Assembly (NCBI GenBank): GCA_031082155.1
Contig: JAVHLL010000006.1
Location: 952-64,951, forward strand
Direction of reading: 5' to 3'
DNA length: 64,000 nucleotides
Source of the DNA: Thermodesulfovibrionales bacterium
GTDB lineage: Bacteria; Nitrospirota; Thermodesulfovibrionia; Thermodesulfovibrionales; SM23-35
The notes beneath the pieces are model-generated. The model was not told the DNA's origin. It saw only the letters and a program-made list of their open reading frames with translations, and did not search any database. The position numbers were made by a program, and so were the translations under genes. Positions 1 through 64,000 of the stretch are shown here, one piece after another; positions within the stretch are counted from its first letter, which is position 1; every line of letters starts with the position of its first letter.

Positions 1-150
1 GCTCTGTACATTGCAAAATCCCTCAGCCCCCATGCGAGGCCTTTCAGATTGAACAAACCCAGCGCCCCGCCGACAAGGATGCTGAAAGGGAGTTTTTTCC
101 ATTCATAGACTGCAGAGAGCGCAGCTGCAGCCACAAGGATTACTATGCTC
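1..150 (-). CDS. membrane protein, ATP synthase protein I (AtpI)-like; only the 5' part is in the window (gene continues past position 1)
   Basis: The minus-strand frame is open from about 150 to position 1. It reads ...LSIVILVAAAALSAVYEWKKLPFSILVGGALGLFNLKGLAWGLRDFAMYR, a hydrophobic sequence directly downstream of the AtpZ-like gene. The start codon is not resolved. Confidence 0.3.
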
Positions 151-153
151 AGC

Positions 154-390
154 TTATTTATTCTCTTTATCAGATCTGTCATCAATATTTTTTATCATGT
201 TGAACAGGTCTTTGAATCCGGCTGCAACGCCGAGCAATGCGAAGATAAACAGGAGCCAATGGCTCTCCATGCCGAACAGTTTCTCTAAAAAGTATCCTAT
301 GGCGCCGCCTATAACCGTAGCAATAACTATGTTCAGGCCAGCTGTACTGGCCTTCCACATTTGCTTTAAAATTGTTATGTCGAATATCAT
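154..390 (-). CDS. AtpZ/AtpI family small membrane protein (putative F0F1-ATPase-associated subunit)
   Basis: 78-aa ORF with two hydrophobic helices. TAGLNIVIATVIGGAIGYFLEKLFG...LLGVAAGFKDLFNMIK fits the AtpZ family pattern. Confidence 0.7.
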   Translation of the reverse strand: MIFDITILKQMWKASTAGLNIVIATVIGGAIGYFLEKLFGMESHWLLFIFALLGVAAGFKDLFNMIKNIDDRSDKENK

Positions 391-472
391 GGTTGGTTTG
401 GTAATCCATAAAACCCTTTAAAATCTCCCTTTCCGTTAAGAGGGGAAATAAGGGGAGTTGCGTTCTTTTGGT

Positions 473-1759
473 TCATCTGATTTCCAGGAGAGACTCGTAC
501 GCTGCCCGAATTGTCTTTTCTATGTCGTTCACTGAGTGTGCGAGAGAAATGAAGCCCGCCTCGAACTGCGAGGGAGCGATATATACTCCTTTTTTGAGCA
601 TGCTCAAAAAAAACTTGGCAAATCTGGCAGTATCCGATATCTTCGCAGTCTGATAATCGACTACCGGAGTATCCGTAAAATAAGTGCAGAACATCGTCCC
701 TGCACGGTAAAACCGCGTCTTCACCCCGGCTCTCTTTGCAGCATCGATAAGTCCTTTTTCCAGGAATGATGCTTTCTGCTCCAGTTTTGTATACGTATCC
801 TTTTTTGAGAGTATCTTCAGTGTCTCGATGCCCGCCGTCATTGCAAGCGGATTCCCTGACAGGGTGCCTGCCTGATACACAGGCCCTTCAGGTGATACCA
901 TTGCCATGATTTCCTTCTTGCCGCCGTATGCACCAACAGGGAGTCCTCCGCCGATAACCTTTCCCAGACAGGTCATATCGGGAGATATGCCGTAGTAAGC
1001 CTGAGCGCCGCCATAGGTCACCCGAAACCCTGTCATAACTTCATCGAAGATCAGGACGATGCCATGGGCCTTTGTGAGTTTTCTTAACGTTTCGAGAAAA
1101 CCGGGCTTCGGGAGAACACAGCCGATATTCCCGACAACGGGTTCGAGTATCACACATGCAAGAGATTTCCAGTTATTTCTGATAACTTTTTTGCAAGCAG
1201 AAATATCATTAAAAGGCACCGTGATGGTATTTTTCGCATAAGATCTTGGCACCCCCGGACTGTCGGGCACACCGAATGTAGTTGCTCCGGACCCTGCTTT
1301 GACAAGCAGTCCGTCAGCATGTCCGTGATAGCATCCTTCGAACTTGATTATTTTGTCCCGGCCCGTAAACCCGCGCGCAACCCTGATTGCGCTCATGGTT
1401 GCCTCGGTGCCTGAGTTCACCATCCTCACCTTGTCCATTGACGGATAGGCTTTCAGTACAAGTTCTGCGAGTTCAATCTCCAGGGAGGTTGGCGCCCCGT
1501 AGCTTGTACCTTTGTCCAGGGCTTTCCTGAGTGCGCTCAGGACTTTTGGATGGGCATGACCGAGTATCAAGGGCCCCCAGGAAAGGACATAATCTATATA
1601 CCTGTTCCCGTCAACATCATAGATCTTTGAACCTTGCCCCCTGGTAACAAACACCGGATTTCCCCCGACCGCGCGGAAAGCCCGCACCGGGCTGTTGACT
1701 CCTCCCGGGATAAGTTTGAGGGCTCTTTTATAGAGCCTGTGTGATTGAGTAAACCCCAT
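473..1759 (-). CDS. hemL: glutamate-1-semialdehyde 2,1-aminomutase
   Basis: 428-aa ORF with the N-terminus [25 protein letters not shown]. The body is a full-length class III aminotransferase, typical of HemL. Confidence 0.95.
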
Positions 1760-1893
1760 GAATATCCCCCTGTAATTGTTTTCAGGAATCTTTTTTTACT
1801 ATATCATACTGCAGCAACAATGATATCACTTTTCTGTATCAAAAAGAATGTATCTTATGCTATAAAAAGAAAATTTATTTTATGGGAGGATCT

Positions 1894-2835
1894 ATGAAAA
1901 GATTCACAATTGTGATAACCATTTTTCTCCTTTTTGCTTTCATCGGATGTGCAAAAAAGGGTGAACAGAAGGGGGCATATCTCGCAAAGGTCGGTAGCGC
2001 AAAGATCACGGAAGCTGACCTTGACCGTGAAATCAAAAACCTGCCCGAATTCGCGCAGAAGCTGTTTGAAGGCAGCGGGGGAAAGGAAAAGTTCCTCGAT
2101 GAACTCGTCAAGAAAGAACTCCTCTATCAGGAAGCCGTTAAGAAGGGCCTGGACAAAGATACCGAATACCTGAAAAAACTTGAGGACTTCAAGAAGCTCA
2201 CGCTTATCAGTGTTCTCCTCGAAAAACAGATTGAAGAAAAGACAAAGGTTTCAGACCAGGAAGTAAAAGATTATTATGAACAGCACAAAAATGATCTCGC
2301 AACAATCAGCAAGATGCGGGCCAGCCATATTCTGGTAAAAAGTGAGGACGAAGCGGGGAAAATACTGGCAAGGATAAAGAAAGGCGAAGATTTCGCAAAG
2401 ATCGCCGAAAAAAGCTCCCTTGATACCGGCACCGCGAAAAATGGCGGCGACCTGGGGTTTTTCTCTCAGGGGCAAATGGTTCCCGAGTTCGAGTCTGCGG
2501 CTGCCAAACTGAAAGCGGGCGAAATCAGTGAGCCGGTAAAAACACGCTTCGGGTACCATATCATCAAGGTAACCGACAAACAGATGGGTAAGCCGATAGA
2601 GTTCGAAAAGATTCAGAGCAACATCTACCAGCGCCTCGCAGCAGAAAAACAGAAGGAATTTTTCGATTCTTACATCAGTAACCTGAAAACCCAATATAAG
2701 GTTGAGATCAATAAAGATGCGGTAGCCAAACTGTCAGGAGGGCCTGCAACACAAGAAGAGCCGGTTGAACAGCCAGAGCAGAAACCTGAACAGACAGAAA
2801 CAGGGAAAGAAAAACAAGAGCCACAAAAGAAATAA
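1894..2835 (+). CDS. parvulin-type peptidyl-prolyl cis-trans isomerase lipoprotein (PrsA/SurA-like)
   Basis: Signal peptide with lipobox LFAFIGC. PpiC domain ASHILVKSEDEAGKILARIKKGEDFAKIAEKSSLD...GGDLGFFSQGQMVPEFE...FGYHIIKV. A GGAGGA RBS lies just before the ATG at 1894; the ORF-track start at 1882 contains that RBS. Confidence 0.85.
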   Translation: MKRFTIVITIFLLFAFIGCAKKGEQKGAYLAKVGSAKITEADLDREIKNLPEFAQKLFEGSGGKEKFLDELVKKELLYQEAVKKGLDKDTEYLKKLEDFKKLTLISVLLEKQIEEKTKVSDQEVKDYYEQHKNDLATISKMRASHILVKSEDEAGKILARIKKGEDFAKIAEKSSLDTGTAKNGGDLGFFSQGQMVPEFESAAAKLKAGEISEPVKTRFGYHIIKVTDKQMGKPIEFEKIQSNIYQRLAAEKQKEFFDSYISNLKTQYKVEINKDAVAKLSGGPATQEEPVEQPEQKPEQTETGKEKQEPQKK

Positions 2836-2846
2836 GCAAGGAAAAA

Positions 2847-2868
2847 CCCCGCGGTAAAAACCGCGGGG
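2847..2868 (+). terminator. GC-rich hairpin after the PPIase gene (terminator-like, no clear U-tract)
   Basis: ccccgcgg-taaaaa-ccgcgggg, an 8-bp perfect stem, lies 12 nt after the stop codon. Confidence 0.45.
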
Positions 2869-3056
2869 TATCAAACAGAAAACATGAAACTTGACACTCT
2901 TTGTCATTCCCCGACTTGATCGGTATGCGACTCATATAAAGGAAATCCGGGGCTAAGAAATCGGATTCTTCGGTTACGCAAGAGTAAGGTAAATAGAATT
3001 ATCAATGCAATGAAACAGTGCACACCAGCTGCGCTTTTCGAAATATTTAGCGGTGC

Positions 3057-3503
3057 ATGAAACCATTTAAAATCCTCGACATCTCAGGCGACATCGGCCT
3101 GAGATCTTTTGGCAAAACCGTTCAGGAAGCGTTCGTCAATGCCGCGATCGGGATGTACAGTCTCATTACCGATACCGGGAAAATTGAGGAGAAGAAATCA
3201 ATTGCTATCTCGCTTGAGAATGATTCGCTTGACAACCTTTTGGTTGCCTGGCTGAATGAACTTGTTTTCCATTTCGATGCATATGGATTTATCGGGAAAA
3301 AGATATTAATCACTGAATCAAATCTTCTGTCAGTTCAGTCAACAAACTCCACCTCCTACCAAATAGAGGCTGTTCTCTCAGGCGAGGATTTCGATCCGGA
3401 AAGACACGAGAGCCGCCTGCTGATCAAGGCAGCCACATATCATCGGCTCAGGATACGGAAATCGAATGATGTATGGAAGATTGATATTATCTTCGATATT
3501 TGA
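3057..3503 (+). CDS. archease (RtcB activator/chaperone family)
   Basis: 148-aa ORF. MKPFKILDISGDIGLRSFGKTVQEAFVNAAIGMYSLI and the C-terminal KAATYHRLRI match the archease family. It lies immediately upstream of rtcB. Confidence 0.85.
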   Translation: MKPFKILDISGDIGLRSFGKTVQEAFVNAAIGMYSLITDTGKIEEKKSIAISLENDSLDNLLVAWLNELVFHFDAYGFIGKKILITESNLLSVQSTNSTSYQIEAVLSGEDFDPERHESRLLIKAATYHRLRIRKSNDVWKIDIIFDI

Positions 3504-3567
3504 AGTGAAAGGCCCTTCCATTTTCAGTTAGAATAAAAAGAGAAACAACAAAAATAAGAAAGCCTAT

Positions 3568-5013
3568 ATGTCATTGGAAAAAATCAAAAGAATTGATCAA
3601 GCGAGGATAGAAATCCCTGCTGATTACAAAGAGGGGATGCACGTAAAGGGGATTATCTATGTCGATGAACTCCTTGAGAAAGAGCTTGAGCCGCAGGCAA
3701 TAGACCAGGTTGCAAATGTGGCAACGCTGCCCGGGATCGTCGGCGCTTCCTTGGCAATGCCTGACATTCATACAGGATACGGATTTGCAATCGGAGGGGT
3801 AGCGGCATTTGATCTCCAAGAAGGTATCGTATCACCCGGCGGGGTTGGGTACGATATAAACTGCGGAGTACGTCTCCTCAGGAGCAACCTTACCAGGCAG
3901 GAGGTCTTGCCCAAACTCGAGAATCTGGTGAGCCTTCTCTATTCAGAAATACCGTCAGGAGTCGGATCAAAGGGAAAGATACGGCTCGGCCCTGAAGACC
4001 AGAAAAAGATATTGGTCAGGGGCGCCCGCTGGGCTGTAGAACAGGGATTCGGGGATGCGGAAGATCTCCAGAAAATTGAATCAGGGGGTTGTATGGAAGG
4101 CGCCGACCCTTCTCTTATCAGCAATAAAGCATATGAGCGCGGCAGAGCGCAGCAGGGAACGCTTGGCTCTGGCAACCACTTCCTCGAAATACAGTATATC
4201 GATAAGATTTTTGATGAAAGGGCTGCAAACAGTCTCGGCCTTTTCAAAGACCACATTACGCTCATGATCCATACCGGTTCCCGTGGATTCGGACATCAGG
4301 TATGCACTGACTTTCTCCAAGTCATGGAGCGGGCTGCACAGAAATACCAGATTCCCTTGTACGACAAGGAGCTTGCCTGTGCCCCCTATGACAGCCCCGA
4401 TGCCCGTGATTATCTCGCAGCGATGAAGGCCGCCGCCAATTATGCCTGGGCAAACAGGCAGTGCATCATGCACTGGGCGCGGGAAGTTTTCATGAAACAG
4501 TTCGGCTTGCCTCCTGGGAAGCTTGGCATGAATTTAATATACGATGTCGCGCACAACATCGCGAAGATTGAGGAACATGAAATCAACTGCGTCAGTAGGA
4601 AGCTCATTGTCCACAGAAAGGGTGCAACTCGGGCATTTCCTCCCGGTCATCCGGAACTGCCGGATATATATAAACCTCTGGGACAACCAGTCCTTATTCC
4701 GGGAGACATGGGAAGGGCCTCCTTCGTTCTCCTTGGAACACAAAAGGCAATGGAGGAAACATTCGGGTCCACATGCCACGGAGCAGGAAGGCTCATGTCC
4801 AGGCATCAGGCGATAAGAAAGGCGAAGGGACGATCAATCCGGAGAGAGATGGAAGACAAAGGCATCATAGTGAGGTCTGCAGGCCGCGAGACCCTTGCCG
4901 AAGAGATGTCAGATGCATACAAGGACATTTCAAATGTCGTAGAGGTTGTCCATACAGCCGGCATCTCTACAAAGGTAGTTCGCCTTAAACCGCTTGGGGT
5001 GATAAAGGGATAA
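3568..5013 (+). CDS. rtcB: RNA-splicing ligase RtcB
   Basis: 481 aa with RtcB signature blocks GGVGYDINCGVRLL, GSGNHFLEIQ, HTGSRGFGHQV and CHGAGR. Confidence 0.95.
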   Translation: MSLEKIKRIDQARIEIPADYKEGMHVKGIIYVDELLEKELEPQAIDQVANVATLPGIVGASLAMPDIHTGYGFAIGGVAAFDLQEGIVSPGGVGYDINCGVRLLRSNLTRQEVLPKLENLVSLLYSEIPSGVGSKGKIRLGPEDQKKILVRGARWAVEQGFGDAEDLQKIESGGCMEGADPSLISNKAYERGRAQQGTLGSGNHFLEIQYIDKIFDERAANSLGLFKDHITLMIHTGSRGFGHQVCTDFLQVMERAAQKYQIPLYDKELACAPYDSPDARDYLAAMKAAANYAWANRQCIMHWAREVFMKQFGLPPGKLGMNLIYDVAHNIAKIEEHEINCVSRKLIVHRKGATRAFPPGHPELPDIYKPLGQPVLIPGDMGRASFVLLGTQKAMEETFGSTCHGAGRLMSRHQAIRKAKGRSIRREMEDKGIIVRSAGRETLAEEMSDAYKDISNVVEVVHTAGISTKVVRLKPLGVIKG

Positions 5014-5037
5014 GAAGAAATCCTGTTTTGCACCTGA

Positions 5038-6243
5038 TTATTTCAGAATCAGATACTGAACCACCGCTCCTGCAAAAACAATTACTCCTGCCGGGATCAT
5101 CATCTTGTACATCTTCCAGAGATCAGCCTTGAAGTATTCCCTTGTCAGGATAAGACAGACATGGACCGGCGACAGAAGAACACCGATGAGCCCTGATGCA
5201 AACGCGAATGAGATTGCAGCCACAGAGGTATTTTCGGTCAGACTTATCAGAAGCGGGAATGTGCTCCCCACGAAGCCTACCGTAATCCCCGTGAGAACAC
5301 CTGAAATAAAGGGGAGCAGGAAGAGGATAGGAGAAACAGGGATATTTTCCCCCAGGAAGAATTGGCTGAGATTTCTCACTGCTCCTGAATTCTCCATCGC
5401 CTCCTTAAAAAACATCACGCCGAGTATGAGGACAATGACATCAAGGGAAAACCCGTGTCTGAATGTGGCGAGAATATTTTTCGCGCGGTAGCGGTAAAAG
5501 AAAAAGAGGAACAGAACGACCGCAATCAGGGAATAATGGAGCTCTATGCGAAAAAGCATAACGAGCAGGAGCACCGAAACGATTGGAGCGAAACTCCATA
5601 TGCCATGTGCAGACATATGCTTTTCCGCAACTGTCCCCCCTCGCAGACCGTGCATGGCAAACATGAATCCGGTGATCACGAGAAGAGCGGCATATGCAGA
5701 ATTCGCCAGGATAAGATCATAGAGCTGTATCTTCGTAATCGCGGCTGCGAGCAGAATGCCGGGATACAATGGCAGGATATATTCCCATGGGTGTCTGAAC
5801 CAGTAGTTGACAAATCCTTTCTCCTCTGGGCTCATGCGGGTATCATTCGTCGTCTCCGCAACCATTGGGGCCGAAAAGTATGCCCCGCCCACCGAGGGCA
5901 TGAGCCCGATCAGGAGGGGCATCGAGATCGTTACGATTTTGCGGTTTCGAAAGACCGTTTTTACCGTATCCATCATCAGGGCAAGGACTTTATGCTCCCT
6001 GAGGATCATCTCAAAAATTCTGATAAACGATAATGCGAGGATGAGTTTGAGGGTAACCGGATTCGTGACCGTACTCCTGCATGTAGTCCATATCTTGTCC
6101 AGGGGCATCTTATAGAGCAAAATGAGGACAGAAGCTGCGAGAAACATGACAAATCCTATATTGAGCTTCTTCCTGAGGAGAATCATTATGGCTATGAAGA
6201 CCAGGAGGAGTTTTCCCACATCATACATGCACCATTTTAGCAT
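5038..6243 (-). CDS. DUF401 family integral membrane protein
   Basis: Polytopic membrane ORF. MPLLIGLMPSVGGAYFSAPMV...SPEEKGFVNYWFRHPWEYILPLYPG matches the DUF401 pattern. I chose the ATG at 6243 because GGAG lies 9 nt upstream; the ORF-track start is 6339. Confidence 0.7.
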   Translation of the reverse strand: MLKWCMYDVGKLLLVFIAIMILLRKKLNIGFVMFLAASVLILLYKMPLDKIWTTCRSTVTNPVTLKLILALSFIRIFEMILREHKVLALMMDTVKTVFRNRKIVTISMPLLIGLMPSVGGAYFSAPMVAETTNDTRMSPEEKGFVNYWFRHPWEYILPLYPGILLAAAITKIQLYDLILANSAYAALLVITGFMFAMHGLRGGTVAEKHMSAHGIWSFAPIVSVLLLVMLFRIELHYSLIAVVLFLFFFYRYRAKNILATFRHGFSLDVIVLILGVMFFKEAMENSGAVRNLSQFFLGENIPVSPILFLLPFISGVLTGITVGFVGSTFPLLISLTENTSVAAISFAFASGLIGVLLSPVHVCLILTREYFKADLWKMYKMMIPAGVIVFAGAVVQYLILK

Positions 6244-6752
6244 ATTTGATTCTCCGTACTTTGTGCATAACATATGCAACAGAATATATACACCTGTTGC
6301 AAAAAGGATACAGACACTCCTGCTGAACAGAACAGGCACCGGATATGGGGAAGTATTTATTTTTACAATAATTACAACAGGTTAGAAGCTGCAACGCTGA
6401 AAGAGCGTTTTTTTTATGATCTGGCCTCTTTTTTGCATTTTTGGTTATACGGTCTTTGACAAAATTGTCAGAACTTAATTATACTTTTGCTCATAAATTT
6501 CTTGACAAAATATTCAGAGTAATGATATAAATTTGTCAATATTTAGATTGATATACGGGTTTCTTATTACAGTGACAGTATTTAAATTAGGCAAAAGACC
6601 TCCGTTGGGGGTCTGCACCCTTTCATAAGGGAGGTGATAGAAAGTTTAGAGCAGATAGAGAATTTCTATAAATAGAGTGGTAAACCCGCCATAGGCGGAT
6701 CGAGTTAAGAATCATGGAAATTTCTCAATAATTAAATTAGGAGGGTTAGCAA

Positions 6753-8138
6753 GTGAGAAAATATCTGGTTTTAGTGTTAAGTTTGCTTTTCGTAATAAGT
6801 CTTGCAGCTACCGCCTCTGCTGAGGACAAGACCGATATTACAATCGGCGGAAAAATCCTCGTCAAAGGATGGTATGTTAAAAATGTCACCGGTATATCCG
6901 GATCGGATGAAGTCCCTACTGATTCAGAATCGCATGCCTTCTGGCACCAGAATGTCAATTTAACAGTTGATGCAAAGGTAGCTGACAATGTCCGTGGCTT
7001 CGTCGAAGTCGAGACAGCTACCGGCTCATCCGGCAAAAGCGGTCTCTGGTACTGGGGCGATGCAGGACGCGGTTATGATGCAAAACCGAATACAAACATC
7101 CTGATCAGACAGGCCTGGATTCAGTACACCGGTTCCGGCCTTCTCGGCATGCCTGCTGGAATCAAAATCGGCCATATGCCGATTTCAGTCGGCGAGAAAC
7201 AGTTCCTGAACAACGAAAGATTCGGCGACGACGCCCTTCTCGTCTGGGTAGACCCCATGAAGGAACTCCATGTCGCAGCGGGAACAGTAAAGCTCAATGA
7301 AGGCGGTACCATGCAGCATTGGGATGACCTTGACGGTTATGTTCTCCTGATGACCTACATGTGGGACAAAGACAATACTCTGGGAGCCAACTGGGTCTAT
7401 GCACACAGCGACGGCAATTGTCCTTCATTAGGTTCGGGAATCAATGTTGATGACCTCAATTTTCACAACATCGGTATTCACGGAAACGGCAAAATCGCCG
7501 GCTTAAGTTATGCGGCAGAAGCTGATATGCAGTTCGGCAAAGTCAAGGATATCCTCTTTTCAGGTGCAGACCTGAAAGCAAAAGGCTGGGCGGTCTTCGC
7601 AAAACTCGGCTATGCCCTCGATATGGTAAACCTGAGAGCGTCATTCGCATATGGCAGCGGTGACGACAATGCAAACGATGAAGACTGTGACGAATTCCAG
7701 ACCCTCCAGGGTTCTGATTATAACGCAACAGCCAGACTCGTACATTACACACAGATTTACGAGCGTACAGTCAGAACAGCAGCTCATGCTGCAGCCCTTA
7801 CCACAACAGTCGGCGGCAACACCACAAACACCGGCATCGCAAATACCACCTACTTCAACCTCGGAGTCGATGTCAACCCGATAAAAGAACTCAGCCTTTC
7901 TCTTGATGGCTTCTATCTGATAGCTTCAGAGACCGGCGCATGGGCAGATGACCTCGGCGTGGACGTTGACGACAGCCTCGGCTGGGAAATCGACACAAAG
8001 ATTTCATACAAGCTCGCAAAGAACCTCTCCTACTTCATAGAGGCCGGCTGGTTCAAACCGGATGATTTCTATACGGACATCGGTGCAGAAGATGAGACCG
8101 TTACACAGCTTATTCACGGTTTAGCGCTCACCTTCTAA
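6753..8138 (+). CDS. porin-like outer-membrane beta-barrel protein
   Basis: GTG start after an AGGAGGG RBS. Signal peptide MRKYLVLVLSLLFVISLAATASA. Alternating beta-strand-like sequence with a C-terminal ...GLALTF (terminal Phe) typical of OMPs. No specific family recognised. Confidence 0.6.
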   Translation: MRKYLVLVLSLLFVISLAATASAEDKTDITIGGKILVKGWYVKNVTGISGSDEVPTDSESHAFWHQNVNLTVDAKVADNVRGFVEVETATGSSGKSGLWYWGDAGRGYDAKPNTNILIRQAWIQYTGSGLLGMPAGIKIGHMPISVGEKQFLNNERFGDDALLVWVDPMKELHVAAGTVKLNEGGTMQHWDDLDGYVLLMTYMWDKDNTLGANWVYAHSDGNCPSLGSGINVDDLNFHNIGIHGNGKIAGLSYAAEADMQFGKVKDILFSGADLKAKGWAVFAKLGYALDMVNLRASFAYGSGDDNANDEDCDEFQTLQGSDYNATARLVHYTQIYERTVRTAAHAAALTTTVGGNTTNTGIANTTYFNLGVDVNPIKELSLSLDGFYLIASETGAWADDLGVDVDDSLGWEIDTKISYKLAKNLSYFIEAGWFKPDDFYTDIGAEDETVTQLIHGLALTF

Positions 8139-8161
8139 TTTATTCTGCATAAGGTGATCTC

Positions 8162-8194
8162 AAAGGGCGGCTCATATGAGCCGCCCTTTTTATT
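8162..8194 (+). terminator. rho-independent terminator of the porin gene
   Basis: aaagggcggctca-ta-tgagccgcccttt, a 13-bp perfect stem, is followed by a T-run. Confidence 0.85.
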
Positions 8195-8262
8195 GTCAAT
8201 GGAAAATCTTTTCTGATAAACTAGAGGTGAAAATCAATCTCATAATTCTTAACCTTTACCAT

Positions 8263-9252
8263 ATGAATTACCGCAAAATACTGAATAGTTTTAAAAAGAA
8301 ACGCATACTTGTCATCGGGGATATCATCCTCGACCGTTATATCTGGGGCAAGGTAAGCCGGATATCCCCTGAAGCGCCTGTCCCGGTTGTTGAGGTTACC
8401 GCTGAGGACTTTCTTCTCGGAGGCGCCTCGAACGTTGCGCATAATATCGTATCACTCGGCGGCAGTGCGACCCTTGCCGGTATTGCAGGGAATGACAGGG
8501 GGGGAGATATCCTCAGAAAAATGTTCGATGACAAAGGGATACAGCACGATGGCGTCCTATGGACATCCCGTCCAACAACCATGAAAACCCGTGTGATCGC
8601 TCACGGCCAGCAGGTCGTAAGATTCGACAGGGAAGAAAAGAACAAAGTCGACGGGAAGCTCTCTGCCCATCTTATCGGGCATATAAAAAAATCGCTTCCG
8701 GATTATAATGCGGTTATCATATCCGACTATAGAAAGGGTGTTATCTCCTCTGAACTTGTGAGAGAGATTGTAAGACTGGCAAAGCCAAAAAAAATATTTG
8801 TATCGGTTGATCCCAAGGTCGGCCATTTTCATTGCTATAGACTTGTTTCTCTCATTACCCCAAACGTCCAGGAGGCCTCGGCAGCGTCCGGCATAGAGAT
8901 CAGGGACGAAAAATCGCTTGTGACCGCAGGGAGGACCCTTCTGAAAAACCTGCGCTGTGATGCGGTCCTGATCACCAGAGGAGAGCATGGCATGAGCCTC
9001 TTCAAAAAAGACAAAGCAGTGCATATCCCTACCGTGGCAAAAAACGTGTATGATGTCACCGGTGCAGGGGATACGGTTATTGCAGTGTATACTCTTGCAC
9101 ACGCATCAGGAGCAAGTGCGGAAGAAGCTGCAGTCATTGCAAATCACAGTGCGGGCATCGTGGTAGGTGAAGTCGGAACTGCCGTGATTACCCAGGAACA
9201 ATTACGAAATTCATTTTCCTCTGTTCGTCGTAAGTTGAAGTCGTCGGCATAA
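8263..9252 (+). CDS. D-glycero-beta-D-manno-heptose-7-phosphate kinase (RfaE/HldE domain I, PfkB family)
   Basis: From the ATG at 8263: MNYRKILNSFKKKRILVIGDIILDRYIWGKVSRISPEAPVPVV...GGASNVAHN...DVTGAGDTV. The ORF-track start at 8176 lies inside the upstream terminator hairpin. Confidence 0.8.
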   Translation: MNYRKILNSFKKKRILVIGDIILDRYIWGKVSRISPEAPVPVVEVTAEDFLLGGASNVAHNIVSLGGSATLAGIAGNDRGGDILRKMFDDKGIQHDGVLWTSRPTTMKTRVIAHGQQVVRFDREEKNKVDGKLSAHLIGHIKKSLPDYNAVIISDYRKGVISSELVREIVRLAKPKKIFVSVDPKVGHFHCYRLVSLITPNVQEASAASGIEIRDEKSLVTAGRTLLKNLRCDAVLITRGEHGMSLFKKDKAVHIPTVAKNVYDVTGAGDTVIAVYTLAHASGASAEEAAVIANHSAGIVVGEVGTAVITQEQLRNSFSSVRRKLKSSA

Positions 9253-9323
9253 TCCCCGTTTTCAGGTATATCAAGGAACAAGTATTCATTGAGAATGAAC
9301 AAAACAGTGAGAGGAATTTCCAC

Positions 9324-10370
9324 ATGGCAAAAGCAGTAGCCCTCTGTTCAGGAGGTCTTGACAGTACCCTTGCGATCCTTTCAATTCTGAAACAGGGCAT
9401 TGAAGTCCATGCGTTGAAATTTATTACCCCCTTTGACTGTCACATACAGGGGGAAAGATCGGAGAAAGGAGATCCTTCCTCTCTGGCGGAAAAGTTCGGT
9501 TTTTCACTTATCTTCTGTGCTTTGGACACGCAGTTCCTCGCTATGGTCAAGAACCCACGGCACGGATACGGGAAAAACATGAATCCCTGTATCGACTGCA
9601 GGATCCTTATGTTGAGAGAGGCAAACAAAATTATGGAAGCTATCGGGGCGGACTTCCTTGTTACCGGAGAAGTGCTGGGACAGCGCCCGATGAGTCAGAG
9701 GAAAGACATGCTTTATCACATAGACAAGGAAACCGGGCTGAAAAACCTTGTGGTGAGACCGCTGAGCGCCAAGCTGCTCAGAACTACAATCCCCGAGGCC
9801 CAGGGAATCCTACAGAGAGAACTGCTCTATGGGTTCAGCGGCCGATCACGCAAACCACAGATCGCACTCGCGGCAGAATATGGCCTGAATGATTATCCTT
9901 CTCCTGCCGGCGGATGCCTGCTTACTGATCCGATATATGCTCACAGGCTGAAAGATCTTTTTGTTCATACCCCGTCTCCTTCCCTCATGGATATCGCACT
10001 GCTGAAAACAGGCAGGCATTTCCGGTTCTCTCCAACCTGTAAAATCGTGATCGGGAGGGACAAGAGCGAGAACACAAAGATAGAGTCTCTTCGCACAGAC
10101 ACTGATTTTCTTTTACGGGTTGAGGGATATGGAAGCCCGCTGGCGCTGGCAAGAGGTCAGGTTTCTGATGAGGCGTTAACCGTCGCTGCTTCTCTCTGCG
10201 CGCGGTATTCCGATGCGAAGAATGAAGAAGAAGTCCTGGTTTCGGTAATTCACCGCAGCAATTTCTCTTCGCTCAGGGTCACGTCTGCCGGGGATATGGC
10301 GGTTGAAGCATACAGGATAGAGAAGAGGAAAAGGTCTCTTGAGATTTCTCAGGCCGAGTTGTTAAGCTAA
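9324..10370 (+). CDS. PP-loop ATP pyrophosphatase family protein (tRNA thiolation-type enzyme, ThiI/MnmA-like)
   Basis: N-terminal PP-loop VALCSGGLDST. Cys-containing block NPCIDCRILM. GEVLGQRPMSQ block. The exact subfamily is not recognised. Confidence 0.6.
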   Translation: MAKAVALCSGGLDSTLAILSILKQGIEVHALKFITPFDCHIQGERSEKGDPSSLAEKFGFSLIFCALDTQFLAMVKNPRHGYGKNMNPCIDCRILMLREANKIMEAIGADFLVTGEVLGQRPMSQRKDMLYHIDKETGLKNLVVRPLSAKLLRTTIPEAQGILQRELLYGFSGRSRKPQIALAAEYGLNDYPSPAGGCLLTDPIYAHRLKDLFVHTPSPSLMDIALLKTGRHFRFSPTCKIVIGRDKSENTKIESLRTDTDFLLRVEGYGSPLALARGQVSDEALTVAASLCARYSDAKNEEEVLVSVIHRSNFSSLRVTSAGDMAVEAYRIEKRKRSLEISQAELLS

Positions 10371-10398
10371 TATATATAAAATTTCCCAAGGAGGTCAT

Positions 10399-10815
10399 AT
10401 GAAAAAGATACTCTCACTTATCGTGATTGTTTTACTGCTCTCATTGATTTTCGGTTGCACACAATATCATGCACAGGGAGCAGGAGCGGGAGCATTACTC
10501 GGCGGCGTAGCCGGAGCACTCCTCGACCATAAGAACCCGTGGAGAGGCGGAGTAATCGGGGCAGCTATCGGCGGAGTCGGCGGCGCGACATTGACAGACA
10601 TTTCGATGAGGGCATCGAAAGAGGCTGCTGCCTCAAACCAACCGGTGGAATACAGAACTAATGACGGCGCCGGTGTCTATCGTGCTGATCCTGTAAGTTA
10701 TAACGCTCAGACAAAATGCCATAAGGTCCGTGAGAGAGTATGGGAAAAAGATCAGCTTGTAAAAGACCAGGTGCGGGAAGTATGCGAAGGCGATAAAACA
10801 GAACCGACTTATTAA
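10399..10815 (+). CDS. glycine-zipper lipoprotein
   Basis: Signal peptide with lipobox LIFGC. The Gly-rich zipper is GAGAGALLGGVAGALLD...GGVIGAAIGGVGGA. An AGGAGG RBS is present. Confidence 0.6.
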   Translation: MKKILSLIVIVLLLSLIFGCTQYHAQGAGAGALLGGVAGALLDHKNPWRGGVIGAAIGGVGGATLTDISMRASKEAAASNQPVEYRTNDGAGVYRADPVSYNAQTKCHKVRERVWEKDQLVKDQVREVCEGDKTEPTY

Positions 10816-10845
10816 TCCGGAACATTCATTTTATTGCTGTATTGG

Positions 10846-10895
10846 AAAAATGCAGATGGTGCGAAAATTATTTTTTCAGCACTATCTGCATTTTT
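10846..10895. terminator. bidirectional intrinsic terminator between convergent genes
   Basis: aaaaatgcagatggtgc (10846-10862) pairs with gcactatctgcattttt (10879-10895). The stem is 17 bp with one mismatch, and is flanked by an A-run and a T-run. Confidence 0.75.
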
Positions 10896-10974
10896 AGTTC
10901 TTTTGATTCATCAATTCACCACAAAACACGTCAGATGCAGTATTCCTCCGGGAATTTATCAGGGATAGTCAGGC

Positions 10975-12945
10975 TTAAGATTCTTTCAGGGGATAGGCTT
11001 CCCGCAAGAACTTTTTCAGCTCCTCCGGGTCTGCAATCGGCGCGTAACAGATTGTATCGATACAGGGAACAACAAAACCCCTGTCGTCTTCATACACAAC
11101 ACTCAGGTAGGGCATGTATAATGCAAGGGCTGTTCTCGTTAGTGGACTGTCCGGCTTTGCCTGTATTGTTAATTTCATCATCATAAAGAATGCATCGAGG
11201 GCACAGAAGTAATATGCGGCATGAAGAGGAGAATTTTTTGCTGTCGATGAAAAAACCTTGAACGCAGTTTCTGCATGCACACGATACTGCATTTTTCCGG
11301 TCATGGAATAGAGTTGCAGGAGAAGCAGAATACCCACTGCGTTCGCCGACGGATGGGGGATGTCTTCTATGCTTTTCAAACGCAACCCGACAACCTCTGT
11401 CTCTGTGTCAAAGAATCCTCCCTCTTCCTCATCCCAGAACTTTCCGATGCATGCATCCATGCATTCATCTGCCCGATGGAGATAAGAGGAATCACCTGAC
11501 ACTTCATACGCAGCGATCAGCGCCTCTGTAAGATAGATATAATCATCGAGCACAGCCTTGACTCCTTCTGTATGAAACAGTTCCCCTCCGGCCAAATGCA
11601 TCTGTAAAATCCTCTTCAGGCTTGTAAGCGCAAATTCCCGGATATCCGCATCACCAAGAATTCTTGAGGCCTTGAGACATGAGGTGACAAGCATGCCATT
11701 GAGAGAGGTATAGAATGTCCTGTCCACAAAAGGTGTTCTTCTTTTCTTCCGTGCAGCGAGCAGCTTCTCTTTCCCGGAGCGGATTGCCGACTGTATTGTC
11801 TGCGCGTCCTTTCCCGTGCTCCGGATAATTTCCTGCAGAGCCGTCGAGACAAACAAGACTTTCCTGGACTGGTTCTGGTGCATGGCTCCCCGCTCATCAA
11901 GCAGGTGGAGGGACAGGATCTCATATTCGTCATCACTGAACGTCCGTCTGAAATCTTCCTCTGTCCAGGTAAAATATCCTCCTTCATCTCCAGGACCGCT
12001 ATCGGCATCCTGACTTGCGTAGAAGCCGCCCTGCGGGTCGGAGAGCACATCTCTGAGGAATTTGATAATCCCCTCTGCGACATCTCTGAAATATTCATCC
12101 CCGAACACCGCATACGCGTCTGTGTAATTCCTCAGATGCCATGCGTTGTCATCAGCCATCTTCTCGAAGTGGGGTATAATCCATGCCTCGTCAACCGAAT
12201 ACCGGTGGAACCCGCCGCCGATCTGGTCGTGTATGCCGCCATCCGCCATTGCTTCAAGGGTCTTCTTTACGGCATTTCCGTCCGATTCTCTTTTTGCAAG
12301 GAAAAACCTGTTTGTGAGGAGGGTGAGAGCCCCCGGCATCGGGAATTTTGGAGAGAGTCCGAACCCGCCATTCCGGGTATCAAAGGCAGAGAGGACACCT
12401 TTCACAGCCTCGTCTGTCAAAAGCCTGTTTATCTCACCCCCTCCAGGATATTGAGGCTTCAGGAGATCAAGGAGCTTTTGGCTATAGGTTAAGACTTCAG
12501 CGCGGTTTGTAGAATAATATTCAGCTATCTTTTTGAGAACATTCTTGAATCCGGGCCTTCCCTGCATATCCGCAGGAGGAAAATATGTGCCTCCGAAAAA
12601 AGGCATCCTGTCGGGAGACAGAAATACACTGAGTGGCCAGCCTCCTCCATGCCCCATCATAGCCACTGCCTGCTGATATCTTCTGTCTATATCAGGCCGC
12701 TCGTCTCTATCGATCTTGATGCATATATACTGTTTATTGAGCAGCTCTGCAATTTCAGGGTCTTCAAAAGACTCCTGAGCCATGACATGACACCAGTGAC
12801 ACCAGACGGCGCCTGCACTGAGGAAAACCGGTTTGCCTTCCTGCCTCGCCCTGTCAAATGCCTCATCCGACCAGGGATACCAAGCGATCTTCTGCTTTGC
12901 TGCATGCCTGAGATAGGGAGATTTTTCATTTGCTAATTTATTCAT
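10975..12945 (-). CDS. thioredoxin-domain protein, DUF255/YyaL family
   Basis: 656 aa. The N-terminus NKLANEKSPYLRHAAKQKIAWYPWSDEAFDRARQEGKPVFLSAGAVWCHWCHVM is the hallmark of this family. The body is a six-hairpin glycosidase-like domain. Confidence 0.9.
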   Translation of the reverse strand: MNKLANEKSPYLRHAAKQKIAWYPWSDEAFDRARQEGKPVFLSAGAVWCHWCHVMAQESFEDPEIAELLNKQYICIKIDRDERPDIDRRYQQAVAMMGHGGGWPLSVFLSPDRMPFFGGTYFPPADMQGRPGFKNVLKKIAEYYSTNRAEVLTYSQKLLDLLKPQYPGGGEINRLLTDEAVKGVLSAFDTRNGGFGLSPKFPMPGALTLLTNRFFLAKRESDGNAVKKTLEAMADGGIHDQIGGGFHRYSVDEAWIIPHFEKMADDNAWHLRNYTDAYAVFGDEYFRDVAEGIIKFLRDVLSDPQGGFYASQDADSGPGDEGGYFTWTEEDFRRTFSDDEYEILSLHLLDERGAMHQNQSRKVLFVSTALQEIIRSTGKDAQTIQSAIRSGKEKLLAARKKRRTPFVDRTFYTSLNGMLVTSCLKASRILGDADIREFALTSLKRILQMHLAGGELFHTEGVKAVLDDYIYLTEALIAAYEVSGDSSYLHRADECMDACIGKFWDEEEGGFFDTETEVVGLRLKSIEDIPHPSANAVGILLLLQLYSMTGKMQYRVHAETAFKVFSSTAKNSPLHAAYYFCALDAFFMMMKLTIQAKPDSPLTRTALALYMPYLSVVYEDDRGFVVPCIDTICYAPIADPEELKKFLREAYPLKES

Positions 12946-13057
12946 TTTTGCAGCATCTCCATGATCTCCCGCATAAAGGCAGGGATTTCAGAATGCTATC
13001 GTGAGGTGATGAGATTGCTGTCAACTACCACCTCGCTGCCCTTGCACACTACCCCCC

Positions 13058-13636
13058 TTACTTCAACCTCCCTTCGACAGCGTTCCAGTTGATGTTCTTG
13101 AAGAAGGCAGTGATGTAGTCAGCCTTTTTAAGCCCATAATCGAGCATAAACGCATGTTCGAAAACATCCATGATGAGGAGGAGAGTACATCCTGCGGGAT
13201 GGGCGACATCGTGCTCATTGATCCAGAAGTTTATTAACCGTCCGCTTGCAGGATCCTGATAGAGAGCAACCCAACCGATGCCTCTCATCGCCCCGGTAGC
13301 TCTGAAATCCTTTTCCCATACTTCATGGTTTCCGAAATCCTCAACAAGCTTCTTCGAGAGCCGGCTTGCCTTGTCGAGCGGTGTTTTGCCGCCGAGGTTT
13401 TCAAAATAATACTCATGCAGTCTCATGCCATTAAATTCCCATCCGAGTCTTCTCTTCAGTTCCGCAAATTCAGGATTGCCGGCTTTGTCGTCCTTCACCA
13501 TCTGAGCGAGGGAATCAAGCACCTTGTTCGTATTGGTAACATACCCCTGATAGAGGGTAAAATGATTTTTCAGGAGAGTTTCGCTGAATCCCTCTATCCC
13601 CACGATATTCGAATAATCCTTTGCAGTGTACGCCAC
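13058..13636 (-). CDS. Fe/Mn-family superoxide dismutase
   Basis: 192 aa. Family blocks LKNHFTLYQGYV, GWVAL, and DVFEHAFMLDYG (metal-ligand D...H region). Confidence 0.9.
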   Translation of the reverse strand: MAYTAKDYSNIVGIEGFSETLLKNHFTLYQGYVTNTNKVLDSLAQMVKDDKAGNPEFAELKRRLGWEFNGMRLHEYYFENLGGKTPLDKASRLSKKLVEDFGNHEVWEKDFRATGAMRGIGWVALYQDPASGRLINFWINEHDVAHPAGCTLLLIMDVFEHAFMLDYGLKKADYITAFFKNINWNAVEGRLK

Positions 13637-13658
13637 GGTGTTCCTCCTTTTCGGCTAT

Positions 13659-13916
13659 TTATGTATCTTTTGACTGAAAACCCTGCTGCACAAGCCTCAT
13701 ACGTTGTGCCAGCTCCCTCAACGAATCGGCAAGACTCATTCCTTTATCCATGAGTTCTCTCACAACATCAGCCTTTGAAAGCTCATTTACGATTGTTTCG
13801 CTGTTTTTATCGGTCAGACAGATATTCTGCCCTGTATCAATCTGCTGGGTGATACATCCTTCTATCTGTTCTGCGGTATACTTCTTCGCAAGTTCCCTGA
13901 TCTGTTTTACGTCCAT
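13659..13916 (-). CDS. hypothetical small protein
   Basis: 85-aa ORF co-directional with and 22 nt upstream of the SOD gene. No family recognised and only a weak RBS. Confidence 0.4.
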   Translation of the reverse strand: MDVKQIRELAKKYTAEQIEGCITQQIDTGQNICLTDKNSETIVNELSKADVVRELMDKGMSLADSLRELAQRMRLVQQGFQSKDT

Positions 13917-14089
13917 AGGTATATACCAATAAGAGCAAGAGCAATGCCAGATTGCAACTGTTTGATATTATTGATATTTAATACACCTACCCGTCTTTTC
14001 ACAAGTCATTTTGCCGTACCCTGAGGACAAAATTCCCTGAGACTGTTCAACCGAAATTTGTCCAGAACAAATGATTTAGACTGCCGGAA

Positions 14090-14262
14090 AGGAATGGATA
14101 TGGCGAAATTTCTGAAGAGAGATCACGGGTAGTCTCGATGAGGCTGAAGACAAAGCGGAAGCCTCACGTATGAATTGAATAAAAACATTGCAGTCAGATA
14201 AAGGCTGGGATAAAAGCAAAGATAGTTTATCTCTCTTCAGAAATTTCGCCATATCCATTCCT
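14090..14262 (+). repeat. structured intergenic element, copy A (candidate ncRNA or PATE-like MITE)
   Basis: 14090-14123 is the exact reverse complement of 14229-14262 (34 bp). The interior shares ordered conserved blocks with 25342-25506 and 20004-20129. Confidence 0.7.
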
Positions 14263-14351
14263 CAGAATATTTTGGAAAACCATGAATTTGTATATAATGA
14301 TTAAAGCATACAGTATCATACTGCTTACAGCCTTGCAGGCAAGGAGGATAT

Positions 14352-14984
14352 ATGGACGCCAAAGAAAAAGCTCTGGAGATTATCAAACGGTTAAGAAAGG
14401 AGTATCCTGAATTGAAAACAGTCCTTCAGTTCGGCAATCCCTTCGAACTTCTTGTTGCAACAATCCTCTCGGCACAGACCACAGATGTCCTTGTCAATAA
14501 AATTACTGGAAATCTTTTCAGAAAATACCGGACGATAAAGAATTATGCAGACGCACCGCCCGGAACTTTCCAGAAGGAAATCAGTTCTGTGAATTTTTAC
14601 AAAACGAAAGCAAAGAATATACAGAACACTGCAAAAATGCTGATGGAGGAATTTCACGCAACAGTGCCAAAGACCATGGAAGAACTCATACGCCTTCCCG
14701 GTGTTGCGAGGAAGACCGCGAATATCATCCTTTTCAATGCCTACGGCATAAACGAAGGGATCGCAGTGGATACCCACGTGAAGAGGCTTGCAAAAAGGCT
14801 CGGACTTACCCGGAATGAAGACCCGGTAAAAATCGAGCAGGATTTAATGAAAATCATCCCAAAAAACCAATGGGGAAACATTACCCATCTTCTCATATTT
14901 CACGGAAGGGGAATATGCCAGGCAAGAAAAACGAACCACAGCGAATGTGTTCTTTACGAGATCTGTCCTTCGCGAAATATTTGA
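14352..14984 (+). CDS. nth: endonuclease III
   Basis: 210 aa. FELLVATILSAQTTDVLVNK, the HhH-GPD region LPGVARKTANIIL, and a C-terminal 4Fe-4S Cys cluster C-x6-C-x2-C-x5-C. Confidence 0.95.
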   Translation: MDAKEKALEIIKRLRKEYPELKTVLQFGNPFELLVATILSAQTTDVLVNKITGNLFRKYRTIKNYADAPPGTFQKEISSVNFYKTKAKNIQNTAKMLMEEFHATVPKTMEELIRLPGVARKTANIILFNAYGINEGIAVDTHVKRLAKRLGLTRNEDPVKIEQDLMKIIPKNQWGNITHLLIFHGRGICQARKTNHSECVLYEICPSRNI

Positions 14985-15031
14985 CAGATTCCGCAGAGAA
15001 CAGAAATACAGAAAAAAAAGAGGGGAAACCT

Positions 15032-15598
15032 GTGGAAGACTCGGAGCTCAAATTCCTTGAACCGAAAAAAAAGTCCGGACTCATCGTGGTCTTGACCGGT
15101 GACGGGAAGGGAAAAACTACGTCTGCACTCGGAATGGCACTGAGGGCAGCCGGGTATGACATGCGGGTCTGCATCATCCAGTTCATGAAAGGCGATATGC
15201 ACGCGGGGGAAATTGACGGTCTAAAGAAATTATCACCCGCAGTTGAGTTCCATACTACCGGCAAAGGCTTCTGTGGTATACGGGGAGACTCTCATTCACA
15301 CGAAGAGCACCGCAAAAATGCCCAGAAGGCAGCAGAAATGGCGAAGCAAAAAATGCTTTCAGGAAAGTTCGACATGCTGATCCTCGATGAAATCAACAAT
15401 GCGGTCTTGCTGAAACTCGTTGACCTCTCCCAGGTCCTTGATCTAGTCGAAAAGAAACCTCCGCTTCTGCACCTTATTCTCACTGGCAGAGATGCCCATC
15501 CGGAGTTAATCGCAAAAGCACATACGGTAACGGAAATGAAAGAAGTGAAGCATGCCTACAGGCAGGGGATTGAGCCCCAAAAGGGGATTGATTATTGA
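15032..15598 (+). CDS. cobO: cob(I)yrinic acid a,c-diamide adenosyltransferase (CobO/BtuR type)
   Basis: GLIVVLTGDGKGKTTSALGMALRAAGYDMRVCIIQFMKG plus ILDEINNA. I propose the GTG at 15032, preceded by AGAGGGG. The ORF-track ATG at 14870 would overlap nth by 115 nt. Start remains uncertain. Confidence 0.8.
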   Translation: MEDSELKFLEPKKKSGLIVVLTGDGKGKTTSALGMALRAAGYDMRVCIIQFMKGDMHAGEIDGLKKLSPAVEFHTTGKGFCGIRGDSHSHEEHRKNAQKAAEMAKQKMLSGKFDMLILDEINNAVLLKLVDLSQVLDLVEKKPPLLHLILTGRDAHPELIAKAHTVTEMKEVKHAYRQGIEPQKGIDY

Positions 15599-15768
15599 GA
15601 GACTTCCCGAAATCGTGGGGAAAGGTAACACCCCGCTTTTTACAAGGGGAGGAGTAAATAAAAGGATATCGTCCCTTTTAACTATTTGAAGTCAGTTTAT
15701 AACTTCCTGAAGCTTCAAAAACTAACGATGATAAAAAAGATGCATATTCCTTAATGAATAACCCCGCA

Positions 15769-15931
15769 GTCCCGAAAGCTTTCGGGACGAGTATCTAAAG
15801 ATGTCATTCCGGCTTGTCCGGAATCTTTCTTTGCTTTTCAGTATTATTGTGTATACGCATTATCTCAGAAGGATTCCCGACAAGCGGGAATGACAGAATA
15901 AGGGATATAGTTACCCCGAAGCAAAGCTTCG
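15769..15931. repeat. cluster of short REP-like palindromic units
   Basis: Four units. A 20-bp perfect palindrome gtcccgaaagctttcgggac (15769-88). attccggcttgtccggaat (15806-24) and its inverted partner attcccgacaagcgggaat (15873-91), both with TGTCATTCC/GGAATGACA flanks. cgaagc-aaa-gcttcg (15917-31). A degenerate TGTCATTCC unit also occurs at 2902-2923. Confidence 0.6.
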
Positions 15932-16023
15932 AGGAATTCTTTTGATTAAAATAAATGGTCTGACAGATATGCTTGCACTTAATTAGTATCATTATGAATA
16001 ATATTTGCAGGGAATAGAGAAAA

Positions 16024-16770
16024 GTGATGATAATGCATATTAATAAAGGTGGAATCACATTTGACGTGCAGGCAGATCAAGTTTTCGACCTTGTAAGATT
16101 TTGGAGGGATGTTGCGAATGGGCAATGGGAACCCAATACGTTTAAGATTTTTTCTTACTTCCTTAATAAAGATTTTTGTTATGTTGATGTTGGTGCATGG
16201 ATTGGTCCCACAGTTCTTTATGGAAGCCGATTATCAAAACATTGTTATGCGATAGAACCCGACCCGATAGCAACGGAGATCTTAAATGCTAATATTAGTT
16301 TAAATCATTTCGAAAACATTACCATTTTTTTTGGAGCAATAAACAATAGAAATGGGAAGACTCTTATGGGAAATTATCTTGGATTGCCAGGAGACAGCAA
16401 GTCCAGTATATTGTTTGCCAATAGTAATACTGCCTGGGTTACAGATGGGGTAACATTGAGCAAATTTTTTGAAATGAATAAAATTACAAATTGCAACTTT
16501 ATTAAGATGGATGTTGAAGGGAGCGAAATATTAATTTTGCCAGAAGCGCGTGATTTCTTATGTTCCTTTGATCACACTTTATATTTGTCGTTGCATAGTA
16601 CATTTTTTAAAAATAATGAAGTGATGAAGCCAATACTTGATTGCCTGGAGAATGTATACAAAAACTTATACCTAGATGATGGAACAAAAATTAATAGAGA
16701 TTATATAATGCAAAAGAATCATAATCTGGAAATTGTTGCAACAAATAAGCATTTGGAATTTTTATGGTAA
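16024..16770 (+). CDS. FkbM-family SAM-dependent methyltransferase
   Basis: 248 aa in visibly AT-rich sequence. VDVGAWIGPT (SAM-binding loop) and FIKMDVEGSEILIL are typical of FkbM-family proteins. Confidence 0.7.
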   Translation: MMIMHINKGGITFDVQADQVFDLVRFWRDVANGQWEPNTFKIFSYFLNKDFCYVDVGAWIGPTVLYGSRLSKHCYAIEPDPIATEILNANISLNHFENITIFFGAINNRNGKTLMGNYLGLPGDSKSSILFANSNTAWVTDGVTLSKFFEMNKITNCNFIKMDVEGSEILILPEARDFLCSFDHTLYLSLHSTFFKNNEVMKPILDCLENVYKNLYLDDGTKINRDYIMQKNHNLEIVATNKHLEFLW

Positions 16771-16932
16771 TATACTTCCTGCGCCATTCTGCAAACATCC
16801 CTTGTGTCACATTGTCTGATCACTACAAACACTTATTTATCGAAAGACGGAATATTGGGTGATTTTCACAAGAAATATATAGATCTGAACGCAGTTCCAA
16901 AGCTACAGACAAGGAAGAATCTTCTCTTCAGA

Positions 16933-16969
16933 GAAAAAATAAGCGAGGGACCCCTGAGAGTTCCTCGCT
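16933..16969 (-). terminator. intrinsic terminator of the secreted-protein gene
   Basis: agcgagg/cctcgct is a 7-bp stem. On the minus strand it is followed by ttatttttt. Confidence 0.55.
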
Positions 16970-16992
16970 GTATCATTCATTGAAACAACCCT

Positions 16993-18222
16993 TTAAGGCA
17001 CCGTTATGATATCAACGGCGTCGTCATCAAAGTCCTCATTGAGTGACATTATGGCATAGCTATCTTTTACAAGTGGATAGAGGTCTGCAAACGAAGCGGT
17101 CTCGGTAAACGTGAAACCGAAAACAGGAACGCCAATGCCAAACCTTGTTTCTCCTGCCTCAACTCCGTTCAGAAAAGAGATACCTCCTGAACCAAAGGGG
17201 ATGGCGTTTACGGTTCCTACTGCGCCATAGTCCCAGTTGGCAGAATTCCCATTGTCGTCATAGGATGAACCAGAGAGGGTTGTTTTAAAGTGTGCTGAGG
17301 AAGGGTGTGAACTCTGTGGAGCAACCAGGACGAGTATGGTTTCTGACCCTACCGAAGCATTCTCGTTGTAGCGAGCCCAATAATTCCCTAGATAGGAACC
17401 GAGTGCACGGTACAAGATATCTCCAGGATCACATACAATATAAGGTGGAAAAGGGGTGAAGAGATTGTCAGAGAGCAAGAGTTCGACAAAATCAATGTCA
17501 GCACCGCTGGCGTCGTCTACTATGGCGAAAACGTCAACTGTATCCCCATCATTATTCAAGTCACAATTGCGGTCTACATTTGGAGTCGTAGTAGTGTTGA
17601 CAAAATCAGCACCTTCTGCGATTGCTGGTCCTTGATTTCCAAAGCCCTGTAACATTGCTGCATTTAATGCAAAAGCGCTGTTTGGGTTGAGCATAGCATA
17701 TCTCACTATAAGAACATCAGGGGCTATGGCATACTGATTAGCGATAGAACCGGAGGGTGCCCCGCCGGGACCGGAACATCCTGTATTGTTTCTGATTATA
17801 CTGAGATAGCCCCTCTGGATGCCGTCAGAACCCGCCGGTGCAGGAACGGTAACCGCAGGGCCGGTGGATACTTCGTTGAGGTCAGGGGTGCCTCCAAAGG
17901 CAGTATCCCCATAGTCATAGAGCGAGAGATTGACGCCGTCGCCGTTTACCACAATACCGATGTTGTCACGGGGTTTAAGGGACAGGTTAAAATTCATGAT
18001 CTTCGTGCCGGCACTGTCATAGAAACCCGCATGGATAGCTGCGCAGGTTCCGGATATCTCCTGGATGTTTATCAGGGTCTGCCATCCCCCGCCGGCCTGC
18101 CAATATGCGAAGCCCGCACCACCCGGAGCATTATCAAGTGAAGAAGTTGCAGCATTCGAGAGCACAGGCAGTAAACCTAAAAGACATACCACCAGTAATA
18201 CTATCCCCATTTTGCTCTTCAT
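16993..18222 (-). CDS. secreted hypothetical protein (no recognisable family)
   Basis: The start at 18222 has a strong RBS (AAGGAGGAGGAAA-ATG). Signal peptide MKSKMGIVLLVVCLLGLLPVLSNA. Gly/Asn/Asp-rich body with DLNNDGDTVD (Ca-binding-like). The ORF-track start at 18303 is rejected. Confidence 0.6.
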   Translation of the reverse strand: MKSKMGIVLLVVCLLGLLPVLSNAATSSLDNAPGGAGFAYWQAGGGWQTLINIQEISGTCAAIHAGFYDSAGTKIMNFNLSLKPRDNIGIVVNGDGVNLSLYDYGDTAFGGTPDLNEVSTGPAVTVPAPAGSDGIQRGYLSIIRNNTGCSGPGGAPSGSIANQYAIAPDVLIVRYAMLNPNSAFALNAAMLQGFGNQGPAIAEGADFVNTTTTPNVDRNCDLNNDGDTVDVFAIVDDASGADIDFVELLLSDNLFTPFPPYIVCDPGDILYRALGSYLGNYWARYNENASVGSETILVLVAPQSSHPSSAHFKTTLSGSSYDDNGNSANWDYGAVGTVNAIPFGSGGISFLNGVEAGETRFGIGVPVFGFTFTETASFADLYPLVKDSYAIMSLNEDFDDDAVDIITVP

Positions 18223-18637
18223 TTTCCTCCTCCTTGTATTTATTAGGTTATGTATCAAATAGTATCGACAATTAGAAATATTTTCAAGCTGGAAAAAATA
18301 CAAGTCGTAAATTACTCAAAATCTATCTTCCTATGTGAACTGTGGTGTTCCACGGAGAGTCTTTGACGCGTTTACTCCACGAAGGATCCTATATGTGTAG
18401 GATCCTTCGAATATAATTCAAAATTATGTGCTATCAATTCCCCCTCCTGTGCTAATTTTATGAACTAAAAGAACTTCACAATCCAATCTTCTTTTTCTCC
18501 TTGACATGGAAATAGCTCTATAGAGATAATTTGACTACATATATGCCACGTAACGTATTTACTAAGAAAGATTATGTCACAATAATAAGACAAGTTTTCA
18601 GAGTAACCGATGTAAATTATCACAGGAGGTAGTTCGT

Positions 18638-19027
18638 ATGAAATTCTCTATGCAGTTCAACTGTGTGGTACTCATTATTCTTCTGCTTATGCCTGCAACA
18701 TCTTTTGCTGCTTCGAATGATATATTACATTTCGGGTTTTCAACGGTTTTTGGGGCAGCGAGCGAAACTGTATTGCATTATAAAACTGACATCAATGACG
18801 CCGGGAGAATAATGTTAGGTACGGTCCTCGGGAGCTTGCCGGGTCTGGCAAAAGAGATATCTGACAGCACTGAAGAAGACAATCATTTCAGCGGAAGCCA
18901 AATGGCGATAGATGTTGCTGGTGCTTTTGTCGGTGCTGTCATTGCCGATTTGATCAATAATAAAATAAAGATGAGAATTGAAACTAGCAAAAAGAGTACC
19001 GTGGTTTCCTTATTGGTTGAGTTTTAA
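18638..19027 (+). CDS. small secreted/membrane-associated hypothetical protein
   Basis: AGGAGG RBS. Signal peptide ...LLLMPATSFA. Gly-rich hydrophobic stretches and a terminal Phe. Confidence 0.5.
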   Translation: MKFSMQFNCVVLIILLLMPATSFAASNDILHFGFSTVFGAASETVLHYKTDINDAGRIMLGTVLGSLPGLAKEISDSTEEDNHFSGSQMAIDVAGAFVGAVIADLINNKIKMRIETSKKSTVVSLLVEF

Positions 19028-19239
19028 GTAGCATCTTCTCATAATTTTCACAGATATACAGGCATACCGCCTTATTGTTTGATGATTTATAAATAATCAT
19101 TTTTCAGCGCCTTTTGGTTGTGCGTACTTGTATCTTTGGAAAACCACTCCGGACTTCTGATATTGATTTTTCAAAGAAGCCTGAGGGAACAGACGATTCT
19201 CAATTTTTTGCAAACACACTCAGGGAAAAAGCAGGTAAT

Positions 19240-19908
19240 TTACAGGAACTGCAATAAAGGGGCAGGGTCCGAAAGGTCCCCTGCAACATAGTCTGCCCCG
19301 GCATCCCTTAAGTCGTCAGCGGAATAAGGGCCTGTAGCTACCGCAAAACAGGCAGCGCCATAAATCTTTGCACATTCCACATCACGGGGGGTATCTCCTA
19401 CCACAATGCATTCTTCAATCCGTATTGTGTGTGAGGAAAACGCCTGGTAGCGGGTGACTGCAACTGGCAGAAGCATGTTTCGGTCTTCATCATCGCTGCC
19501 GAACGCACCGGTCGGGAAATATGCATTGAGCTGAAACGGTTCCAGCTTTATTCGTGCACCCCTTTCCAGGTTCCCGGTGAGAAGGCCGAGGGCAATATCA
19601 TTTCTGTGGTACAGCTTCTCCAGAGTCTCGTAGATGCCGGGTTTGATGCTCTTCCGATCATTCTGTACCTCCGAATGGAGATGTCTGAGATATGTTTTCA
19701 CGACTAGTTCCAGATTACCGTCTACCGGCAAACCGTGCTTTATGAGACCCTCCCGCATGATTAACGGGTCTGTCTTTCCGGCCATACTGATGCCGCGGAA
19801 ACCGTTCTCTATTGAAAATAATTCTTTCAGGGCGAAATCAAGGGCACGAACCCCTGCTCCGCCTGAGTCGATAAGTGTACCGTCTATGTCGAACAGTATC
19901 AGACGCAT
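19240..19908 (-). CDS. HAD-superfamily hydrolase (phosphoglycolate phosphatase-like)
   Basis: Motif I MRLILFDIDGTLIDS. Later motifs LLTGN and VVGDTPRDVECA. Confidence 0.85.
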   Translation of the reverse strand: MRLILFDIDGTLIDSGGAGVRALDFALKELFSIENGFRGISMAGKTDPLIMREGLIKHGLPVDGNLELVVKTYLRHLHSEVQNDRKSIKPGIYETLEKLYHRNDIALGLLTGNLERGARIKLEPFQLNAYFPTGAFGSDDEDRNMLLPVAVTRYQAFSSHTIRIEECIVVGDTPRDVECAKIYGAACFAVATGPYSADDLRDAGADYVAGDLSDPAPLLQFL

Positions 19909-20003
19909 GAATTATTTTACCTTTAAAATCACAGAATATACACCCTTTCATTGATCCTTGGCAAGGAGGCAGACCTGTTTCAAATAACTATTTCTACCTA
20001 CTA

Positions 20004-20129
20004 GGAATTTATGGGACATGGCTCAATCTCCGAATCGAACCCACTGACAACTTCGATGAGACCGAAGACGACGCTCAGGTTCCCGGGGCTTATCAGGTTT
20101 CCATGATATGCCGGCATGCCCGAATTACC
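20004..20129 (+). repeat. structured intergenic element, copy C (shorter, more diverged)
   Basis: Core TTCGATGAGACCGAAGACGACGC at 20051-20074. It sits between imperfectly complementary arms ggaatttatgggacatgg (20004-21) and ccatgatatgccggcatgcccgaattacc (20101-29). Confidence 0.4.
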
Positions 20130-20277
20130 TTGACTAATTTCTTCAGCACATGATAAGGTACTAATAAGATTTTAGAAGTTTTTGCGTTCACAGAAGGCCA
20201 CAAAGACTTTTAGCTTTGTGGCTTTTTTTTATTGAGTCCTTCTGAGATTTTAGTTTATAGATAAGGAGGTAAACAAA

Positions 20278-20478
20278 ATGACACAAGGAACTGTGAAGTG
20301 GTTCAACGATAGCAAAGGGTTTGGCTTCATTACTGCTGAAGACAATACTGATGTTTTTGTCCACCATACGTCTATTCAGGGCAGTGGCTTTAAAAGCCTT
20401 GCCGAAGGTGACAACGTCAGCTTTGATACTGAACAAGGCCCGAAAGGTCCCAAAGCGATCAATGTAGTTAAACTCTAA
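20278..20478 (+). CDS. cspA: cold-shock protein, CspA family
   Basis: 66 aa. [15 protein letters not shown] (RNP1) and VFVHHTSI (RNP2). Confidence 0.95.
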
Positions 20479-20490
20479 TTAATTGGGCAA

Positions 20491-20513
20491 GGTCCTCTCC
20501 AGTGGAGGGGGCC
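20491..20513 (+). terminator. hairpin downstream of cspA (terminator-like)
   Basis: ggtcctctcc-agt-ggagggggcc forms a 10-bp stem including 2 G-U pairs. It is followed by ttctccttt. Confidence 0.4.
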
Positions 20514-20540
20514 TTCTCCTTTGAGAAGAATGAGAGGGAC

Positions 20541-20909
20541 ATGAATAATAATAAGCATGCAGCAATGATGGAGAGGAAGCAGGAGATGATGCAGCAGAGA
20601 CGTGACGCAGGCTCTATAGAGACAAACTTTCCTGAGGTTACAAGCATCAACATGAATATGACCTATAACCAGAAAGGGACAAAATCGATACTCCGGACCT
20701 TTCATTTCATTCCCAGCAGCTATGCTTTTTTCATAGTGAATTGCTTACGAAAAGACTGCGTTGATGGTGGATTTGATCTCACCCAGGTTATAACCACGAT
20801 GGTCAGAAACCACAGGGCAGAGGTCAAGGGAGCACTCAGTTGCAAAGGTACAGACTCTTCTACCAACCACTCGGATATTGTTTACGAGGTTTCCATACAA
20901 TACGCATAA
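20541..20909 (+). CDS. hypothetical protein
   Basis: ORF with an ATG at 20541 downstream of the csp hairpin. No family recognised. Confidence 0.4.
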   Translation: MNNNKHAAMMERKQEMMQQRRDAGSIETNFPEVTSINMNMTYNQKGTKSILRTFHFIPSSYAFFIVNCLRKDCVDGGFDLTQVITTMVRNHRAEVKGALSCKGTDSSTNHSDIVYEVSIQYA

Positions 20910-21568
20910 AAATTGCTCCACAAGTTGTTGTTTCAGAGATGACCTTCTGTTTAGCGCCTCGCTGAAGTCGTTATTCTCCTTAAAATACTCTCAAAGGATT
21001 AGAAGCTGTACGTCTGATTAAGATAATATGTTATGCTTACTACAGAGGAAATAATCGAACAGGGGCACTGATAAATAGATTTCATTTCGCAACGCTCACC
21101 TTTTAGCGGTCTCCCAGATTTATGAACATTTTTTCTTTTCATCTTTGAGAAAGGACTTTCTTGCCACTTTATATAAGCAAATGCACACATAAGAACAGGG
21201 AGAGTAAACGCATATACCATATTGGGAAATCTATCATTTTGCCTCATGTCCGTTATATAGAGAATGGGGATCATAAAGGCATGATGTTTCATTCTCAAGT
21301 TATAAGCTCCCAGGGACGTTGTCATACCTTAGGATGCAATAGGATGGATGTTTCTGGTCTATGTTTGGGACATAAGACAAGCAGGAGAGAGTTTTTGCAA
21401 AGATATTGTGGTGCCGAACCAGAAACAAGGATACACAAATAATGAAAAGGATGAAGGCGCTAAGATATAAGAAACACACAAATTTAGGTAAAAGCGCAGA
21501 TTCCTGCAAAGAAACTCTTATTAATTATGGGCCAGTAAAAACCAGCCCACTTGCTTATGGAGGTTGTT

Positions 21569-21799
21569 ATGAAAGCACTCGTTGAACTTATGGCGAAATA
21601 TCTGGTGGATAATCCTGAGGAGGTTGTAGTTACAGTGGCAGATGGAGAAAAAACCTCTGTGTTTGAATTGCGTGTCGCTGCAAGTGATATTGGGAAGGTT
21701 GTCGGAAAGCGGGGAAATACAGCACATGCAATGAGAACAATAATGAGCGCTGCCGGCACTAAGCTTGATAGGCGTTTCGTTCTCGAAATATTGGATTAA
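21569..21799 (+). CDS. KH-domain RNA-binding protein (YlqC/UPF0109 family)
   Basis: MKALVELMAKYLVDNPEEVVV...DIGKVVGKRGNTAHAMRTI carries the GxxG KH motif. A GGAGG RBS precedes the ATG at 21569. Confidence 0.85.
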   Translation: MKALVELMAKYLVDNPEEVVVTVADGEKTSVFELRVAASDIGKVVGKRGNTAHAMRTIMSAAGTKLDRRFVLEILD

Positions 21800-21947
21800 A
21801 CTGAGTTGTAATTTCTTAATCGCTGAGCATAAAAGATAAAAGTTACTATCTTCTCCGATCTCACAATAGAGATAAAGCTACCTATTTGGAGGTAAGCGCA
21901 GGAATTTAAAAAACTGCTTATTATTCGGTAACTTAAGAGAGGCATAC

Positions 21948-22421
21948 ATGAAAGAAATCAAAAGGATTGCGTTGGTAGCCCATGATAATCGCAAAAAAGA
22001 TTTAGTCGAATGGGTTGAATGGAACTATAAATTGTTAATAGTCCATAAATTAATATGTACAGGAACTACCGGAAGATTAATTGAACAGACTATCAAAGCG
22101 AAACTCAAAAAAGAAGATACTGTTCCATATGAAATAACTTTATTAAAATCGGGACCTTTGGGAGGAGACCAACAATTAGGGGCCATGATAGCGGAGGGAG
22201 ACATTGATTTAGTAATCTTCCTTTGGGACCCAATGGAGCCGCAACCGCATGATGTTGATGTAAAGGCCTTACTGAGGATTGCAGTTTTATATAACATTCC
22301 GACTGCATGTAATCGTTCAACTGCCGATTTCATGATATCATCATCTTTATTAAACACGAAGTATGAACCGATAATGAAGGATTATTCCGGGTATATGAAA
22401 CGCACTTTTAGCTATGAATAA
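21948..22421 (+). CDS. mgsA: methylglyoxal synthase
   Basis: IALVAHDNRKKDLVEWV...LICTGTTG...GPLGGDQQLGAMI...VIFLWDP. Confidence 0.9.
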   Translation: MKEIKRIALVAHDNRKKDLVEWVEWNYKLLIVHKLICTGTTGRLIEQTIKAKLKKEDTVPYEITLLKSGPLGGDQQLGAMIAEGDIDLVIFLWDPMEPQPHDVDVKALLRIAVLYNIPTACNRSTADFMISSSLLNTKYEPIMKDYSGYMKRTFSYE

Positions 22422-22492
22422 GACTATTCAAAAGACTTTGACATGCAAAGAACCAAACATTGCATTAGAGAAGAGAAATAAAAGGAGATTAA

Positions 22493-22999
22493 ATGCAGCA
22501 ATACGAACCTGATGGTAAAATTCGCTATTTGACTCTTGTATCCGAATTTCTCAGGGATTTCAGAGAACTTCATTCCCAATTAGACATTTTTGACCGATTT
22601 GGCAGAGATTGTCTGACGGATATAACAGATATCCCTCAGACTGAAACCCTGGCCATGGGTGCATCCTGGCCCGAGGGTTCGGAAAAAAAGGTATTTCAAT
22701 TTAAAGAATCAGAGAAAAGGTGGGGCATTCTTGATCTCATATTCTATAAAGGAAGACTTGTGAACTTTCGTGCTCAGATATTTTTCCAAGGATGGTTTGC
22801 AAAATCGAAAGCGGTTAAGTTCAATTCACTTAAACTTCGCCCTTTAATAAAAAAAAGCTTCGAAATGGGAAATGTTTACCATGATCTCTCGAATGATACT
22901 TGTTCCTGTTATGATGGTCATGGATTAAAAATAACCTTTCGTTATGTACCTAAAACAACAAGCATTGCAACTACAATTGCCGAAGAAGCCTATGTATAA
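22493..22999 (+). CDS. hypothetical protein
   Basis: 168-aa ORF with an AAGGAG RBS. No family recognised. Confidence 0.5.
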   Translation: MQQYEPDGKIRYLTLVSEFLRDFRELHSQLDIFDRFGRDCLTDITDIPQTETLAMGASWPEGSEKKVFQFKESEKRWGILDLIFYKGRLVNFRAQIFFQGWFAKSKAVKFNSLKLRPLIKKSFEMGNVYHDLSNDTCSCYDGHGLKITFRYVPKTTSIATTIAEEAYV

Positions 23000-23054
23000 A
23001 TCTTTAAGGGACAAGGTCAATTGTATATGGTATGCAGGGTTGGATAGTATTTGA

Positions 23055-24335
23055 TCAAACGCCGATCGATGGCGGTCTGATGTTGTATTCCTTGTCCAGG
23101 CTGTACGCCATGATGACCGCTTTGTCGATATCTTCGTAGGGGAAATCAGGAGTGCTTAAGACGAGATGGGGGGCTTTGTCATCAAATTTTAGGCCGAATT
23201 CCTCACTTTTTTCATAAAGGACAGTGCCCGGAAGCACATGGAGAATGCTGAAAACAATATTCGAAGGATGCATATCCATAATTGTCTTTACTGATTTGAC
23301 AAATTTGAAAAAGTTATCGCCGGGCAGCCCGATGATCAGATCCGAAGTAACTTCTATTCCATTTGTTTCGAGGAGCCTCACTGCATTTCTGTATTTTTCT
23401 TCGTTGAAATAGCGGTTGACATTCTTCAGGGTGTCTTTATGCACTGTCTGCGGACCTGTTTCTATGCTTTTAATCTTCGCCTGCCTGAAAAGAGTTATCG
23501 TTTCTTCGTCCACAAATTCTGCAATGATCTCGACTGTCCGCAATTCAGCCCCATACCGGTTGGCCCGTGATATCATTTCAACTGTTTTCTTCAGATACTC
23601 TTTTCTGCAATTAAACACTGTATCGACGAAGTGAAAACTTTTTATCTCCGGACGGCTCAGGACAAGTTCTATCTCGCTCCTGACCCGTTCCTCAGGGAAA
23701 AAGCGCAGCCTTGGAATGTTTTTCCCTTCAAAACAGTAATGGCATTTGAACATGCAACCGCGATAGGTTTCTATATAGGTTACCTTATCCCTTGGGGAAA
23801 GGATCCCCTCCAGATAGGGAGAAGGGATCATACCGAGGTCTTCAATGGGAGCTCTGTCCGGGTTTGCCTGAATCTTCCCATTGTTCCGGAAACTTATGCC
23901 CTGAATATCTTCGAGATTGCCTTTCCCCGCATACCACCTCAGGAGTTCTGTAAAGGTAAATTCCCCTTCCCCTTTCACAACAAAATCGACCGAAGGATTT
24001 TCACGGAGATATTTTTCACCGACTGGTCCGACTTCTGGACCGCCGAGCACAATCTTTGTTTCAGGGCGGATCGTTTTTATTATCCGTGCGGTGTCAAGAA
24101 CCTTGCTGATATTCCAGCAATAACAGGAAAATCCAATCATATCGGGCCTGAACTGGGTCAGATAATAGACAACCTGCTGTACATTGAGCATCTCGGTATC
24201 GAAGTCGATGATCTCTATCTCGGCAACATCCCGGATGAAGGCGTCTTTGAACGCATAGGCCTTGAGATACCCGAGCGCCAGAGAAAAATGGTTCGCCCAG
24301 TTGAATGAGAGGAGGAGTACTCTTCTCTTAGACAT
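23055..24335 (-). CDS. B12-binding-domain radical SAM protein
   Basis: The N-terminus is cobalamin-binding-like (RVLLLSFNW...MIGFSCYCWN). The radical SAM cluster is YRGCMFKCHYCFEG. Confidence 0.85.
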   Translation of the reverse strand: MSKRRVLLLSFNWANHFSLALGYLKAYAFKDAFIRDVAEIEIIDFDTEMLNVQQVVYYLTQFRPDMIGFSCYCWNISKVLDTARIIKTIRPETKIVLGGPEVGPVGEKYLRENPSVDFVVKGEGEFTFTELLRWYAGKGNLEDIQGISFRNNGKIQANPDRAPIEDLGMIPSPYLEGILSPRDKVTYIETYRGCMFKCHYCFEGKNIPRLRFFPEERVRSEIELVLSRPEIKSFHFVDTVFNCRKEYLKKTVEMISRANRYGAELRTVEIIAEFVDEETITLFRQAKIKSIETGPQTVHKDTLKNVNRYFNEEKYRNAVRLLETNGIEVTSDLIIGLPGDNFFKFVKSVKTIMDMHPSNIVFSILHVLPGTVLYEKSEEFGLKFDDKAPHLVLSTPDFPYEDIDKAVIMAYSLDKEYNIRPPSIGV

Positions 24336-25179
24336 GCAAGGCCTTTATGTTCTCGGTGTATTTACTGGCGGTTACCGGGAAAAACTCCCGGTCTCCGAAT
24401 TGCGTGAGGTATCTTGTCTCAGCGCCGGGGCAGAGTTCCCTGAAGATGCATTGAACACACGCGTTATGGTGCTGGAACGTTCTTTCATAAAGACCTGTCA
24501 GGCCGGACAAAAGTTCACCGATATGAGGTTCAAGCCCCTGCATGACACAGAAGGGAAGGCCCTCGGTGAGGATCCAGACACGGTTGAAAATACTGATATT
24601 GAGAGAATTCGCGATGCGGGGGAGAAGAGACCCGAAGGGTATGGAATAGTCGTATACTGAGAGGATGATACGGTTGATTCCGAAATTCAATACCGTAGTA
24701 ACAGTATTTTCAAGATCAGTGACATTCTCCCTGCAGACAGGGATGCGTATGCAGATGAATTTTTCCTGGGGAAGTTCGGCAATATTTTGCACTCCCTGGA
24801 TCGTCTCCCAGAAACTTCCGTTCACCCTGGTAATATGGTCATGGAGAGAGGGGTTCGAAGCCCAGAGTTTTATTTCAAAGAGAGAACACCCTGTACTGAG
24901 GATTCTGTGGAGATAGTGCGGATCAGAAAATGCCCTTCCGTTTGTAAAGAGTTTGATTCTTCTGTACCCATTTTCCCTGGCAGCCTTAAGAATATTGAAG
25001 ATATCGTGCCGGACAGTCGGTTCACCACCATAGAATGCGATGCTGTCAGTTTCTCTCTGGCTCATTGCGGCTACTATTGACTCTGAATCAATTTGTGGTG
25101 AAGTCTTATGTCCTGCGGAACAATGAAGGCATGCATTGTTGCATTCACCGCCAAGGAATATTTCTTTATACCGCAGCAA
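24328..25179 (-). CDS. radical SAM protein with C-terminal Cys-rich (SPASM-like) tail
   Basis: GGECNNACLHCSA carries CxxxCxxC. The C-terminus has CVQCIFRELCPG. The stop overlaps the start of the B12-rSAM gene by 8 nt. Confidence 0.8.
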   Translation of the reverse strand: MLRYKEIFLGGECNNACLHCSAGHKTSPQIDSESIVAAMSQRETDSIAFYGGEPTVRHDIFNILKAARENGYRRIKLFTNGRAFSDPHYLHRILSTGCSLFEIKLWASNPSLHDHITRVNGSFWETIQGVQNIAELPQEKFICIRIPVCRENVTDLENTVTTVLNFGINRIILSVYDYSIPFGSLLPRIANSLNISIFNRVWILTEGLPFCVMQGLEPHIGELLSGLTGLYERTFQHHNACVQCIFRELCPGAETRYLTQFGDREFFPVTASKYTENIKALHV

Positions 25180-25341
25180 CGGTGTCCTTTTTTATAAGTT
25201 CCCCTCTTCAGGAAAAGAGGGGCAGGGAGAGATTTGATCAATGAAGGGGTTTTTAAAAATCCTTTCGTTCATATCAAAATTATACCACAAGTGTTTTTTG
25301 TTCGATTGAATCATTGCCATTTGTTCAAAATAATCAGGTAT

Positions 25342-25506
25342 AGGGATAAGGCTTTATTTCCAGATAGAAATCACGGATAACCTCGATGAGATCGGAGACG
25401 AAGCATAGTTCTCAACTCTTCATAGTTCACTGCCAGAAAAGTCAGGGGAAGGTTTGCACAGAAATAGAGAGAGTTTATTTCGATTTGGAAATAAAGCCTT
25501 ATCCCT
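25342..25506 (+). repeat. structured intergenic element, copy B
   Basis: agggataaggctttatttcca (25342-62) is the exact reverse complement of 25486-25506. The interior blocks ATCACGG, CTCGATGAGATCGGAGACGAAGC and AGTCAG-GGG-AAGG are spaced exactly as in copy A. Confidence 0.7.
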
Positions 25507-25583
25507 CTGGTTCTTTCAGAAATAGTTATTCGGGGATGGTCTGAAATTGAATAAGGTCAAGAGAATCTTTTATAGTAAGTGAT

Positions 25584-27437
25584 ATGTACAGGGAACGGGA
25601 TTATGATGTGATCGTAATCGGCGCAGGGCACGCAGGCTGCGAGGCGGCCCTTGCGTCGTCAAGGATGGGCCTTGAAACCTGCCTCTTTACCATAAACATT
25701 GACACCATCGCGCAGATGTCCTGCAACCCTGCAGTCGGAGGACTTGCAAAGGGGCACATAGTGCGTGAGATTGACGCCCTCGGCGGAGAGATGGCAAAGG
25801 TCACAGACAGGGCCGGTATCCAATTCAGGATGCTCAATATGTCGAAGGGTCCTGCGGTCTGGTCCTTGCGGGCACAGGCAGACAGGGTACTATACCGGCT
25901 CGCAATGCGACAGAGTATCGAATCGCAGAAAAACCTGGATATCAAACAGGCTCTCGCCGAAAAAATCGAGGTCGGAGACGGCAGGGTGAAGGGTGTGCTC
26001 ACCTCCCTCAGCGTCTTCTATGGTGCAAGGGCAGTGATTGTAACAACAGGCACTTTTCTGAAGGGACTGATCCATATAGGACTTGAGAACTTTTCTGCAG
26101 GCAGGGCCGGCGAATTTCCTTCAATAGGGCTTTCTGATTCCCTGCAGAATCTCGGACTGCAAATGGGCCGCCTGAAGACCGGCACCCCGCCCCGCCTCGA
26201 CGCAAAGACAATAGATTTTTCGAAGACAGAGCCCCAGTATGGTGATGATCCTCCGCAGCCTTTTTCCCACAGCACGGAAGAGATAACCAATCCGCAGCTG
26301 CCGTGCTTCATCACCTACACAAACCCTGAAACCCACTCAGCCATACTGAACAACCTCGACCGCTCTCCTCTCTACAGCGGAAAGATAAAGGGGATCGGGG
26401 CACGTTATTGTCCATCTATAGAGGACAAGGTAGTGCGCTTCGCAGAGAGGCCCAGGCACCAGGTCTTTCTCGAACCTGAAGGTCTTGAGACACAAGAATA
26501 CTATGCGAACGGCATCCCGACAAGCCTTCCCTATGATGTCCAGGTGAAATTCGTGAGGACGATCCCCGGGCTTGAAGCAGTCGAGATCATGAGGCCCGGT
26601 TATGCAATAGAATACGACTTTGTGTTTCCTGCGCAGCTGCAGAATACTCTGGAGACAAAGGATATCGACGGGCTGTTTCTTGCCGGACAGATCAACGGGA
26701 CATCAGGATATGAAGAAGCTGCTGCACAGGGGCTTATGGCAGGGATCAATGCGGCATTGAAACTCCAGGGCAAAGAACCCCTTATCCTTGGTCGCCACGA
26801 AGCATATATCGGGGTGCTTGTTGATGACCTTATCACAAAGGGCACCAATGAGCCATACAGGATGTTCACTTCAAGGGCGGAGTACAGGCTTCTCCTCAGA
26901 CATGACAATGCGGATCTCCGTCTTATGGACAGAGGACATGCGATCGGTCTGCTCGATGATGAGGTGTACGGGAAATTCCTCGAAAGAAAAAGGCTGATCA
27001 ACGAAGAGCGTGAACGCCTTGGGAAAACACGCGTCAGGTACAACGACCCCTCAAAGACTGAAACCCTGGAGCAGCTCCTGAAGAGGCCCGAACTCACCTA
27101 TGCGTTCATAGACAAAGTTTCTCCTTCCCATAAAAACCTTGCTCCCGTCATCAAGAAGCAGGTTGAGATTCAGATCAAATATGACGGGTATATTGTCCGC
27201 CAGATGGAGGTGGCAGAGAAACTCAAGAAGATAGAAGGGAAGGTCATCCCCGAAGACTTCAATTATACCGCGGTCAACGGACTTTCCCGCGAGGTCCTCG
27301 GCAAACTGCAGGAAGTCAGGCCCGCAAACCTCGGTCAGGCGAGCAGGATCCCCGGCATCACTCCTGCCGCCCTCTCGCTGTTAATGGTAGCAATCGAACG
27401 GAGAAAGAGAGAGGGAAAAGATAAAAGAACTTCTTAA
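25584..27437 (+). CDS. mnmG: tRNA uridine 5-carboxymethylaminomethyl modification enzyme MnmG (GidA)
   Basis: 617 aa. YDVIVIGAGHAGCEAALA FAD motif and full-length GidA similarity. Confidence 0.97.
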   Translation: MYRERDYDVIVIGAGHAGCEAALASSRMGLETCLFTINIDTIAQMSCNPAVGGLAKGHIVREIDALGGEMAKVTDRAGIQFRMLNMSKGPAVWSLRAQADRVLYRLAMRQSIESQKNLDIKQALAEKIEVGDGRVKGVLTSLSVFYGARAVIVTTGTFLKGLIHIGLENFSAGRAGEFPSIGLSDSLQNLGLQMGRLKTGTPPRLDAKTIDFSKTEPQYGDDPPQPFSHSTEEITNPQLPCFITYTNPETHSAILNNLDRSPLYSGKIKGIGARYCPSIEDKVVRFAERPRHQVFLEPEGLETQEYYANGIPTSLPYDVQVKFVRTIPGLEAVEIMRPGYAIEYDFVFPAQLQNTLETKDIDGLFLAGQINGTSGYEEAAAQGLMAGINAALKLQGKEPLILGRHEAYIGVLVDDLITKGTNEPYRMFTSRAEYRLLLRHDNADLRLMDRGHAIGLLDDEVYGKFLERKRLINEERERLGKTRVRYNDPSKTETLEQLLKRPELTYAFIDKVSPSHKNLAPVIKKQVEIQIKYDGYIVRQMEVAEKLKKIEGKVIPEDFNYTAVNGLSREVLGKLQEVRPANLGQASRIPGITPAALSLLMVAIERRKREGKDKRTS

Positions 27438-27492
27438 AAAAGGCCTGCAGGAACTCGGCTATCCCCCTGATGCTGACAAGCTGGATGCCTTC

Positions 27493-28044
27493 ATGATATA
27501 TCTTTCGGAACTGAAGAAATGGAACAGGGTATACAACCTCACAGGACTCAGGACGGATGAAGATATAATCATAAAACATTTCCTGGATTCGGTGCTCTAT
27601 CTGAACTTTCTGCCCGCTAAAAGAATAACCGTCGCAGATATCGGGAGCGGAGCCGGATTCCCGGGGATACCGATGAAGATGGTCCGCCCCGAAATAAACA
27701 TGTACCTTATTGAGCCGTCTGCAAAGAAATCCTCTTTCCTGAACCACCTTATCAGAACAATGAATCTGGATGCGATCATGGTAATAGAAAAACGGGTTGA
27801 AGAGGCGATGACACCCGGCGATATAATCCCTGTTGATGCTGCGGTTTCAAGAGCCCTGTTTTCAGTAAAGGACTTTGTAAGAAAAACATCCCATATGGTA
27901 AAACCGGGAGGCAGGCTCGTTTTGAGTAAGGGACCAAAAGTCTCTGGGGAACTGAAGATGATGAACAATGCAGAGGTTGAGATCATCATGCGCAGACTCC
28001 CCCTCAGTGATATCAAACGATTTTTTGTGGTGATTACCCTGTGA
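27493..28044 (+). CDS. rsmG: 16S rRNA (guanine527-N7)-methyltransferase RsmG (GidB)
   Basis: LKKWNRVYNLTGLR...DIGSGAGFPGIPMK. The first ATG is 27493, but RsmG-like N-terminal sequence (IKELLKKGLQELGYPPDADKLDAF) is encoded in-frame from 27421 with no canonical start codon. Confidence 0.9.
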   Translation: MIYLSELKKWNRVYNLTGLRTDEDIIIKHFLDSVLYLNFLPAKRITVADIGSGAGFPGIPMKMVRPEINMYLIEPSAKKSSFLNHLIRTMNLDAIMVIEKRVEEAMTPGDIIPVDAAVSRALFSVKDFVRKTSHMVKPGGRLVLSKGPKVSGELKMMNNAEVEIIMRRLPLSDIKRFFVVITL

Positions 28045-28136
28045 TGAGGCATTGCATGATGAGGTCCAAACTTCCCCGCATATTGATACTTTACAGTCCT
28101 TCCTTTTGCATATATACTTTACCTTAAAAGGATTGT

Positions 28137-28814
28137 ATGAAAAAGATCATTATCCCACAAGACATCAAAGCGTTCCTTGAAAAAGAGCAGTGTTTTCTCG
28201 ACAGGTCGGACATGACAATATTCACGACATCGGACAATGAGGAGGTACTTGCCCTGCACAGGATTGAAAAAGCCGACCTTATTATCGCAAAGCTTGACAC
28301 TCCAAGAATGAACGGGGAATCCCTCTGTTCCCTTATCCGGGATGACAAGAAATTATGCAGGGTCTCTATTCTTATCGTATGTTCAGGCACGAAAACAGAG
28401 ACTGAACGGTGTCTGCAGTGCAGGGCAAATTCTTATATCACCACCCCGATAAACAACGCAACGTTATTGGTGGAAATACATCAGCTCCTGAATATCGCCC
28501 CGAGGAAAGCGCTAAGGATCCCCATGAGCATTAAAATTCACGTAACTTCAAAAGGGGGCCCTTTTACCGGCTACGGGGAAAATATCAGTGTATCAGGCAT
28601 GCTCTTGCATACCGAAACGCTTCTTGCAGATGGAGACACTCTCACCTGCAGTTTCTACCTTCCCGATTCCACTCACATCACTACGAATGCCGAAGTTATG
28701 AGATTGCTTGAAAGAACAACAGAACATGACACCAATGGGTATGGCATCAAATTCATTGACCTGAGCGCCGGTTTTCATTCAGCAATTGAAAGGTTTATCG
28801 GCAAAAGGATCTGA
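28137..28814 (+). CDS. receiver-like domain / PilZ domain protein (c-di-GMP effector candidate)
   Basis: N-terminal CheY-like fold (DLIIAKLDTPRMNG...ILIVCS). C-terminal PilZ motifs RKALR (RxxxR) and ENISVSGM (D/NxSxxG). Confidence 0.7.
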   Translation: MKKIIIPQDIKAFLEKEQCFLDRSDMTIFTTSDNEEVLALHRIEKADLIIAKLDTPRMNGESLCSLIRDDKKLCRVSILIVCSGTKTETERCLQCRANSYITTPINNATLLVEIHQLLNIAPRKALRIPMSIKIHVTSKGGPFTGYGENISVSGMLLHTETLLADGDTLTCSFYLPDSTHITTNAEVMRLLERTTEHDTNGYGIKFIDLSAGFHSAIERFIGKRI

Positions 28815-28975
28815 CCGGAATAAGATGCGGCCCGGGCAGTGTGTGTGGGAAACTTGCATTCCATCCAGTGAAGTTCCATGGTCAATTATTATTGTGATAA
28901 TAAATACCGATAAAAGATTTCCGTTTGTACTTAATCGTCTTTAAGCACCATATTTCAGATGAGTAATTCAGGAAG

Positions 28976-29275
28976 TTATTGAAGGGGTTGCTTCTGTTGT
29001 TCAAGAAATTCTAAGCCGTATCTGTAGTAAAGACCATTATATTGTTTAGTCCAGCGGACAGTTGCGGACAGGGAAGATGGGAAGATATGATTCTTGACTG
29101 TTATCACTTGACCATTGTTAAGCGCCTCTGTTGCAAGAAGACATAGCCCCGACTGACTGATATTGGCAATAATACAATCAAACTCTCTCACAGGATTTGA
29201 TTGTTGATATAGCGTACACTCCATGGCTTTCACCATTTCTTTTCTTTCATGCCTTCTTTTCTGTGATTTTTCCAT
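28976..29275 (-). CDS. PilZ-domain protein
   Basis: 99 aa with RRHER (RxxxR) and ANISQSGL (NxSxxG). Confidence 0.7.
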   Translation of the reverse strand: MEKSQKRRHERKEMVKAMECTLYQQSNPVREFDCIIANISQSGLCLLATEALNNGQVITVKNHIFPSSLSATVRWTKQYNGLYYRYGLEFLEQQKQPLQ

Positions 29276-29701
29276 TTTTCATATTAATACAAATAATCAT
29301 TTTCTGGCAAGGCTTATCGTTTCAATCGAAAGGGATAAAGTTTCAGGCATTTTGCCTTAATATTTATCATTTGTTAATAATTAGGGATCAAGATATTTTA
29401 TATGATCAATATTTATCTGAACTGTTGCCTGTAAAAAATAGCCTGTAAAATACACCATGTCAGGTTTGTTTTAAATATAGCTGTATATATTTCGAAATTT
29501 ATAGATATGTTTTGTCACGTTTTAGTCACCTTTTTGTTAAATAGATGTTGAGATGGGTTCTGAACTCTATCTTATATTTTCGATATTTTCTGCTACAATT
29601 TTGCTGCAGTCGCATAGCGGCATTTCATATAGGAATTTATACCTCACCAGGCCCAGGGGCAATTGTATTCTGATCTTGAGATACAATGCGCAAAACTTTC
29701 C

Positions 29702-30598
29702 CTACCGCTGCTGTTCCTCGCCTTTTATCACAAGCCAATAAACAAAGCCGATCACCAAAATAGAGGCAATAAGGTACATCATCATTTCTGACTGTTCATG
29801 TTTCAGTGTTGCAATCATCGTTTCTCTTATGACCGCGACAAGCGCTACACTCACAAATACACTGATCCGAAATTTTCCTCCCTTAAGATGGGATATTTCT
29901 GTGTTCATCAGTTCTATCATCACCCATATGATAAGCAGGGAACCAAGTGAAGTGATGATGCCATGCTCAAGGTCTCCTGTAAAAAGTTTTTGTGCATCTG
30001 TTATAAATAGTCCAATAGCGCCCAAAGTTAGTCCAATCAGTGCAAGGATAAGAATGAGATTTGCACTCTGAAGAAATTTCTCCGAAAAATCTATGAGGGT
30101 ACTTTTAATGCGGTAGATTGAAGAATAATTTCTGATCTCTTCCTCAATATAAGATGACGTCATAATATCAAGATTGATGTCAAGAATCTTTTCGAAGACG
30201 AGCAAATTGGCAATGATTTCTTCCTCTGAATCTTTCTGGTTATAGAGAATATCAACCCCCAGGGTTCTGATTATGTTGACAGCTCTGTTGAGATAATGCG
30301 CATCTATTTCTCTCTTTACATGTACAATACCGATCTTAATGAGCCTTTCGAAGTATTTATTGTCATATTTTCCCTCAAACATAGCCAGATACCAACTCTT
30401 CTGCGCTTCGAATAAATGTGCTTTTCTTATATCTTCCGTCAATAATCTGGCCCCAATTTTTGTGCTCATAATATATGAGCTAAGAGCGCCTGCTATTTCC
30501 TGAACATGGACTTCCATGATCGGCTTCAGTCTCATAAGTCTCTGCTCGTCATCAGAAGTAAAATTGTAATTGTCCTTAATTTCCCTTAACGATCTCAT
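29702..30598 (-). CDS. protoglobin (globin-coupled sensor) domain fused to a PsiE-like membrane domain
   Basis: The N-terminal ~150 aa resemble protoglobin (FTSDDEQRLMRLKPIMEVH...EAQKSWYLAMFEGKYDNKYFERLIKIGIVHVKREID). The C-terminal ~110 aa carry TM helices resembling PsiE (LIIWVMIELMNTEISHLKGGKFRISVFVSVALVAVIRETMI). Confidence 0.6.
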   Translation of the reverse strand: MRSLREIKDNYNFTSDDEQRLMRLKPIMEVHVQEIAGALSSYIMSTKIGARLLTEDIRKAHLFEAQKSWYLAMFEGKYDNKYFERLIKIGIVHVKREIDAHYLNRAVNIIRTLGVDILYNQKDSEEEIIANLLVFEKILDINLDIMTSSYIEEEIRNYSSIYRIKSTLIDFSEKFLQSANLILILALIGLTLGAIGLFITDAQKLFTGDLEHGIITSLGSLLIIWVMIELMNTEISHLKGGKFRISVFVSVALVAVIRETMIATLKHEQSEMMMYLIASILVIGFVYWLVIKGEEQQR

Positions 30599-30965
30599 GG
30601 TTGCCTCTTAAAATATTGCAGCTGGTAATATCGCATGCATAAAAAATATCCTATTTCCATCTTTTATGTTTCCAGTTCGATTTTGATTGTTTTAACCTGT
30701 CTTTTGCCTTTTGGCTCTTTTCTGAGCATTACTATTGTTGAAAGACATTAGAATTAATAATCATTATAGCAAAGATTAAAATTGTGTTGTTCAGATGGAA
30801 GAATACACCTTATAAGATACCGAGCGTTGAAGCGGGTTTCAGCCGCATTACAACCAACTGAAGGATAATCGCAAGACATAGCCTCGCATCGCTCAATGCG
30901 ATTACAGGGGCTGTGATATAATTTACACGTCCAAACCAAATCTGCGTACTATCGGGAGGAATGTA

Positions 30966-31928
30966 ATGGGTCTCCGATTTGAGGTCCAGCCTTTGCGAGG
31001 GTTTTTCCTATCTGGGATTCTGTGTCTAACGATATTGGTCACGATTTCCATGGTCGTTCTGCCATCGACGTCTTGCGCTCAGACAGACGGATACAATCCA
31101 GCGGGAAATGCAGTAAACTTCTCCTTCTCCGCAAGCACTCTCTACCAGTTTAACGCGCCTGTTGATGGTGGCGGAAAGTTGAATATTGCGCGCTACAACG
31201 CCGCCTTAGACATGTCGAGCAGGGTGAGCAGGGATCTTCGAATCGGTCTTAGCCTTGCCTATGAGTATGATGATTACGACTTCTCAGGCCTTACCAATTT
31301 CCCCATTGCACGCCCCTGGTCAGAGGTCAATCGCTTTGGCATCAGTGTCCCGGTTCACTACACCTTCACAGACAATTGGAGGCTCTTCGTGAGTTCTTCA
31401 GTCCAGTGGGCTGGAGAATCGCGCGCCAAATGGGACAATGCACTGTCCTATGGTGCTGTGGCGGGCATTTCTTATAAAATCCGTGACGTTCTAATCGGCC
31501 TCGGCGCGGGTGTTTACTCGAACATTGAGGATACCACTGTGTTTCCCTATATCACCGTCAACTGGCAGATGACCGAACGCCTTCGCCTCATCAATCCTTC
31601 CCGCACAAGCCCTGCCGGCCCCGCGGGTCTCGAACTCGTCTACTCCATCAACAAGTACTGGGAAACCGGTTTCGGCGCTGCATACCGATCCTATCGCTTC
31701 CGCCTTGAGGAGGATGGCCCGATCCCGAATGGCATTGGAGAGTACAAGACCGTTCCGGTCTTCGCCCGTATTTCCTGCAAGTTCACACCCCGGATATGTA
31801 TCGATGTGTATGGGGGTTCCACTTTTGTCAACAAGATATATATCGAGGACCAGGATGGCGATGAGCTTTTCAGTACGAAGACCGATATCGCACCGCTTAT
31901 CGGCCTAACCTTCGTGGCCAGATTTTAG
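30966..31928 (+). CDS. putative outer-membrane beta-barrel protein
   Basis: GGGAGGA RBS and a signal peptide ending ...STSCA. Amphipathic strand pattern with a C-terminal ...LTFVARF. Confidence 0.5.
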   Translation: MGLRFEVQPLRGFFLSGILCLTILVTISMVVLPSTSCAQTDGYNPAGNAVNFSFSASTLYQFNAPVDGGGKLNIARYNAALDMSSRVSRDLRIGLSLAYEYDDYDFSGLTNFPIARPWSEVNRFGISVPVHYTFTDNWRLFVSSSVQWAGESRAKWDNALSYGAVAGISYKIRDVLIGLGAGVYSNIEDTTVFPYITVNWQMTERLRLINPSRTSPAGPAGLELVYSINKYWETGFGAAYRSYRFRLEEDGPIPNGIGEYKTVPVFARISCKFTPRICIDVYGGSTFVNKIYIEDQDGDELFSTKTDIAPLIGLTFVARF

Positions 31929-31964
31929 CAGCTGACAGAAGGAATCGAACTGAGAATTGTAACT

Positions 31965-32366
31965 TCAGGACAAGCTGATAAGGCTTTTTCCGCCTCCAAT
32001 TAATGGGAGTATCTTTTCAACGCTAAAATATACTAAAAACTTTGGGCCCTTCTGCTTGTCCTCTTCCGGGGTCAAATTGCGTCTGGTCATTTTAGCTATT
32101 AAGGCTAAGTCAGTCGCTTCCTTTACCTTTTTCAAAAACAGCCTTACACCTCTGTGACCTGAGACATTCTCAATAAAAAGAAATGCCGCATAGGGATTTG
32201 ACTGCAGGTTAAGATGGGTCAGATGTTCTCTCATGATAAAAGCTAACGTTCCGTCATCAAAAATATAGGGGACAGAATAGATTGCTGCATCTACTTTCCC
32301 TGATGAATCAGCCGTAGACAAAACTCCTGTACCATTTACGCTGTCAAAGTATTCTTTCAGTGTCAT
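31965..32366 (-). CDS. pyridoxamine 5'-phosphate oxidase-family (FMN-binding split-barrel) protein
   Basis: 133 aa. GTGVLSTADSSGKVDAAIYSVPYIFDDGTLAFIM...NPYAAFLFIE is typical of this fold family. Confidence 0.65.
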   Translation of the reverse strand: MTLKEYFDSVNGTGVLSTADSSGKVDAAIYSVPYIFDDGTLAFIMREHLTHLNLQSNPYAAFLFIENVSGHRGVRLFLKKVKEATDLALIAKMTRRNLTPEEDKQKGPKFLVYFSVEKILPLIGGGKSLISLS

Positions 32367-32373
32367 GTTTCTC

Positions 32374-32955
32374 CTATGGTTGATCTGTTTTAATAAGGTT
32401 CGAGGTATTATATTGGTTATCCTTTAGGCGGGAGAGAATCGCTTCATATAATTCTCCCTCCATCTTCCTGGTGCGACTTAAAATCCAAAGGTATTCCCGG
32501 CTCGGATGTCCTATAATGGAGTATTCATAGTTTTTCCCCAAGTCGATTATCCAGTAGTCCCCTGCAAAAGGCCAGAAAAAAGATACCTTGAGCTTGGCAT
32601 TTGATTCTTTGTCCACTACCCATGCCTTACCTTTAGCAGACCTTATCTTGCCGCTGAATGACTTGTCATAGCATTCGTTGAGAACAGTGATCTTCCCATC
32701 ATCTCTCAGAGTATACGTTGCCTTGCTTCCCACGCAACCCTCCTGGAAGCTGTGCGGATATCTCGCAATCTCGTACCATACCCCTGTATAACGGTTTACA
32801 TCTACATAAGGAACAACCGGTAAGGGGGAAGATGTTTGTTTCGACATCTTAGCGCATCCTATCAGGCCCAGAAGTATTGAAGTTATGGTTAAAATACAGA
32901 ATGCTTTTAACCCTGATGTAGAATTATACCGATTCATTTTTCGTCTTTGTTCCAT
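32374..32955 (-). CDS. blc: bacterial lipocalin (Blc) outer-membrane lipoprotein
   Basis: Lipobox LGLIGC. Lipocalin signature VDVNRYTGVWYEIARYP plus YWIIDLG..YEYSIIG...YLWILSR. Confidence 0.85.
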   Translation of the reverse strand: MEQRRKMNRYNSTSGLKAFCILTITSILLGLIGCAKMSKQTSSPLPVVPYVDVNRYTGVWYEIARYPHSFQEGCVGSKATYTLRDDGKITVLNECYDKSFSGKIRSAKGKAWVVDKESNAKLKVSFFWPFAGDYWIIDLGKNYEYSIIGHPSREYLWILSRTRKMEGELYEAILSRLKDNQYNTSNLIKTDQP

Positions 32956-33483
32956 GCGCTCATTAACAGGAGCTTTTGCATTTACAGGTCAATGACATTC
33001 GCTTAGATACTTTTCTGATTTTCATGAAATCTTCCCTTTAGAGGATAAAGCAAACTTCTTGTCCGGTTGTTTCGGTCCTTATTAATTATATATAATTTAA
33101 AAATAATTTTCTAATTGCAAACTTGTGGTTTGGACGGCAAAGATGAACAGGTATATATCACCGGAACATACAGCAATGATCATACATGATAAATCGGTGA
33201 CAAGCATTGAGTTCTCACTGTGCTGGCAGAGCTCCGATATACTCCACACCGACTGCTTTTTTTGCAGGGAAAGTGAATTTTTACCGGGGTATCTTTCCAC
33301 GGAAGATTAACGATTTACTTATGGGAAAGGGAGATACAATAGAAATTCCAAACATTGTAAAGGACATTGTATCGCCCTATGCACAGGATTCTGAGGCCTC
33401 TCAGGATATGCGGTTTCGATTTGTCTATGGAAACCTAAAAGAAGCGCTTACGGATGTTTTTACGTAATCAGAACAACTAACGA

Positions 33484-33939
33484 ATGGAGGCATTGATGCC
33501 GCTTTTTGAAGGATTAGTATCTGGATTAGCAGCGGGAATCCTGATGGGCCTGATATCCCATGCAGGGTTTAAGGGTGGGATGTTTAAATCAAGCATTCTC
33601 ATTATTGACGGCATGTTTGTTCAGCAAAAAGCAAGGTTGAAATACAACCAACAACAAGCGATACTGTTCGGAGTTCCTGTTCATCTCTTTACCAGCGTAA
33701 CTTTCGGCCTTGCCTATGCAGTTCCCATCAGCATCATGAAACTCGAATTACTGAATGGATGGCTGATTGCCCTCTATGTTTTCCTGCTCTGGCTTTCCAT
33801 GCTGTTTATAGCACTTCCTACCGCAGGACAGGGATTCCTTGGAAGAAGATTAGGATCATTTACCTGGCTTGAACAGATGGTGATTCATGTGATATTCGGC
33901 ATAGGGTTATGGGGCATCCTATATTTTCTCGAAGGATAA
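33484..33939 (+). CDS. hypothetical integral membrane protein
   Basis: 151 aa with four hydrophobic helices. No family recognised. Confidence 0.5.
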   Translation: MEALMPLFEGLVSGLAAGILMGLISHAGFKGGMFKSSILIIDGMFVQQKARLKYNQQQAILFGVPVHLFTSVTFGLAYAVPISIMKLELLNGWLIALYVFLLWLSMLFIALPTAGQGFLGRRLGSFTWLEQMVIHVIFGIGLWGILYFLEG

Positions 33940-34752
33940 TAAGTAGCTTTTCCTTTTTATGGCATGGACGATAAGAAATGTGTTCCATTCTTTTTGTTTT
34001 TTCCCCCAAGTCCCGTCACTGTTTTGCGTCTCTCTTAATTTAAGCAAAGTCCGTTTGAGTAACTTGTCTGATTGTTCAAGATTCAGATGTCTAAGTGCAT
34101 TCACCGTCTGATAAAAAGGTATTTGTATGGGCCAGCTACCGTCTTCCCTCTGCACTGCTTCTAATCTTGACAGAAACAACCTTACTACGTTACTTTCTCT
34201 ATACTTTGGATGTACTGCAAATGCCCTAAGAAAGTTATTTGAACATGACCAAGCACACCACTTGCCTTCTTTCTCTTCGCCTTTAATGCGAAGCATTTCA
34301 TAGACACGGATGATTCTTGTATCGCGTTCTTCACCGAAAATAGTCGCAAGAAAAAGAATGGCACACTTTGCGAAATGCTCATAACAGCCATGAGAAAAGG
34401 GAAGGTTCTGCAGACCCCGGGCAAATACTTTTTCTGACGGCATGTACAGGTTCGTTTCTTGTTCTAAAAACACCTCCTGTGACAGGAGCCATTCGAGGGC
34501 TTTTTCGATCTGTTCATTCTTATTTCTCACTGTCAGGTGCAGTGCAAATAACCTTTGGACTGTGATTAGAAAAGAATTTTTCCATAAACCATTTATACTT
34601 TGTTCTGAATACAGAGCATCTACTGTTTGTTTAAAATCATTTTTCCATCTGCGCGTGTCTTCCTGTAACCACTTTTGTCTTACATAGAGCGCCATGGGAG
34701 TCTTGCGCTTGCTAAAAACCTGCAGAGGATTATGTGTCAAGAATGGTTTCAT
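33919..34752 (-). CDS. hypothetical protein with prenyltransferase/terpene-cyclase-like repeats
   Basis: Repeated xDG(S/T/L)W motifs (INGLWKNS, REDGSWP, NSDGTWG). The functional assignment is weak. Confidence 0.4.
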   Translation of the reverse strand: MKPFLTHNPLQVFSKRKTPMALYVRQKWLQEDTRRWKNDFKQTVDALYSEQSINGLWKNSFLITVQRLFALHLTVRNKNEQIEKALEWLLSQEVFLEQETNLYMPSEKVFARGLQNLPFSHGCYEHFAKCAILFLATIFGEERDTRIIRVYEMLRIKGEEKEGKWCAWSCSNNFLRAFAVHPKYRESNVVRLFLSRLEAVQREDGSWPIQIPFYQTVNALRHLNLEQSDKLLKRTLLKLRETQNSDGTWGKKQKEWNTFLIVHAIKRKSYLLSFEKI

Positions 34753-34858
34753 AGGGGGAAAAACTCACGATATCGGATGCTATGGTCCCTTAATATTCTA
34801 ACGCGTTACCTCTACCAAGGAGGTTTATCCACATTTTCTTTCTATAAGCCTCGACCAT

Positions 34859-36067
34859 TTATAAGAATCTTTTCAAAAATTGTGTGATATGTACATGCGT
34901 GATACCTTTTTCACCACCTTCGATCATCTTGTCCATAGAGACCACGAATTTCGGGTAATTATCCCGAATCTGAAGTAGATTTCCAAATTCTCTTGCGTGC
35001 GCCTTTTCGTCGGGAATAAGGTATGCTACCTGCACATAGAACCTCTCCCCTTGTTTTTCGCAGACAAAATCGATCTCCTTTGAGCCTAATTGTCCGATCG
35101 TGACAGTATAACCCGATGCACGGAGGTGCATATATACAATATTCTCAAGCATTTTATTGATATCAGACGGTTTGTAGCCGACAAGGGCATGTCTCAGCCC
35201 GCTATCCTCAAAATAATATTTCTCGTTGATCTCAAAAATACGTTTGCCGCCTATCTCGGAACGGCGTACCTTGAAGATAAGAAAAGCATTGGCCAAAAAG
35301 GAAAGATAGTTCAGGACGATGTTGGGTGAAATGTTGGTCTTCTGCGACTTCAGGAAATCGCTGATCTTTTTTGCGGAAACCAGCCTTCCCGTGTTGTCCG
35401 CAATATACTCGACAAGCCTCTCAAGAAATGCAATGCTCCTGATTTTGTACCGCGCAACCACATCCTTAAAGAGTATTGTATTGTTGATGCTTCTCAGATA
35501 GTCGTAGACAACCATATCATTCAGATCGAGATTGACCAGATAGGGAAGCCCGCCATATTTTATGTATTTCAAAAAAGAGTCTTCGTTATTATCAAGATTA
35601 TGGAATACGAGAAACTCAGGATAGGAGAGGCTGTACACATCTATTTCCACGTATCTTCCGGACAGATTCGTGGCAAGTTCGCCGGAAAGGAGATCGGCAT
35701 TGCTTCCGCTGCAGTAAATATCAAATCTGCCGCTTGCCTGAAGATCCCTCAGCGCTTTTTCGAACTGAGATATGCCCTGGATTTCGTCAATCAGGAGAGC
35801 GGTTCTCTTTTGTTTCCCTGCTCTCTTTTTTATATAACTCAGCAGGTCGTGATAATCCCTGATCGGCTCGAATTCATGCAACTCCTTGTTGATAGAGAGA
35901 ATTGCATCCCTTTTCGTTCCCTGCCTGACCAGCTCATCTATTATCTGGAACAATAGATAACTCTTCCCGACTCTTCGCTGCCCTACAAGGACTTTGATGA
36001 TGTCCTTATTCATGAAAGGCAGTATACGGTCGAGATAGTATGAACGTTTGATATACTTTTTAATCAT
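34859..36067 (-). CDS. AAA-family ATPase with DUF4143-type C-terminal domain
   Basis: Walker A GQRRVGKSYLL and Walker B LLIDEIQ. The C-terminus is typical of the ATPase/DUF4143 family. I chose the ATG at 36067 (MIKKYIKR). Confidence 0.8.
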   Translation of the reverse strand: MIKKYIKRSYYLDRILPFMNKDIIKVLVGQRRVGKSYLLFQIIDELVRQGTKRDAILSINKELHEFEPIRDYHDLLSYIKKRAGKQKRTALLIDEIQGISQFEKALRDLQASGRFDIYCSGSNADLLSGELATNLSGRYVEIDVYSLSYPEFLVFHNLDNNEDSFLKYIKYGGLPYLVNLDLNDMVVYDYLRSINNTILFKDVVARYKIRSIAFLERLVEYIADNTGRLVSAKKISDFLKSQKTNISPNIVLNYLSFLANAFLIFKVRRSEIGGKRIFEINEKYYFEDSGLRHALVGYKPSDINKMLENIVYMHLRASGYTVTIGQLGSKEIDFVCEKQGERFYVQVAYLIPDEKAHAREFGNLLQIRDNYPKFVVSMDKMIEGGEKGITHVHITQFLKRFL

Positions 36068-36392
36068 GATTAAAATATTCCTATATTTATAAGTATGTTT
36101 TAAGTATACATAAAACAGCAAAGAGATGAAATAAGAAAAGAAGAGCTTGCCTTATCTCTTTTTGATAGGAAAATTGTCATTTCGTACTTCCTGCAATTTG
36201 CCTTGCCTCTTACAGGAATCGAAGCCGTGACACCAAAGAAGATATCAAGATATGCCCATCATTGCCCAGAATTTCTGAGACATGGCGTAGAAGTTCTGGA
36301 AAATTGCTATAGATTTGCTACAGTTGATAATCCTGATCATAATGAAGCAAAAGCAGGGGTTGTGTAACGTGTCGAAGTTTAAGGGTAAAGGT

Positions 36393-36442
36393 GGTACCCC
36401 CTGCAGGAATTGAACCTGCGGCACCAGGTTTAGGAAACCGAT
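36393..36442 (-). tRNA. tRNA-Arg(CCT)-like 3' fragment (anticodon arm to CCA); putative att core, not an intact tRNA
   Basis: The minus strand reads TCGGT-TTCCTAA-ACCTG-GTGCC-GCAGG-TTCAATT-CCTGC-AGGGGGT-A-CCA. That gives an anticodon loop U-U-CCU-A-A, a 5-nt variable loop, a canonical T-arm, the acceptor 3' strand and an encoded CCA. The adjacent 5' side has only 21 nt and cannot form a D-arm. Confidence 0.55.
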
Positions 36443-36555
36443 TTGGCCGGGACCAAGAAGGCTTGAAAATACCTAATTTATTGCATCATATCAATAAGTT
36501 ATCATGCTTTTGCACTACGTTAAGATTTGTCGTATTTTGCCTTGTTTTGAGCTAT

Positions 36556-36577
36556 TTTTATCACACTTTTATCACAC
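36556..36577 (+). repeat. tandem 11-mer (ttttatcacac x2), possible recombinase/accessory-protein arm site
   Basis: Two exact adjacent copies lie 114 nt inside the island from the tRNA fragment. Confidence 0.35.
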
Positions 36578-36865
36578 CCCCTTTAATGGGAAATTCCCTT
36601 AAAATTAAAGATTTGATGCCTCGTACTGAAGGAGATATTTAAAAGTTACACAAAGAGAATATTGCCTAACCCCAATCTTTTTGACGATTTCATTGCCTTT
36701 TTTATTCAAGGCGTGATATATATGCAACGTACTAAATTGCGTATTCCTGTGAAAGCTGCCACCGTTTCCAGTCAATCTGCCACCTGTTACAGACAATAGG
36801 TCAATTCTTGATACACAATTCTTGATAACGCTTGACAATAGTAACGCGATGGGATATTATTAATT

Positions 36866-37144
36866 ATGATTAAATCGTTCAAGTGCCGTGATACTGAAGC
36901 TATGTTTAACGGCAAACGCATAGAGCGGTTTATCAGTATTCAGTCTGGGGCTATGCGGAAACTTGCGCTATTGAATGTTGCCGGGAGGATAGAAGACCTG
37001 AGAGTGCCGCCGGGCAACAGGCTTGAGGCGCTCAAGGGCAAACGGCAAGGACAATGGAGCGTTCGTATTAACGATCAGTGGCGCATCTGCTTCAGGTGTG
37101 AAGCTGGTAACGCCTTTGATGTTGAGATTGTCGATTATCACTAA
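36866..37144 (+). CDS. higB: type II toxin HigB (RelE/ParE superfamily, killer protein)
   Basis: 92 aa. MIKSFKCRDTEAMF...PPGNRLEALKGKRQGQWSVRINDQWRICFRCEAGNAFDVEIVDYH is the classic HigB pattern. Confidence 0.85.
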   Translation: MIKSFKCRDTEAMFNGKRIERFISIQSGAMRKLALLNVAGRIEDLRVPPGNRLEALKGKRQGQWSVRINDQWRICFRCEAGNAFDVEIVDYH

Positions 37145-37156
37145 GGAGGCTGTTGT

Positions 37157-37456
37157 ATGAGAAAAAGACAAGTGCCATATCCTACGCCAGGCGAAATTCT
37201 GATTGAAGAATTTTTAAAGCCTATGGGGCTAACACAATACCGGCTTGCAAAAGAAATAAGCGTATCCCAAAGACGGATCGGAGAAATTATAGCCGGCAAG
37301 CGTGCTATCACAACGAACACCGGGCTCCGGCTGTCTCGTTTTTTCGGTCTGAGTGATGGGTTTTGGGAACGGTTGCAGATTGACTACGACCTGGCTGTTG
37401 CAAAGGACGAAATGGCTGAAACACTTAACAGAATAAAGCCGTATGCTGTCGCGTAG
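37157..37456 (+). CDS. higA: type II antitoxin HigA (XRE-family HTH)
   Basis: 99 aa. PGEILIEEFLKPMGLTQYRLAKEISVSQRRIGEIIAGKRAIT...LRLSRFFG. It lies 12 nt downstream of higB. Confidence 0.85.
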   Translation: MRKRQVPYPTPGEILIEEFLKPMGLTQYRLAKEISVSQRRIGEIIAGKRAITTNTGLRLSRFFGLSDGFWERLQIDYDLAVAKDEMAETLNRIKPYAVA

Positions 37457-37580
37457 GAAATGGCAACCTTCATAGGAATTGGTGGCAGGAATCATCCGGA
37501 AAATGCACTTAATTCTTAATTGGGTGACACTTATCGAATATCCTTATTGTAAGGGCCGATTTTTGCTCCAGTCTTTTCTA

Positions 37581-37730
37581 TAAGAACGTCGCTGTGGTGT
37601 GACTAAAATCCATGTTTTTGCCATTTACCAGTTCCTGAAGATATTCTTTTCGGGTCCATTTTTGATATCGGCACACGGATTTCCCCCACGTTCTTACACA
37701 CCTGATGTAGTAACTTTTTCTAAGTTGAAG
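37581..37730 (-). pseudogene. remnant of a tyrosine integrase N-terminal (arm-binding) region
   Basis: A 50-codon open frame without a start codon: LQLRKSYYIRCVRTWGKSVCRYQKWTRKEYLQELVNGKNMDFSHTTATFL*. The YYIR..GK......T(R/K)KE...L pattern is typical of integrase N-termini. No catalytic domain follows. Confidence 0.4.
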
Positions 37731-37758
37731 TTATAGCATGCATGCTATATGCTAAATC

Positions 37759-37809
37759 ATGGGTTGGACAATCGAGTACTACGCGACTCTGAAGGGAGAT
37801 ATCCTATAG
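37759..37809 (+). pseudogene. 16-codon stub of a Gp49/HigB-like toxin gene
   Basis: MGWTIEYYATLKGDIL* resembles the conserved N-terminus (W.IEYY) of Gp49/RelE-like toxins that normally precede XRE antitoxins. It is truncated 25 nt before the antitoxin ATG. Confidence 0.4.
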
Positions 37810-37834
37810 AACTCCTGTGAAGGAGAGGTATAAC

Positions 37835-38128
37835 ATGAAAAAGATAACGTATGAAGAACATGTCAAGGAGTTGCTCAAGAATAAAAAGGTCAGGGAGGAA
37901 TACGAAAAACTTCTTCCTGAGTATGAGCTTGCACGGAGCATCATTGAGCACAGGCTGAAGAAGAAGATGACACAGGAAGAGGTAGCCAAGAAGGCCGGAA
38001 TGCCTCAGTCTACGATTTCCCGAATCGAAGGACTTACACATGGACTCCCTAAAATTTCTACACTGAAAAAGATAGCGAATGCCCTTGATGCAAAAGTTGT
38101 TGTAAGGCTTGAATCCAAAAGGGCTTAA
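37835..38128 (+). CDS. XRE-family HTH protein (orphan antitoxin-like)
   Basis: AAGGAGAGG RBS before the ATG at 37835. HTH MTQEEVAKKAGMPQSTISRIEG. The C-terminus ends KIANALDAKVVVRLE. Confidence 0.75.
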   Translation: MKKITYEEHVKELLKNKKVREEYEKLLPEYELARSIIEHRLKKKMTQEEVAKKAGMPQSTISRIEGLTHGLPKISTLKKIANALDAKVVVRLESKRA

Positions 38129-38225
38129 AAGAGAAAAATATCCTCTCATTAGACGTTTCTGTATATCTGTGCATGCAGTGGGATATCAAACTGATAACAA
38201 CAAATAATTTTTATAACATATTGCG

Positions 38226-38927
38226 TCATGAAGTATTAATATTTCTACCATATATCAGTAAATCTCCAGTTTCAGGATTCTGCGCGATTGTATCTATTCT
38301 CTTCCTCCCTCCGGGATATGGAGAATCGTCCAGTGAATGAACAACGATAGGTCTTAACCCTCTTCCTGCATATTCAAGTGTTTTGAATAAGTAACCCATG
38401 AACGAGCCCGAATAGCGATAGCGTCGTATGCAGTCCTCAATACTCTTTTGAAGCAAATACTCATATCCCTCCCAACGAGAAATTTTGGGATTATGTTCGA
38501 TCCACTCATCAATAGTGAACCTTACCAACTTAATAATTTCCTGTCTGGCTGTCACATTTCCTTTCTGGGCAATTCTCACTAACGCGATACTGATAATGTC
38601 CCGTATAGAATCATTATCTTTGTCAGCCGGAGTTAAAAAGGTGTAGAGTTTGTCATTATATTTATGAAGAATAATGTTGACCTCAGTTTCACTTCGATAA
38701 AGTTTGGTTCCGTTACGCCGGGATGTAACCCATTGTTTTTGAAATTTACGATCCAAAGCACGGGTAATTCTATCCCAGTCTATGCCGCCGCTTTCTCTTC
38801 TTATGTTCTTCTGAAAGAATCGATAAATATGTGGAGCGTATCCTCGTATCCAGGAGCTATTGAATGTATGCGGTTGTTTCTTTCTTAGCAGTTTGTTTAA
38901 AGTTTTAATAGCAGAATCAAAATCCAT
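38226..38927 (-). CDS. hypothetical protein (weak sigma-70 region-2-like segment)
   Basis: 233-aa ORF. ...CIRRYRYSGSFMGYLFKTLEYA loosely resembles sigma region 2. Its first ~30 codons and its upstream region are duplicated at 42306-42505. Confidence 0.5.
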   Translation of the reverse strand: MDFDSAIKTLNKLLRKKQPHTFNSSWIRGYAPHIYRFFQKNIRRESGGIDWDRITRALDRKFQKQWVTSRRNGTKLYRSETEVNIILHKYNDKLYTFLTPADKDNDSIRDIISIALVRIAQKGNVTARQEIIKLVRFTIDEWIEHNPKISRWEGYEYLLQKSIEDCIRRYRYSGSFMGYLFKTLEYAGRGLRPIVVHSLDDSPYPGGRKRIDTIAQNPETGDLLIYGRNINTS

Positions 38928-39101
38928 TGTCTTAACTTATATCGAAACGGTAGTGACTGCAGGGCTTTCCGTTTGAGGCCGTAGATTTACAATAGGAAAA
39001 TGAGGAAGGTTTTTCAATAGTCCCTCGTTCATTTGGGAGAGGATTGTGTTCATTTATTTAATAAGTACATTTTCAGTGAACGATAAATATTACTGAACAT
39101 G
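38831..39101. repeat. direct repeat copy I (5' end of the 233-aa gene plus a divergent promoter/operator region)
   Basis: It aligns with 42306-42505, for example tatccaggagctattgaatgt...gcagaatcaaaatccattgtcttaacttat...ggattgtgttcat...ataaatattactgaacatg. Copy I carries an extra internal segment of about 60 bp. Confidence 0.75.
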
Positions 39102-39217
39102 AAAAAGTTAACATGTTAACCTTCAAGGTCAATTGGCTTTTTGGAGAGTGCAAATATAACCTCTTGGATTCAAAAATAATTCTCCCATAGAAGATTTTTA
39201 TTCAAGAACTTGACTTT

Positions 39218-39270
39218 TGTTCATTTTTTTTGTATGTTCATATTAACTGAACAGTATAAATAAGTGAACA
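39218..39270 (+). promoter_or_regulatory. nested inverted-repeat operator: TGTTCA-n11-TGTTCA-n7-TGAACA-n11-TGAACA
   Basis: Half-sites at 39218-23, 39235-40, 39248-53 and 39265-70. The last one abuts the ATG at 39271. Further TGTTCA/TGAACA sites occur at 39047, 39094, 42449, 42466 and 42496. Confidence 0.6.
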
Positions 39271-40329
39271 ATGACTATGGACAGAAGAACGAATAGAGAC
39301 ACACAAGAAGAAATCTTTCGCCTTGCTATCGAGGCTTTCCGAAAGAACATCCAGGCGCAAGCCGAGATTGAGATTTTGGCCGAGGAACCTGCCTTTGCAA
39401 TGGGGTTTCGGCCAGACCATCGAGTAAGGATGATGATACAAGAGAAGGCAATGGTTTACTATGCCGAAATAAAAACAACCATTACGAAACCATACAAGCT
39501 CTTATTGCTGATGCACAAAGAGAAACTCAACTACCCTCTTTTATTGGTCGCAAAATATGTAAATGCACAGATGGCGGAGCAGCTGAGGCTTGATGGCATC
39601 GAATTTATCGACACAGCCGGCAACGCCTTTATAAACCAGCCGCCAACATATATATTTTTGAAGGGTAACAAACCGACAGAGGATGTCAGAACAGCTCCGC
39701 TCAAAAGAGCATTCAAGCCCGCAGGCCTCAGAATCATTTATGCTTTCTTGTGTAATCCCGGTTTTGAGAATAAGACCTACCGTGAGATAGCTGGAGCAAC
39801 AGACGTAGCCCTCGGTACAGTCGGCTGGATCATGAAAGAACTAAAGGACCTTGGCTTTCTTTTGGATATGGGGAAACGAGGGAATAAACTGACAGAAAGA
39901 GAAAATCTGTTTCAAAGATGGGTTACAGCTTATCCGGAAAAATTGAGACCAAAGCTAATTCTCGGGCATTATAAAGGCGAACATGGATGGTGGCAGCAGA
40001 AGAAACTTGACCCGCTGGCAGCACAGTGGGGTGGAGAGGTTGCTGCTGAAAAGCTCACACATTACCTCAAACCCGAGGTCATCACGATATATACAACGAC
40101 TCAGCAGCTCAATCAGCTGTTACTCGGGAACAGACTCAGGAAAGATCCTGAAGGAGATGTTGAAATCCTCGAAAAGTTCTGGAAGCCAGTTGGTAAATTG
40201 GAATACGAAGACCTTGTGCATCCGATCCTTGTTTATGCAGATCTCCTGGCAACCGGGAATCAGAGGAATATTGAAACAGCGAAGATGATCTATGAGCAAC
40301 ATATCATTCGACTTATCAGGGAAGATTGA
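39271..40329 (+). CDS. AbiEi-like (type IV TA antitoxin-type) DNA-binding protein with an N-terminal PD-(D/E)xK-like domain
   Basis: 352 aa. D...AEIK nuclease-fold-like motif, central wHTH (YREIAGATDVALGTVGWIMKELKDLGFL) and a C-terminal domain. It is followed by a nucleotidyltransferase. The family call is from memory of the AbiEi_2-type architecture. Confidence 0.6.
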   Translation: MTMDRRTNRDTQEEIFRLAIEAFRKNIQAQAEIEILAEEPAFAMGFRPDHRVRMMIQEKAMVYYAEIKTTITKPYKLLLLMHKEKLNYPLLLVAKYVNAQMAEQLRLDGIEFIDTAGNAFINQPPTYIFLKGNKPTEDVRTAPLKRAFKPAGLRIIYAFLCNPGFENKTYREIAGATDVALGTVGWIMKELKDLGFLLDMGKRGNKLTERENLFQRWVTAYPEKLRPKLILGHYKGEHGWWQQKKLDPLAAQWGGEVAAEKLTHYLKPEVITIYTTTQQLNQLLLGNRLRKDPEGDVEILEKFWKPVGKLEYEDLVHPILVYADLLATGNQRNIETAKMIYEQHIIRLIRED

Positions 40330-41158
40330 TCAACAGACCGTAGAAGCCCTTGCTATGGTAAAGAGGATTGCTGATTCTTTGAGCATTCCGTTTTTTGTAG
40401 TTGGCGCTTCCGCAAGGGACTTCATTCTTAAATATTGCTACGGCATCGAACCGCCGAGGATGACGAGAGATATCGACTTGGGTGTCGAAGTCGCCGGTTG
40501 GGAGCAGTTCAACCAGTTGAAGGAAGCATTAATAGCAACGGGCAAATTCTCTCCTGCAAAGGAACAACAAAGGCTCAGCTTCGATTTTGTCATGATCGAT
40601 ATTGTTCCCTTCGGAGCTATTACTGATGAAAACAAGCAGATAAGTTGGCCGCCAGAGCATGAGATATTTATGAGTATGGTTGGATTTAAGGAGGCTTATG
40701 AATACTCAATTACAGTCAGGCTAAGCTCTGATCCTGAACTCGACATCAAGTTACCTACCTTGCCAGGGCTGGCGCTCATGAAAATCATTTCCTGGAAAGA
40801 GAAATATCCTGAACGAAAGAAAGATTCTGAGGATATGTTGCTCATTATGCAGAAATATGAAGAAGCCGGTAACTTTGACAGGCTTTACGATAAAGAGCAG
40901 GATCTGCTACAGGAAGAGAATTTTGATACGAGGCACGCCGGTATCAGGCTGCTTGGCCGGGATATGGCAAAGATCGCCGATCCAGAAACACTGAATATCG
41001 TCAAGACCATTTTAAAGAGTGAAACAGAGGAACAGTCTCAATACAGATTAGTCACTGATATGATCAGAGGCTCTCTCACACTCGATCGTCATTTTGAAGA
41101 AGTATTGCTTCAGGTTGAGAAACTGAGGAAAGGGTTTGACGAGGCTGGCAAAAAATAA
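40292..41158 (+). CDS. nucleotidyltransferase-fold protein (AbiEii/MNT-like toxin candidate)
   Basis: 288 aa. Pol-beta NTase signature VVGASARDFIL...TRDIDLGV (G[AS]-x-DxD). It overlaps the upstream gene by 38 nt. Confidence 0.6.
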   Translation: MSNISFDLSGKIDQQTVEALAMVKRIADSLSIPFFVVGASARDFILKYCYGIEPPRMTRDIDLGVEVAGWEQFNQLKEALIATGKFSPAKEQQRLSFDFVMIDIVPFGAITDENKQISWPPEHEIFMSMVGFKEAYEYSITVRLSSDPELDIKLPTLPGLALMKIISWKEKYPERKKDSEDMLLIMQKYEEAGNFDRLYDKEQDLLQEENFDTRHAGIRLLGRDMAKIADPETLNIVKTILKSETEEQSQYRLVTDMIRGSLTLDRHFEEVLLQVEKLRKGFDEAGKK

Positions 41159-41265
41159 ATTACTTTAGGGTCCTCTTCAGTGCAAATCAGGCAAGTTCGC
41201 AAATATGTCCCTTCTTGTGCACATATTTTAACCATTTTATGATTAATATATAATCGGTTTAATCG

Positions 41266-42348
41266 ATGATAAAGGTCGAAGAGATAAAAGAGGTGTATAA
41301 TTTTGAACCCAAATACACCTTCTCGCAACTCGAACAGAATTTGCCGAAGGGATTTGAGGCAAAAATACAAGATGGCAGCCTTTATAAAGCGGTTAGAAGG
41401 CTTACGGATAAAGTTTATCCTACTGAAGAAAACAGCTATGAAAAGAAATGGTTCGACTTCTATCTGCCGCTCAAACGGAGGGGTTATTTTATTCTCGTGC
41501 CGCTGGGAATAATTCTGTATGACAAAAGATTTTTTTTGGCATTTCCGCATTCAAACGTTGAAGTGCACACCGGCAAGGAAAAGAACGAGTTTTATCTATG
41601 TTTGATACAGCAGACCGTGGAGTTTTCACGAGTACTCAAAAAAGATCCGGGGATTATCGCGAAGGCGATACCATTTGATATTAGAACAGGGCATGTGCTT
41701 GGGAAATATGTTCTGGAAGATCTGTTACCTATAGAGAAAAAGGAAGAGATTTTGAAGCTATATGGAGACCATGGTAAAAGGGGAAAAAGGTCGCGTGGCG
41801 TCTCTCTTAGCGATTATCTGAATACAGCTGCCCTTTGCTACAAGGCTGCCTTTGGCAGTAAGACCAATGGTTTGACTGCCGAACAGATGTACAGGAAATG
41901 GGCTGACGGTAGAGATTGCGGCATGCTCCGCAGAAAAAATAAGAAAAGTAAAAAGGACTTCAGTCATTGGTTAGACACCGAGGCACATTGCGGAGGACAT
42001 CCCTTTGAGATAGTATTCAGTTGGTTCGGCCACGGCATTCATCTGTTTCCACCAGACCTGAACAATCCTTATTTTACTTTGCGTGTGACGAATTACATGT
42101 ATGCATTGGCTTTTCTCGAAATGGTCAAAGAATTTATTAAAAACAGGATACCGTTTAAGGCCCATAAACTCGAAGGTGTTCTCGATTATTTGTCTGGTGA
42201 AAGTTATTTTACCGTCAATGCCCATGACGAGCACAATATTTTCTATTCCTATGAGGATCGAAAACTTTTGAGACATATAGAATGGGACGAGCCTAACATA
42301 TTGATATGGAAAGCAAGTCCCAATATCCAAGAACTATTGAATGTTTGA
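41266..42348 (+). CDS. hypothetical protein
   Basis: 360-aa ORF with no recognisable family. Its last ~100 nt overlap an antisense truncated paralog of the 233-aa gene. Confidence 0.5.
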   Translation: MIKVEEIKEVYNFEPKYTFSQLEQNLPKGFEAKIQDGSLYKAVRRLTDKVYPTEENSYEKKWFDFYLPLKRRGYFILVPLGIILYDKRFFLAFPHSNVEVHTGKEKNEFYLCLIQQTVEFSRVLKKDPGIIAKAIPFDIRTGHVLGKYVLEDLLPIEKKEEILKLYGDHGKRGKRSRGVSLSDYLNTAALCYKAAFGSKTNGLTAEQMYRKWADGRDCGMLRRKNKKSKKDFSHWLDTEAHCGGHPFEIVFSWFGHGIHLFPPDLNNPYFTLRVTNYMYALAFLEMVKEFIKNRIPFKAHKLEGVLDYLSGESYFTVNAHDEHNIFYSYEDRKLLRHIEWDEPNILIWKASPNIQELLNV

Positions 42349-42404
42349 GGTTGTCTATCTACCAGTAGTTTATTTATGGTTTTAACAGCAGAATCGAAAT
42401 CCAT
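42249..42404 (-). pseudogene. truncated paralog of the 38226-38927 gene
   Basis: MDFDSAVKTINKLLVDRQPQTFNSSWILGLAFHI... compares with MDFDSAIKTLNKLLRKKQPHTFNSSWIRGYAPHI... Homology is lost after about 30 codons and a stop follows at codon 52. Confidence 0.6.
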
Positions 42405-42505
42405 TGTCTTAACTTATACCAAAACCCCCAGTCATTGGAGAAGGATTGTGTTCACTTATTTTATATGTTCATCTTTAGTAAACAATAAATATTACTGAAC
42501 ATGGC
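42306..42505. repeat. direct repeat copy II (see 38831-39101)
   Basis: It shows the same ordered sequence blocks as copy I, upstream of the second AbiE cassette. Confidence 0.75.
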
Positions 42506-42652
42506 AAAAATTTATAGTAAACAAAGGAGACGGATACGTTGATCTGAAGGCACAAAGGTAGGGATAGAGACAGTGCCATTTTTAAAGCAATCAATTCTCT
42601 TGACCAATTATTGTAAATGTTATATTATGTAAGCCATAGGTAGGCTGTAGAG

Positions 42653-43462
42653 ATGTCAAACGGCGCACAAAATATAACAAGAAGCCCATTAGGAAGAACT
42701 GAAGCCCGATTTCTTGCCAGAATAGGCATCCGTCCGACATTCAGCATTGAGGATGCGCGCCGTGTCTTGGGTCACAAAGATAGTGATCCAACCAGACAAT
42801 TTCTTGAACGCCTTCAAACTAAGGGTTGGATCAGACGTATTAAACGCGGACGCTTTGCTATTATACCGCTTTCATCGGGAGAAAACCGTACCCCTCAACT
42901 GCATGAATTCATCGTCGCTATGGAACTCGTATCCCCTGCAGCAATTGCCTACTGGTCTGCGCTTAACCATCATGGCATGACCGAGCAACTTCCGCGGACT
43001 GTGTTTGTGGCTACCAATCATCCTGTCCGCAGGCCTCCTGGTGAGGTGCTTGGTGTTAGTTACAAGGTCATCTCGCTGCGCCCTGAGAAGTTTTTTGGCG
43101 TTGTAAAAGACTGGATTAATGAGATGCCCTTTATGGTTACAGACAGGGAGAAAACCATAATTGATGGACTGGATCTTCCACAATATGTCGGAGGAGTAGC
43201 AGAAGTCGCAAAAGTATTGTCCATCGGCTGGACACAACTAAATGAATCCAAACTTCGTAAATATGCAGTTAAAATAGGTATCAGCGCTGTTGCAAAGCGA
43301 CTTGGTTTCTTGATGGAGACATTAGGCCTGGGAAATGTTGAAGCGTTCCGAAGGGTGGTCACCCTTGCCCCAGGCTTTTCTCCGCTCGATCCTACACTTC
43401 CGCATCATGGAAAATACAACCGCAGGTGGGGATTATTGGTTAACACGGAGATTAAGGCATGA
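42653..43462 (+). CDS. abiEi: type IV toxin-antitoxin system antitoxin AbiEi
   Basis: 269 aa. N-terminal wHTH (FSIEDARRVLG...RQFLERLQTKGWIRRIKRGRFAIIP) followed by IAYWSALNHHGMTEQLPRTVFVAT...DREKTIIDGLD, typical of AbiEi. Confidence 0.8.
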   Translation: MSNGAQNITRSPLGRTEARFLARIGIRPTFSIEDARRVLGHKDSDPTRQFLERLQTKGWIRRIKRGRFAIIPLSSGENRTPQLHEFIVAMELVSPAAIAYWSALNHHGMTEQLPRTVFVATNHPVRRPPGEVLGVSYKVISLRPEKFFGVVKDWINEMPFMVTDREKTIIDGLDLPQYVGGVAEVAKVLSIGWTQLNESKLRKYAVKIGISAVAKRLGFLMETLGLGNVEAFRRVVTLAPGFSPLDPTLPHHGKYNRRWGLLVNTEIKA

Positions 43463-43625
43463 TTACGACTGCCGAACTACATCGTATAGCGGAAAAAGAA
43501 GGTCTTCGCTTCTACCAGGCAGAAAAGGACTATGTAATCCTATGGGTTTTATCAGGACTGGTGCATTCCGGGTTAACACGTCATGGATGGGTCTTCAAGG
43601 GCGGGACATGTCTCAGACAAAGAGG
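43459..43625 (+). pseudogene. AbiEii/AbiGii nucleotidyltransferase toxin, truncated after about 54 codons
   Basis: MITTAELHRIAEKEGLRFYQAEKDYVILWVLSGL...WVFKGGTCLRQ matches the AbiEii N-terminus (EKDY...FKGGT.L). The start overlaps the abiEi stop (ATGA). Beyond about 43625 the frame is antisense to another gene and loses similarity. Confidence 0.65.
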
Positions 43626-43883
43626 ATTGCTGACTCTTTCAGCATCTGAGTCCTCGAAAGCTTTCATGCTATCTTCCAGGTCTTTCATAAATAAAGGATC
43701 CTGTGATGCTTCGGCCATCCGTTTGCGAAGCTTTTCTTTTTCAATCTTTTTTGAATATTCTTCCAATGCTTCTTTGACGCCTGCATTTAAAGAAGGAATG
43801 TCCTGGTTCTTTGCATATTCCTTTAATCTTTCGAGTAGCTCTACAGGCAAAGAAAACGTTGCATTTTTTACATTAGTTGCCAT
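43581..43883 (-). CDS. ribbon-helix-helix (CopG-like) antitoxin-type protein, 3' end probably altered
   Basis: ATFSLPVELLERLKEYAKNQDIPSLNAGVKEALEEY is an RHH motif. The tail ...RVSNPLCLRHVPPLKTHP reads antisense through the AbiEii remnant. No toxin partner lies downstream. Confidence 0.55.
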   Translation of the reverse strand: MATNVKNATFSLPVELLERLKEYAKNQDIPSLNAGVKEALEEYSKKIEKEKLRKRMAEASQDPLFMKDLEDSMKAFEDSDAERVSNPLCLRHVPPLKTHP

Positions 43884-43993
43884 ACAATCACCCCCTCTTT
43901 ATATGTTTATTGTATTATTAATATTGTGCATTTCACAATAAATAAAGACATATTTTGCTTTGATAAGAGTCCTTAAATCGTTATTGCAGTGAC

Positions 43994-44821
43994 TTATCGG
44001 TATCGTTCTCTGAATATTTCGAAGTGCATGCTATCAAGATCAATCTTCACGTATGTAAAGTCATCAAGCTGACCTGGCTGTATGCAGGTTGTCTTGCCAA
44101 GTTTCGCGGTCCACTTCCCAGTCATTTGAGGGGATTCATGTATATGCCCATGAAGAGCTAAAAGTGGCTGATTTTTTTTGATGAAGTCGTAGACCGCCTT
44201 CGAACCCACTTCCATACCGCCATAACATTTATCCAGTCCCAGTCTGGCGGGTGGCATGTGAATAACGTATATAGCCTTTCTCATATTTTTAGGACGAACC
44301 AGCCTATCCAACTCACCTTTGAGAGTAGGCAGTGATCTGGCATAGGCAGGCCAGTCCTTTAACTCTTTAAATCCCTGTTGAGTTGACAACAGGCCCGTAC
44401 CGAGCTGCCTCTCGAATACATAGTCGTTCGTATCCATCCGGCATCTGTCCTTCAGACGAAAGGGATAGTCGACAACCCAATTCAAACCGATAAACTCATA
44501 CCCATTGATGTCATACTTTCGCTGGGCCAGAGGCACGACAAAGTTGTATTTGCCACAGACCTCCTCGAATAGCTGATCGTAAATCATAAGATCGTCATTT
44601 CCCAGATAGCAGAGATGGTAGATTCCTGCATCATTAAACTTCTTAAAGTATCCATCCAGAAATGATGTTATAAAATCCTTTTGCTGTGACAGCCCTTCGT
44701 TTTTGGGCAGCATATCGCCACCATTGATCACAATATGTGCCTTTGAGGCTGCTGCGACCTCAAGCAGCCGATTATATTTCCATACGGACCCATGTAAATC
44801 TGTGACAAAGATTATTCTCAT
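43994..44821 (-). CDS. calcineurin-like metallophosphoesterase
   Basis: From the ATG at 44821: MRIIFVTDLHG, INGGDMLP, YLGNDD, LHGHIHESP. Confidence 0.8.
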   Translation of the reverse strand: MRIIFVTDLHGSVWKYNRLLEVAAASKAHIVINGGDMLPKNEGLSQQKDFITSFLDGYFKKFNDAGIYHLCYLGNDDLMIYDQLFEEVCGKYNFVVPLAQRKYDINGYEFIGLNWVVDYPFRLKDRCRMDTNDYVFERQLGTGLLSTQQGFKELKDWPAYARSLPTLKGELDRLVRPKNMRKAIYVIHMPPARLGLDKCYGGMEVGSKAVYDFIKKNQPLLALHGHIHESPQMTGKWTAKLGKTTCIQPGQLDDFTYVKIDLDSMHFEIFRERYR

Positions 44822-44928
44822 TGTATGATTATAGAACTTTTGAATCCTTATGCCGTAGTGCTTGAACGGGTTTTGATGCCGGCACACAGGGGATTTGATT
44901 GCCAAAAAAGATAAACATGTCCTTCTCA

Positions 44929-45573
44929 TTATCGAATGTTTGTTATCAGATAGTAGAGAATGATAGTCAATATAACCGCAGCAATCCATCTTTTTCGAGT
45001 GCTTCTAAACTTATACGGATTGTTCAGAGCAATTTTGTGTGGAGCCACTTTGGGTATTCTGGGGACATATACGTCCGTGCTATTCCATTCCTCCAATAAT
45101 CTCGCTTTGGGTCTGTCAACGGAATCACCCAGGGAAAAGGGATAATTCTCCGCCTTGATTTTGTAAGATCTTGTCACATTCCTCATGTTGCCGTCTGTAC
45201 TTACCAGGATTACTCGCCCAATACCTTCTTCCTTGAGCTTTATTGCGGTTCCAACGATCCTGTTGTCAGCGCTGCTGGCGAGATCATCAATGACATGATA
45301 CTGATTGTATATCCTCACGATGGATCCAGCGGAAGTCCTGGCCCCGGTCGATATGTCCTGATAACTTCCCAGCATATCAAGAGTTCTTGTCACCTGCCTT
45401 GCCGCTTTCGCCCTGTGCTCATCCGGATCAGGATGTTTCTTCAACCCGTCAAGTTCTTTGAGAACAGCGGTGGGTATGACGATCTCATTGCCCCCCAGTT
45501 TAAAGAGGACATCCGGATCTTCTATTAACACGCTGGTATCAATCACAAAGATCTTCTTCCTTACATCATCCAA
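44929..45573 (-). CDS. PIN-domain protein (PhoH/YlaK N-terminal type) with a C-terminal membrane anchor
   Basis: KIFVIDTSVLIEDPDVLFKLGGNEIVIPTAVLKELDGLKK...NRIVGTAI...VILVSTDGNMR. The C-terminus has a hydrophobic WIAAVILTIILYYLI helix. Confidence 0.7.
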   Translation of the reverse strand: MDDVRKKIFVIDTSVLIEDPDVLFKLGGNEIVIPTAVLKELDGLKKHPDPDEHRAKAARQVTRTLDMLGSYQDISTGARTSAGSIVRIYNQYHVIDDLASSADNRIVGTAIKLKEEGIGRVILVSTDGNMRNVTRSYKIKAENYPFSLGDSVDRPKARLLEEWNSTDVYVPRIPKVAPHKIALNNPYKFRSTRKRWIAAVILTIILYYLITNIR

Positions 45574-45769
45574 TATGCTATCTCTCCTTTCTTGGTTATT
45601 TTTAGTGATATCATATAAACTTTTAAAGATAATTTAATATCATTAAGAAGTAATTATAGCATTTTGTGATCATTTGTCAAGTCATTTTATGCTATTATTT
45701 GATTAAGAAATTGATGTTTTTTTCTTCAGGTGATAATATGTATACATTTAAAGACAGGCGGGGTGAACC

Positions 45770-46000
45770 ATGTTGATCGTAAACCTCAAAGCTCTCATAG
45801 AACGGAAAAGCGCTGTAGAAAGAAGGAAGATTACCTATAAAGTAATCGAGCAGGAAACCGGCGTTAAGGCTTTAACCTTATCCAGGATCGCAACCAATCA
45901 CGACTACAACGTCAGCCGGAAGGACCTTGAAAAACTTCTACTCTTTTTCAACTGCCAGCCTAATGATCTACTGACGTTGATCAAAGAGAAAGAAAAATGA
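45770..46000 (+). CDS. small HTH (Cro/C1-type) transcriptional regulator
   Basis: 76 aa. ITYKVIEQETGVKALTLSRIATN...DLEKLLLFFNCQPNDLL. Confidence 0.65.
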   Translation: MLIVNLKALIERKSAVERRKITYKVIEQETGVKALTLSRIATNHDYNVSRKDLEKLLLFFNCQPNDLLTLIKEKEK

Positions 46001-46060
46001 GGACAATGAAAGCACTGATTCCTGTTGAAGTGATTGAAAAGGTTACACTCCTTGACTTTT

Positions 46061-46116
46061 GTTTCACTATAATATATAGTTTCACCATATGGTGAAACAG
46101 TCTTATAAAGTGAAAC
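46061..46116 (+). promoter_or_regulatory. nested inverted-repeat operator: GTTTCAC-n11-GTTTCAC-n6-GTGAAAC-n11-GTGAAAC
   Basis: Half-sites at 46061-67, 46079-85, 46092-98 and 46110-16. The central CATATG contains the ATG (46089) of the downstream gene. The geometry matches 39218-39270. Confidence 0.6.
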
Positions 46117-47171
46117 AGTTTATCGAGAAAGATCTGCTTAAGAGAGCAAAGAACAGTATAACGTCTGTTATTTCAGATATCACCTTCCTTGCACTAAAGG
46201 ACTTTAAAACCAATGCCAGAACCAACAATAAAGAAGTCGATTTTGTATTAAGCACCCTTATTTCCGGAAAGCCTGCAAAATTTATTGTAGAAGTTAAATC
46301 ACAAGGCGAGCCTCGTCTTGTAAGAATGGCAATTGCTCAGCTTAAAGATTATCTTAAGGGCTTTAAAGACTCCTATGGCATACTTGTCGCTCCCTATCTA
46401 AGTGACGCCAGCAGGCAGATATGCAAAGAGGCCGGCATAGGTTGCGTTGATCTGGCAGGTAACGCATTTCTATCCTTCAAGAATGTATTTATAGACAGGA
46501 GTGGCAGGCCCAATCCTTTCGCTGCTACCCGTCTATTAAAATCTGTCTTCTCACCAAAATCAAGCAGGATACTGAGGGTGCTTCTCTCTGCCCCATCAAA
46601 AAAATGGCATGTCGAAGACTTATCTAAAGAAGCAGGTATCAGCATAGGGCTGGCCTCAAGGGTGAAACAGGCGCTTCTTTCTGAAGAATGGATAAAGGAA
46701 GAAAACAAGAGTTTCTATCTTGTCAAACCTGAAGAAGTGCTTAACCAGTGGGTCAATAATTATTCCTATGAAAAGAATCAGAGCTTTTCATTCTATTCAG
46801 GTCTTACAGAAGACCAGATTGAGACAGCAATCAAACAAGAGTGTGAAAAAAGGAAATATCGTTACGGGCTCTCATTATTTTCAGGAGCAAGAAAAGTAGC
46901 GCCGTTTGTAAGATTCATGCGGTTCTTTTCCTATATTGATGGTAACATTGAAAATATTGCAAAAGCCCTACAACTGAAAAAAGTAGAGACCGGAGCAAAT
47001 CTAACGCTTCTTCAGCCATATGATGAAGGTATCTTCTATGGTCTTCAGGATATTAACGGTATTAATGTTGTATCTGACATCCAGCTTTATCTTGATCTGA
47101 AGAATTATAAAGGAAGAGGCGAGGAAGCAGCACAGGCCATATTTGAACAAAGGATTAAGACCAAATGTTGA
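46089..47171 (+). CDS. AbiEi-like DNA-binding protein with an N-terminal PD-(D/E)xK-like domain (paralogous architecture to 39271-40329)
   Basis: 360 aa. EVDFVL...FIVEVKSQG, then the shared block GIGCVDLAGNAF (compare GIEFIDTAGNAF), a wHTH (WHVEDLSKEAGISIGLASRVKQALLSEEWI) and LNQWVNNY (compare FQRWVTAY). Confidence 0.5.
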   Translation: MVKQSYKVKQFIEKDLLKRAKNSITSVISDITFLALKDFKTNARTNNKEVDFVLSTLISGKPAKFIVEVKSQGEPRLVRMAIAQLKDYLKGFKDSYGILVAPYLSDASRQICKEAGIGCVDLAGNAFLSFKNVFIDRSGRPNPFAATRLLKSVFSPKSSRILRVLLSAPSKKWHVEDLSKEAGISIGLASRVKQALLSEEWIKEENKSFYLVKPEEVLNQWVNNYSYEKNQSFSFYSGLTEDQIETAIKQECEKRKYRYGLSLFSGARKVAPFVRFMRFFSYIDGNIENIAKALQLKKVETGANLTLLQPYDEGIFYGLQDINGINVVSDIQLYLDLKNYKGRGEEAAQAIFEQRIKTKC

Positions 47172-47229
47172 TAATGGGTTTTATAATAGTGGGGAAACAG
47201 GATCAAGCGACATATGGAGAGCAGCAATC

Positions 47230-48273
47230 ATGATGACTTTAAAACAATTCTCGATCAAGCCTGAAACCGTACCAAGCATAACGTCGTGGTATCTGTCAGA
47301 CCTCGGCGAAGCTCGCGGGAGACAAGAGCTTTTCACAAAGCAATCTCCTCAGAAGCTAAAGGTTCTTAGGGAACATGCGTTGATAGAAAGCGCCGTATCA
47401 TCAAACCGCATAGAAGGTGTGACTGTCGCTGATGCGCGTATCCGTACTATCGTGTTCGGCAAGTCGCATCTGCGCGACCGCGATGAGGAAGAAGTGCGAG
47501 GGTATCGCAATGCGTTAAAGCTCATTCACGAGCAGGCAGCAAAACTGCCGGTATCGGAGGAGACGATCCTGAATCTGCACAGACTGGCGAAAGGTGACAT
47601 CTGGGATGCCGGTAAATACAAGGAGAAAGAAAGCGACATCATTGAGAAATACCCTGACGGGACTTCGCGTGTGCGATTCAGAACGGTTTCCCCTGCCAAG
47701 ACGCCGGTATTTGTGGCCGAGCTGATTGACCTATGGAATCAATGTCTTCGCGAACGATGGGTGCAACCGATAGTTGCTATGGCAGCGTTTAATCTCGATT
47801 TTCTCTCTATCCATCCCTTCCGTGATGGAAATGGTCGAGTTTCAAGGCTGCTTCTGCTGCTTCAATGCTATCACCTTGGTTATGATGCAGGCCGTTACAT
47901 CAGCATTGAGCGGATTATTGAACAAAGCAAGGATCGGTATTATGAGACTCTTGAACAAAGTTCACAGGACTGGCATGAGGGGAAACATGACCCGTGGCCA
48001 TATATAAACTACGTTCTATACACACTCAAGACTGCTTACAAGGAATTCGAAGAGCGGGTCGGGCAGTTGCGGTCGCCAAAAGGAGCCAAGACGGAGATCA
48101 TTAGGTCTGCAATAGAAAAGACTCTTAGGCCGTTTCGAATCGCTGATATTCAAAAAGAATGCCCCAGCGTGAGTGTAGATTTGATCCGTCAGATCTTGAA
48201 AAAACTGCGTGACGAGGGAAAGGTCGAGTGTCTCGGAAGGGGTCAAAGCGCACAGTGGCAGAAAAGGAAATAG
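47230..48273 (+). CDS. Fic-family protein (AMPylase-type) with a Fic_N inhibitory-helix motif and a C-terminal wHTH
   Basis: Catalytic HPFRDGNGRVSRLL. N-terminal SSNRIEG ([ST]xxxE[GN]). The ATG at 47230 is preceded by GGAGAG; the ORF-track start at 47143 overlaps the upstream gene. Confidence 0.85.
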   Translation: MMTLKQFSIKPETVPSITSWYLSDLGEARGRQELFTKQSPQKLKVLREHALIESAVSSNRIEGVTVADARIRTIVFGKSHLRDRDEEEVRGYRNALKLIHEQAAKLPVSEETILNLHRLAKGDIWDAGKYKEKESDIIEKYPDGTSRVRFRTVSPAKTPVFVAELIDLWNQCLRERWVQPIVAMAAFNLDFLSIHPFRDGNGRVSRLLLLLQCYHLGYDAGRYISIERIIEQSKDRYYETLEQSSQDWHEGKHDPWPYINYVLYTLKTAYKEFEERVGQLRSPKGAKTEIIRSAIEKTLRPFRIADIQKECPSVSVDLIRQILKKLRDEGKVECLGRGQSAQWQKRK

Positions 48274-48464
48274 GTAATATCTATTTAATTGGGTAATGAA
48301 TTAGGTAAGATAACAACCTTTCAGATTTTTCAGAAAAGTGAAGATTGAAGGAAAAGGAATTCCAACACTTGAGCGGGAGGATATTCTTGCATGTGTCGAA
48401 TATGCACCATAGAGCATGGCTGGTCAGAAAAATTTTCGTTCTTCATAAAGGGAGATAGGGTATT

Positions 48465-51400
48465 GTGCATGATGATTTGACCTTCTTCACGAATGAACCG
48501 GGCGCTACCATCCTTGACAGATTCAGGAAAACCCTGAAAGATGTCCAATTCTTTGATATACTCGTCGGCTATTTCCGAACAAGCGGCTTTTTCCGTCTCT
48601 ACAAATCCTTTGAAACAATAGATAAGATCAGAGTCCTTGTCGGCATAAATATCGATAAGACAGCATTTGAAATAATCGAGTCCTCAAAATCACGGGGAAA
48701 GCTTGATTTCGAATCTCACAAACGGACAAAGGAAGTATTCTCCGACGACCTTGCTTATGAAATGGAACATTCTGAGGACACTTATGATACTGAAATAGGG
48801 GTAAAAAAGTTCATTGAATTTTTACAGTCAGGAAAACTCGAAATCAAAGCCTATCCAAGCTCAAAAATCCATGCAAAGGTTTACATAATCCGGTTTTCTG
48901 AAGAAGACCGTGATTACGGGAGAGTGATTACCGGTTCCAGCAATTTTTCAGAAGCCGGCCTTATTGAAAACCTTGAATTCAATGTTGAACTGAAAAATAG
49001 CGCTGATGTTAAGTATGCCCTCGACAAGTTTGAAGCTTTATGGAAAGATGCTGTTGATATCTCCAAGGAATATGTCGAGACGATAAATGCGAGAACCTGG
49101 CTGAATGATTATATCACCCCATATGAGCTTTATCTGAAATTTCTTTATGAATATCTCAAGGAAGATATCAATATAGATGAGGATTTTGAGAGTTATCTCC
49201 CCGAAGGTTTCCTTGATATGAAATACCAGAAGCAGGCTGTGGTTTCAGCAAAAAAGATACTCGATGCCTATAACGGAGTATTTCTCTCCGATGTCGTCGG
49301 ATTGGGCAAAACATATATTTCAGCGCTTCTCGCGCAACAGCTTCCTGGGAAAATTCTTGTTATCTGCCCTCCCGTTCTTGAGGATTACTGGCATGATACT
49401 TTTTTTGAGTTTGGGATAAGAGGCTACAAAGTTGAATCTCTGGGCAAGCTCGACCATATCATAAAAAGCGGAGCGGAACGATTTGATTATATATTTGTCG
49501 ATGAAGCTCATAGGTTCAGAAATGAAGTGACCCTTGGATATGAAAAACTCCATCAGGTTTGTTTTGGCAAGAAGGTGATCCTCGTTTCGGCAACACCCTT
49601 AAATAACACTATTGACGACATTTACAGCCAATTAAAGCTCTTTCAGGTGCCAAAGAAAAGCACAATCCCCGGCGTCCAAAATCTGGAGAAATTCTTTGGG
49701 TCATTAAAGAAGAGAATAAACAAATATCAGAAAAATCAGCCCGAATATATCGATACAATAAAGCTTGTCTCAAAGGAAGTGAGAGACAAAATCCTCAAAT
49801 TTGTTATGGTCCGAAGGACACGCACAGAGGTTATGAAATACTTCAGTGAAGATATGGAGAAACAGAATGTCTCTTTCCCTGAACTGGACGATCCAAAACG
49901 TATTATCTATACCTTTGACGAGAAGACCGGCGATGTTTTCAACAGAACTATTGCCCTTTTGAAGGATTTCTCCTACTCCAGATATACCCCTTTGCTCTAT
50001 CTAAAGACGCCGGTTTCCGAGTTTGAACTCCAGTCTCAACGGAATATCGGAGGATTCATGAAGGGCATCCTTGTGAAACGACTGGAGAGTAGTTTCCACG
50101 CCTTTAAGAACACCCTTAGACGCTTTGTCGATTCTTACCGGAAATTTATCGAAATGTATCAGCAGGGAACTGTTTACATCAGCAAGAAGGTGAATGTTTA
50201 TGATTTTCTTGATGCTGACAATGAAGAAGAGCTATTGAAGCTTGTGGATCTGGACAGGGTTCAGAAATACGAATCCTCTGAGTTCAAAGAAGAATTTCTT
50301 CGTAACCTTCAGAAAGACCTCACTTTACTTGAAAACATTCAAAAACTATGGAGCGATATAGACTCAGATCCGAAGCTCGAACAATTTATTAATGAGCTGA
50401 AAGAGAATCTCATCTTGAAAGAGAACAAGCTTGTTGTCTTTACAGAATCCAAAGAAACCGGTGAATATCTCTTTAAAAAACTAAACAAGCATCTGCCTTC
50501 AAAGGTTCTTTTCTACTCCAGTGTGGGCGGAATTTATGGAGATGATGAGAAGAGCATACCGGTTGCCCGGAACCTGATTAAGGAAAACTTCGACCCGAAG
50601 AACAAACCGCAGAAAGATGATATCAATATACTGATTGCGACAGATATCCTTGCTGAAGGGATTAATCTGCACCGTTCAAATACGGTCATTAACTACGATC
50701 TCCCGTGGAATCCCACTCGTGTATTGCAGCGGGTAGGCAGGGTAAACCGTGTAGGGACTAAGCACAAAGTGATAAATATCTTCAACTTCTTCCCGACTGC
50801 CCAGTCAGACATGCACCTTGGGTTGGAAGCAAACATAAAAGCCAAGATACAGGCATTCCACGACACTCTCGGGGAAGATTCAAGGTATCTTACCGAAGAA
50901 GAAGAAGTCTCCACTCATGAATTATTTGGCGATTTTATTTATAAGAGATTAAGTGACAAGAAAACGTTTCAGGGGGAAGATGAAGAAGAGCGATCGGAGC
51001 TTGAGTATCTTCAGCTTCTTCGGAATATCCGGGATAAGCACCCTTCCTTATTCAAAAAAATAAAACGTCTTCCCAAAAAGGCCCGAACATGCCGGGAGCT
51101 TGAAAACAACAAGAAAGATAATCTGATTACTTTTTTCAGAAAGGGGAAGCTGAAAAAGTTCTTCCTTGCGGATTCCTCTGCTTCGCGCGAACTAACATTT
51201 TTTGAGGCTGTTGATCTTTTCAAATGTGATTCTGCAACCCCTAAAGCGGCCTTCCCTAAAACCTTTTATCCATTCCTTGATGCGAACAAAGCCGCATTTG
51301 ATCAGGCAACGTCCGACGAGACCGCTGAAAAAGATCATCGAGCCAGTAGTTCGAACGAAAGTTATATCATAAAGCGGCTTAAAGCGAAGGATTTGCAGAA

Positions 51401-51662
51401 ATTTTCGGGCTTTACTGAAGAAGATGAAGAGTTTATAAGGTCAGTCTTGAAGGCCTTTGAAAACGGAGTAGTCCCTAAAAATACCAGCAAACGTCTCAAA
51501 AATGAACTCGAAAAAGAAATTGCTCCTCTTAAAGTGCTTGCCATACTGAAAAAGAATCTCCCCCCGACCATTTTGTCTGTGTCACCCTCCACCCAGAAAA
51601 TCGGACATGACAGAAGAGAAGTGATTCTCTCTGAATATCTGTTGAGAATTGGATTAAAATAA
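48465..51662 (+). CDS. PLD (HKD) nuclease domain fused to an SNF2-family helicase
   Basis: 1065 aa with a GTG start. The HKD motif is KIHAKVYII...TGSSNFSEAGL. Helicase motifs: GLGKT, FVDEAHRFRN, SATPLNN, and ATDILAEGINLH...NYDLPWNPTRVLQRVGRVNRVG. Confidence 0.85.
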   Translation: MHDDLTFFTNEPGATILDRFRKTLKDVQFFDILVGYFRTSGFFRLYKSFETIDKIRVLVGINIDKTAFEIIESSKSRGKLDFESHKRTKEVFSDDLAYEMEHSEDTYDTEIGVKKFIEFLQSGKLEIKAYPSSKIHAKVYIIRFSEEDRDYGRVITGSSNFSEAGLIENLEFNVELKNSADVKYALDKFEALWKDAVDISKEYVETINARTWLNDYITPYELYLKFLYEYLKEDINIDEDFESYLPEGFLDMKYQKQAVVSAKKILDAYNGVFLSDVVGLGKTYISALLAQQLPGKILVICPPVLEDYWHDTFFEFGIRGYKVESLGKLDHIIKSGAERFDYIFVDEAHRFRNEVTLGYEKLHQVCFGKKVILVSATPLNNTIDDIYSQLKLFQVPKKSTIPGVQNLEKFFGSLKKRINKYQKNQPEYIDTIKLVSKEVRDKILKFVMVRRTRTEVMKYFSEDMEKQNVSFPELDDPKRIIYTFDEKTGDVFNRTIALLKDFSYSRYTPLLYLKTPVSEFELQSQRNIGGFMKGILVKRLESSFHAFKNTLRRFVDSYRKFIEMYQQGTVYISKKVNVYDFLDADNEEELLKLVDLDRVQKYESSEFKEEFLRNLQKDLTLLENIQKLWSDIDSDPKLEQFINELKENLILKENKLVVFTESKETGEYLFKKLNKHLPSKVLFYSSVGGIYGDDEKSIPVARNLIKENFDPKNKPQKDDINILIATDILAEGINLHRSNTVINYDLPWNPTRVLQRVGRVNRVGTKHKVINIFNFFPTAQSDMHLGLEANIKAKIQAFHDTLGEDSRYLTEEEEVSTHELFGDFIYKRLSDKKTFQGEDEEERSELEYLQLLRNIRDKHPSLFKKIKRLPKKARTCRELENNKKDNLITFFRKGKLKKFFLADSSASRELTFFEAVDLFKCDSATPKAAFPKTFYPFLDANKAAFDQATSDETAEKDHRASSSNESYIIKRLKAKDLQKFSGFTEEDEEFIRSVLKAFENGVVPKNTSKRLKNELEKEIAPLKVLAILKKNLPPTILSVSPSTQKIGHDRREVILSEYLLRIGLK

Positions 51663-51746
51663 TTCCGTCTCATATATTGACAAAAGCATCTTTATAATGT
51701 ATTCTTTTAGCATAATCTAATTTGAATAATGCAATGGGAGTAGTAA

Positions 51747-52865
51747 ATGCGAAATCCATTTACATTAGGCATAGCTCAGAAAAATGATTTTTGCAACAGA
51801 AAAAAAGAAATAAACGACCTGTTACAGCATGCAAAAAATGGTGATAATACAGTTCTGTTTTCGCCCAGAAGATACGGCAAATCTTCTCTGATAGCAAGGA
51901 TTATCGAACAACTCAGGGAAGAAGGATATCTGACTGTTTATGTGGATCTCTACCCGATAACCTCGGAGCAGGATTTCATTTCAAGGTTTTCCAACGGCAT
52001 TTTTAAAGGGATTGGGCGCGGCGCGGATACCCGTACTATTGCGGACAGGCTCAAAAATATCTTCAGCAGACTTGTCCCGAGTCTTGAGGTTAGGCCTGAG
52101 GGGTATAATATCTCCGCCAGATTTGACCGTACTTCCCAAACAGGGTTGCTGCTTGATGACCTTTTAGACGGACTGTATAAATATGTAAAGAAAGAAAAGC
52201 TCCGGGCATGTATTGCCCTCGACGAATTTCAGGAGATTACCGAACTGCCTGATTCCAAAAAAATAGAGGGCATACTACGCTCGCAAATACAGTTCCACAA
52301 AGAGATATCATATTTTTATATTGGGAGCAGACGCCGGATACTGACGGATATGTTTACCGACAAAAACAGGGCTTTCTACAAGAGCGCGTTTTCATATACG
52401 TTGAAGGAAATAGCCAGGGATGAATTTGTTCCCTTCATAGAGGCAAAATTCAGGAAAACGGGAAAGGTTTGCCCATCGGAGGTGGCAGCAAAAATATACG
52501 ATACCGTCAGAGGCTACCCATATTATGTTCAGAAGCTTTCTTCTATAGCATGGGATATTACGATAAGAAAATGCACTGATGAAATAGTATTTGAATCCTA
52601 TACTCTTCTCCTCACTATGGAAAAGACGGATTTTGAAGGCATATGGGGAGGTCTGGCCCTGATACAGAAATCGGTTTTGAAGGCAATAGCCAAAGAACCG
52701 ACAACATCTCCTTACTCCAGAGAATTTCTCGAAAGACATCGGCTTTCAATAGGCGGCACCCAAAAAGCAATGGACGTCTTACTCTCAAGAGACCTCATAG
52801 AAAAAGATGATGAAGGCAAATACAGGTTGACAGACCCTGTAATGGAGGCGTGGCTTCGGGAGTAA
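51747..52865 (+). CDS. AAA ATPase (archaeal-ATPase/DUF234-like family)
   Basis: 372 aa. FCNRKKEINDL, Walker A SPRRYGKSSL, Walker B CIALDEFQE, and a C-terminal wHTH-like domain. Confidence 0.75.
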   Translation: MRNPFTLGIAQKNDFCNRKKEINDLLQHAKNGDNTVLFSPRRYGKSSLIARIIEQLREEGYLTVYVDLYPITSEQDFISRFSNGIFKGIGRGADTRTIADRLKNIFSRLVPSLEVRPEGYNISARFDRTSQTGLLLDDLLDGLYKYVKKEKLRACIALDEFQEITELPDSKKIEGILRSQIQFHKEISYFYIGSRRRILTDMFTDKNRAFYKSAFSYTLKEIARDEFVPFIEAKFRKTGKVCPSEVAAKIYDTVRGYPYYVQKLSSIAWDITIRKCTDEIVFESYTLLLTMEKTDFEGIWGGLALIQKSVLKAIAKEPTTSPYSREFLERHRLSIGGTQKAMDVLLSRDLIEKDDEGKYRLTDPVMEAWLRE

Positions 52866-52874
52866 CGTAACCAT

Positions 52875-55800
52875 ATGGATAGACAAGAAGCAGTCAGATT
52901 AATTGAAGAAACCTTTAATAAACCATTTGATGAATGGCAGTTCCGGTATTTTGTAAAGAATCTGCTGAATGAAATTGACGAATCGAAGTCATTGGAAATC
53001 CACGGCGCTTACATTAAAAACGCATTTTCAGATTGTATCAGGCAGTATAAACGAATCGGAACATTCACAGACTCTGAAGGGTTAAAGTTGGATGTTCTGA
53101 TTGTGAACCTCAAGAGGGGCATCTCAGTCGAAAGAGCAAGGACCACTCAAAGGAATTTCGTAGCCCACCATCTGAAACAAAGGGATAACAAAGATGCAGC
53201 TTTAGTCGCTTTTTATTCCGATGGATCGGAAGACTGGCGATTTTCTTTTGTCCACATGGATTACAGGACAATCCAGACAGAAAGCGGCAAGGTAAAAGTT
53301 GAGGAAGAACTCACTCCTGCGAGAAGATACTCTTTTCTGGTCGGTGAGAACGAGCCAAATCATACAGCCCGGCAACAACTTGTCCCCATTCTTGAAGATG
53401 ACAGGAATAATCCGACCCTTGCAGATATCGAACATGCCTTTAACATCGAGTCTGTAACCAAAGAATTTTTCAACAGGTATAAAGACCTTTTCCTGAAAGT
53501 GAAAGAGGAGCTGGATACTGTAGTAGTCGTTGATCAAAAAATAAAAACGGAATTCGAGAGCAAGCAAATTGACACTGCAAACTTTGCCAAAAAGCTCCTC
53601 GGCCAGATCGTTTTCCTCTATTTCATTCAGAAAAAGGGCTGGCTGGGTGTCGGTAAAGACAGGACATGGGGTACCGGACCGAGAAACTTCTTACGAAGGC
53701 TTTTTGAGAAAGAGATCGTCAGCTATGACAATTTCTTCAATGATATCCTCGAACCTCTGTTCTACGAAGCACTTGCAATAGACAGAGGGGAAATATCATT
53801 TTACAGCCGGTTCAACTGCAAAATCCCGTTTCTGAACGGCGGCTTGTTCGAACCGATTAATGGTTACAACTGGGAGGAGACGGATATTCTCCTTAAGAAC
53901 GAGACCGTCAGAGAGATCCTCGATACCTTTGACCTTTACAATTTTACCGTCCGGGAGGACGAACCGCTTGAAAGAGAAGTGGCTGTTGACCCTGAAATGC
54001 TCGGAAAGGTTTTTGAGAACCTGCTTGAGGTCAAAGACCGCAAGTCAAAAGGCACCTATTATACCCCTCGCGAGATTGTCCACTACATGTGCCAGGAAAG
54101 CCTCATCAATTATCTGGACACTACTATCAATACTCAGGAAGAGACTGTAATTCCTCAAAAACCTGTTCAGAAAAGTCTTATAGGAGAAGATAAGCCGGAA
54201 CAGGCATCACTTACCGTTCAGACACATAAGGTGGTAATCCCTCGTGAAGACATTGAAGCCTTTATCAGGAGAGGCGATTTTGCAATAAACAATGATCTTG
54301 CGAAAGAACAAGGGACAAAATCATATACCTACAAAATGCCCGAGAGTATACGGAACAATGCGCGGCTCTTTGATGACAAGCTAACAGATATAAAAATCTG
54401 TGACCCTGCCATTGGGTCAGGGGCATTCCCCGTCGGTATGATGCATGAGATTGTTCGGGCAAGAGAAACATTAACAACTTATATTAATGAGGGCAGAAGT
54501 AGAACCGCCTATAATTTCAAACGCCATGCTATCCAAGAGTCGATCTATGGCGTCGACATTGACCCCGGTGCTGTAGATATAGCAAAACTCCGCCTTTGGC
54601 TCTCCCTTGTCGTTGATGAAGATGACTTCAAAACCATCAAGCCTTTGCCTAATCTTGATTATAAGATCGTCTGCGGAGATTCTCTTTCGAGTGTAAATAC
54701 TTTGTTCCATCACATCGAACTCAAGAAGCTTGAGAGGCTCAAAGCGAAATACTTTGAGGAGACCAGACCCAGAGAAAAGACACATATAAAAGAAGAAATT
54801 GATAATCTCATAAGCGAGATTACGAATAATGATAAGCATTTCGACTTTAAAGTCTATTTCAGCGAAGTTTTTCATAAAAATGGTGGATTCGACATTGTGC
54901 TCGCAAATCCTCCATACATACGTCACGAAACTATCAGGGAGTTGAAACCTGAGCTAAAGAAGGAATTCGGCGATTTCTTTTGCGGCACGGCAGACATCTA
55001 TACTTATTTCTACAAGAAGGGAATCGAACTGCTAAAGCCATACGGTCACCTTTGCTTTATCGCGCCAAACAAATTTATGCGGGCCGGCTACGGCAAGAAT
55101 ACTCGAAAATTGCTTGCTACACAGGTAACGCCGAAGGTGATCATCGATTTCTGCGATCTCCCGATATTTGATGCAACGACATATCCGTCAATTATCCTTG
55201 TTGAGAAAACGCCTTTTGTAGGGGCGGCCCTATGTGGCCGCCCTGATTTGATTAATCAACAACCACCAAAAGAAGGGCAACCACACAGGGTTGCCCCTAC
55301 AAAAACGGAATTTCTTGCCGCAACATTTACCGACGCCGCCCAATTGGAACGGCTGGAAGAAACCCTATCAAACATTGGATTTCCAATACCAATCTCTTCA
55401 TTGAGAGAAGAAGGCTGGAATCTTGAGCGGCCTGAGATTTTAGCGTTGATGGAAAAACTGCGCAAAGCCGGAACGCCGCTTGATGAGTATGTGCAGGGAC
55501 GGTTTTATCGGGGCATATTGACAGGTCTTAATGAGGCTTTTGTAATTGATGAAGTTACTCGGAAAAACCTTATTTCAGAAGACCCTAAAAGCGAAGAACT
55601 TATCAAGTCGTGGTTAAGAGGAAGGGATATTAAGAAATGGAAGGCTGAATGGGCAGGATTGTATTTGATAAATATTCCAAGTAGTGCAAATCATCACTGG
55701 CAATGGTCAGATGAAAAAACTGAGGGAAAGGCGAAAAAAATATTTTCCCGAACTTATCCCGCCATCCATAAACACCTGTCGCAGTGGGAAGACAGGCTTG

Positions 55801-56264
55801 TCAAGCGCGATGACCAAGGGAAATTTTGGTGGGAATTAAGGTCATGTGCTTATTACAAAGAATTCGAGCAGCCGAAGATTGTTTATCCCAATATTACAAA
55901 AACAAACATCTTTTCTTTCGATACAACCGGCATCCTGACCAATCAGAAATGTTTTATTATCCCCACCGATGACCTCTGTCTTTTGGCAATTCTCAATTCC
56001 AGTCTTGGGATGCAATGGTTCGTTTCAACACTTCCCTTGCTGAGGGGCAGCTTTTTTGAACCGAGTGCCATTTTTATGCAACATTTTCCTATTGCCTCCG
56101 CCTCCGACAAGCAGAAAGCCCCCATTATCGAGCGCGTTCAGACCATCCTTGCCAATCCCGACAGCCCGGATGTCCCTCGCCTCGAAGCGGAGATAAATAA
56201 ATTGGTCAACGATCTTTACAACCTCACGCTGGAGGAGATTGCGATTGTGGAGGGGAAAAGATAA
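52875..56264 (+). CDS. Eco57I/PglX-like N6-adenine DNA methyltransferase (type IIG/IIL-like, 1129 aa)
   Basis: Motif I ICDPAIGSGAFP and motif IV VLANPPYIRHE. The C-terminal half is target-recognition-like. I could not recognise a nuclease motif in the N-terminal ~380 aa. Confidence 0.85.
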   Translation: MDRQEAVRLIEETFNKPFDEWQFRYFVKNLLNEIDESKSLEIHGAYIKNAFSDCIRQYKRIGTFTDSEGLKLDVLIVNLKRGISVERARTTQRNFVAHHLKQRDNKDAALVAFYSDGSEDWRFSFVHMDYRTIQTESGKVKVEEELTPARRYSFLVGENEPNHTARQQLVPILEDDRNNPTLADIEHAFNIESVTKEFFNRYKDLFLKVKEELDTVVVVDQKIKTEFESKQIDTANFAKKLLGQIVFLYFIQKKGWLGVGKDRTWGTGPRNFLRRLFEKEIVSYDNFFNDILEPLFYEALAIDRGEISFYSRFNCKIPFLNGGLFEPINGYNWEETDILLKNETVREILDTFDLYNFTVREDEPLEREVAVDPEMLGKVFENLLEVKDRKSKGTYYTPREIVHYMCQESLINYLDTTINTQEETVIPQKPVQKSLIGEDKPEQASLTVQTHKVVIPREDIEAFIRRGDFAINNDLAKEQGTKSYTYKMPESIRNNARLFDDKLTDIKICDPAIGSGAFPVGMMHEIVRARETLTTYINEGRSRTAYNFKRHAIQESIYGVDIDPGAVDIAKLRLWLSLVVDEDDFKTIKPLPNLDYKIVCGDSLSSVNTLFHHIELKKLERLKAKYFEETRPREKTHIKEEIDNLISEITNNDKHFDFKVYFSEVFHKNGGFDIVLANPPYIRHETIRELKPELKKEFGDFFCGTADIYTYFYKKGIELLKPYGHLCFIAPNKFMRAGYGKNTRKLLATQVTPKVIIDFCDLPIFDATTYPSIILVEKTPFVGAALCGRPDLINQQPPKEGQPHRVAPTKTEFLAATFTDAAQLERLEETLSNIGFPIPISSLREEGWNLERPEILALMEKLRKAGTPLDEYVQGRFYRGILTGLNEAFVIDEVTRKNLISEDPKSEELIKSWLRGRDIKKWKAEWAGLYLINIPSSANHHWQWSDEKTEGKAKKIFSRTYPAIHKHLSQWEDRLVKRDDQGKFWWELRSCAYYKEFEQPKIVYPNITKTNIFSFDTTGILTNQKCFIIPTDDLCLLAILNSSLGMQWFVSTLPLLRGSFFEPSAIFMQHFPIASASDKQKAPIIERVQTILANPDSPDVPRLEAEINKLVNDLYNLTLEEIAIVEGKR
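55218..55301 (+). repeat. in-frame palindromic element (28 codons) inside the methyltransferase gene
   Basis: The outer pair gtagggg (55218-24) / cccctac (55294-300) encloses two hairpins: gggcggcc/ggccgccc (55222-29/55236-43) and gggcaacc/ggttgccc (55275-82/55289-96). It translates as VGAALCGRPDLINQQPPKEGQPHRVAPT. Confidence 0.6.
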
Positions 56265-56327
56265 GCTGTAATGCTGTTATATTAACAACAGGTCTTTGAG
56301 GAAATGTAATTGCTGGAGGTTTAATAA

Positions 56328-57278
56328 ATGACAACTAATAGATGGACTGGATGGGCTGGATATGTTCAGGGAACTAATCGCGGGAAAGCCTTTGTTCACA
56401 TCAAAATATCAAATGCGACTTTAATCGGTGATTTTGTCTTTAAAGATATTGCATATGGAACAGCGGCTGCCAAAATTAAGGGGAGACTCAACAATAGCCA
56501 AATTACAGCCGACCTCTTTGATTTTGTTTTTGCCAAGCCTCTGCCGTTAGAGCCACAGGCAGGTCAAATATCGATGACCATCTCAGAAGATGGTAGTGAA
56601 CTCTCTGGAGCATGGGCTACGGATATTGGAACTCATGGTCAATGTCATCTTTTTAAAATTAACTTTTTTAGGGCATTACCTATATTTTCACCGCTTTTAT
56701 ATCGAACATTTCTTTTTATAAAACGTGGGCTTATTGCAAATTTAAAGTACCTTTATTTAGTTTTCTCGCTTCTTGTGATGATTACTTCAGCAACAGGTGT
56801 TTTAAAAGAGAAAATTGGCCTAACAGAGACTATTATATTAATAATTCCATTGATATTTCTTTTTCAAAATGAGATCAGGAATTTTTTCATTATTACGGGC
56901 TTAAAAAAAATAGGGCCCGTTGAATTTCAAGAACAAACAGCTACCCCCGTTGGAATAAATCAAGAAGTTATAAGTAGACTTGTTCAGGAATATGCACAAC
57001 TATTCCCTTTTTTCGTTTACTTAAATCAATTTTTTGTACCACGTACAAAGGCGCTTTTACGTATACTCGCAGCTGCACCTTCAATCACACGAGGAACTTT
57101 CAATCAATATGCGCGTGTTTTAGGAATCGAAGAAAGTAATATTCAGGTAACCTATGACGTTCTTGAGTTAAATCAGTGCTTGCAAGTAGACCCAAATGGG
57201 CTTATTAGTGTTACTGAAATTGGGCAGAGGTTTCTCGAATTTGAAAGTCGCTTCAATCAACTTTTTCCTTCAAGATGA
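56328..57278 (+). CDS. hypothetical membrane protein
   Basis: 316 aa with a GGAGG RBS. A soluble N-terminal ~110 aa, three to four TM helices (about residues 115-190), and a C-terminal ~120-aa soluble domain. No family recognised. The sequence is AT-rich. Confidence 0.5.
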   Translation: MTTNRWTGWAGYVQGTNRGKAFVHIKISNATLIGDFVFKDIAYGTAAAKIKGRLNNSQITADLFDFVFAKPLPLEPQAGQISMTISEDGSELSGAWATDIGTHGQCHLFKINFFRALPIFSPLLYRTFLFIKRGLIANLKYLYLVFSLLVMITSATGVLKEKIGLTETIILIIPLIFLFQNEIRNFFIITGLKKIGPVEFQEQTATPVGINQEVISRLVQEYAQLFPFFVYLNQFFVPRTKALLRILAAAPSITRGTFNQYARVLGIEESNIQVTYDVLELNQCLQVDPNGLISVTEIGQRFLEFESRFNQLFPSR

Positions 57279-57306
57279 ACGAAAGAGAAACCCAAACCTG
57301 GAAAGA

Positions 57307-57392
57307 GGACAGGTACATTTTCTGAAGGGGGAAAGAGTGATAGAAACGACGAAAATGGAACTCGATCAAATCGGGGTCTAGCTTGAAATACA
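57307..57392 (+). pseudogene. duplicated 5' region and first codons of tcmP (decayed copy)
   Basis: ggacaggtAcattttct...ATGgaactcgatcaaatcggggtcTAG (MELDQIGV*) compares with ggacaggtGcattttct...ATGaaacttgatcaaataggcttctgg (MKLDQIGFW...) at 58573-58660. Confidence 0.55.
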
Positions 57393-57473
57393 AATGATTC
57401 GCGAGAGGCGCTTCCGCGCGCTGGCGAAGATTGAAAAAGATACCATCTTAAATTTATTCAAGAGGCGACATCA

Positions 57474-58559
57474 ATGAGGGAAGCTTTTGACTTACGGGTA
57501 AGAAAGGATCGAGAAGCTCTGGCAAAATTTCTTCCAACTATAGACAACTATACTTTCACTATTTCACGAAGAGATTTTATTGAGGCGCTGTCTTCCCTAT
57601 CATTATTCTTAAGAGAGCCTGAATGGTTGATATACCAGTATGGAACTCTTGGACCTATACCCGCAGGGAAGTCAAAGTTGGTTTTTTCGATCTCCCGTGC
57701 TTGCGAGTTGGGTATATGGCTTAGAGATTTATCCAGATTTAGAGATTTTGATAAACTTACAGCCGGTTTTTCGAATCCTACGCAATTCGAAGACAGTTGT
57801 TTTGAGACAAAAGTCGCTCACTGGTTTTCAACCCTGCCAGCTATCAGAGATATTATGTTCTCTCCTTCTTATCTGGTGAACGGGAAAATAAAAAATCCAG
57901 ATTTCGATGTGAATGGTATTTGCGGAAGTTTAACTGTTGAATGTAAACGACCACATCATTATGTTCAGCAGGCATTTCAGAAGTTTAATAATGCTGTCGC
58001 AGAATTCCAAGCTGCGATGAAGAAAAGACAATGGCCTGATCATTTGCGTTTGGAAATCGAGATGATTGGCAATATTAGAGAATCGCTGCAAACACTAACT
58101 CAAAATACAATTGACATAGCTCTAAAAACCTCTAAGAAATGGATAAAACGATTCTCTTATAAAGATACTGTTCGTGGTTTTGTTGTAAAGCGTAACTCGT
58201 TGTTCCGCCTTACCAATGTGAAAGTCCACACAGATATAATGATAATCGGAGATAAAGCCACGGGATTACTTAACCCAGAATTCACATTACTGCGGGTTGG
58301 TACGAATCGATTAGACGCTCTGCAGAGGAAATCTATTGGTTCACGAATAGCTGATGCACTTCACCAACTTCCTAAGGATCGTAATTGCATTATTTTTGTT
58401 GGAGGAGTCCCATATCGTATAACTGAACCGGCTTGTAAGGATAGGCTGTCAGATAAGGCATATTCACACGTCAGAGCATTTGGCGCATGGGACGATGAGT
58501 TAAAGTTTGTATATAGGAGACGTGACAGAGCGTTCATACGCTCTCTTTTTGGAATATAA
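57474..58559 (+). CDS. hypothetical protein with a PD-(D/E)xK nuclease-like motif
   Basis: 361 aa. KNPDFDVNGICGSLTVECKRP fits PD...(D/E)xK. No family recognised. Confidence 0.45.
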   Translation: MREAFDLRVRKDREALAKFLPTIDNYTFTISRRDFIEALSSLSLFLREPEWLIYQYGTLGPIPAGKSKLVFSISRACELGIWLRDLSRFRDFDKLTAGFSNPTQFEDSCFETKVAHWFSTLPAIRDIMFSPSYLVNGKIKNPDFDVNGICGSLTVECKRPHHYVQQAFQKFNNAVAEFQAAMKKRQWPDHLRLEIEMIGNIRESLQTLTQNTIDIALKTSKKWIKRFSYKDTVRGFVVKRNSLFRLTNVKVHTDIMIIGDKATGLLNPEFTLLRVGTNRLDALQRKSIGSRIADALHQLPKDRNCIIFVGGVPYRITEPACKDRLSDKAYSHVRAFGAWDDELKFVYRRRDRAFIRSLFGI

Positions 58560-58630
58560 TGCAGAAAAAAGTGGACAGGTGCATTTTCTCTATGCAATGA
58601 GTAAAGGGAATAGATTGTTAGAGGGATGAG

Positions 58631-59455
58631 ATGAAACTTGATCAAATAGGCTTCTGGTCTGAAATAAAGCTTGAGATAATCAAGAAATACGCTGGCGCAT
58701 ATACGAGCATTATGAAAAATCAGTCATGGTGCAAGGGGTATGTATACATTGATGCATTTGCTGGAGCCGGCAAGCACATCAGTAGGCAAACTGGGGAAAT
58801 GGTTCCTGGATCGCCGTTAAATGCCCTTGAGGTTAAGCCTCCTTTTACAGAATATTTTTTCATCGATCTTGCCGAAGAAAGAGCAGATGTTTTTATTGAA
58901 CTTGCCAGGGAGAATCCTAATATCCATTCTTACCATGGTGACTGCAACGAAGTCCTTATTAACGATATCTTTCCCAATCTTGGATGGGACACGTTTAAAA
59001 GAGCATTATGTATTCTTGATCCGTATGGGTTACATCTTAAATGGGAAACAATAAAGAAAGCTGCTGAGTTAAAGACAGTAGATATCTTTATCAACTTTCC
59101 AATAATGGATATCAATCGGAATGTACTATTTGATGATTTCGCTAAAGCTGCACCTGAAAATATTGCAAGAATGAACGCTTTTTGGGGTGATGCAAGCTGG
59201 AAGGAATTGTTGTATAAAGAACAGGATACCCTTTTTGGTGATAAACAACACATTAAGCTTGAAGGATATCCTACTCTTGCAAAAGAGTTCGGGGAAAGAG
59301 TTAAAAATATAGGTTTCAAGAGTGTGCCGGAGCCGATCCTGATGAGAAATGTAAAGAACGGTCCTCTTTATTATCTGTATTTTGCATCTCAAAAGGATGT
59401 TGCTAAGGACATCAGCAAAGATATTTTTAATAGATATAAAAAAGGCCAAAAATGA
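58631..59455 (+). CDS. tcmP: three-Cys-motif partner protein TcmP-like (methyltransferase-fold candidate)
   Basis: 274 aa. FWSEIKLEIIKKY...YVYIDAFAGAGKH...GSPLNAL...ILDPYG matches my recollection of the TcmP family (TIGR04474). Confidence 0.7.
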   Translation: MKLDQIGFWSEIKLEIIKKYAGAYTSIMKNQSWCKGYVYIDAFAGAGKHISRQTGEMVPGSPLNALEVKPPFTEYFFIDLAEERADVFIELARENPNIHSYHGDCNEVLINDIFPNLGWDTFKRALCILDPYGLHLKWETIKKAAELKTVDIFINFPIMDINRNVLFDDFAKAAPENIARMNAFWGDASWKELLYKEQDTLFGDKQHIKLEGYPTLAKEFGERVKNIGFKSVPEPILMRNVKNGPLYYLYFASQKDVAKDISKDIFNRYKKGQK

Positions 59456-60603
59456 AAAAGACTAATCTCTATAACGATAATCATCCAATGTTAGATATGA
59501 AGACCGGGGAGCAGGTGATTAAATATGGTCAAGAACCCAAGCCACAACCTCTTGTCTCCGAACTTTGGGCAATTCGGGGACATTGTGATGAGTTAAGAGC
59601 CCAGAAAATATCCAAAAGAGCAAATTTGCCTCTTCAGTGGTTCGACAAAATACCATCTCTGAACAGAACAAAAGGGATAGAGAAGCTCAGGGCTGAACGA
59701 GGGGTGCTTTTATTAAGAAACCGGACAAGTGCTTTTATAGATCAGTTCCAACATCCTATCGGCAGATGTTCCAAATTCTACAAGTTAACTGCTTACAACA
59801 ACTGTAATTTCTGGTGTGAGTATTGTTATCTGTACCTAACATTTAGAAATATGCCCATATCCACGCATTTCGTAAATTATGACAAGATGTTCCGCGAAAT
59901 AATCAGCTTTGACAAAGCGAATATTCCAGACATGCTAAGAGTTTTGAATCTCGGTGAACTTTGCGACCCCTTGGCAGTTGAAGATATAACAGGGTTTGCT
60001 GAAGAACTCATCCCATTTGCTGCACAGGAAACTTACAAGACAAAGCTGCTCTTCCTTACAAAAAGTGACAATGTAGATTCTTTATTGAATATAGAACATG
60101 GGGGTCGGTCGATAATGTCTTTCAGTATCAATACTGATAAGGTTTACCAGCAACTTGAACATAGAACCGCTTCTCCAGAGGCAAGATTAATAGCAGCGAA
60201 GAAACTGCAGCAAGCCGGGTATGAGATACGCTTGAGGATAGATCCTGTTATCCTTTATTCAACATGGAAAAAAGATTATATCGATCTTGTTGAAAAAATA
60301 TTTGTATTTGTTAAACCCGAACGGATTACCATAGGAGAATATCGTCCCTCAAAAGGCCTTGCTTCACACATCAGCTCTCGCTTTCCTTATTCTCCTCTCC
60401 TCAAGATTAATTCCGGATTAGTTAACGATGGACCAAAACTAAGATATCCTGAAGAACACCGCCTGGCAATGTTCAGAGTTATTGTCGATGCGATAAAGAA
60501 ACATGACAAGAAAATTAAAATCGCCCTCTGCAAAGAGGATGTCAAAATTTGGAAAAACCTTGACATGCAAATTAATGGATTACAATGTAACTGTCTCGGT
60601 TAG
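59452..60603 (+). CDS. radical SAM protein (SplB/DNA-photolyase-like, COG1533-type)
   Basis: 383 aa. AYNNCNFWCEYCYLY carries CxxxCxxC. The ATG overlaps the tcmP stop (ATGA), so the two are translationally coupled. Confidence 0.75.
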   Translation: MKKTNLYNDNHPMLDMKTGEQVIKYGQEPKPQPLVSELWAIRGHCDELRAQKISKRANLPLQWFDKIPSLNRTKGIEKLRAERGVLLLRNRTSAFIDQFQHPIGRCSKFYKLTAYNNCNFWCEYCYLYLTFRNMPISTHFVNYDKMFREIISFDKANIPDMLRVLNLGELCDPLAVEDITGFAEELIPFAAQETYKTKLLFLTKSDNVDSLLNIEHGGRSIMSFSINTDKVYQQLEHRTASPEARLIAAKKLQQAGYEIRLRIDPVILYSTWKKDYIDLVEKIFVFVKPERITIGEYRPSKGLASHISSRFPYSPLLKINSGLVNDGPKLRYPEEHRLAMFRVIVDAIKKHDKKIKIALCKEDVKIWKNLDMQINGLQCNCLG

Positions 60604-61118
60604 TTTGACTGTAAGTCATCATGTTTTCTCGCTTGCCTGACCTCTATACTTAGAGAATAAAAAAAGGAGAAAGTGGGCTACCCCTTTCCTCAGAACACGA
60701 TTTTTGCTCTGCACAATCGATGAAGCTTCTTTGGTAACCTCTCTAAGATTAAGAAATCATCTTTGCGAAAAAGGAACTGTCCCCTGTTGTTGTGCAACCC
60801 ATAGTTAGAGTATTCGACGCAGGAGATATTGGACTTCTCCAGAGAGGTACCGTCTCTCAGCTAATATCATCGAGAATATAACGCTGTGAGGCGAATAGCT
60901 ACCCATCGGATCGTCAAAATATCTAGTGACATAAAATTCACCTTATCAGACAGTATTAAGTCAGGACCAAAAAACTAATAATTACAGCAAGTTAGTTCAT
61001 GCCCGTTTTTCAGGGTGGGATATGGACACGTGTATGGGGATGCGCACAGGGTGCGGCATGGTCTGCATCTGAACAATTAATTCAAAGACAGGTCTGAAGC
61101 GGAGTCGGAACAAGCTTG

Positions 61119-62204
61119 TCACAACTCCCCATTTTTCCATTTTTTCCACTCGCCTATTGCGCCGAACGAAACAGCAGATTGACCTGTTATCCCGGTTTTT
61201 TGAATATACACCTGGTGCCATTTTTCTTTTTCACTTTCGGGAAGAGCGTTGAATTCCAACTCCAGCCTTTCGTCAATTTCTCGGATCTGTTCAGATTTCA
61301 TTCTGGCGACGAAACGTCTTTCCTCTTCCCTGTGTTTAACCTCAATGAGCTGGCCTGGAGTAGGACACTCGGGTGGATGCAGGATACCAGCACGTATCAT
61401 CCCCTCGATGACATTTCTCCATGTTTTATCGACAACATACCCATTCTGCACCTGCCAATGAAGAACCCAAAGCGCATGATATATTTTGCCCCTGGACAAC
61501 TTGGGATGTGCGAGCACAACGCTCTCGGCTACCGAGAGGGCGCTAATGGGTAAAAATTCTGCGACTTTGTCTTGTGTGTATTCTCTTTCTTCTTCATTAT
61601 CAATAACTACTACATTCGGCTGCTGTCCCGTAGTAGTTCTTTGCGTATTCTCTGAGGTATTCTTTGTATTAGAATTGAGGTCAAGTTCTTTCATTTCTGC
61701 ATCTGTCGGTTGATGCTCTCCAGAAGATGCAGTTTTATTATCTACAGTAGATGAAGAATAATTATCTGCTGCTGAATCGGTTAGGCCATCTATAATACCC
61801 TGTACAACGGTCTGATTCCTTCGGTACCATGTAAGGCCTGTTCGTTTGTCGATATAGCTCAGATAAGGCTTTTCCATAAATGGATTTCCTGCCAGTGATG
61901 CTTCTATAAAAGCAGTCTTGGATTTGTATCTGATCCCTATTTCGTCAAATGCGTTTCTGAATTCAGAAGAACTAAAGCTTAAAACCTCGGTGAAGGAATC
62001 ACCTTCACGGTAGTCCTTATGGTCCGGACAGGGTTCCATGAATTTGTAGAATGGTTCGCCTTCCTTGATACTAAACAGATACTCAAGCTGTTGAAACAGT
62101 ATTGAACCGGAAATCGACTTTGCGATCTTTCGCAGTGCCGGATAATATGGTATGCACCGTGAAGTCAGAGCAAGAACATTTTTTTTGTATTCCCCCATAG
62201 GCAC
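61119..62204 (-). CDS. hypothetical protein (possible replication/DNA-binding protein of the element)
   Basis: 361-aa ORF with a low-complexity acidic/polar middle. Its position is upstream of the sigma-like gene in the regulatory module. The functional guess is weak. Confidence 0.4.
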   Translation of the reverse strand: MPMGEYKKNVLALTSRCIPYYPALRKIAKSISGSILFQQLEYLFSIKEGEPFYKFMEPCPDHKDYREGDSFTEVLSFSSSEFRNAFDEIGIRYKSKTAFIEASLAGNPFMEKPYLSYIDKRTGLTWYRRNQTVVQGIIDGLTDSAADNYSSSTVDNKTASSGEHQPTDAEMKELDLNSNTKNTSENTQRTTTGQQPNVVVIDNEEEREYTQDKVAEFLPISALSVAESVVLAHPKLSRGKIYHALWVLHWQVQNGYVVDKTWRNVIEGMIRAGILHPPECPTPGQLIEVKHREEERRFVARMKSEQIREIDERLELEFNALPESEKEKWHQVYIQKTGITGQSAVSFGAIGEWKKWKNGEL

Positions 62205-62206
62205 CT

Positions 62207-62797
62207 CTACACTGCTTCGAGAGAACGGCCCGAAATCAGTTGACGCATGATTTTGGGTGCGCGTTTCTCTAATGCATAGACTTTGCTCAAAGGCATTCCG
62301 AGCGTAATGGATGTTTCCTGGAGCGTATAACCCTGCAGCCGCAGGCTCAGAACAGCCTGCATTGGCGGAGTGAGCAGACTTAACGCCTTATTGATATGCA
62401 TTTTTTCAACGATTGCTTCTTCGGTGTTCTTATTGGACTGAGGAAGTTCGCCCCCCGTCTCTACCATTTCTTCCAGGCTCTCTGTTTTGTGACTCAGAAA
62501 AAGATCTCTGAATGCCTGCCTCAGGCTGAGTACGAGTATCGCACACGCATGTCTTTCGTTGACGATAGATACATGAGATACCAAAAAACGGCTGATGCCC
62601 TCATGTGCGACTTCCTCCCAATCGTAGTCACAGTACTTTGTTTTTGCAATCAGCAGTAGCCATGGATATTTCCTTTCAACAACTGCTCCTCTCTCCTCCA
62701 ACGTGTTATAATCGTGGCGAGGGGGAGCGCCAAGTGCGTTTACCTGACCTATACGGCACCTCCTTTTGAAGAGGTGGTGCTGTCCTATCAGTTCCAC
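62207..62797 (-). CDS. sigma-70-like / LuxR-type HTH protein
   Basis: The C-terminus LSLLTPPMQAVLSLRLQGYTLQETSITLGMPLSKVYALEKRA resembles sigma region 4. Confidence 0.5.
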   Translation of the reverse strand: MELIGQHHLFKRRCRIGQVNALGAPPRHDYNTLEERGAVVERKYPWLLLIAKTKYCDYDWEEVAHEGISRFLVSHVSIVNERHACAILVLSLRQAFRDLFLSHKTESLEEMVETGGELPQSNKNTEEAIVEKMHINKALSLLTPPMQAVLSLRLQGYTLQETSITLGMPLSKVYALEKRAPKIMRQLISGRSLEAV

Positions 62798-62885
62798 CTC
62801 TTATTTTAAATTAGTTAGCGTTAACCAATAACATTGTTAGTAATATACACTAGCCTTTAATTTATATCAAGGTTTGTTTTATTTG

Positions 62886-62914
62886 TTGACAATGTTAGTA
62901 GTTTCCGTTATAAT
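62886..62914 (+). promoter_or_regulatory. consensus sigma-70 promoter (TTGACA-17 nt-TATAAT) giving a probable leaderless mRNA
   Basis: TTGACA at 62886-91 and TATAAT at 62909-14. The ATG at 62921 lies 6 nt after the -10 box with no SD. The ATGTTAGTA repeat sits in the spacer. Confidence 0.6.
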
Positions 62915-62920
62915 TTTTGT

Positions 62921-63691
62921 ATGAAGAAAAAGAATGAATCTAAAACTGAGTTGGGTGCTCTTTTTGCGGTGGTTAGAAAAGGGAAGGGAATAACTCAGAA
63001 TGATATTGCAGAAGCAGTCGGCCTGGCACGTTCCGCCATCGCACAGTTTGAGCGGGGCCATGCATCTCTCAGTAATGACACTCTTATAAAAATTGCCCCT
63101 CTCCTGAACATAAATCCGGATTATATTGCTATCAAAGAGGTGAATCCATTCAAGAGTGGCAGCAATGACCTCATTAAGCTATATCTGCCCGAAAACACCA
63201 TGACCTTGGCTCTCGACTATTCACTGATATATTTTCTTGCTGCAACTGAGGCAAACAGATCCCTGGACTTCTTGTTTCTCTCTCCCGACGTTAGGGCTGC
63301 CACTATCGTTAACCCGTTTGAAGCAGTCATCTATGCTATGGCCGCGCGCGATTCGGCAAATAACATTTTTCTATTCAGACGAAAATCACACATGGCCTGG
63401 GGAAGTGTCACAGGAGAAAAAGAGTTGCAGACAAGAATTACTCAACTGTCCGAAGAAAAGGGGAAAAAGATCTCCTTCAAAATAAAAAAGATTGATAGCC
63501 GTCTCTACGAAATAATACGCGAGTGGACTGCCGTTCGAAGAGATATAGAACCTTTATTTGAATCCGCTGAGATACCTTTGATGAGTTCGTTGACAGATGC
63601 GGAAAAGAAACTCATTGCTGAAATGAGGACAAAAAAGATTTCTCCATCAAAAGTAATTCGCAGCCTTGATGAGTTTGACAAGAAGCATTAA
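62921..63691 (+). CDS. XRE-family HTH repressor-like protein (cI-like)
   Basis: The N-terminus LFAVVRKGKGITQNDIAEAVGLARSAIAQFERG is an HTH motif. The C-terminal domain of about 180 aa is of unknown family. Confidence 0.7.
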   Translation: MKKKNESKTELGALFAVVRKGKGITQNDIAEAVGLARSAIAQFERGHASLSNDTLIKIAPLLNINPDYIAIKEVNPFKSGSNDLIKLYLPENTMTLALDYSLIYFLAATEANRSLDFLFLSPDVRAATIVNPFEAVIYAMAARDSANNIFLFRRKSHMAWGSVTGEKELQTRITQLSEEKGKKISFKIKKIDSRLYEIIREWTAVRRDIEPLFESAEIPLMSSLTDAEKKLIAEMRTKKISPSKVIRSLDEFDKKH

Positions 63692-63747
63692 GTCAGTTTC
63701 ATACATTTCTTTATTAACCCTTAATATTCGTTGGACTAAAATTCGAT

Positions 63748-64000
63748 CTAACCTAAAACTTCTCTCTTGGCAATTTCAATGATTCTGTCTACGTCAGTTA
63801 CGCTTGTGGCCAGGGTCTTCTTGCTCTTCACCGGTTGCTTGAAGCCGGGCTTTATCCTGTCCTTTGCATCTCGGGACTTTGAATCCAACCACGCCTGAAT
63901 CTCTGACTCCTTGAATCTCAACAGTCGCCCCGTGATCTTCAGGCAAGGTATTTGTTTCCGCGCGACCATGCCGTATACAGACACTTTTTCAATGGTTAGA
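63748..64000 (-). CDS. excisionase/AlpA-family DNA-binding protein (5' end beyond window)
   Basis: The frame is open to the window edge: ...LTIEKVSVYGMVARKQIPCLKITGRLLRFKESEIQAWL. This is the typical excisionase-family HTH_17 pattern. Confidence 0.7.
   Translation of the reverse strand, partial: LTIEKVSVYGMVARKQIPCLKITGRLLRFKESEIQAWLDSKSRDAKDRIKPGFKQPVKSKKTLATSVTDVDRIIEIAKREVLG

Follow-up and report, generated by a model that had tools for sequence, protein, structure and literature searches.

[quoted passage not shown] As judged from profile searches, the pair is a partner-swapped variant of the catalogued PADLOC candidate PDC-M41, in which an SPL-family radical SAM protein replaces DUF5131. 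We consider it plausible, at a little under an even chance, that the pair is a self-contained and horizontally mobile two-enzyme module for SAM-dependent chemistry on nucleic-acid bases, probably those of DNA, in conflicts with phages and mobile elements. This explanation builds on observations of the gene coupling, the family and fold assignments, the motif conservation, the pairing of TcmP with three-Cys enzymes and the swapping of these partners, and the island and prophage context; we infer the nucleic-acid substrate, the order of the steps, the product and the biological effect.

The TcmP gene (58631–59455, forward strand; ATG start) encodes 274 amino acids, and the radical SAM gene (59452–60603, forward strand; ATG start) encodes a protein of 383 amino acids with a pI of 9.2. 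The TGA stop codon of the former (59453–59455) shares bases with the ATG codon of the latter (59452–59454), and this ATGA overlap (59452–59455, forward strand) supports the translational coupling predicted in a preliminary description of this DNA, which had given both reading frames and the overlap correctly. An identical 4-nt overlap between the TcmP and radical SAM genes was observed in loci L004–L008. The 71-nt gap 5′ of the TcmP gene contains a promoter-like site, TTCATA-16-TATAAT (58533–58560, forward strand), which was the top promoter-like match (10/12) over positions 56000–61400, a region in which the total number of such matches was not above that of shuffled sequences. A terminator-like hairpin (58527–58544) at the end of the upstream ORF overlaps this site. 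The site is only suggestive of the pair forming its own transcription unit.

TcmP was assigned to TIGR04474 by an NCBIfam profile search (E = 3.1e-61; 207.6 bits against a cutoff of 53), with residues 9–269 matching model positions 2–262 of 263, which confirms the family named previously. The protein also matched PADLOC PDC-M41A (PDLC04638; E = 4.7e-67), and searches of Pfam and PHROGs with TcmP gave no match of any kind. The AF2 model of TcmP (pLDDT 90.7, pTM 0.88) gave RlmJ (6qdx, 6qe5, and 4blu) and the DUF519 structure 2oo3 as the best PDB matches in Foldseek (E = 3e-6 to 1e-5; TM about 0.53), and hhalign against E. coli RlmJ gave a probability of 87% and an E value of 3.9e-6. A sequence-based PDB profile search with TcmP returned nothing meaningful, and the link to RlmJ comes only from the fold comparison and hhalign. 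This confident model indicates that TcmP has a compact RlmJ-like class-I SAM methyltransferase fold, which is new in this analysis and, together with hhalign, backs the methyltransferase-like nature proposed earlier.

The three motifs reported for the two proteins were all found. In TcmP, the predicted SAM-binding motif I, IDAFAGAGK (residues 40–48; 58748–58774, forward strand), was placed by sequence alignment; BLASTP paired YIDAFAGAGKH with YLDTHAGAGRY of RlmJ, and D41 and F43 were at least 90% conserved among TcmPs of 31–58% identity. The GSPL motif (residues 60–63; 58808–58819, forward strand) is common to RlmJ (YPGSPL) according to hhalign; G60, S61, and P62 were invariant in alignments A1 and A4, and S61 was at least 90% conserved in A3, a very diverse TcmP alignment. 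The motif IV-like ILDPYG (residues 128–133; 59012–59029, forward strand) was aligned by hhalign with the catalytic IDPPYE of RlmJ and has one Pro fewer, D130-P-Y132 lying opposite D164-P-P-Y with a one-residue gap. D130 and P131 were at least 90% conserved in the diverse TcmP alignment, and LDPYGL was the dominant form of motif IV in TcmPs, independent of the partner class. Motif I and GSPL are separated by approximately 10 residues in TcmP versus approximately 50 in RlmJ, and the global alignment of the two proteins by hhalign breaks at the N-terminus owing to the inserted subdomain of RlmJ, which leaves an equivalence of TcmP K13 with RlmJ K18 at the level of a guess. Given one Pro fewer than DPPY in motif IV and no counterpart of the helical subdomain of RlmJ, TcmP may not be a methyltransferase. 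The TcmP family comprises 3,660 clusters at 50% identity, and the apparent domain fusions within it were rejected as a tandem duplicate (P0287) and as frameshift or mis-start products (P0269 and P0252).

In regards to the second protein, the sequence comparisons indicate that it is an SPL-family radical SAM protein and not a true SPL. It matched the SPL domain PF20903 (E = 1.5e-31; 110 bits against a cutoff of 27) and Geobacillus SPL (E = 1e-25), and its AF2 model, which is of moderate confidence (pLDDT 72.5), matched SPL 4fhg in Foldseek (E = 4.5e-17; TM 0.64/0.71) ahead of the next fold (1.7e-4), with other radical SAM barrels matching more weakly than SPL. For the equivalogs TIGR04070 and TIGR03886, the scores were 138.4 bits against a cutoff of 400 and, as the second score, 69 bits against a cutoff of 437.55, so that neither cutoff was reached. 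The cluster motif CNFWCEYC (residues 118–125; 59803–59826, forward strand) has the spacing C118-x3-C122-x2-C125 in the alignment. The three Cys residues, together with Y124 and Y126, were invariant among 34 homologues, and they align with C90/C94/C97 and with the relay tyrosines Y96/Y98 (CHYCY motif) of SPL, respectively. The H-donor of SPL, Cys140 in Geobacillus (C141 in B. subtilis), lies opposite an invariant Glu169, and Cys171, two residues past E169, is Gly or Ser in part of the SPL-like family. Four extra Cys residues were identified by alignment: Cys106 (59767–59769, forward strand), which has no SPL counterpart, and, near the C-terminus, Cys360 (LCKE) and Cys379-Asn-Cys381 (CNC) (60529–60594, forward strand). 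All four were invariant in close homologues and in viral-contig relatives of 33–36% identity, and C106 with C360, C379, and C381 may form a second metal or Fe-S site. The scores below the equivalog cutoff, the Glu at the position of the catalytic Cys, and the four extra invariant Cys residues are the grounds for setting the protein apart from true SPL; the SPL/COG1533 likeness described earlier stands at the level of the family (PF20903 and Foldseek) and not at that of SPL itself (TIGR04070, 138 against 400). In PHROGs the protein matched an unannotated family only, and in PADLOC it matched neither PDC-M41B nor M30B, the pVip match (E = 0.0056) being insignificant.

Of the 32 loci with this SPL-like radical SAM subtype, 29 have the TcmP gene immediately 5′ of the radical SAM gene, often with the 4-nt overlap, and the three exceptions are repeat samples of a single IS-disrupted locus. 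That the two genes adjoin is not due to chance. Loci L001–L003, with an orphan radical SAM gene beside an IS3 transposase, were rejected as a natural TcmP-less form, and L186 was rejected as a case of a DUF1016 nuclease partner, the TcmP gene there being broken by an insertion. Some copies of the pair are decaying (L001 and L186), and orphan radical SAM genes without TcmP persist in Loosdrechtia and L186. Among the 76 genome loci that could be assessed, a three-Cys radical-SAM-type gene adjoined TcmP in 70 (50 DUF5131, 15 SPL-like, 4 small CX3CX3C radical SAM, and 1 PA0069-like), and on viral contigs such a gene was found beside TcmP in 77 of 80 loci. One distant viral SPL-like gene (L100; 35% identity) overlaps a TcmP gene in reversed order, and reversed or convergent arrangements occur at some loci. 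TcmPs with 72–78% identity to that at 58631–59455 pair with a different radical SAM protein (L011–L014), and a radical SAM protein of approximately 76% identity is paired with a TcmP of 27% identity (L093); TcmP motifs I and IV are unchanged across the partner classes. These results indicate that TcmP hardly ever occurs without a radical SAM partner and that these partners are interchangeable, being swapped among close TcmP relatives. The SPL-like variant was found in anaerobe lineages only (Nitrospirota, Desulfobacterota, Syntrophales, Brocadiales, and others), and these and similar host lineages are not known spore formers. Its distribution is patchy, mobile, and horizontally moved, in hosts that are mostly anaerobes of dark habitats. 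SPL, DUF5131, and MJ0683-like proteins have been reported as sister subgroups in radical SAM Megacluster 5 (PMC9477430).

The defence-island setting put forward for the pair was supported by its neighbours. The 121 neighbours from 18 non-redundant loci were mostly RM methylases, OLD/Gabija ATPases, ResIII, AbiEii, UvrD, RadC, Macro, and transposases, and TA genes were also among the variable neighbours. On viral contigs the pair occupied accessory (moron-type) positions near CI-type repressors, terminase, and recombinases; TcmP of Gordonia phage BaxterFox lies between the immunity repressor and the integrase, and a SAM synthetase is among the neighbours of TcmP at one viral locus. All-versus-all clustering of the neighbours in the 32 loci gave no conserved third gene, and no nuclease or other effector was conserved with the pair among them; apparent neighbour clusters of 7–8 loci were antisense ORFs within the two genes themselves. 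RM methylases were common neighbours of differing type, position, and integrity. The pair does sit downstream of a methylase/helicase-nuclease block, as had been described, but this PLD-SNF2/ATPase/Type IIG block is not conserved with it; a functional tie was rejected, and the block was treated as a co-resident of the island. The upstream 361-aa ORF (57474–58559) was likewise rejected as part of the module, since it belongs to an orphan family of 16 proteins and occurs alone elsewhere. No match to this ORF was found in Pfam, NCBIfam, PADLOC, PHROG, or PDB sequence searches, and its PD-(D/E)xK-like label has no domain or PDB match behind it.

The preference for a nucleic-acid substrate follows from the structural relatives, RlmJ being a base-flipping rRNA m6A methyltransferase and SPL a DNA-lesion lyase, from the basic nature of the radical SAM protein, and from the SOS regulation reported for COG1533/SplB genes in several phyla (PMC8565304). 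In the proposed mechanism, TcmP would act as an RlmJ-like class-I methyltransferase, binding SAM via motif I (D41-x-F-x-G-x-G) and holding a flipped-out base in the D130-P-Y132 pocket. There it would methylate an exocyclic amino group or engage it in another way, comparable to the action of RlmJ at N6 of A2030. The SPL-like enzyme, which is basic and carries a putative [4Fe-4S] cluster on C118/C122/C125, would use a second SAM to generate a 5′-deoxyadenosyl radical. This radical would take hydrogen from that base or from one next to it, in the manner of SPL acting on the thymine dimer, with Y124/Y126 as a possible radical relay. The DNA would end up with a base that is modified or cross-linked and that serves either to mark or to disable it. 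Several points count against this explanation: RlmJ acts on RNA, not DNA; TcmP, as noted, may not be a methyltransferase; the SPL H-donor Cys140 is not conserved at the aligned position; the defence-island residence is guilt by association; some copies of the pair are decaying; and the radical SAM model is of moderate confidence. The earlier proposal, in which the pair adds or takes away a base modification in DNA as a mark of self, is still a hypothesis. Because no nuclease or effector is conserved with the pair, classical self-marking would lack its restriction half, and the absent cognate nuclease argues against classical R-M unless the role of effector falls to the radical SAM enzyme.

That exception corresponds to a radical restriction-modification system, a complete two-gene R-M analogue in which TcmP would methylate host DNA to give it a protective self-mark and the SPL-like enzyme, as the effector, would damage or cross-link unmarked invader DNA by radical chemistry, with the SPL reaction running in the direction of lesion formation. 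It would account for the absence of a separate conserved nuclease. The methyltransferase-like gene comes first and is translationally coupled, as is typical for toxin/immunity and R-M operons; the radical SAM classes are swapped like effectors around a constant TcmP chemistry; and the loci are in defence islands and prophage accessory positions. However, no TRD (sequence-recognition) domain is evident in the 274-aa TcmP, the gene order is reversed or convergent in some loci, the orphan radical SAM genes should not be tolerated if they encode a toxic effector, unless inactive, and the known SPL reaction goes towards repair; we consider this system quite unlikely. The pair might instead act on RNA, modifying rRNA or tRNA, for example in an infection-triggered translation shut-off or in the protection of RNA from phage or toxin nucleases. 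The closest solved relatives of TcmP are rRNA methyltransferases (RlmJ and, more weakly in Foldseek, RsmD/YhhF), and many radical SAM enzymes, including RlmN/Cfr, MiaB, and TYW1, modify RNA. An RNA target also seems rather improbable, as the radical SAM half is SPL-like, with a Foldseek E value 13 orders of magnitude ahead, and SPL acts on DNA, and as the patchy, mobile distribution is not that of a housekeeping function.

Genuine DNA repair, with the SPL-like lyase mending a non-spore DNA lesion and TcmP serving as an accessory for lesion recognition, would be in keeping with the SPL-family fold, the conserved Tyr relay, and the SOS regulation of COG1533/SplB genes reported in several phyla (PMC8565304). 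We consider it very unlikely: the hosts are mostly non-sporulating anaerobes of dark habitats, the pair lies in islands alongside RM, Abi, TA, and transposase genes and not in SOS or repair operons, the radical SAM gene occurs sporadically, has moved horizontally, and is often in decay, and the position of the SPL catalytic Cys is not kept. The lowest likelihood was given to a small-molecule route, a viperin-like conversion of a nucleotide to an antiviral analogue with TcmP methylating the substrate or the product. Stand-alone radical SAM defence enzymes are known, namely the prokaryotic viperins and Ophion, the latter an unrelated radical SAM system (bioRxiv 10.1101/2025.09.30.679545), and the very weak pVip match and the SAM synthetase beside one viral TcmP point in the same direction. 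That match is insignificant, however, and the fold is SPL-like and not viperin-like, TcmP resembles methyltransferases that flip bases out of polynucleotides, and the radical SAM protein is strongly basic.

A mobile module for base chemistry, the explanation preferred here, would extend in a broader reading, which we regard as unlikely, to immunity or modification systems of a new class, directed at nucleic acids, in which TcmP is combined with a Megacluster 5 radical SAM protein and radical chemistry, not a nuclease, acts on the DNA. In such systems, either a hypermodified or methylene-bridged base of a hitherto unknown kind would be installed, or methylation by TcmP would restrain a radical restriction enzyme. 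The partners (SPL-like, DUF5131, and small radical SAM proteins) would serve as warheads that can be exchanged for one another, and the extra four-Cys site would mark an additional metal or Fe-S centre without precedent in the SPL family. If DNA is indeed modified or damaged by radical chemistry, this would be a new biochemical principle for phage defence or DNA epigenetics, and several dark families would be assigned a function at once. The TcmP family is large, lacks both a Pfam model and a structure, and has an uncharacterised function, and the DUF5131 and SPL/COG1533-like enzymes belong to the large branches of the radical SAM superfamily that are uncharacterised. In agreement with the preliminary description, a literature search (TcmP, DUF5131, PDC-M41/M30, SPL with defence, and RlmJ with radical SAM) returned no functional study of the pairing. 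The SPL-like variant forms a compact cassette of two genes that is strongly conserved, and such a small operon offers an experimental handle; if the pair proved inactive in assays of this chemistry, a catalogued PADLOC candidate could be downgraded.

Compared with known systems, TcmP shares the class-I Rossmann fold with RlmJ (the 23S rRNA m6A2030 methyltransferase, DUF519), and its motif I (hDxxAGAG), GSPL, and motif IV-like DP(P)Y align with those of RlmJ. It differs in its low identity (11–13%), the absence of the RlmJ Pfam match and of the helical subdomain that RlmJ has in the stretch from motif I to GSPL, its DP-Y in place of DPPY, its own C-terminal extension of approximately 100 aa, its mobility, and its pairing with a radical SAM protein. 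The second protein resembles SplB (PDB 4FHC–4FHG) in its fold, in CX3CX2C with the relay tyrosines (CxYCY), in PF20903, and in being basic, whereas Glu169 at the position of Cys140, the extra C106, C360, C379, and C381, N- and C-terminal regions that are not alignable by sequence, the obligate pairing with TcmP, and the occurrence in mobile islands of non-sporulating anaerobes set it apart. The radical SAM mobile pair A/B (TIGR04471/TIGR04470) and PA0069/Rv2578c are, like the TcmP partners, sporadic, uncharacterised, and linked to mobile elements; the DUF5131-type partners match TIGR04471 (3e-21), and the small and PA0069-like partners and, weakly, the protein at 59452–60603 match TIGR04470/PA0069/Rv2578c (COG1533), all with scores far below the cutoffs of those families. 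The mobile pair differs in combining two radical SAM proteins without TcmP. The pairing is no isolated or unrecognised case: TcmP by definition partners a three-Cys-motif enzyme and TcmP with DUF5131 (the TIGRFAMs three-Cys-motif/TcmP pair) is already catalogued as PDC-M41. A typical DUF5131 partner (L030) matches PDC-M41B at 1.9e-122, and PADLOC would not call the present pair as PDC-M41 because it has no PDC-M41B match. The partner in PDC-M41 is a DUF5131 protein of approximately 250 aa with GCx6CxxC, whereas that described here is a 383-aa SPL-family protein with the canonical CX3CX2C. The two systems have in common a first gene of the same family, a partner from radical SAM Megacluster 5 whose N-terminal part carries a three-Cys motif, a tight two-gene layout, and a defence-island or prophage-accessory context.

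The TcmP gene (three-Cys-motif partner protein, 274 aa) was located at 58631-59455 on the + strand, followed on the same strand by the gene for the 383-aa spore photoproduct lyase (SPL)-like radical SAM protein at 59452-60603. The stop codon of the former overlapped the start codon of the latter (ATGA, 59452-59455), and the three motifs quoted in the preliminary description, IDAFAGAGK (TcmP residues 40-48), ILDPYG (TcmP residues 128-133), and CNFWCEYC (radical SAM protein residues 118-125), were all found in these ORFs. At the 71-nt gap 5' of the TcmP gene, we detected a promoter-like match (58533-58560), the strongest in this region, and a hairpin resembling a terminator (58527-58544). Weak as evidence, both would fit a pair transcribed as a unit of its own; promoter-like matches in the region were not enriched relative to shuffles.

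TcmP was immediately upstream of the radical SAM subtype of the window in 29 of 32 loci, and the remaining three represent a single Loosdrechtia locus with an IS3 transposase abutting the radical SAM gene. No conserved third gene accompanied the pair in the 32 loci. The two SAM-utilising enzymes are translationally coupled and form a near-obligate pair. On the Candidatus Loosdrechtia chromosome (L001:8000-11200), the TcmP-less radical SAM copy adjoins an IS3-type transposase and a DUF1998/MZB protein fragment; downstream are three radical SAM/B12 genes in a cluster of their own.

We examined the gene directly after TcmP in 80 genome loci seeded with TcmP (identity 47-84%), 76 of which were assessable and four not. 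This gene encoded DUF5131 (PF07505; PADLOC PDC-M41B/M30B; GCx6CxxCYA) in 50 loci, the SPL-like type of the window in 15 (including one truncated where its contig ends), a 256-267-aa PF04055 radical SAM protein with GCSHGCKYPCY in four, and a PA0069/Rv2578c-like radical SAM protein in one; its class was unclear in six. A three-Cys radical-SAM-type partner therefore follows TcmP in 70 of the 76 assessable genome loci, and such a neighbour was found beside 77 of 80 TcmP genes in IMG/VR viral contigs (59 DUF5131, 16 small radical SAM, and 2 SPL-like, one of which was 35% identical and overlapped TcmP in reverse order). In RadicalSAM.org, a single megacluster includes SPL (subgroup 5-3), DUF5131 (subgroup 5-2), and MJ0683-like proteins (subgroup 5-1) (PMC9477430). 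The DUF5131 partners also matched "radical SAM mobile pair protein A".

Four TcmPs (L011-L014) that were 72-78% identical to that of the window had a small radical SAM partner. At another locus, the SPL-like enzyme was ~76% identical to that of the window and the adjacent TcmP (L093:7172-7978) was 27% identical, a mismatch that points to recent partner exchange. Partners are swapped over short evolutionary distances. Because TcmP motifs I and IV remained identical in all partner classes, the TcmP chemistry is probably constant and the radical SAM "warhead" variable.

The first protein matched TIGR04474 over its full length with 207.6 bits (cutoff 53), which bears out its earlier assignment as a TcmP; it also matched PDC-M41A, component A of a PADLOC candidate defence system (E 4.7e-67), and gave no match in Pfam and PHROG searches. 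An AlphaFold2 model built from 34 homologues was confident (pLDDT 90.7, pTM 0.88). Its closest PDB folds were consistently RlmJ (the methyltransferase for m6A2030 of 23S rRNA) and the DUF519 protein 2oo3 (E 3e-6 to 1e-5, TM ~0.5), followed by generic class-I SAM methyltransferases including RsmD/YhhF. A profile of diverse TcmPs aligned with E. coli RlmJ (probability 87%, E 3.9e-6), pairing VPGSPL with YPGSPL and LCILDP-YG with LILIDPPYE, the catalytic motif IV of RlmJ; by BLASTP, motif I YIDAFAGAGKH paired with YLDTHAGAGRY. In fold and motifs, TcmP corresponds to a base-flipping amino-methyltransferase. Residues D41, F43, S61, N106, D130, and P131 were at least 90% conserved in TcmPs 31-58% identical to the query, which argues for TcmP being an active SAM-dependent enzyme; the reaction would be methyl transfer. 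Unlike RlmJ, TcmP has no helical subdomain separating motif I from GSPL, its motif IV is one Pro shorter, and it carries a C-terminal extension of its own. Membership in the RlmJ family was rejected on the missing subdomain, the altered DPPY, and the lack of a sequence-model match.

The radical SAM protein matched Pfam SPL (PF20903; 110 bits vs. 27), and its profile matched Geobacillus SPL (E ~1e-25). Its AlphaFold2 model (pLDDT 72.5) aligned with SPL structures over ~360 columns (E 4.5e-17, TM 0.64/0.71); the second-best fold gave E 1.7e-4. The cluster cysteines C118/C122/C125 and the relay tyrosines Y124/Y126 (SPL Y96/Y98) were invariant, and the protein matches SPL in fold, cluster motif, and Tyr relay. 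However, its scores were far under the cutoffs of the curated SPL equivalogs (TIGR04070, 138 vs. 400; TIGR03886, 69 vs. 437.55), and the H-donor Cys140 of SPL aligned with invariant Glu169; close by, Cys171 gives way to Gly or Ser in some family members. SPL identity was ruled out on these two tests, equivalog score and catalytic Cys. The resemblance to the SplB/COG1533 group noted earlier thus holds for family and fold but not for the catalytic position: the protein is SPL-like, not an SPL. The cysteines of B. subtilis SPL are limited to C141 and those three that bind the cluster, whereas C106, C360, C379, and C381 (LCKE...CNC) are extra and invariant in the window-type protein, even in viral-contig relatives of 33-36% identity; from this, a second site for a metal or Fe-S cluster can reasonably be inferred. 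With a pI of 9.2, the protein is basic; it matched no PADLOC partner model. Its 499 database relatives, many full-length with 63-90% identity, occur in Nitrospirota, Brocadiales, Desulfobacterota, and others.

The island of the window contains an AbiEi-like protein (42653-43462), a PIN_4 and metallophosphoesterase pair (43994-45573, - strand), an overlapping AbiEi_2-like and Fic pair (46089-48273), and a block at 48465-56264. The latter comprises a DrmD-like HKD(PLD)-SNF2 helicase fusion (PADLOC C3a139 "HKD+Snf2", 1.5e-60), an ATPase_2 protein (51747-52865), and a 1129-aa Type IIG-like Eco57I methylase (PDLC03596, 958 bits); these three genes are an RM/DISARM-like block, a system separate from the pair. 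Between the methylase and a 361-aa ORF (57474-58559) lies a 316-aa ORF (56328-57278) with a hydrophobic centre that matched nothing in any library. The 361-aa ORF had no detectable domain and no Pfam or PDB match, so that these searches lent its putative PD-(D/E)xK label no support. Its family comprises only 16 database proteins, found singly in unrelated contexts beside a PIN or GGDEF gene; the ORF may be a mobile gene of a rare, stand-alone type and, as an orphan that occurs alone elsewhere, was rejected as part of the module. The three-gene block is upstream of the pair and the 361-aa ORF next to it, as described, but neither belongs to the pair. Downstream, an unannotated 361-aa protein, a sigma-70 region-4-like protein, an XRE-type regulator, and an HTH_17 (excisionase-type) protein (61119-63984) may form the regulatory terminus of an integrative element; the window contains no tRNA genes.

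The flanks of the pair differed completely between loci, for example AbiE, RadC, and an Eco57I-type methylase (L004), OLD/UvrD, HEPN/NTase, and Macro (L007), or AbiE and Type III RM (L095). In four loci (L089-L092), a minimal insertion lies between housekeeping genes (homoserine dehydrogenase ... pantothenate kinase/BirA/EF-G) with a transposase adjoining; it consists of the pair and a following unannotated 330-347-aa gene (L089:9241-10284). Among 121 neighbours from 18 non-redundant loci, the leading families were N6_Mtase, Eco57I, N6_N4_Mtase, AAA_15/21 with OLD-TOPRIM (Gabija-like), ResIII, AbiEii, UvrD, RadC, Macro, and IS66, and no metabolic operon association was found. The RM, OLD/Gabija-like, and AbiE neighbours agree with the proposed defence-island setting. 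In a close relative of the island (L186, 1700-6200), TcmP is split by an inserted DUF1016/YhcG PD-(D/E)xK gene and others, and the radical SAM gene is intact (82% identity), a case of decay among related loci.

Few sequenced phages carry TcmP (5 of 50,697 records). In Gordonia phage BaxterFox, it is flanked by the immunity repressor and integrase, and in a Synechococcus phage, it occurs with a convergent DUF5131; its neighbours in viral contigs include CI-type repressor, terminase, portal, and recombinase genes, and these sites are accessory or moron positions. The SPL-like subtype of the window was essentially absent from viral collections and, going by record titles, was confined to anaerobic lineages in our sample. 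Horizontal transfer carries the two genes together between defence islands and accessory loci of prophages. In four viral contigs (L127, L132, L143, and L150; ~6800-12000), a ~378-aa protein, TcmP, a three-Cys partner, and a 700-810-aa protein recur, a layout that may be a larger TcmP-containing system. One SAM synthetase was present among the aligned viral neighbour proteins.

Our leading model, to which we assign slightly less than an even chance, is SAM-dependent chemistry on a nucleic-acid base with a role in phage/MGE conflict. The substrate would be a base, most likely of DNA; to our knowledge, SPL is the sole radical SAM enzyme acting on DNA bases in duplex DNA. TcmP would methylate or position this base, the radical SAM enzyme would abstract H from it or a neighbouring one, and a modified or cross-linked base would result. 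An RNA target is unlikely, and we consider equally improbable a "radical R-M" with the radical SAM enzyme as toxic effector and TcmP as its antidote. True DNA repair by the pair is very doubtful, and a viperin-like small-molecule route is marginally more so.

A search of the available literature library found no function reported for TcmP, DUF5131, or the TcmP/SPL-like pair, in line with the earlier statement that none is established; one small operon could assign function to several large "dark" families. The pair is a real, well-conserved two-gene module, a variant of an already catalogued uncharacterised kind. Among known entities, it comes closest to PDC-M41, an uncharacterised PADLOC candidate (the TIGRFAMs TcmP/three-Cys-motif pair). 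Because component A is present and component B is absent in the window, the pair is a partner-swapped variant of PDC-M41 that current tools would miss.
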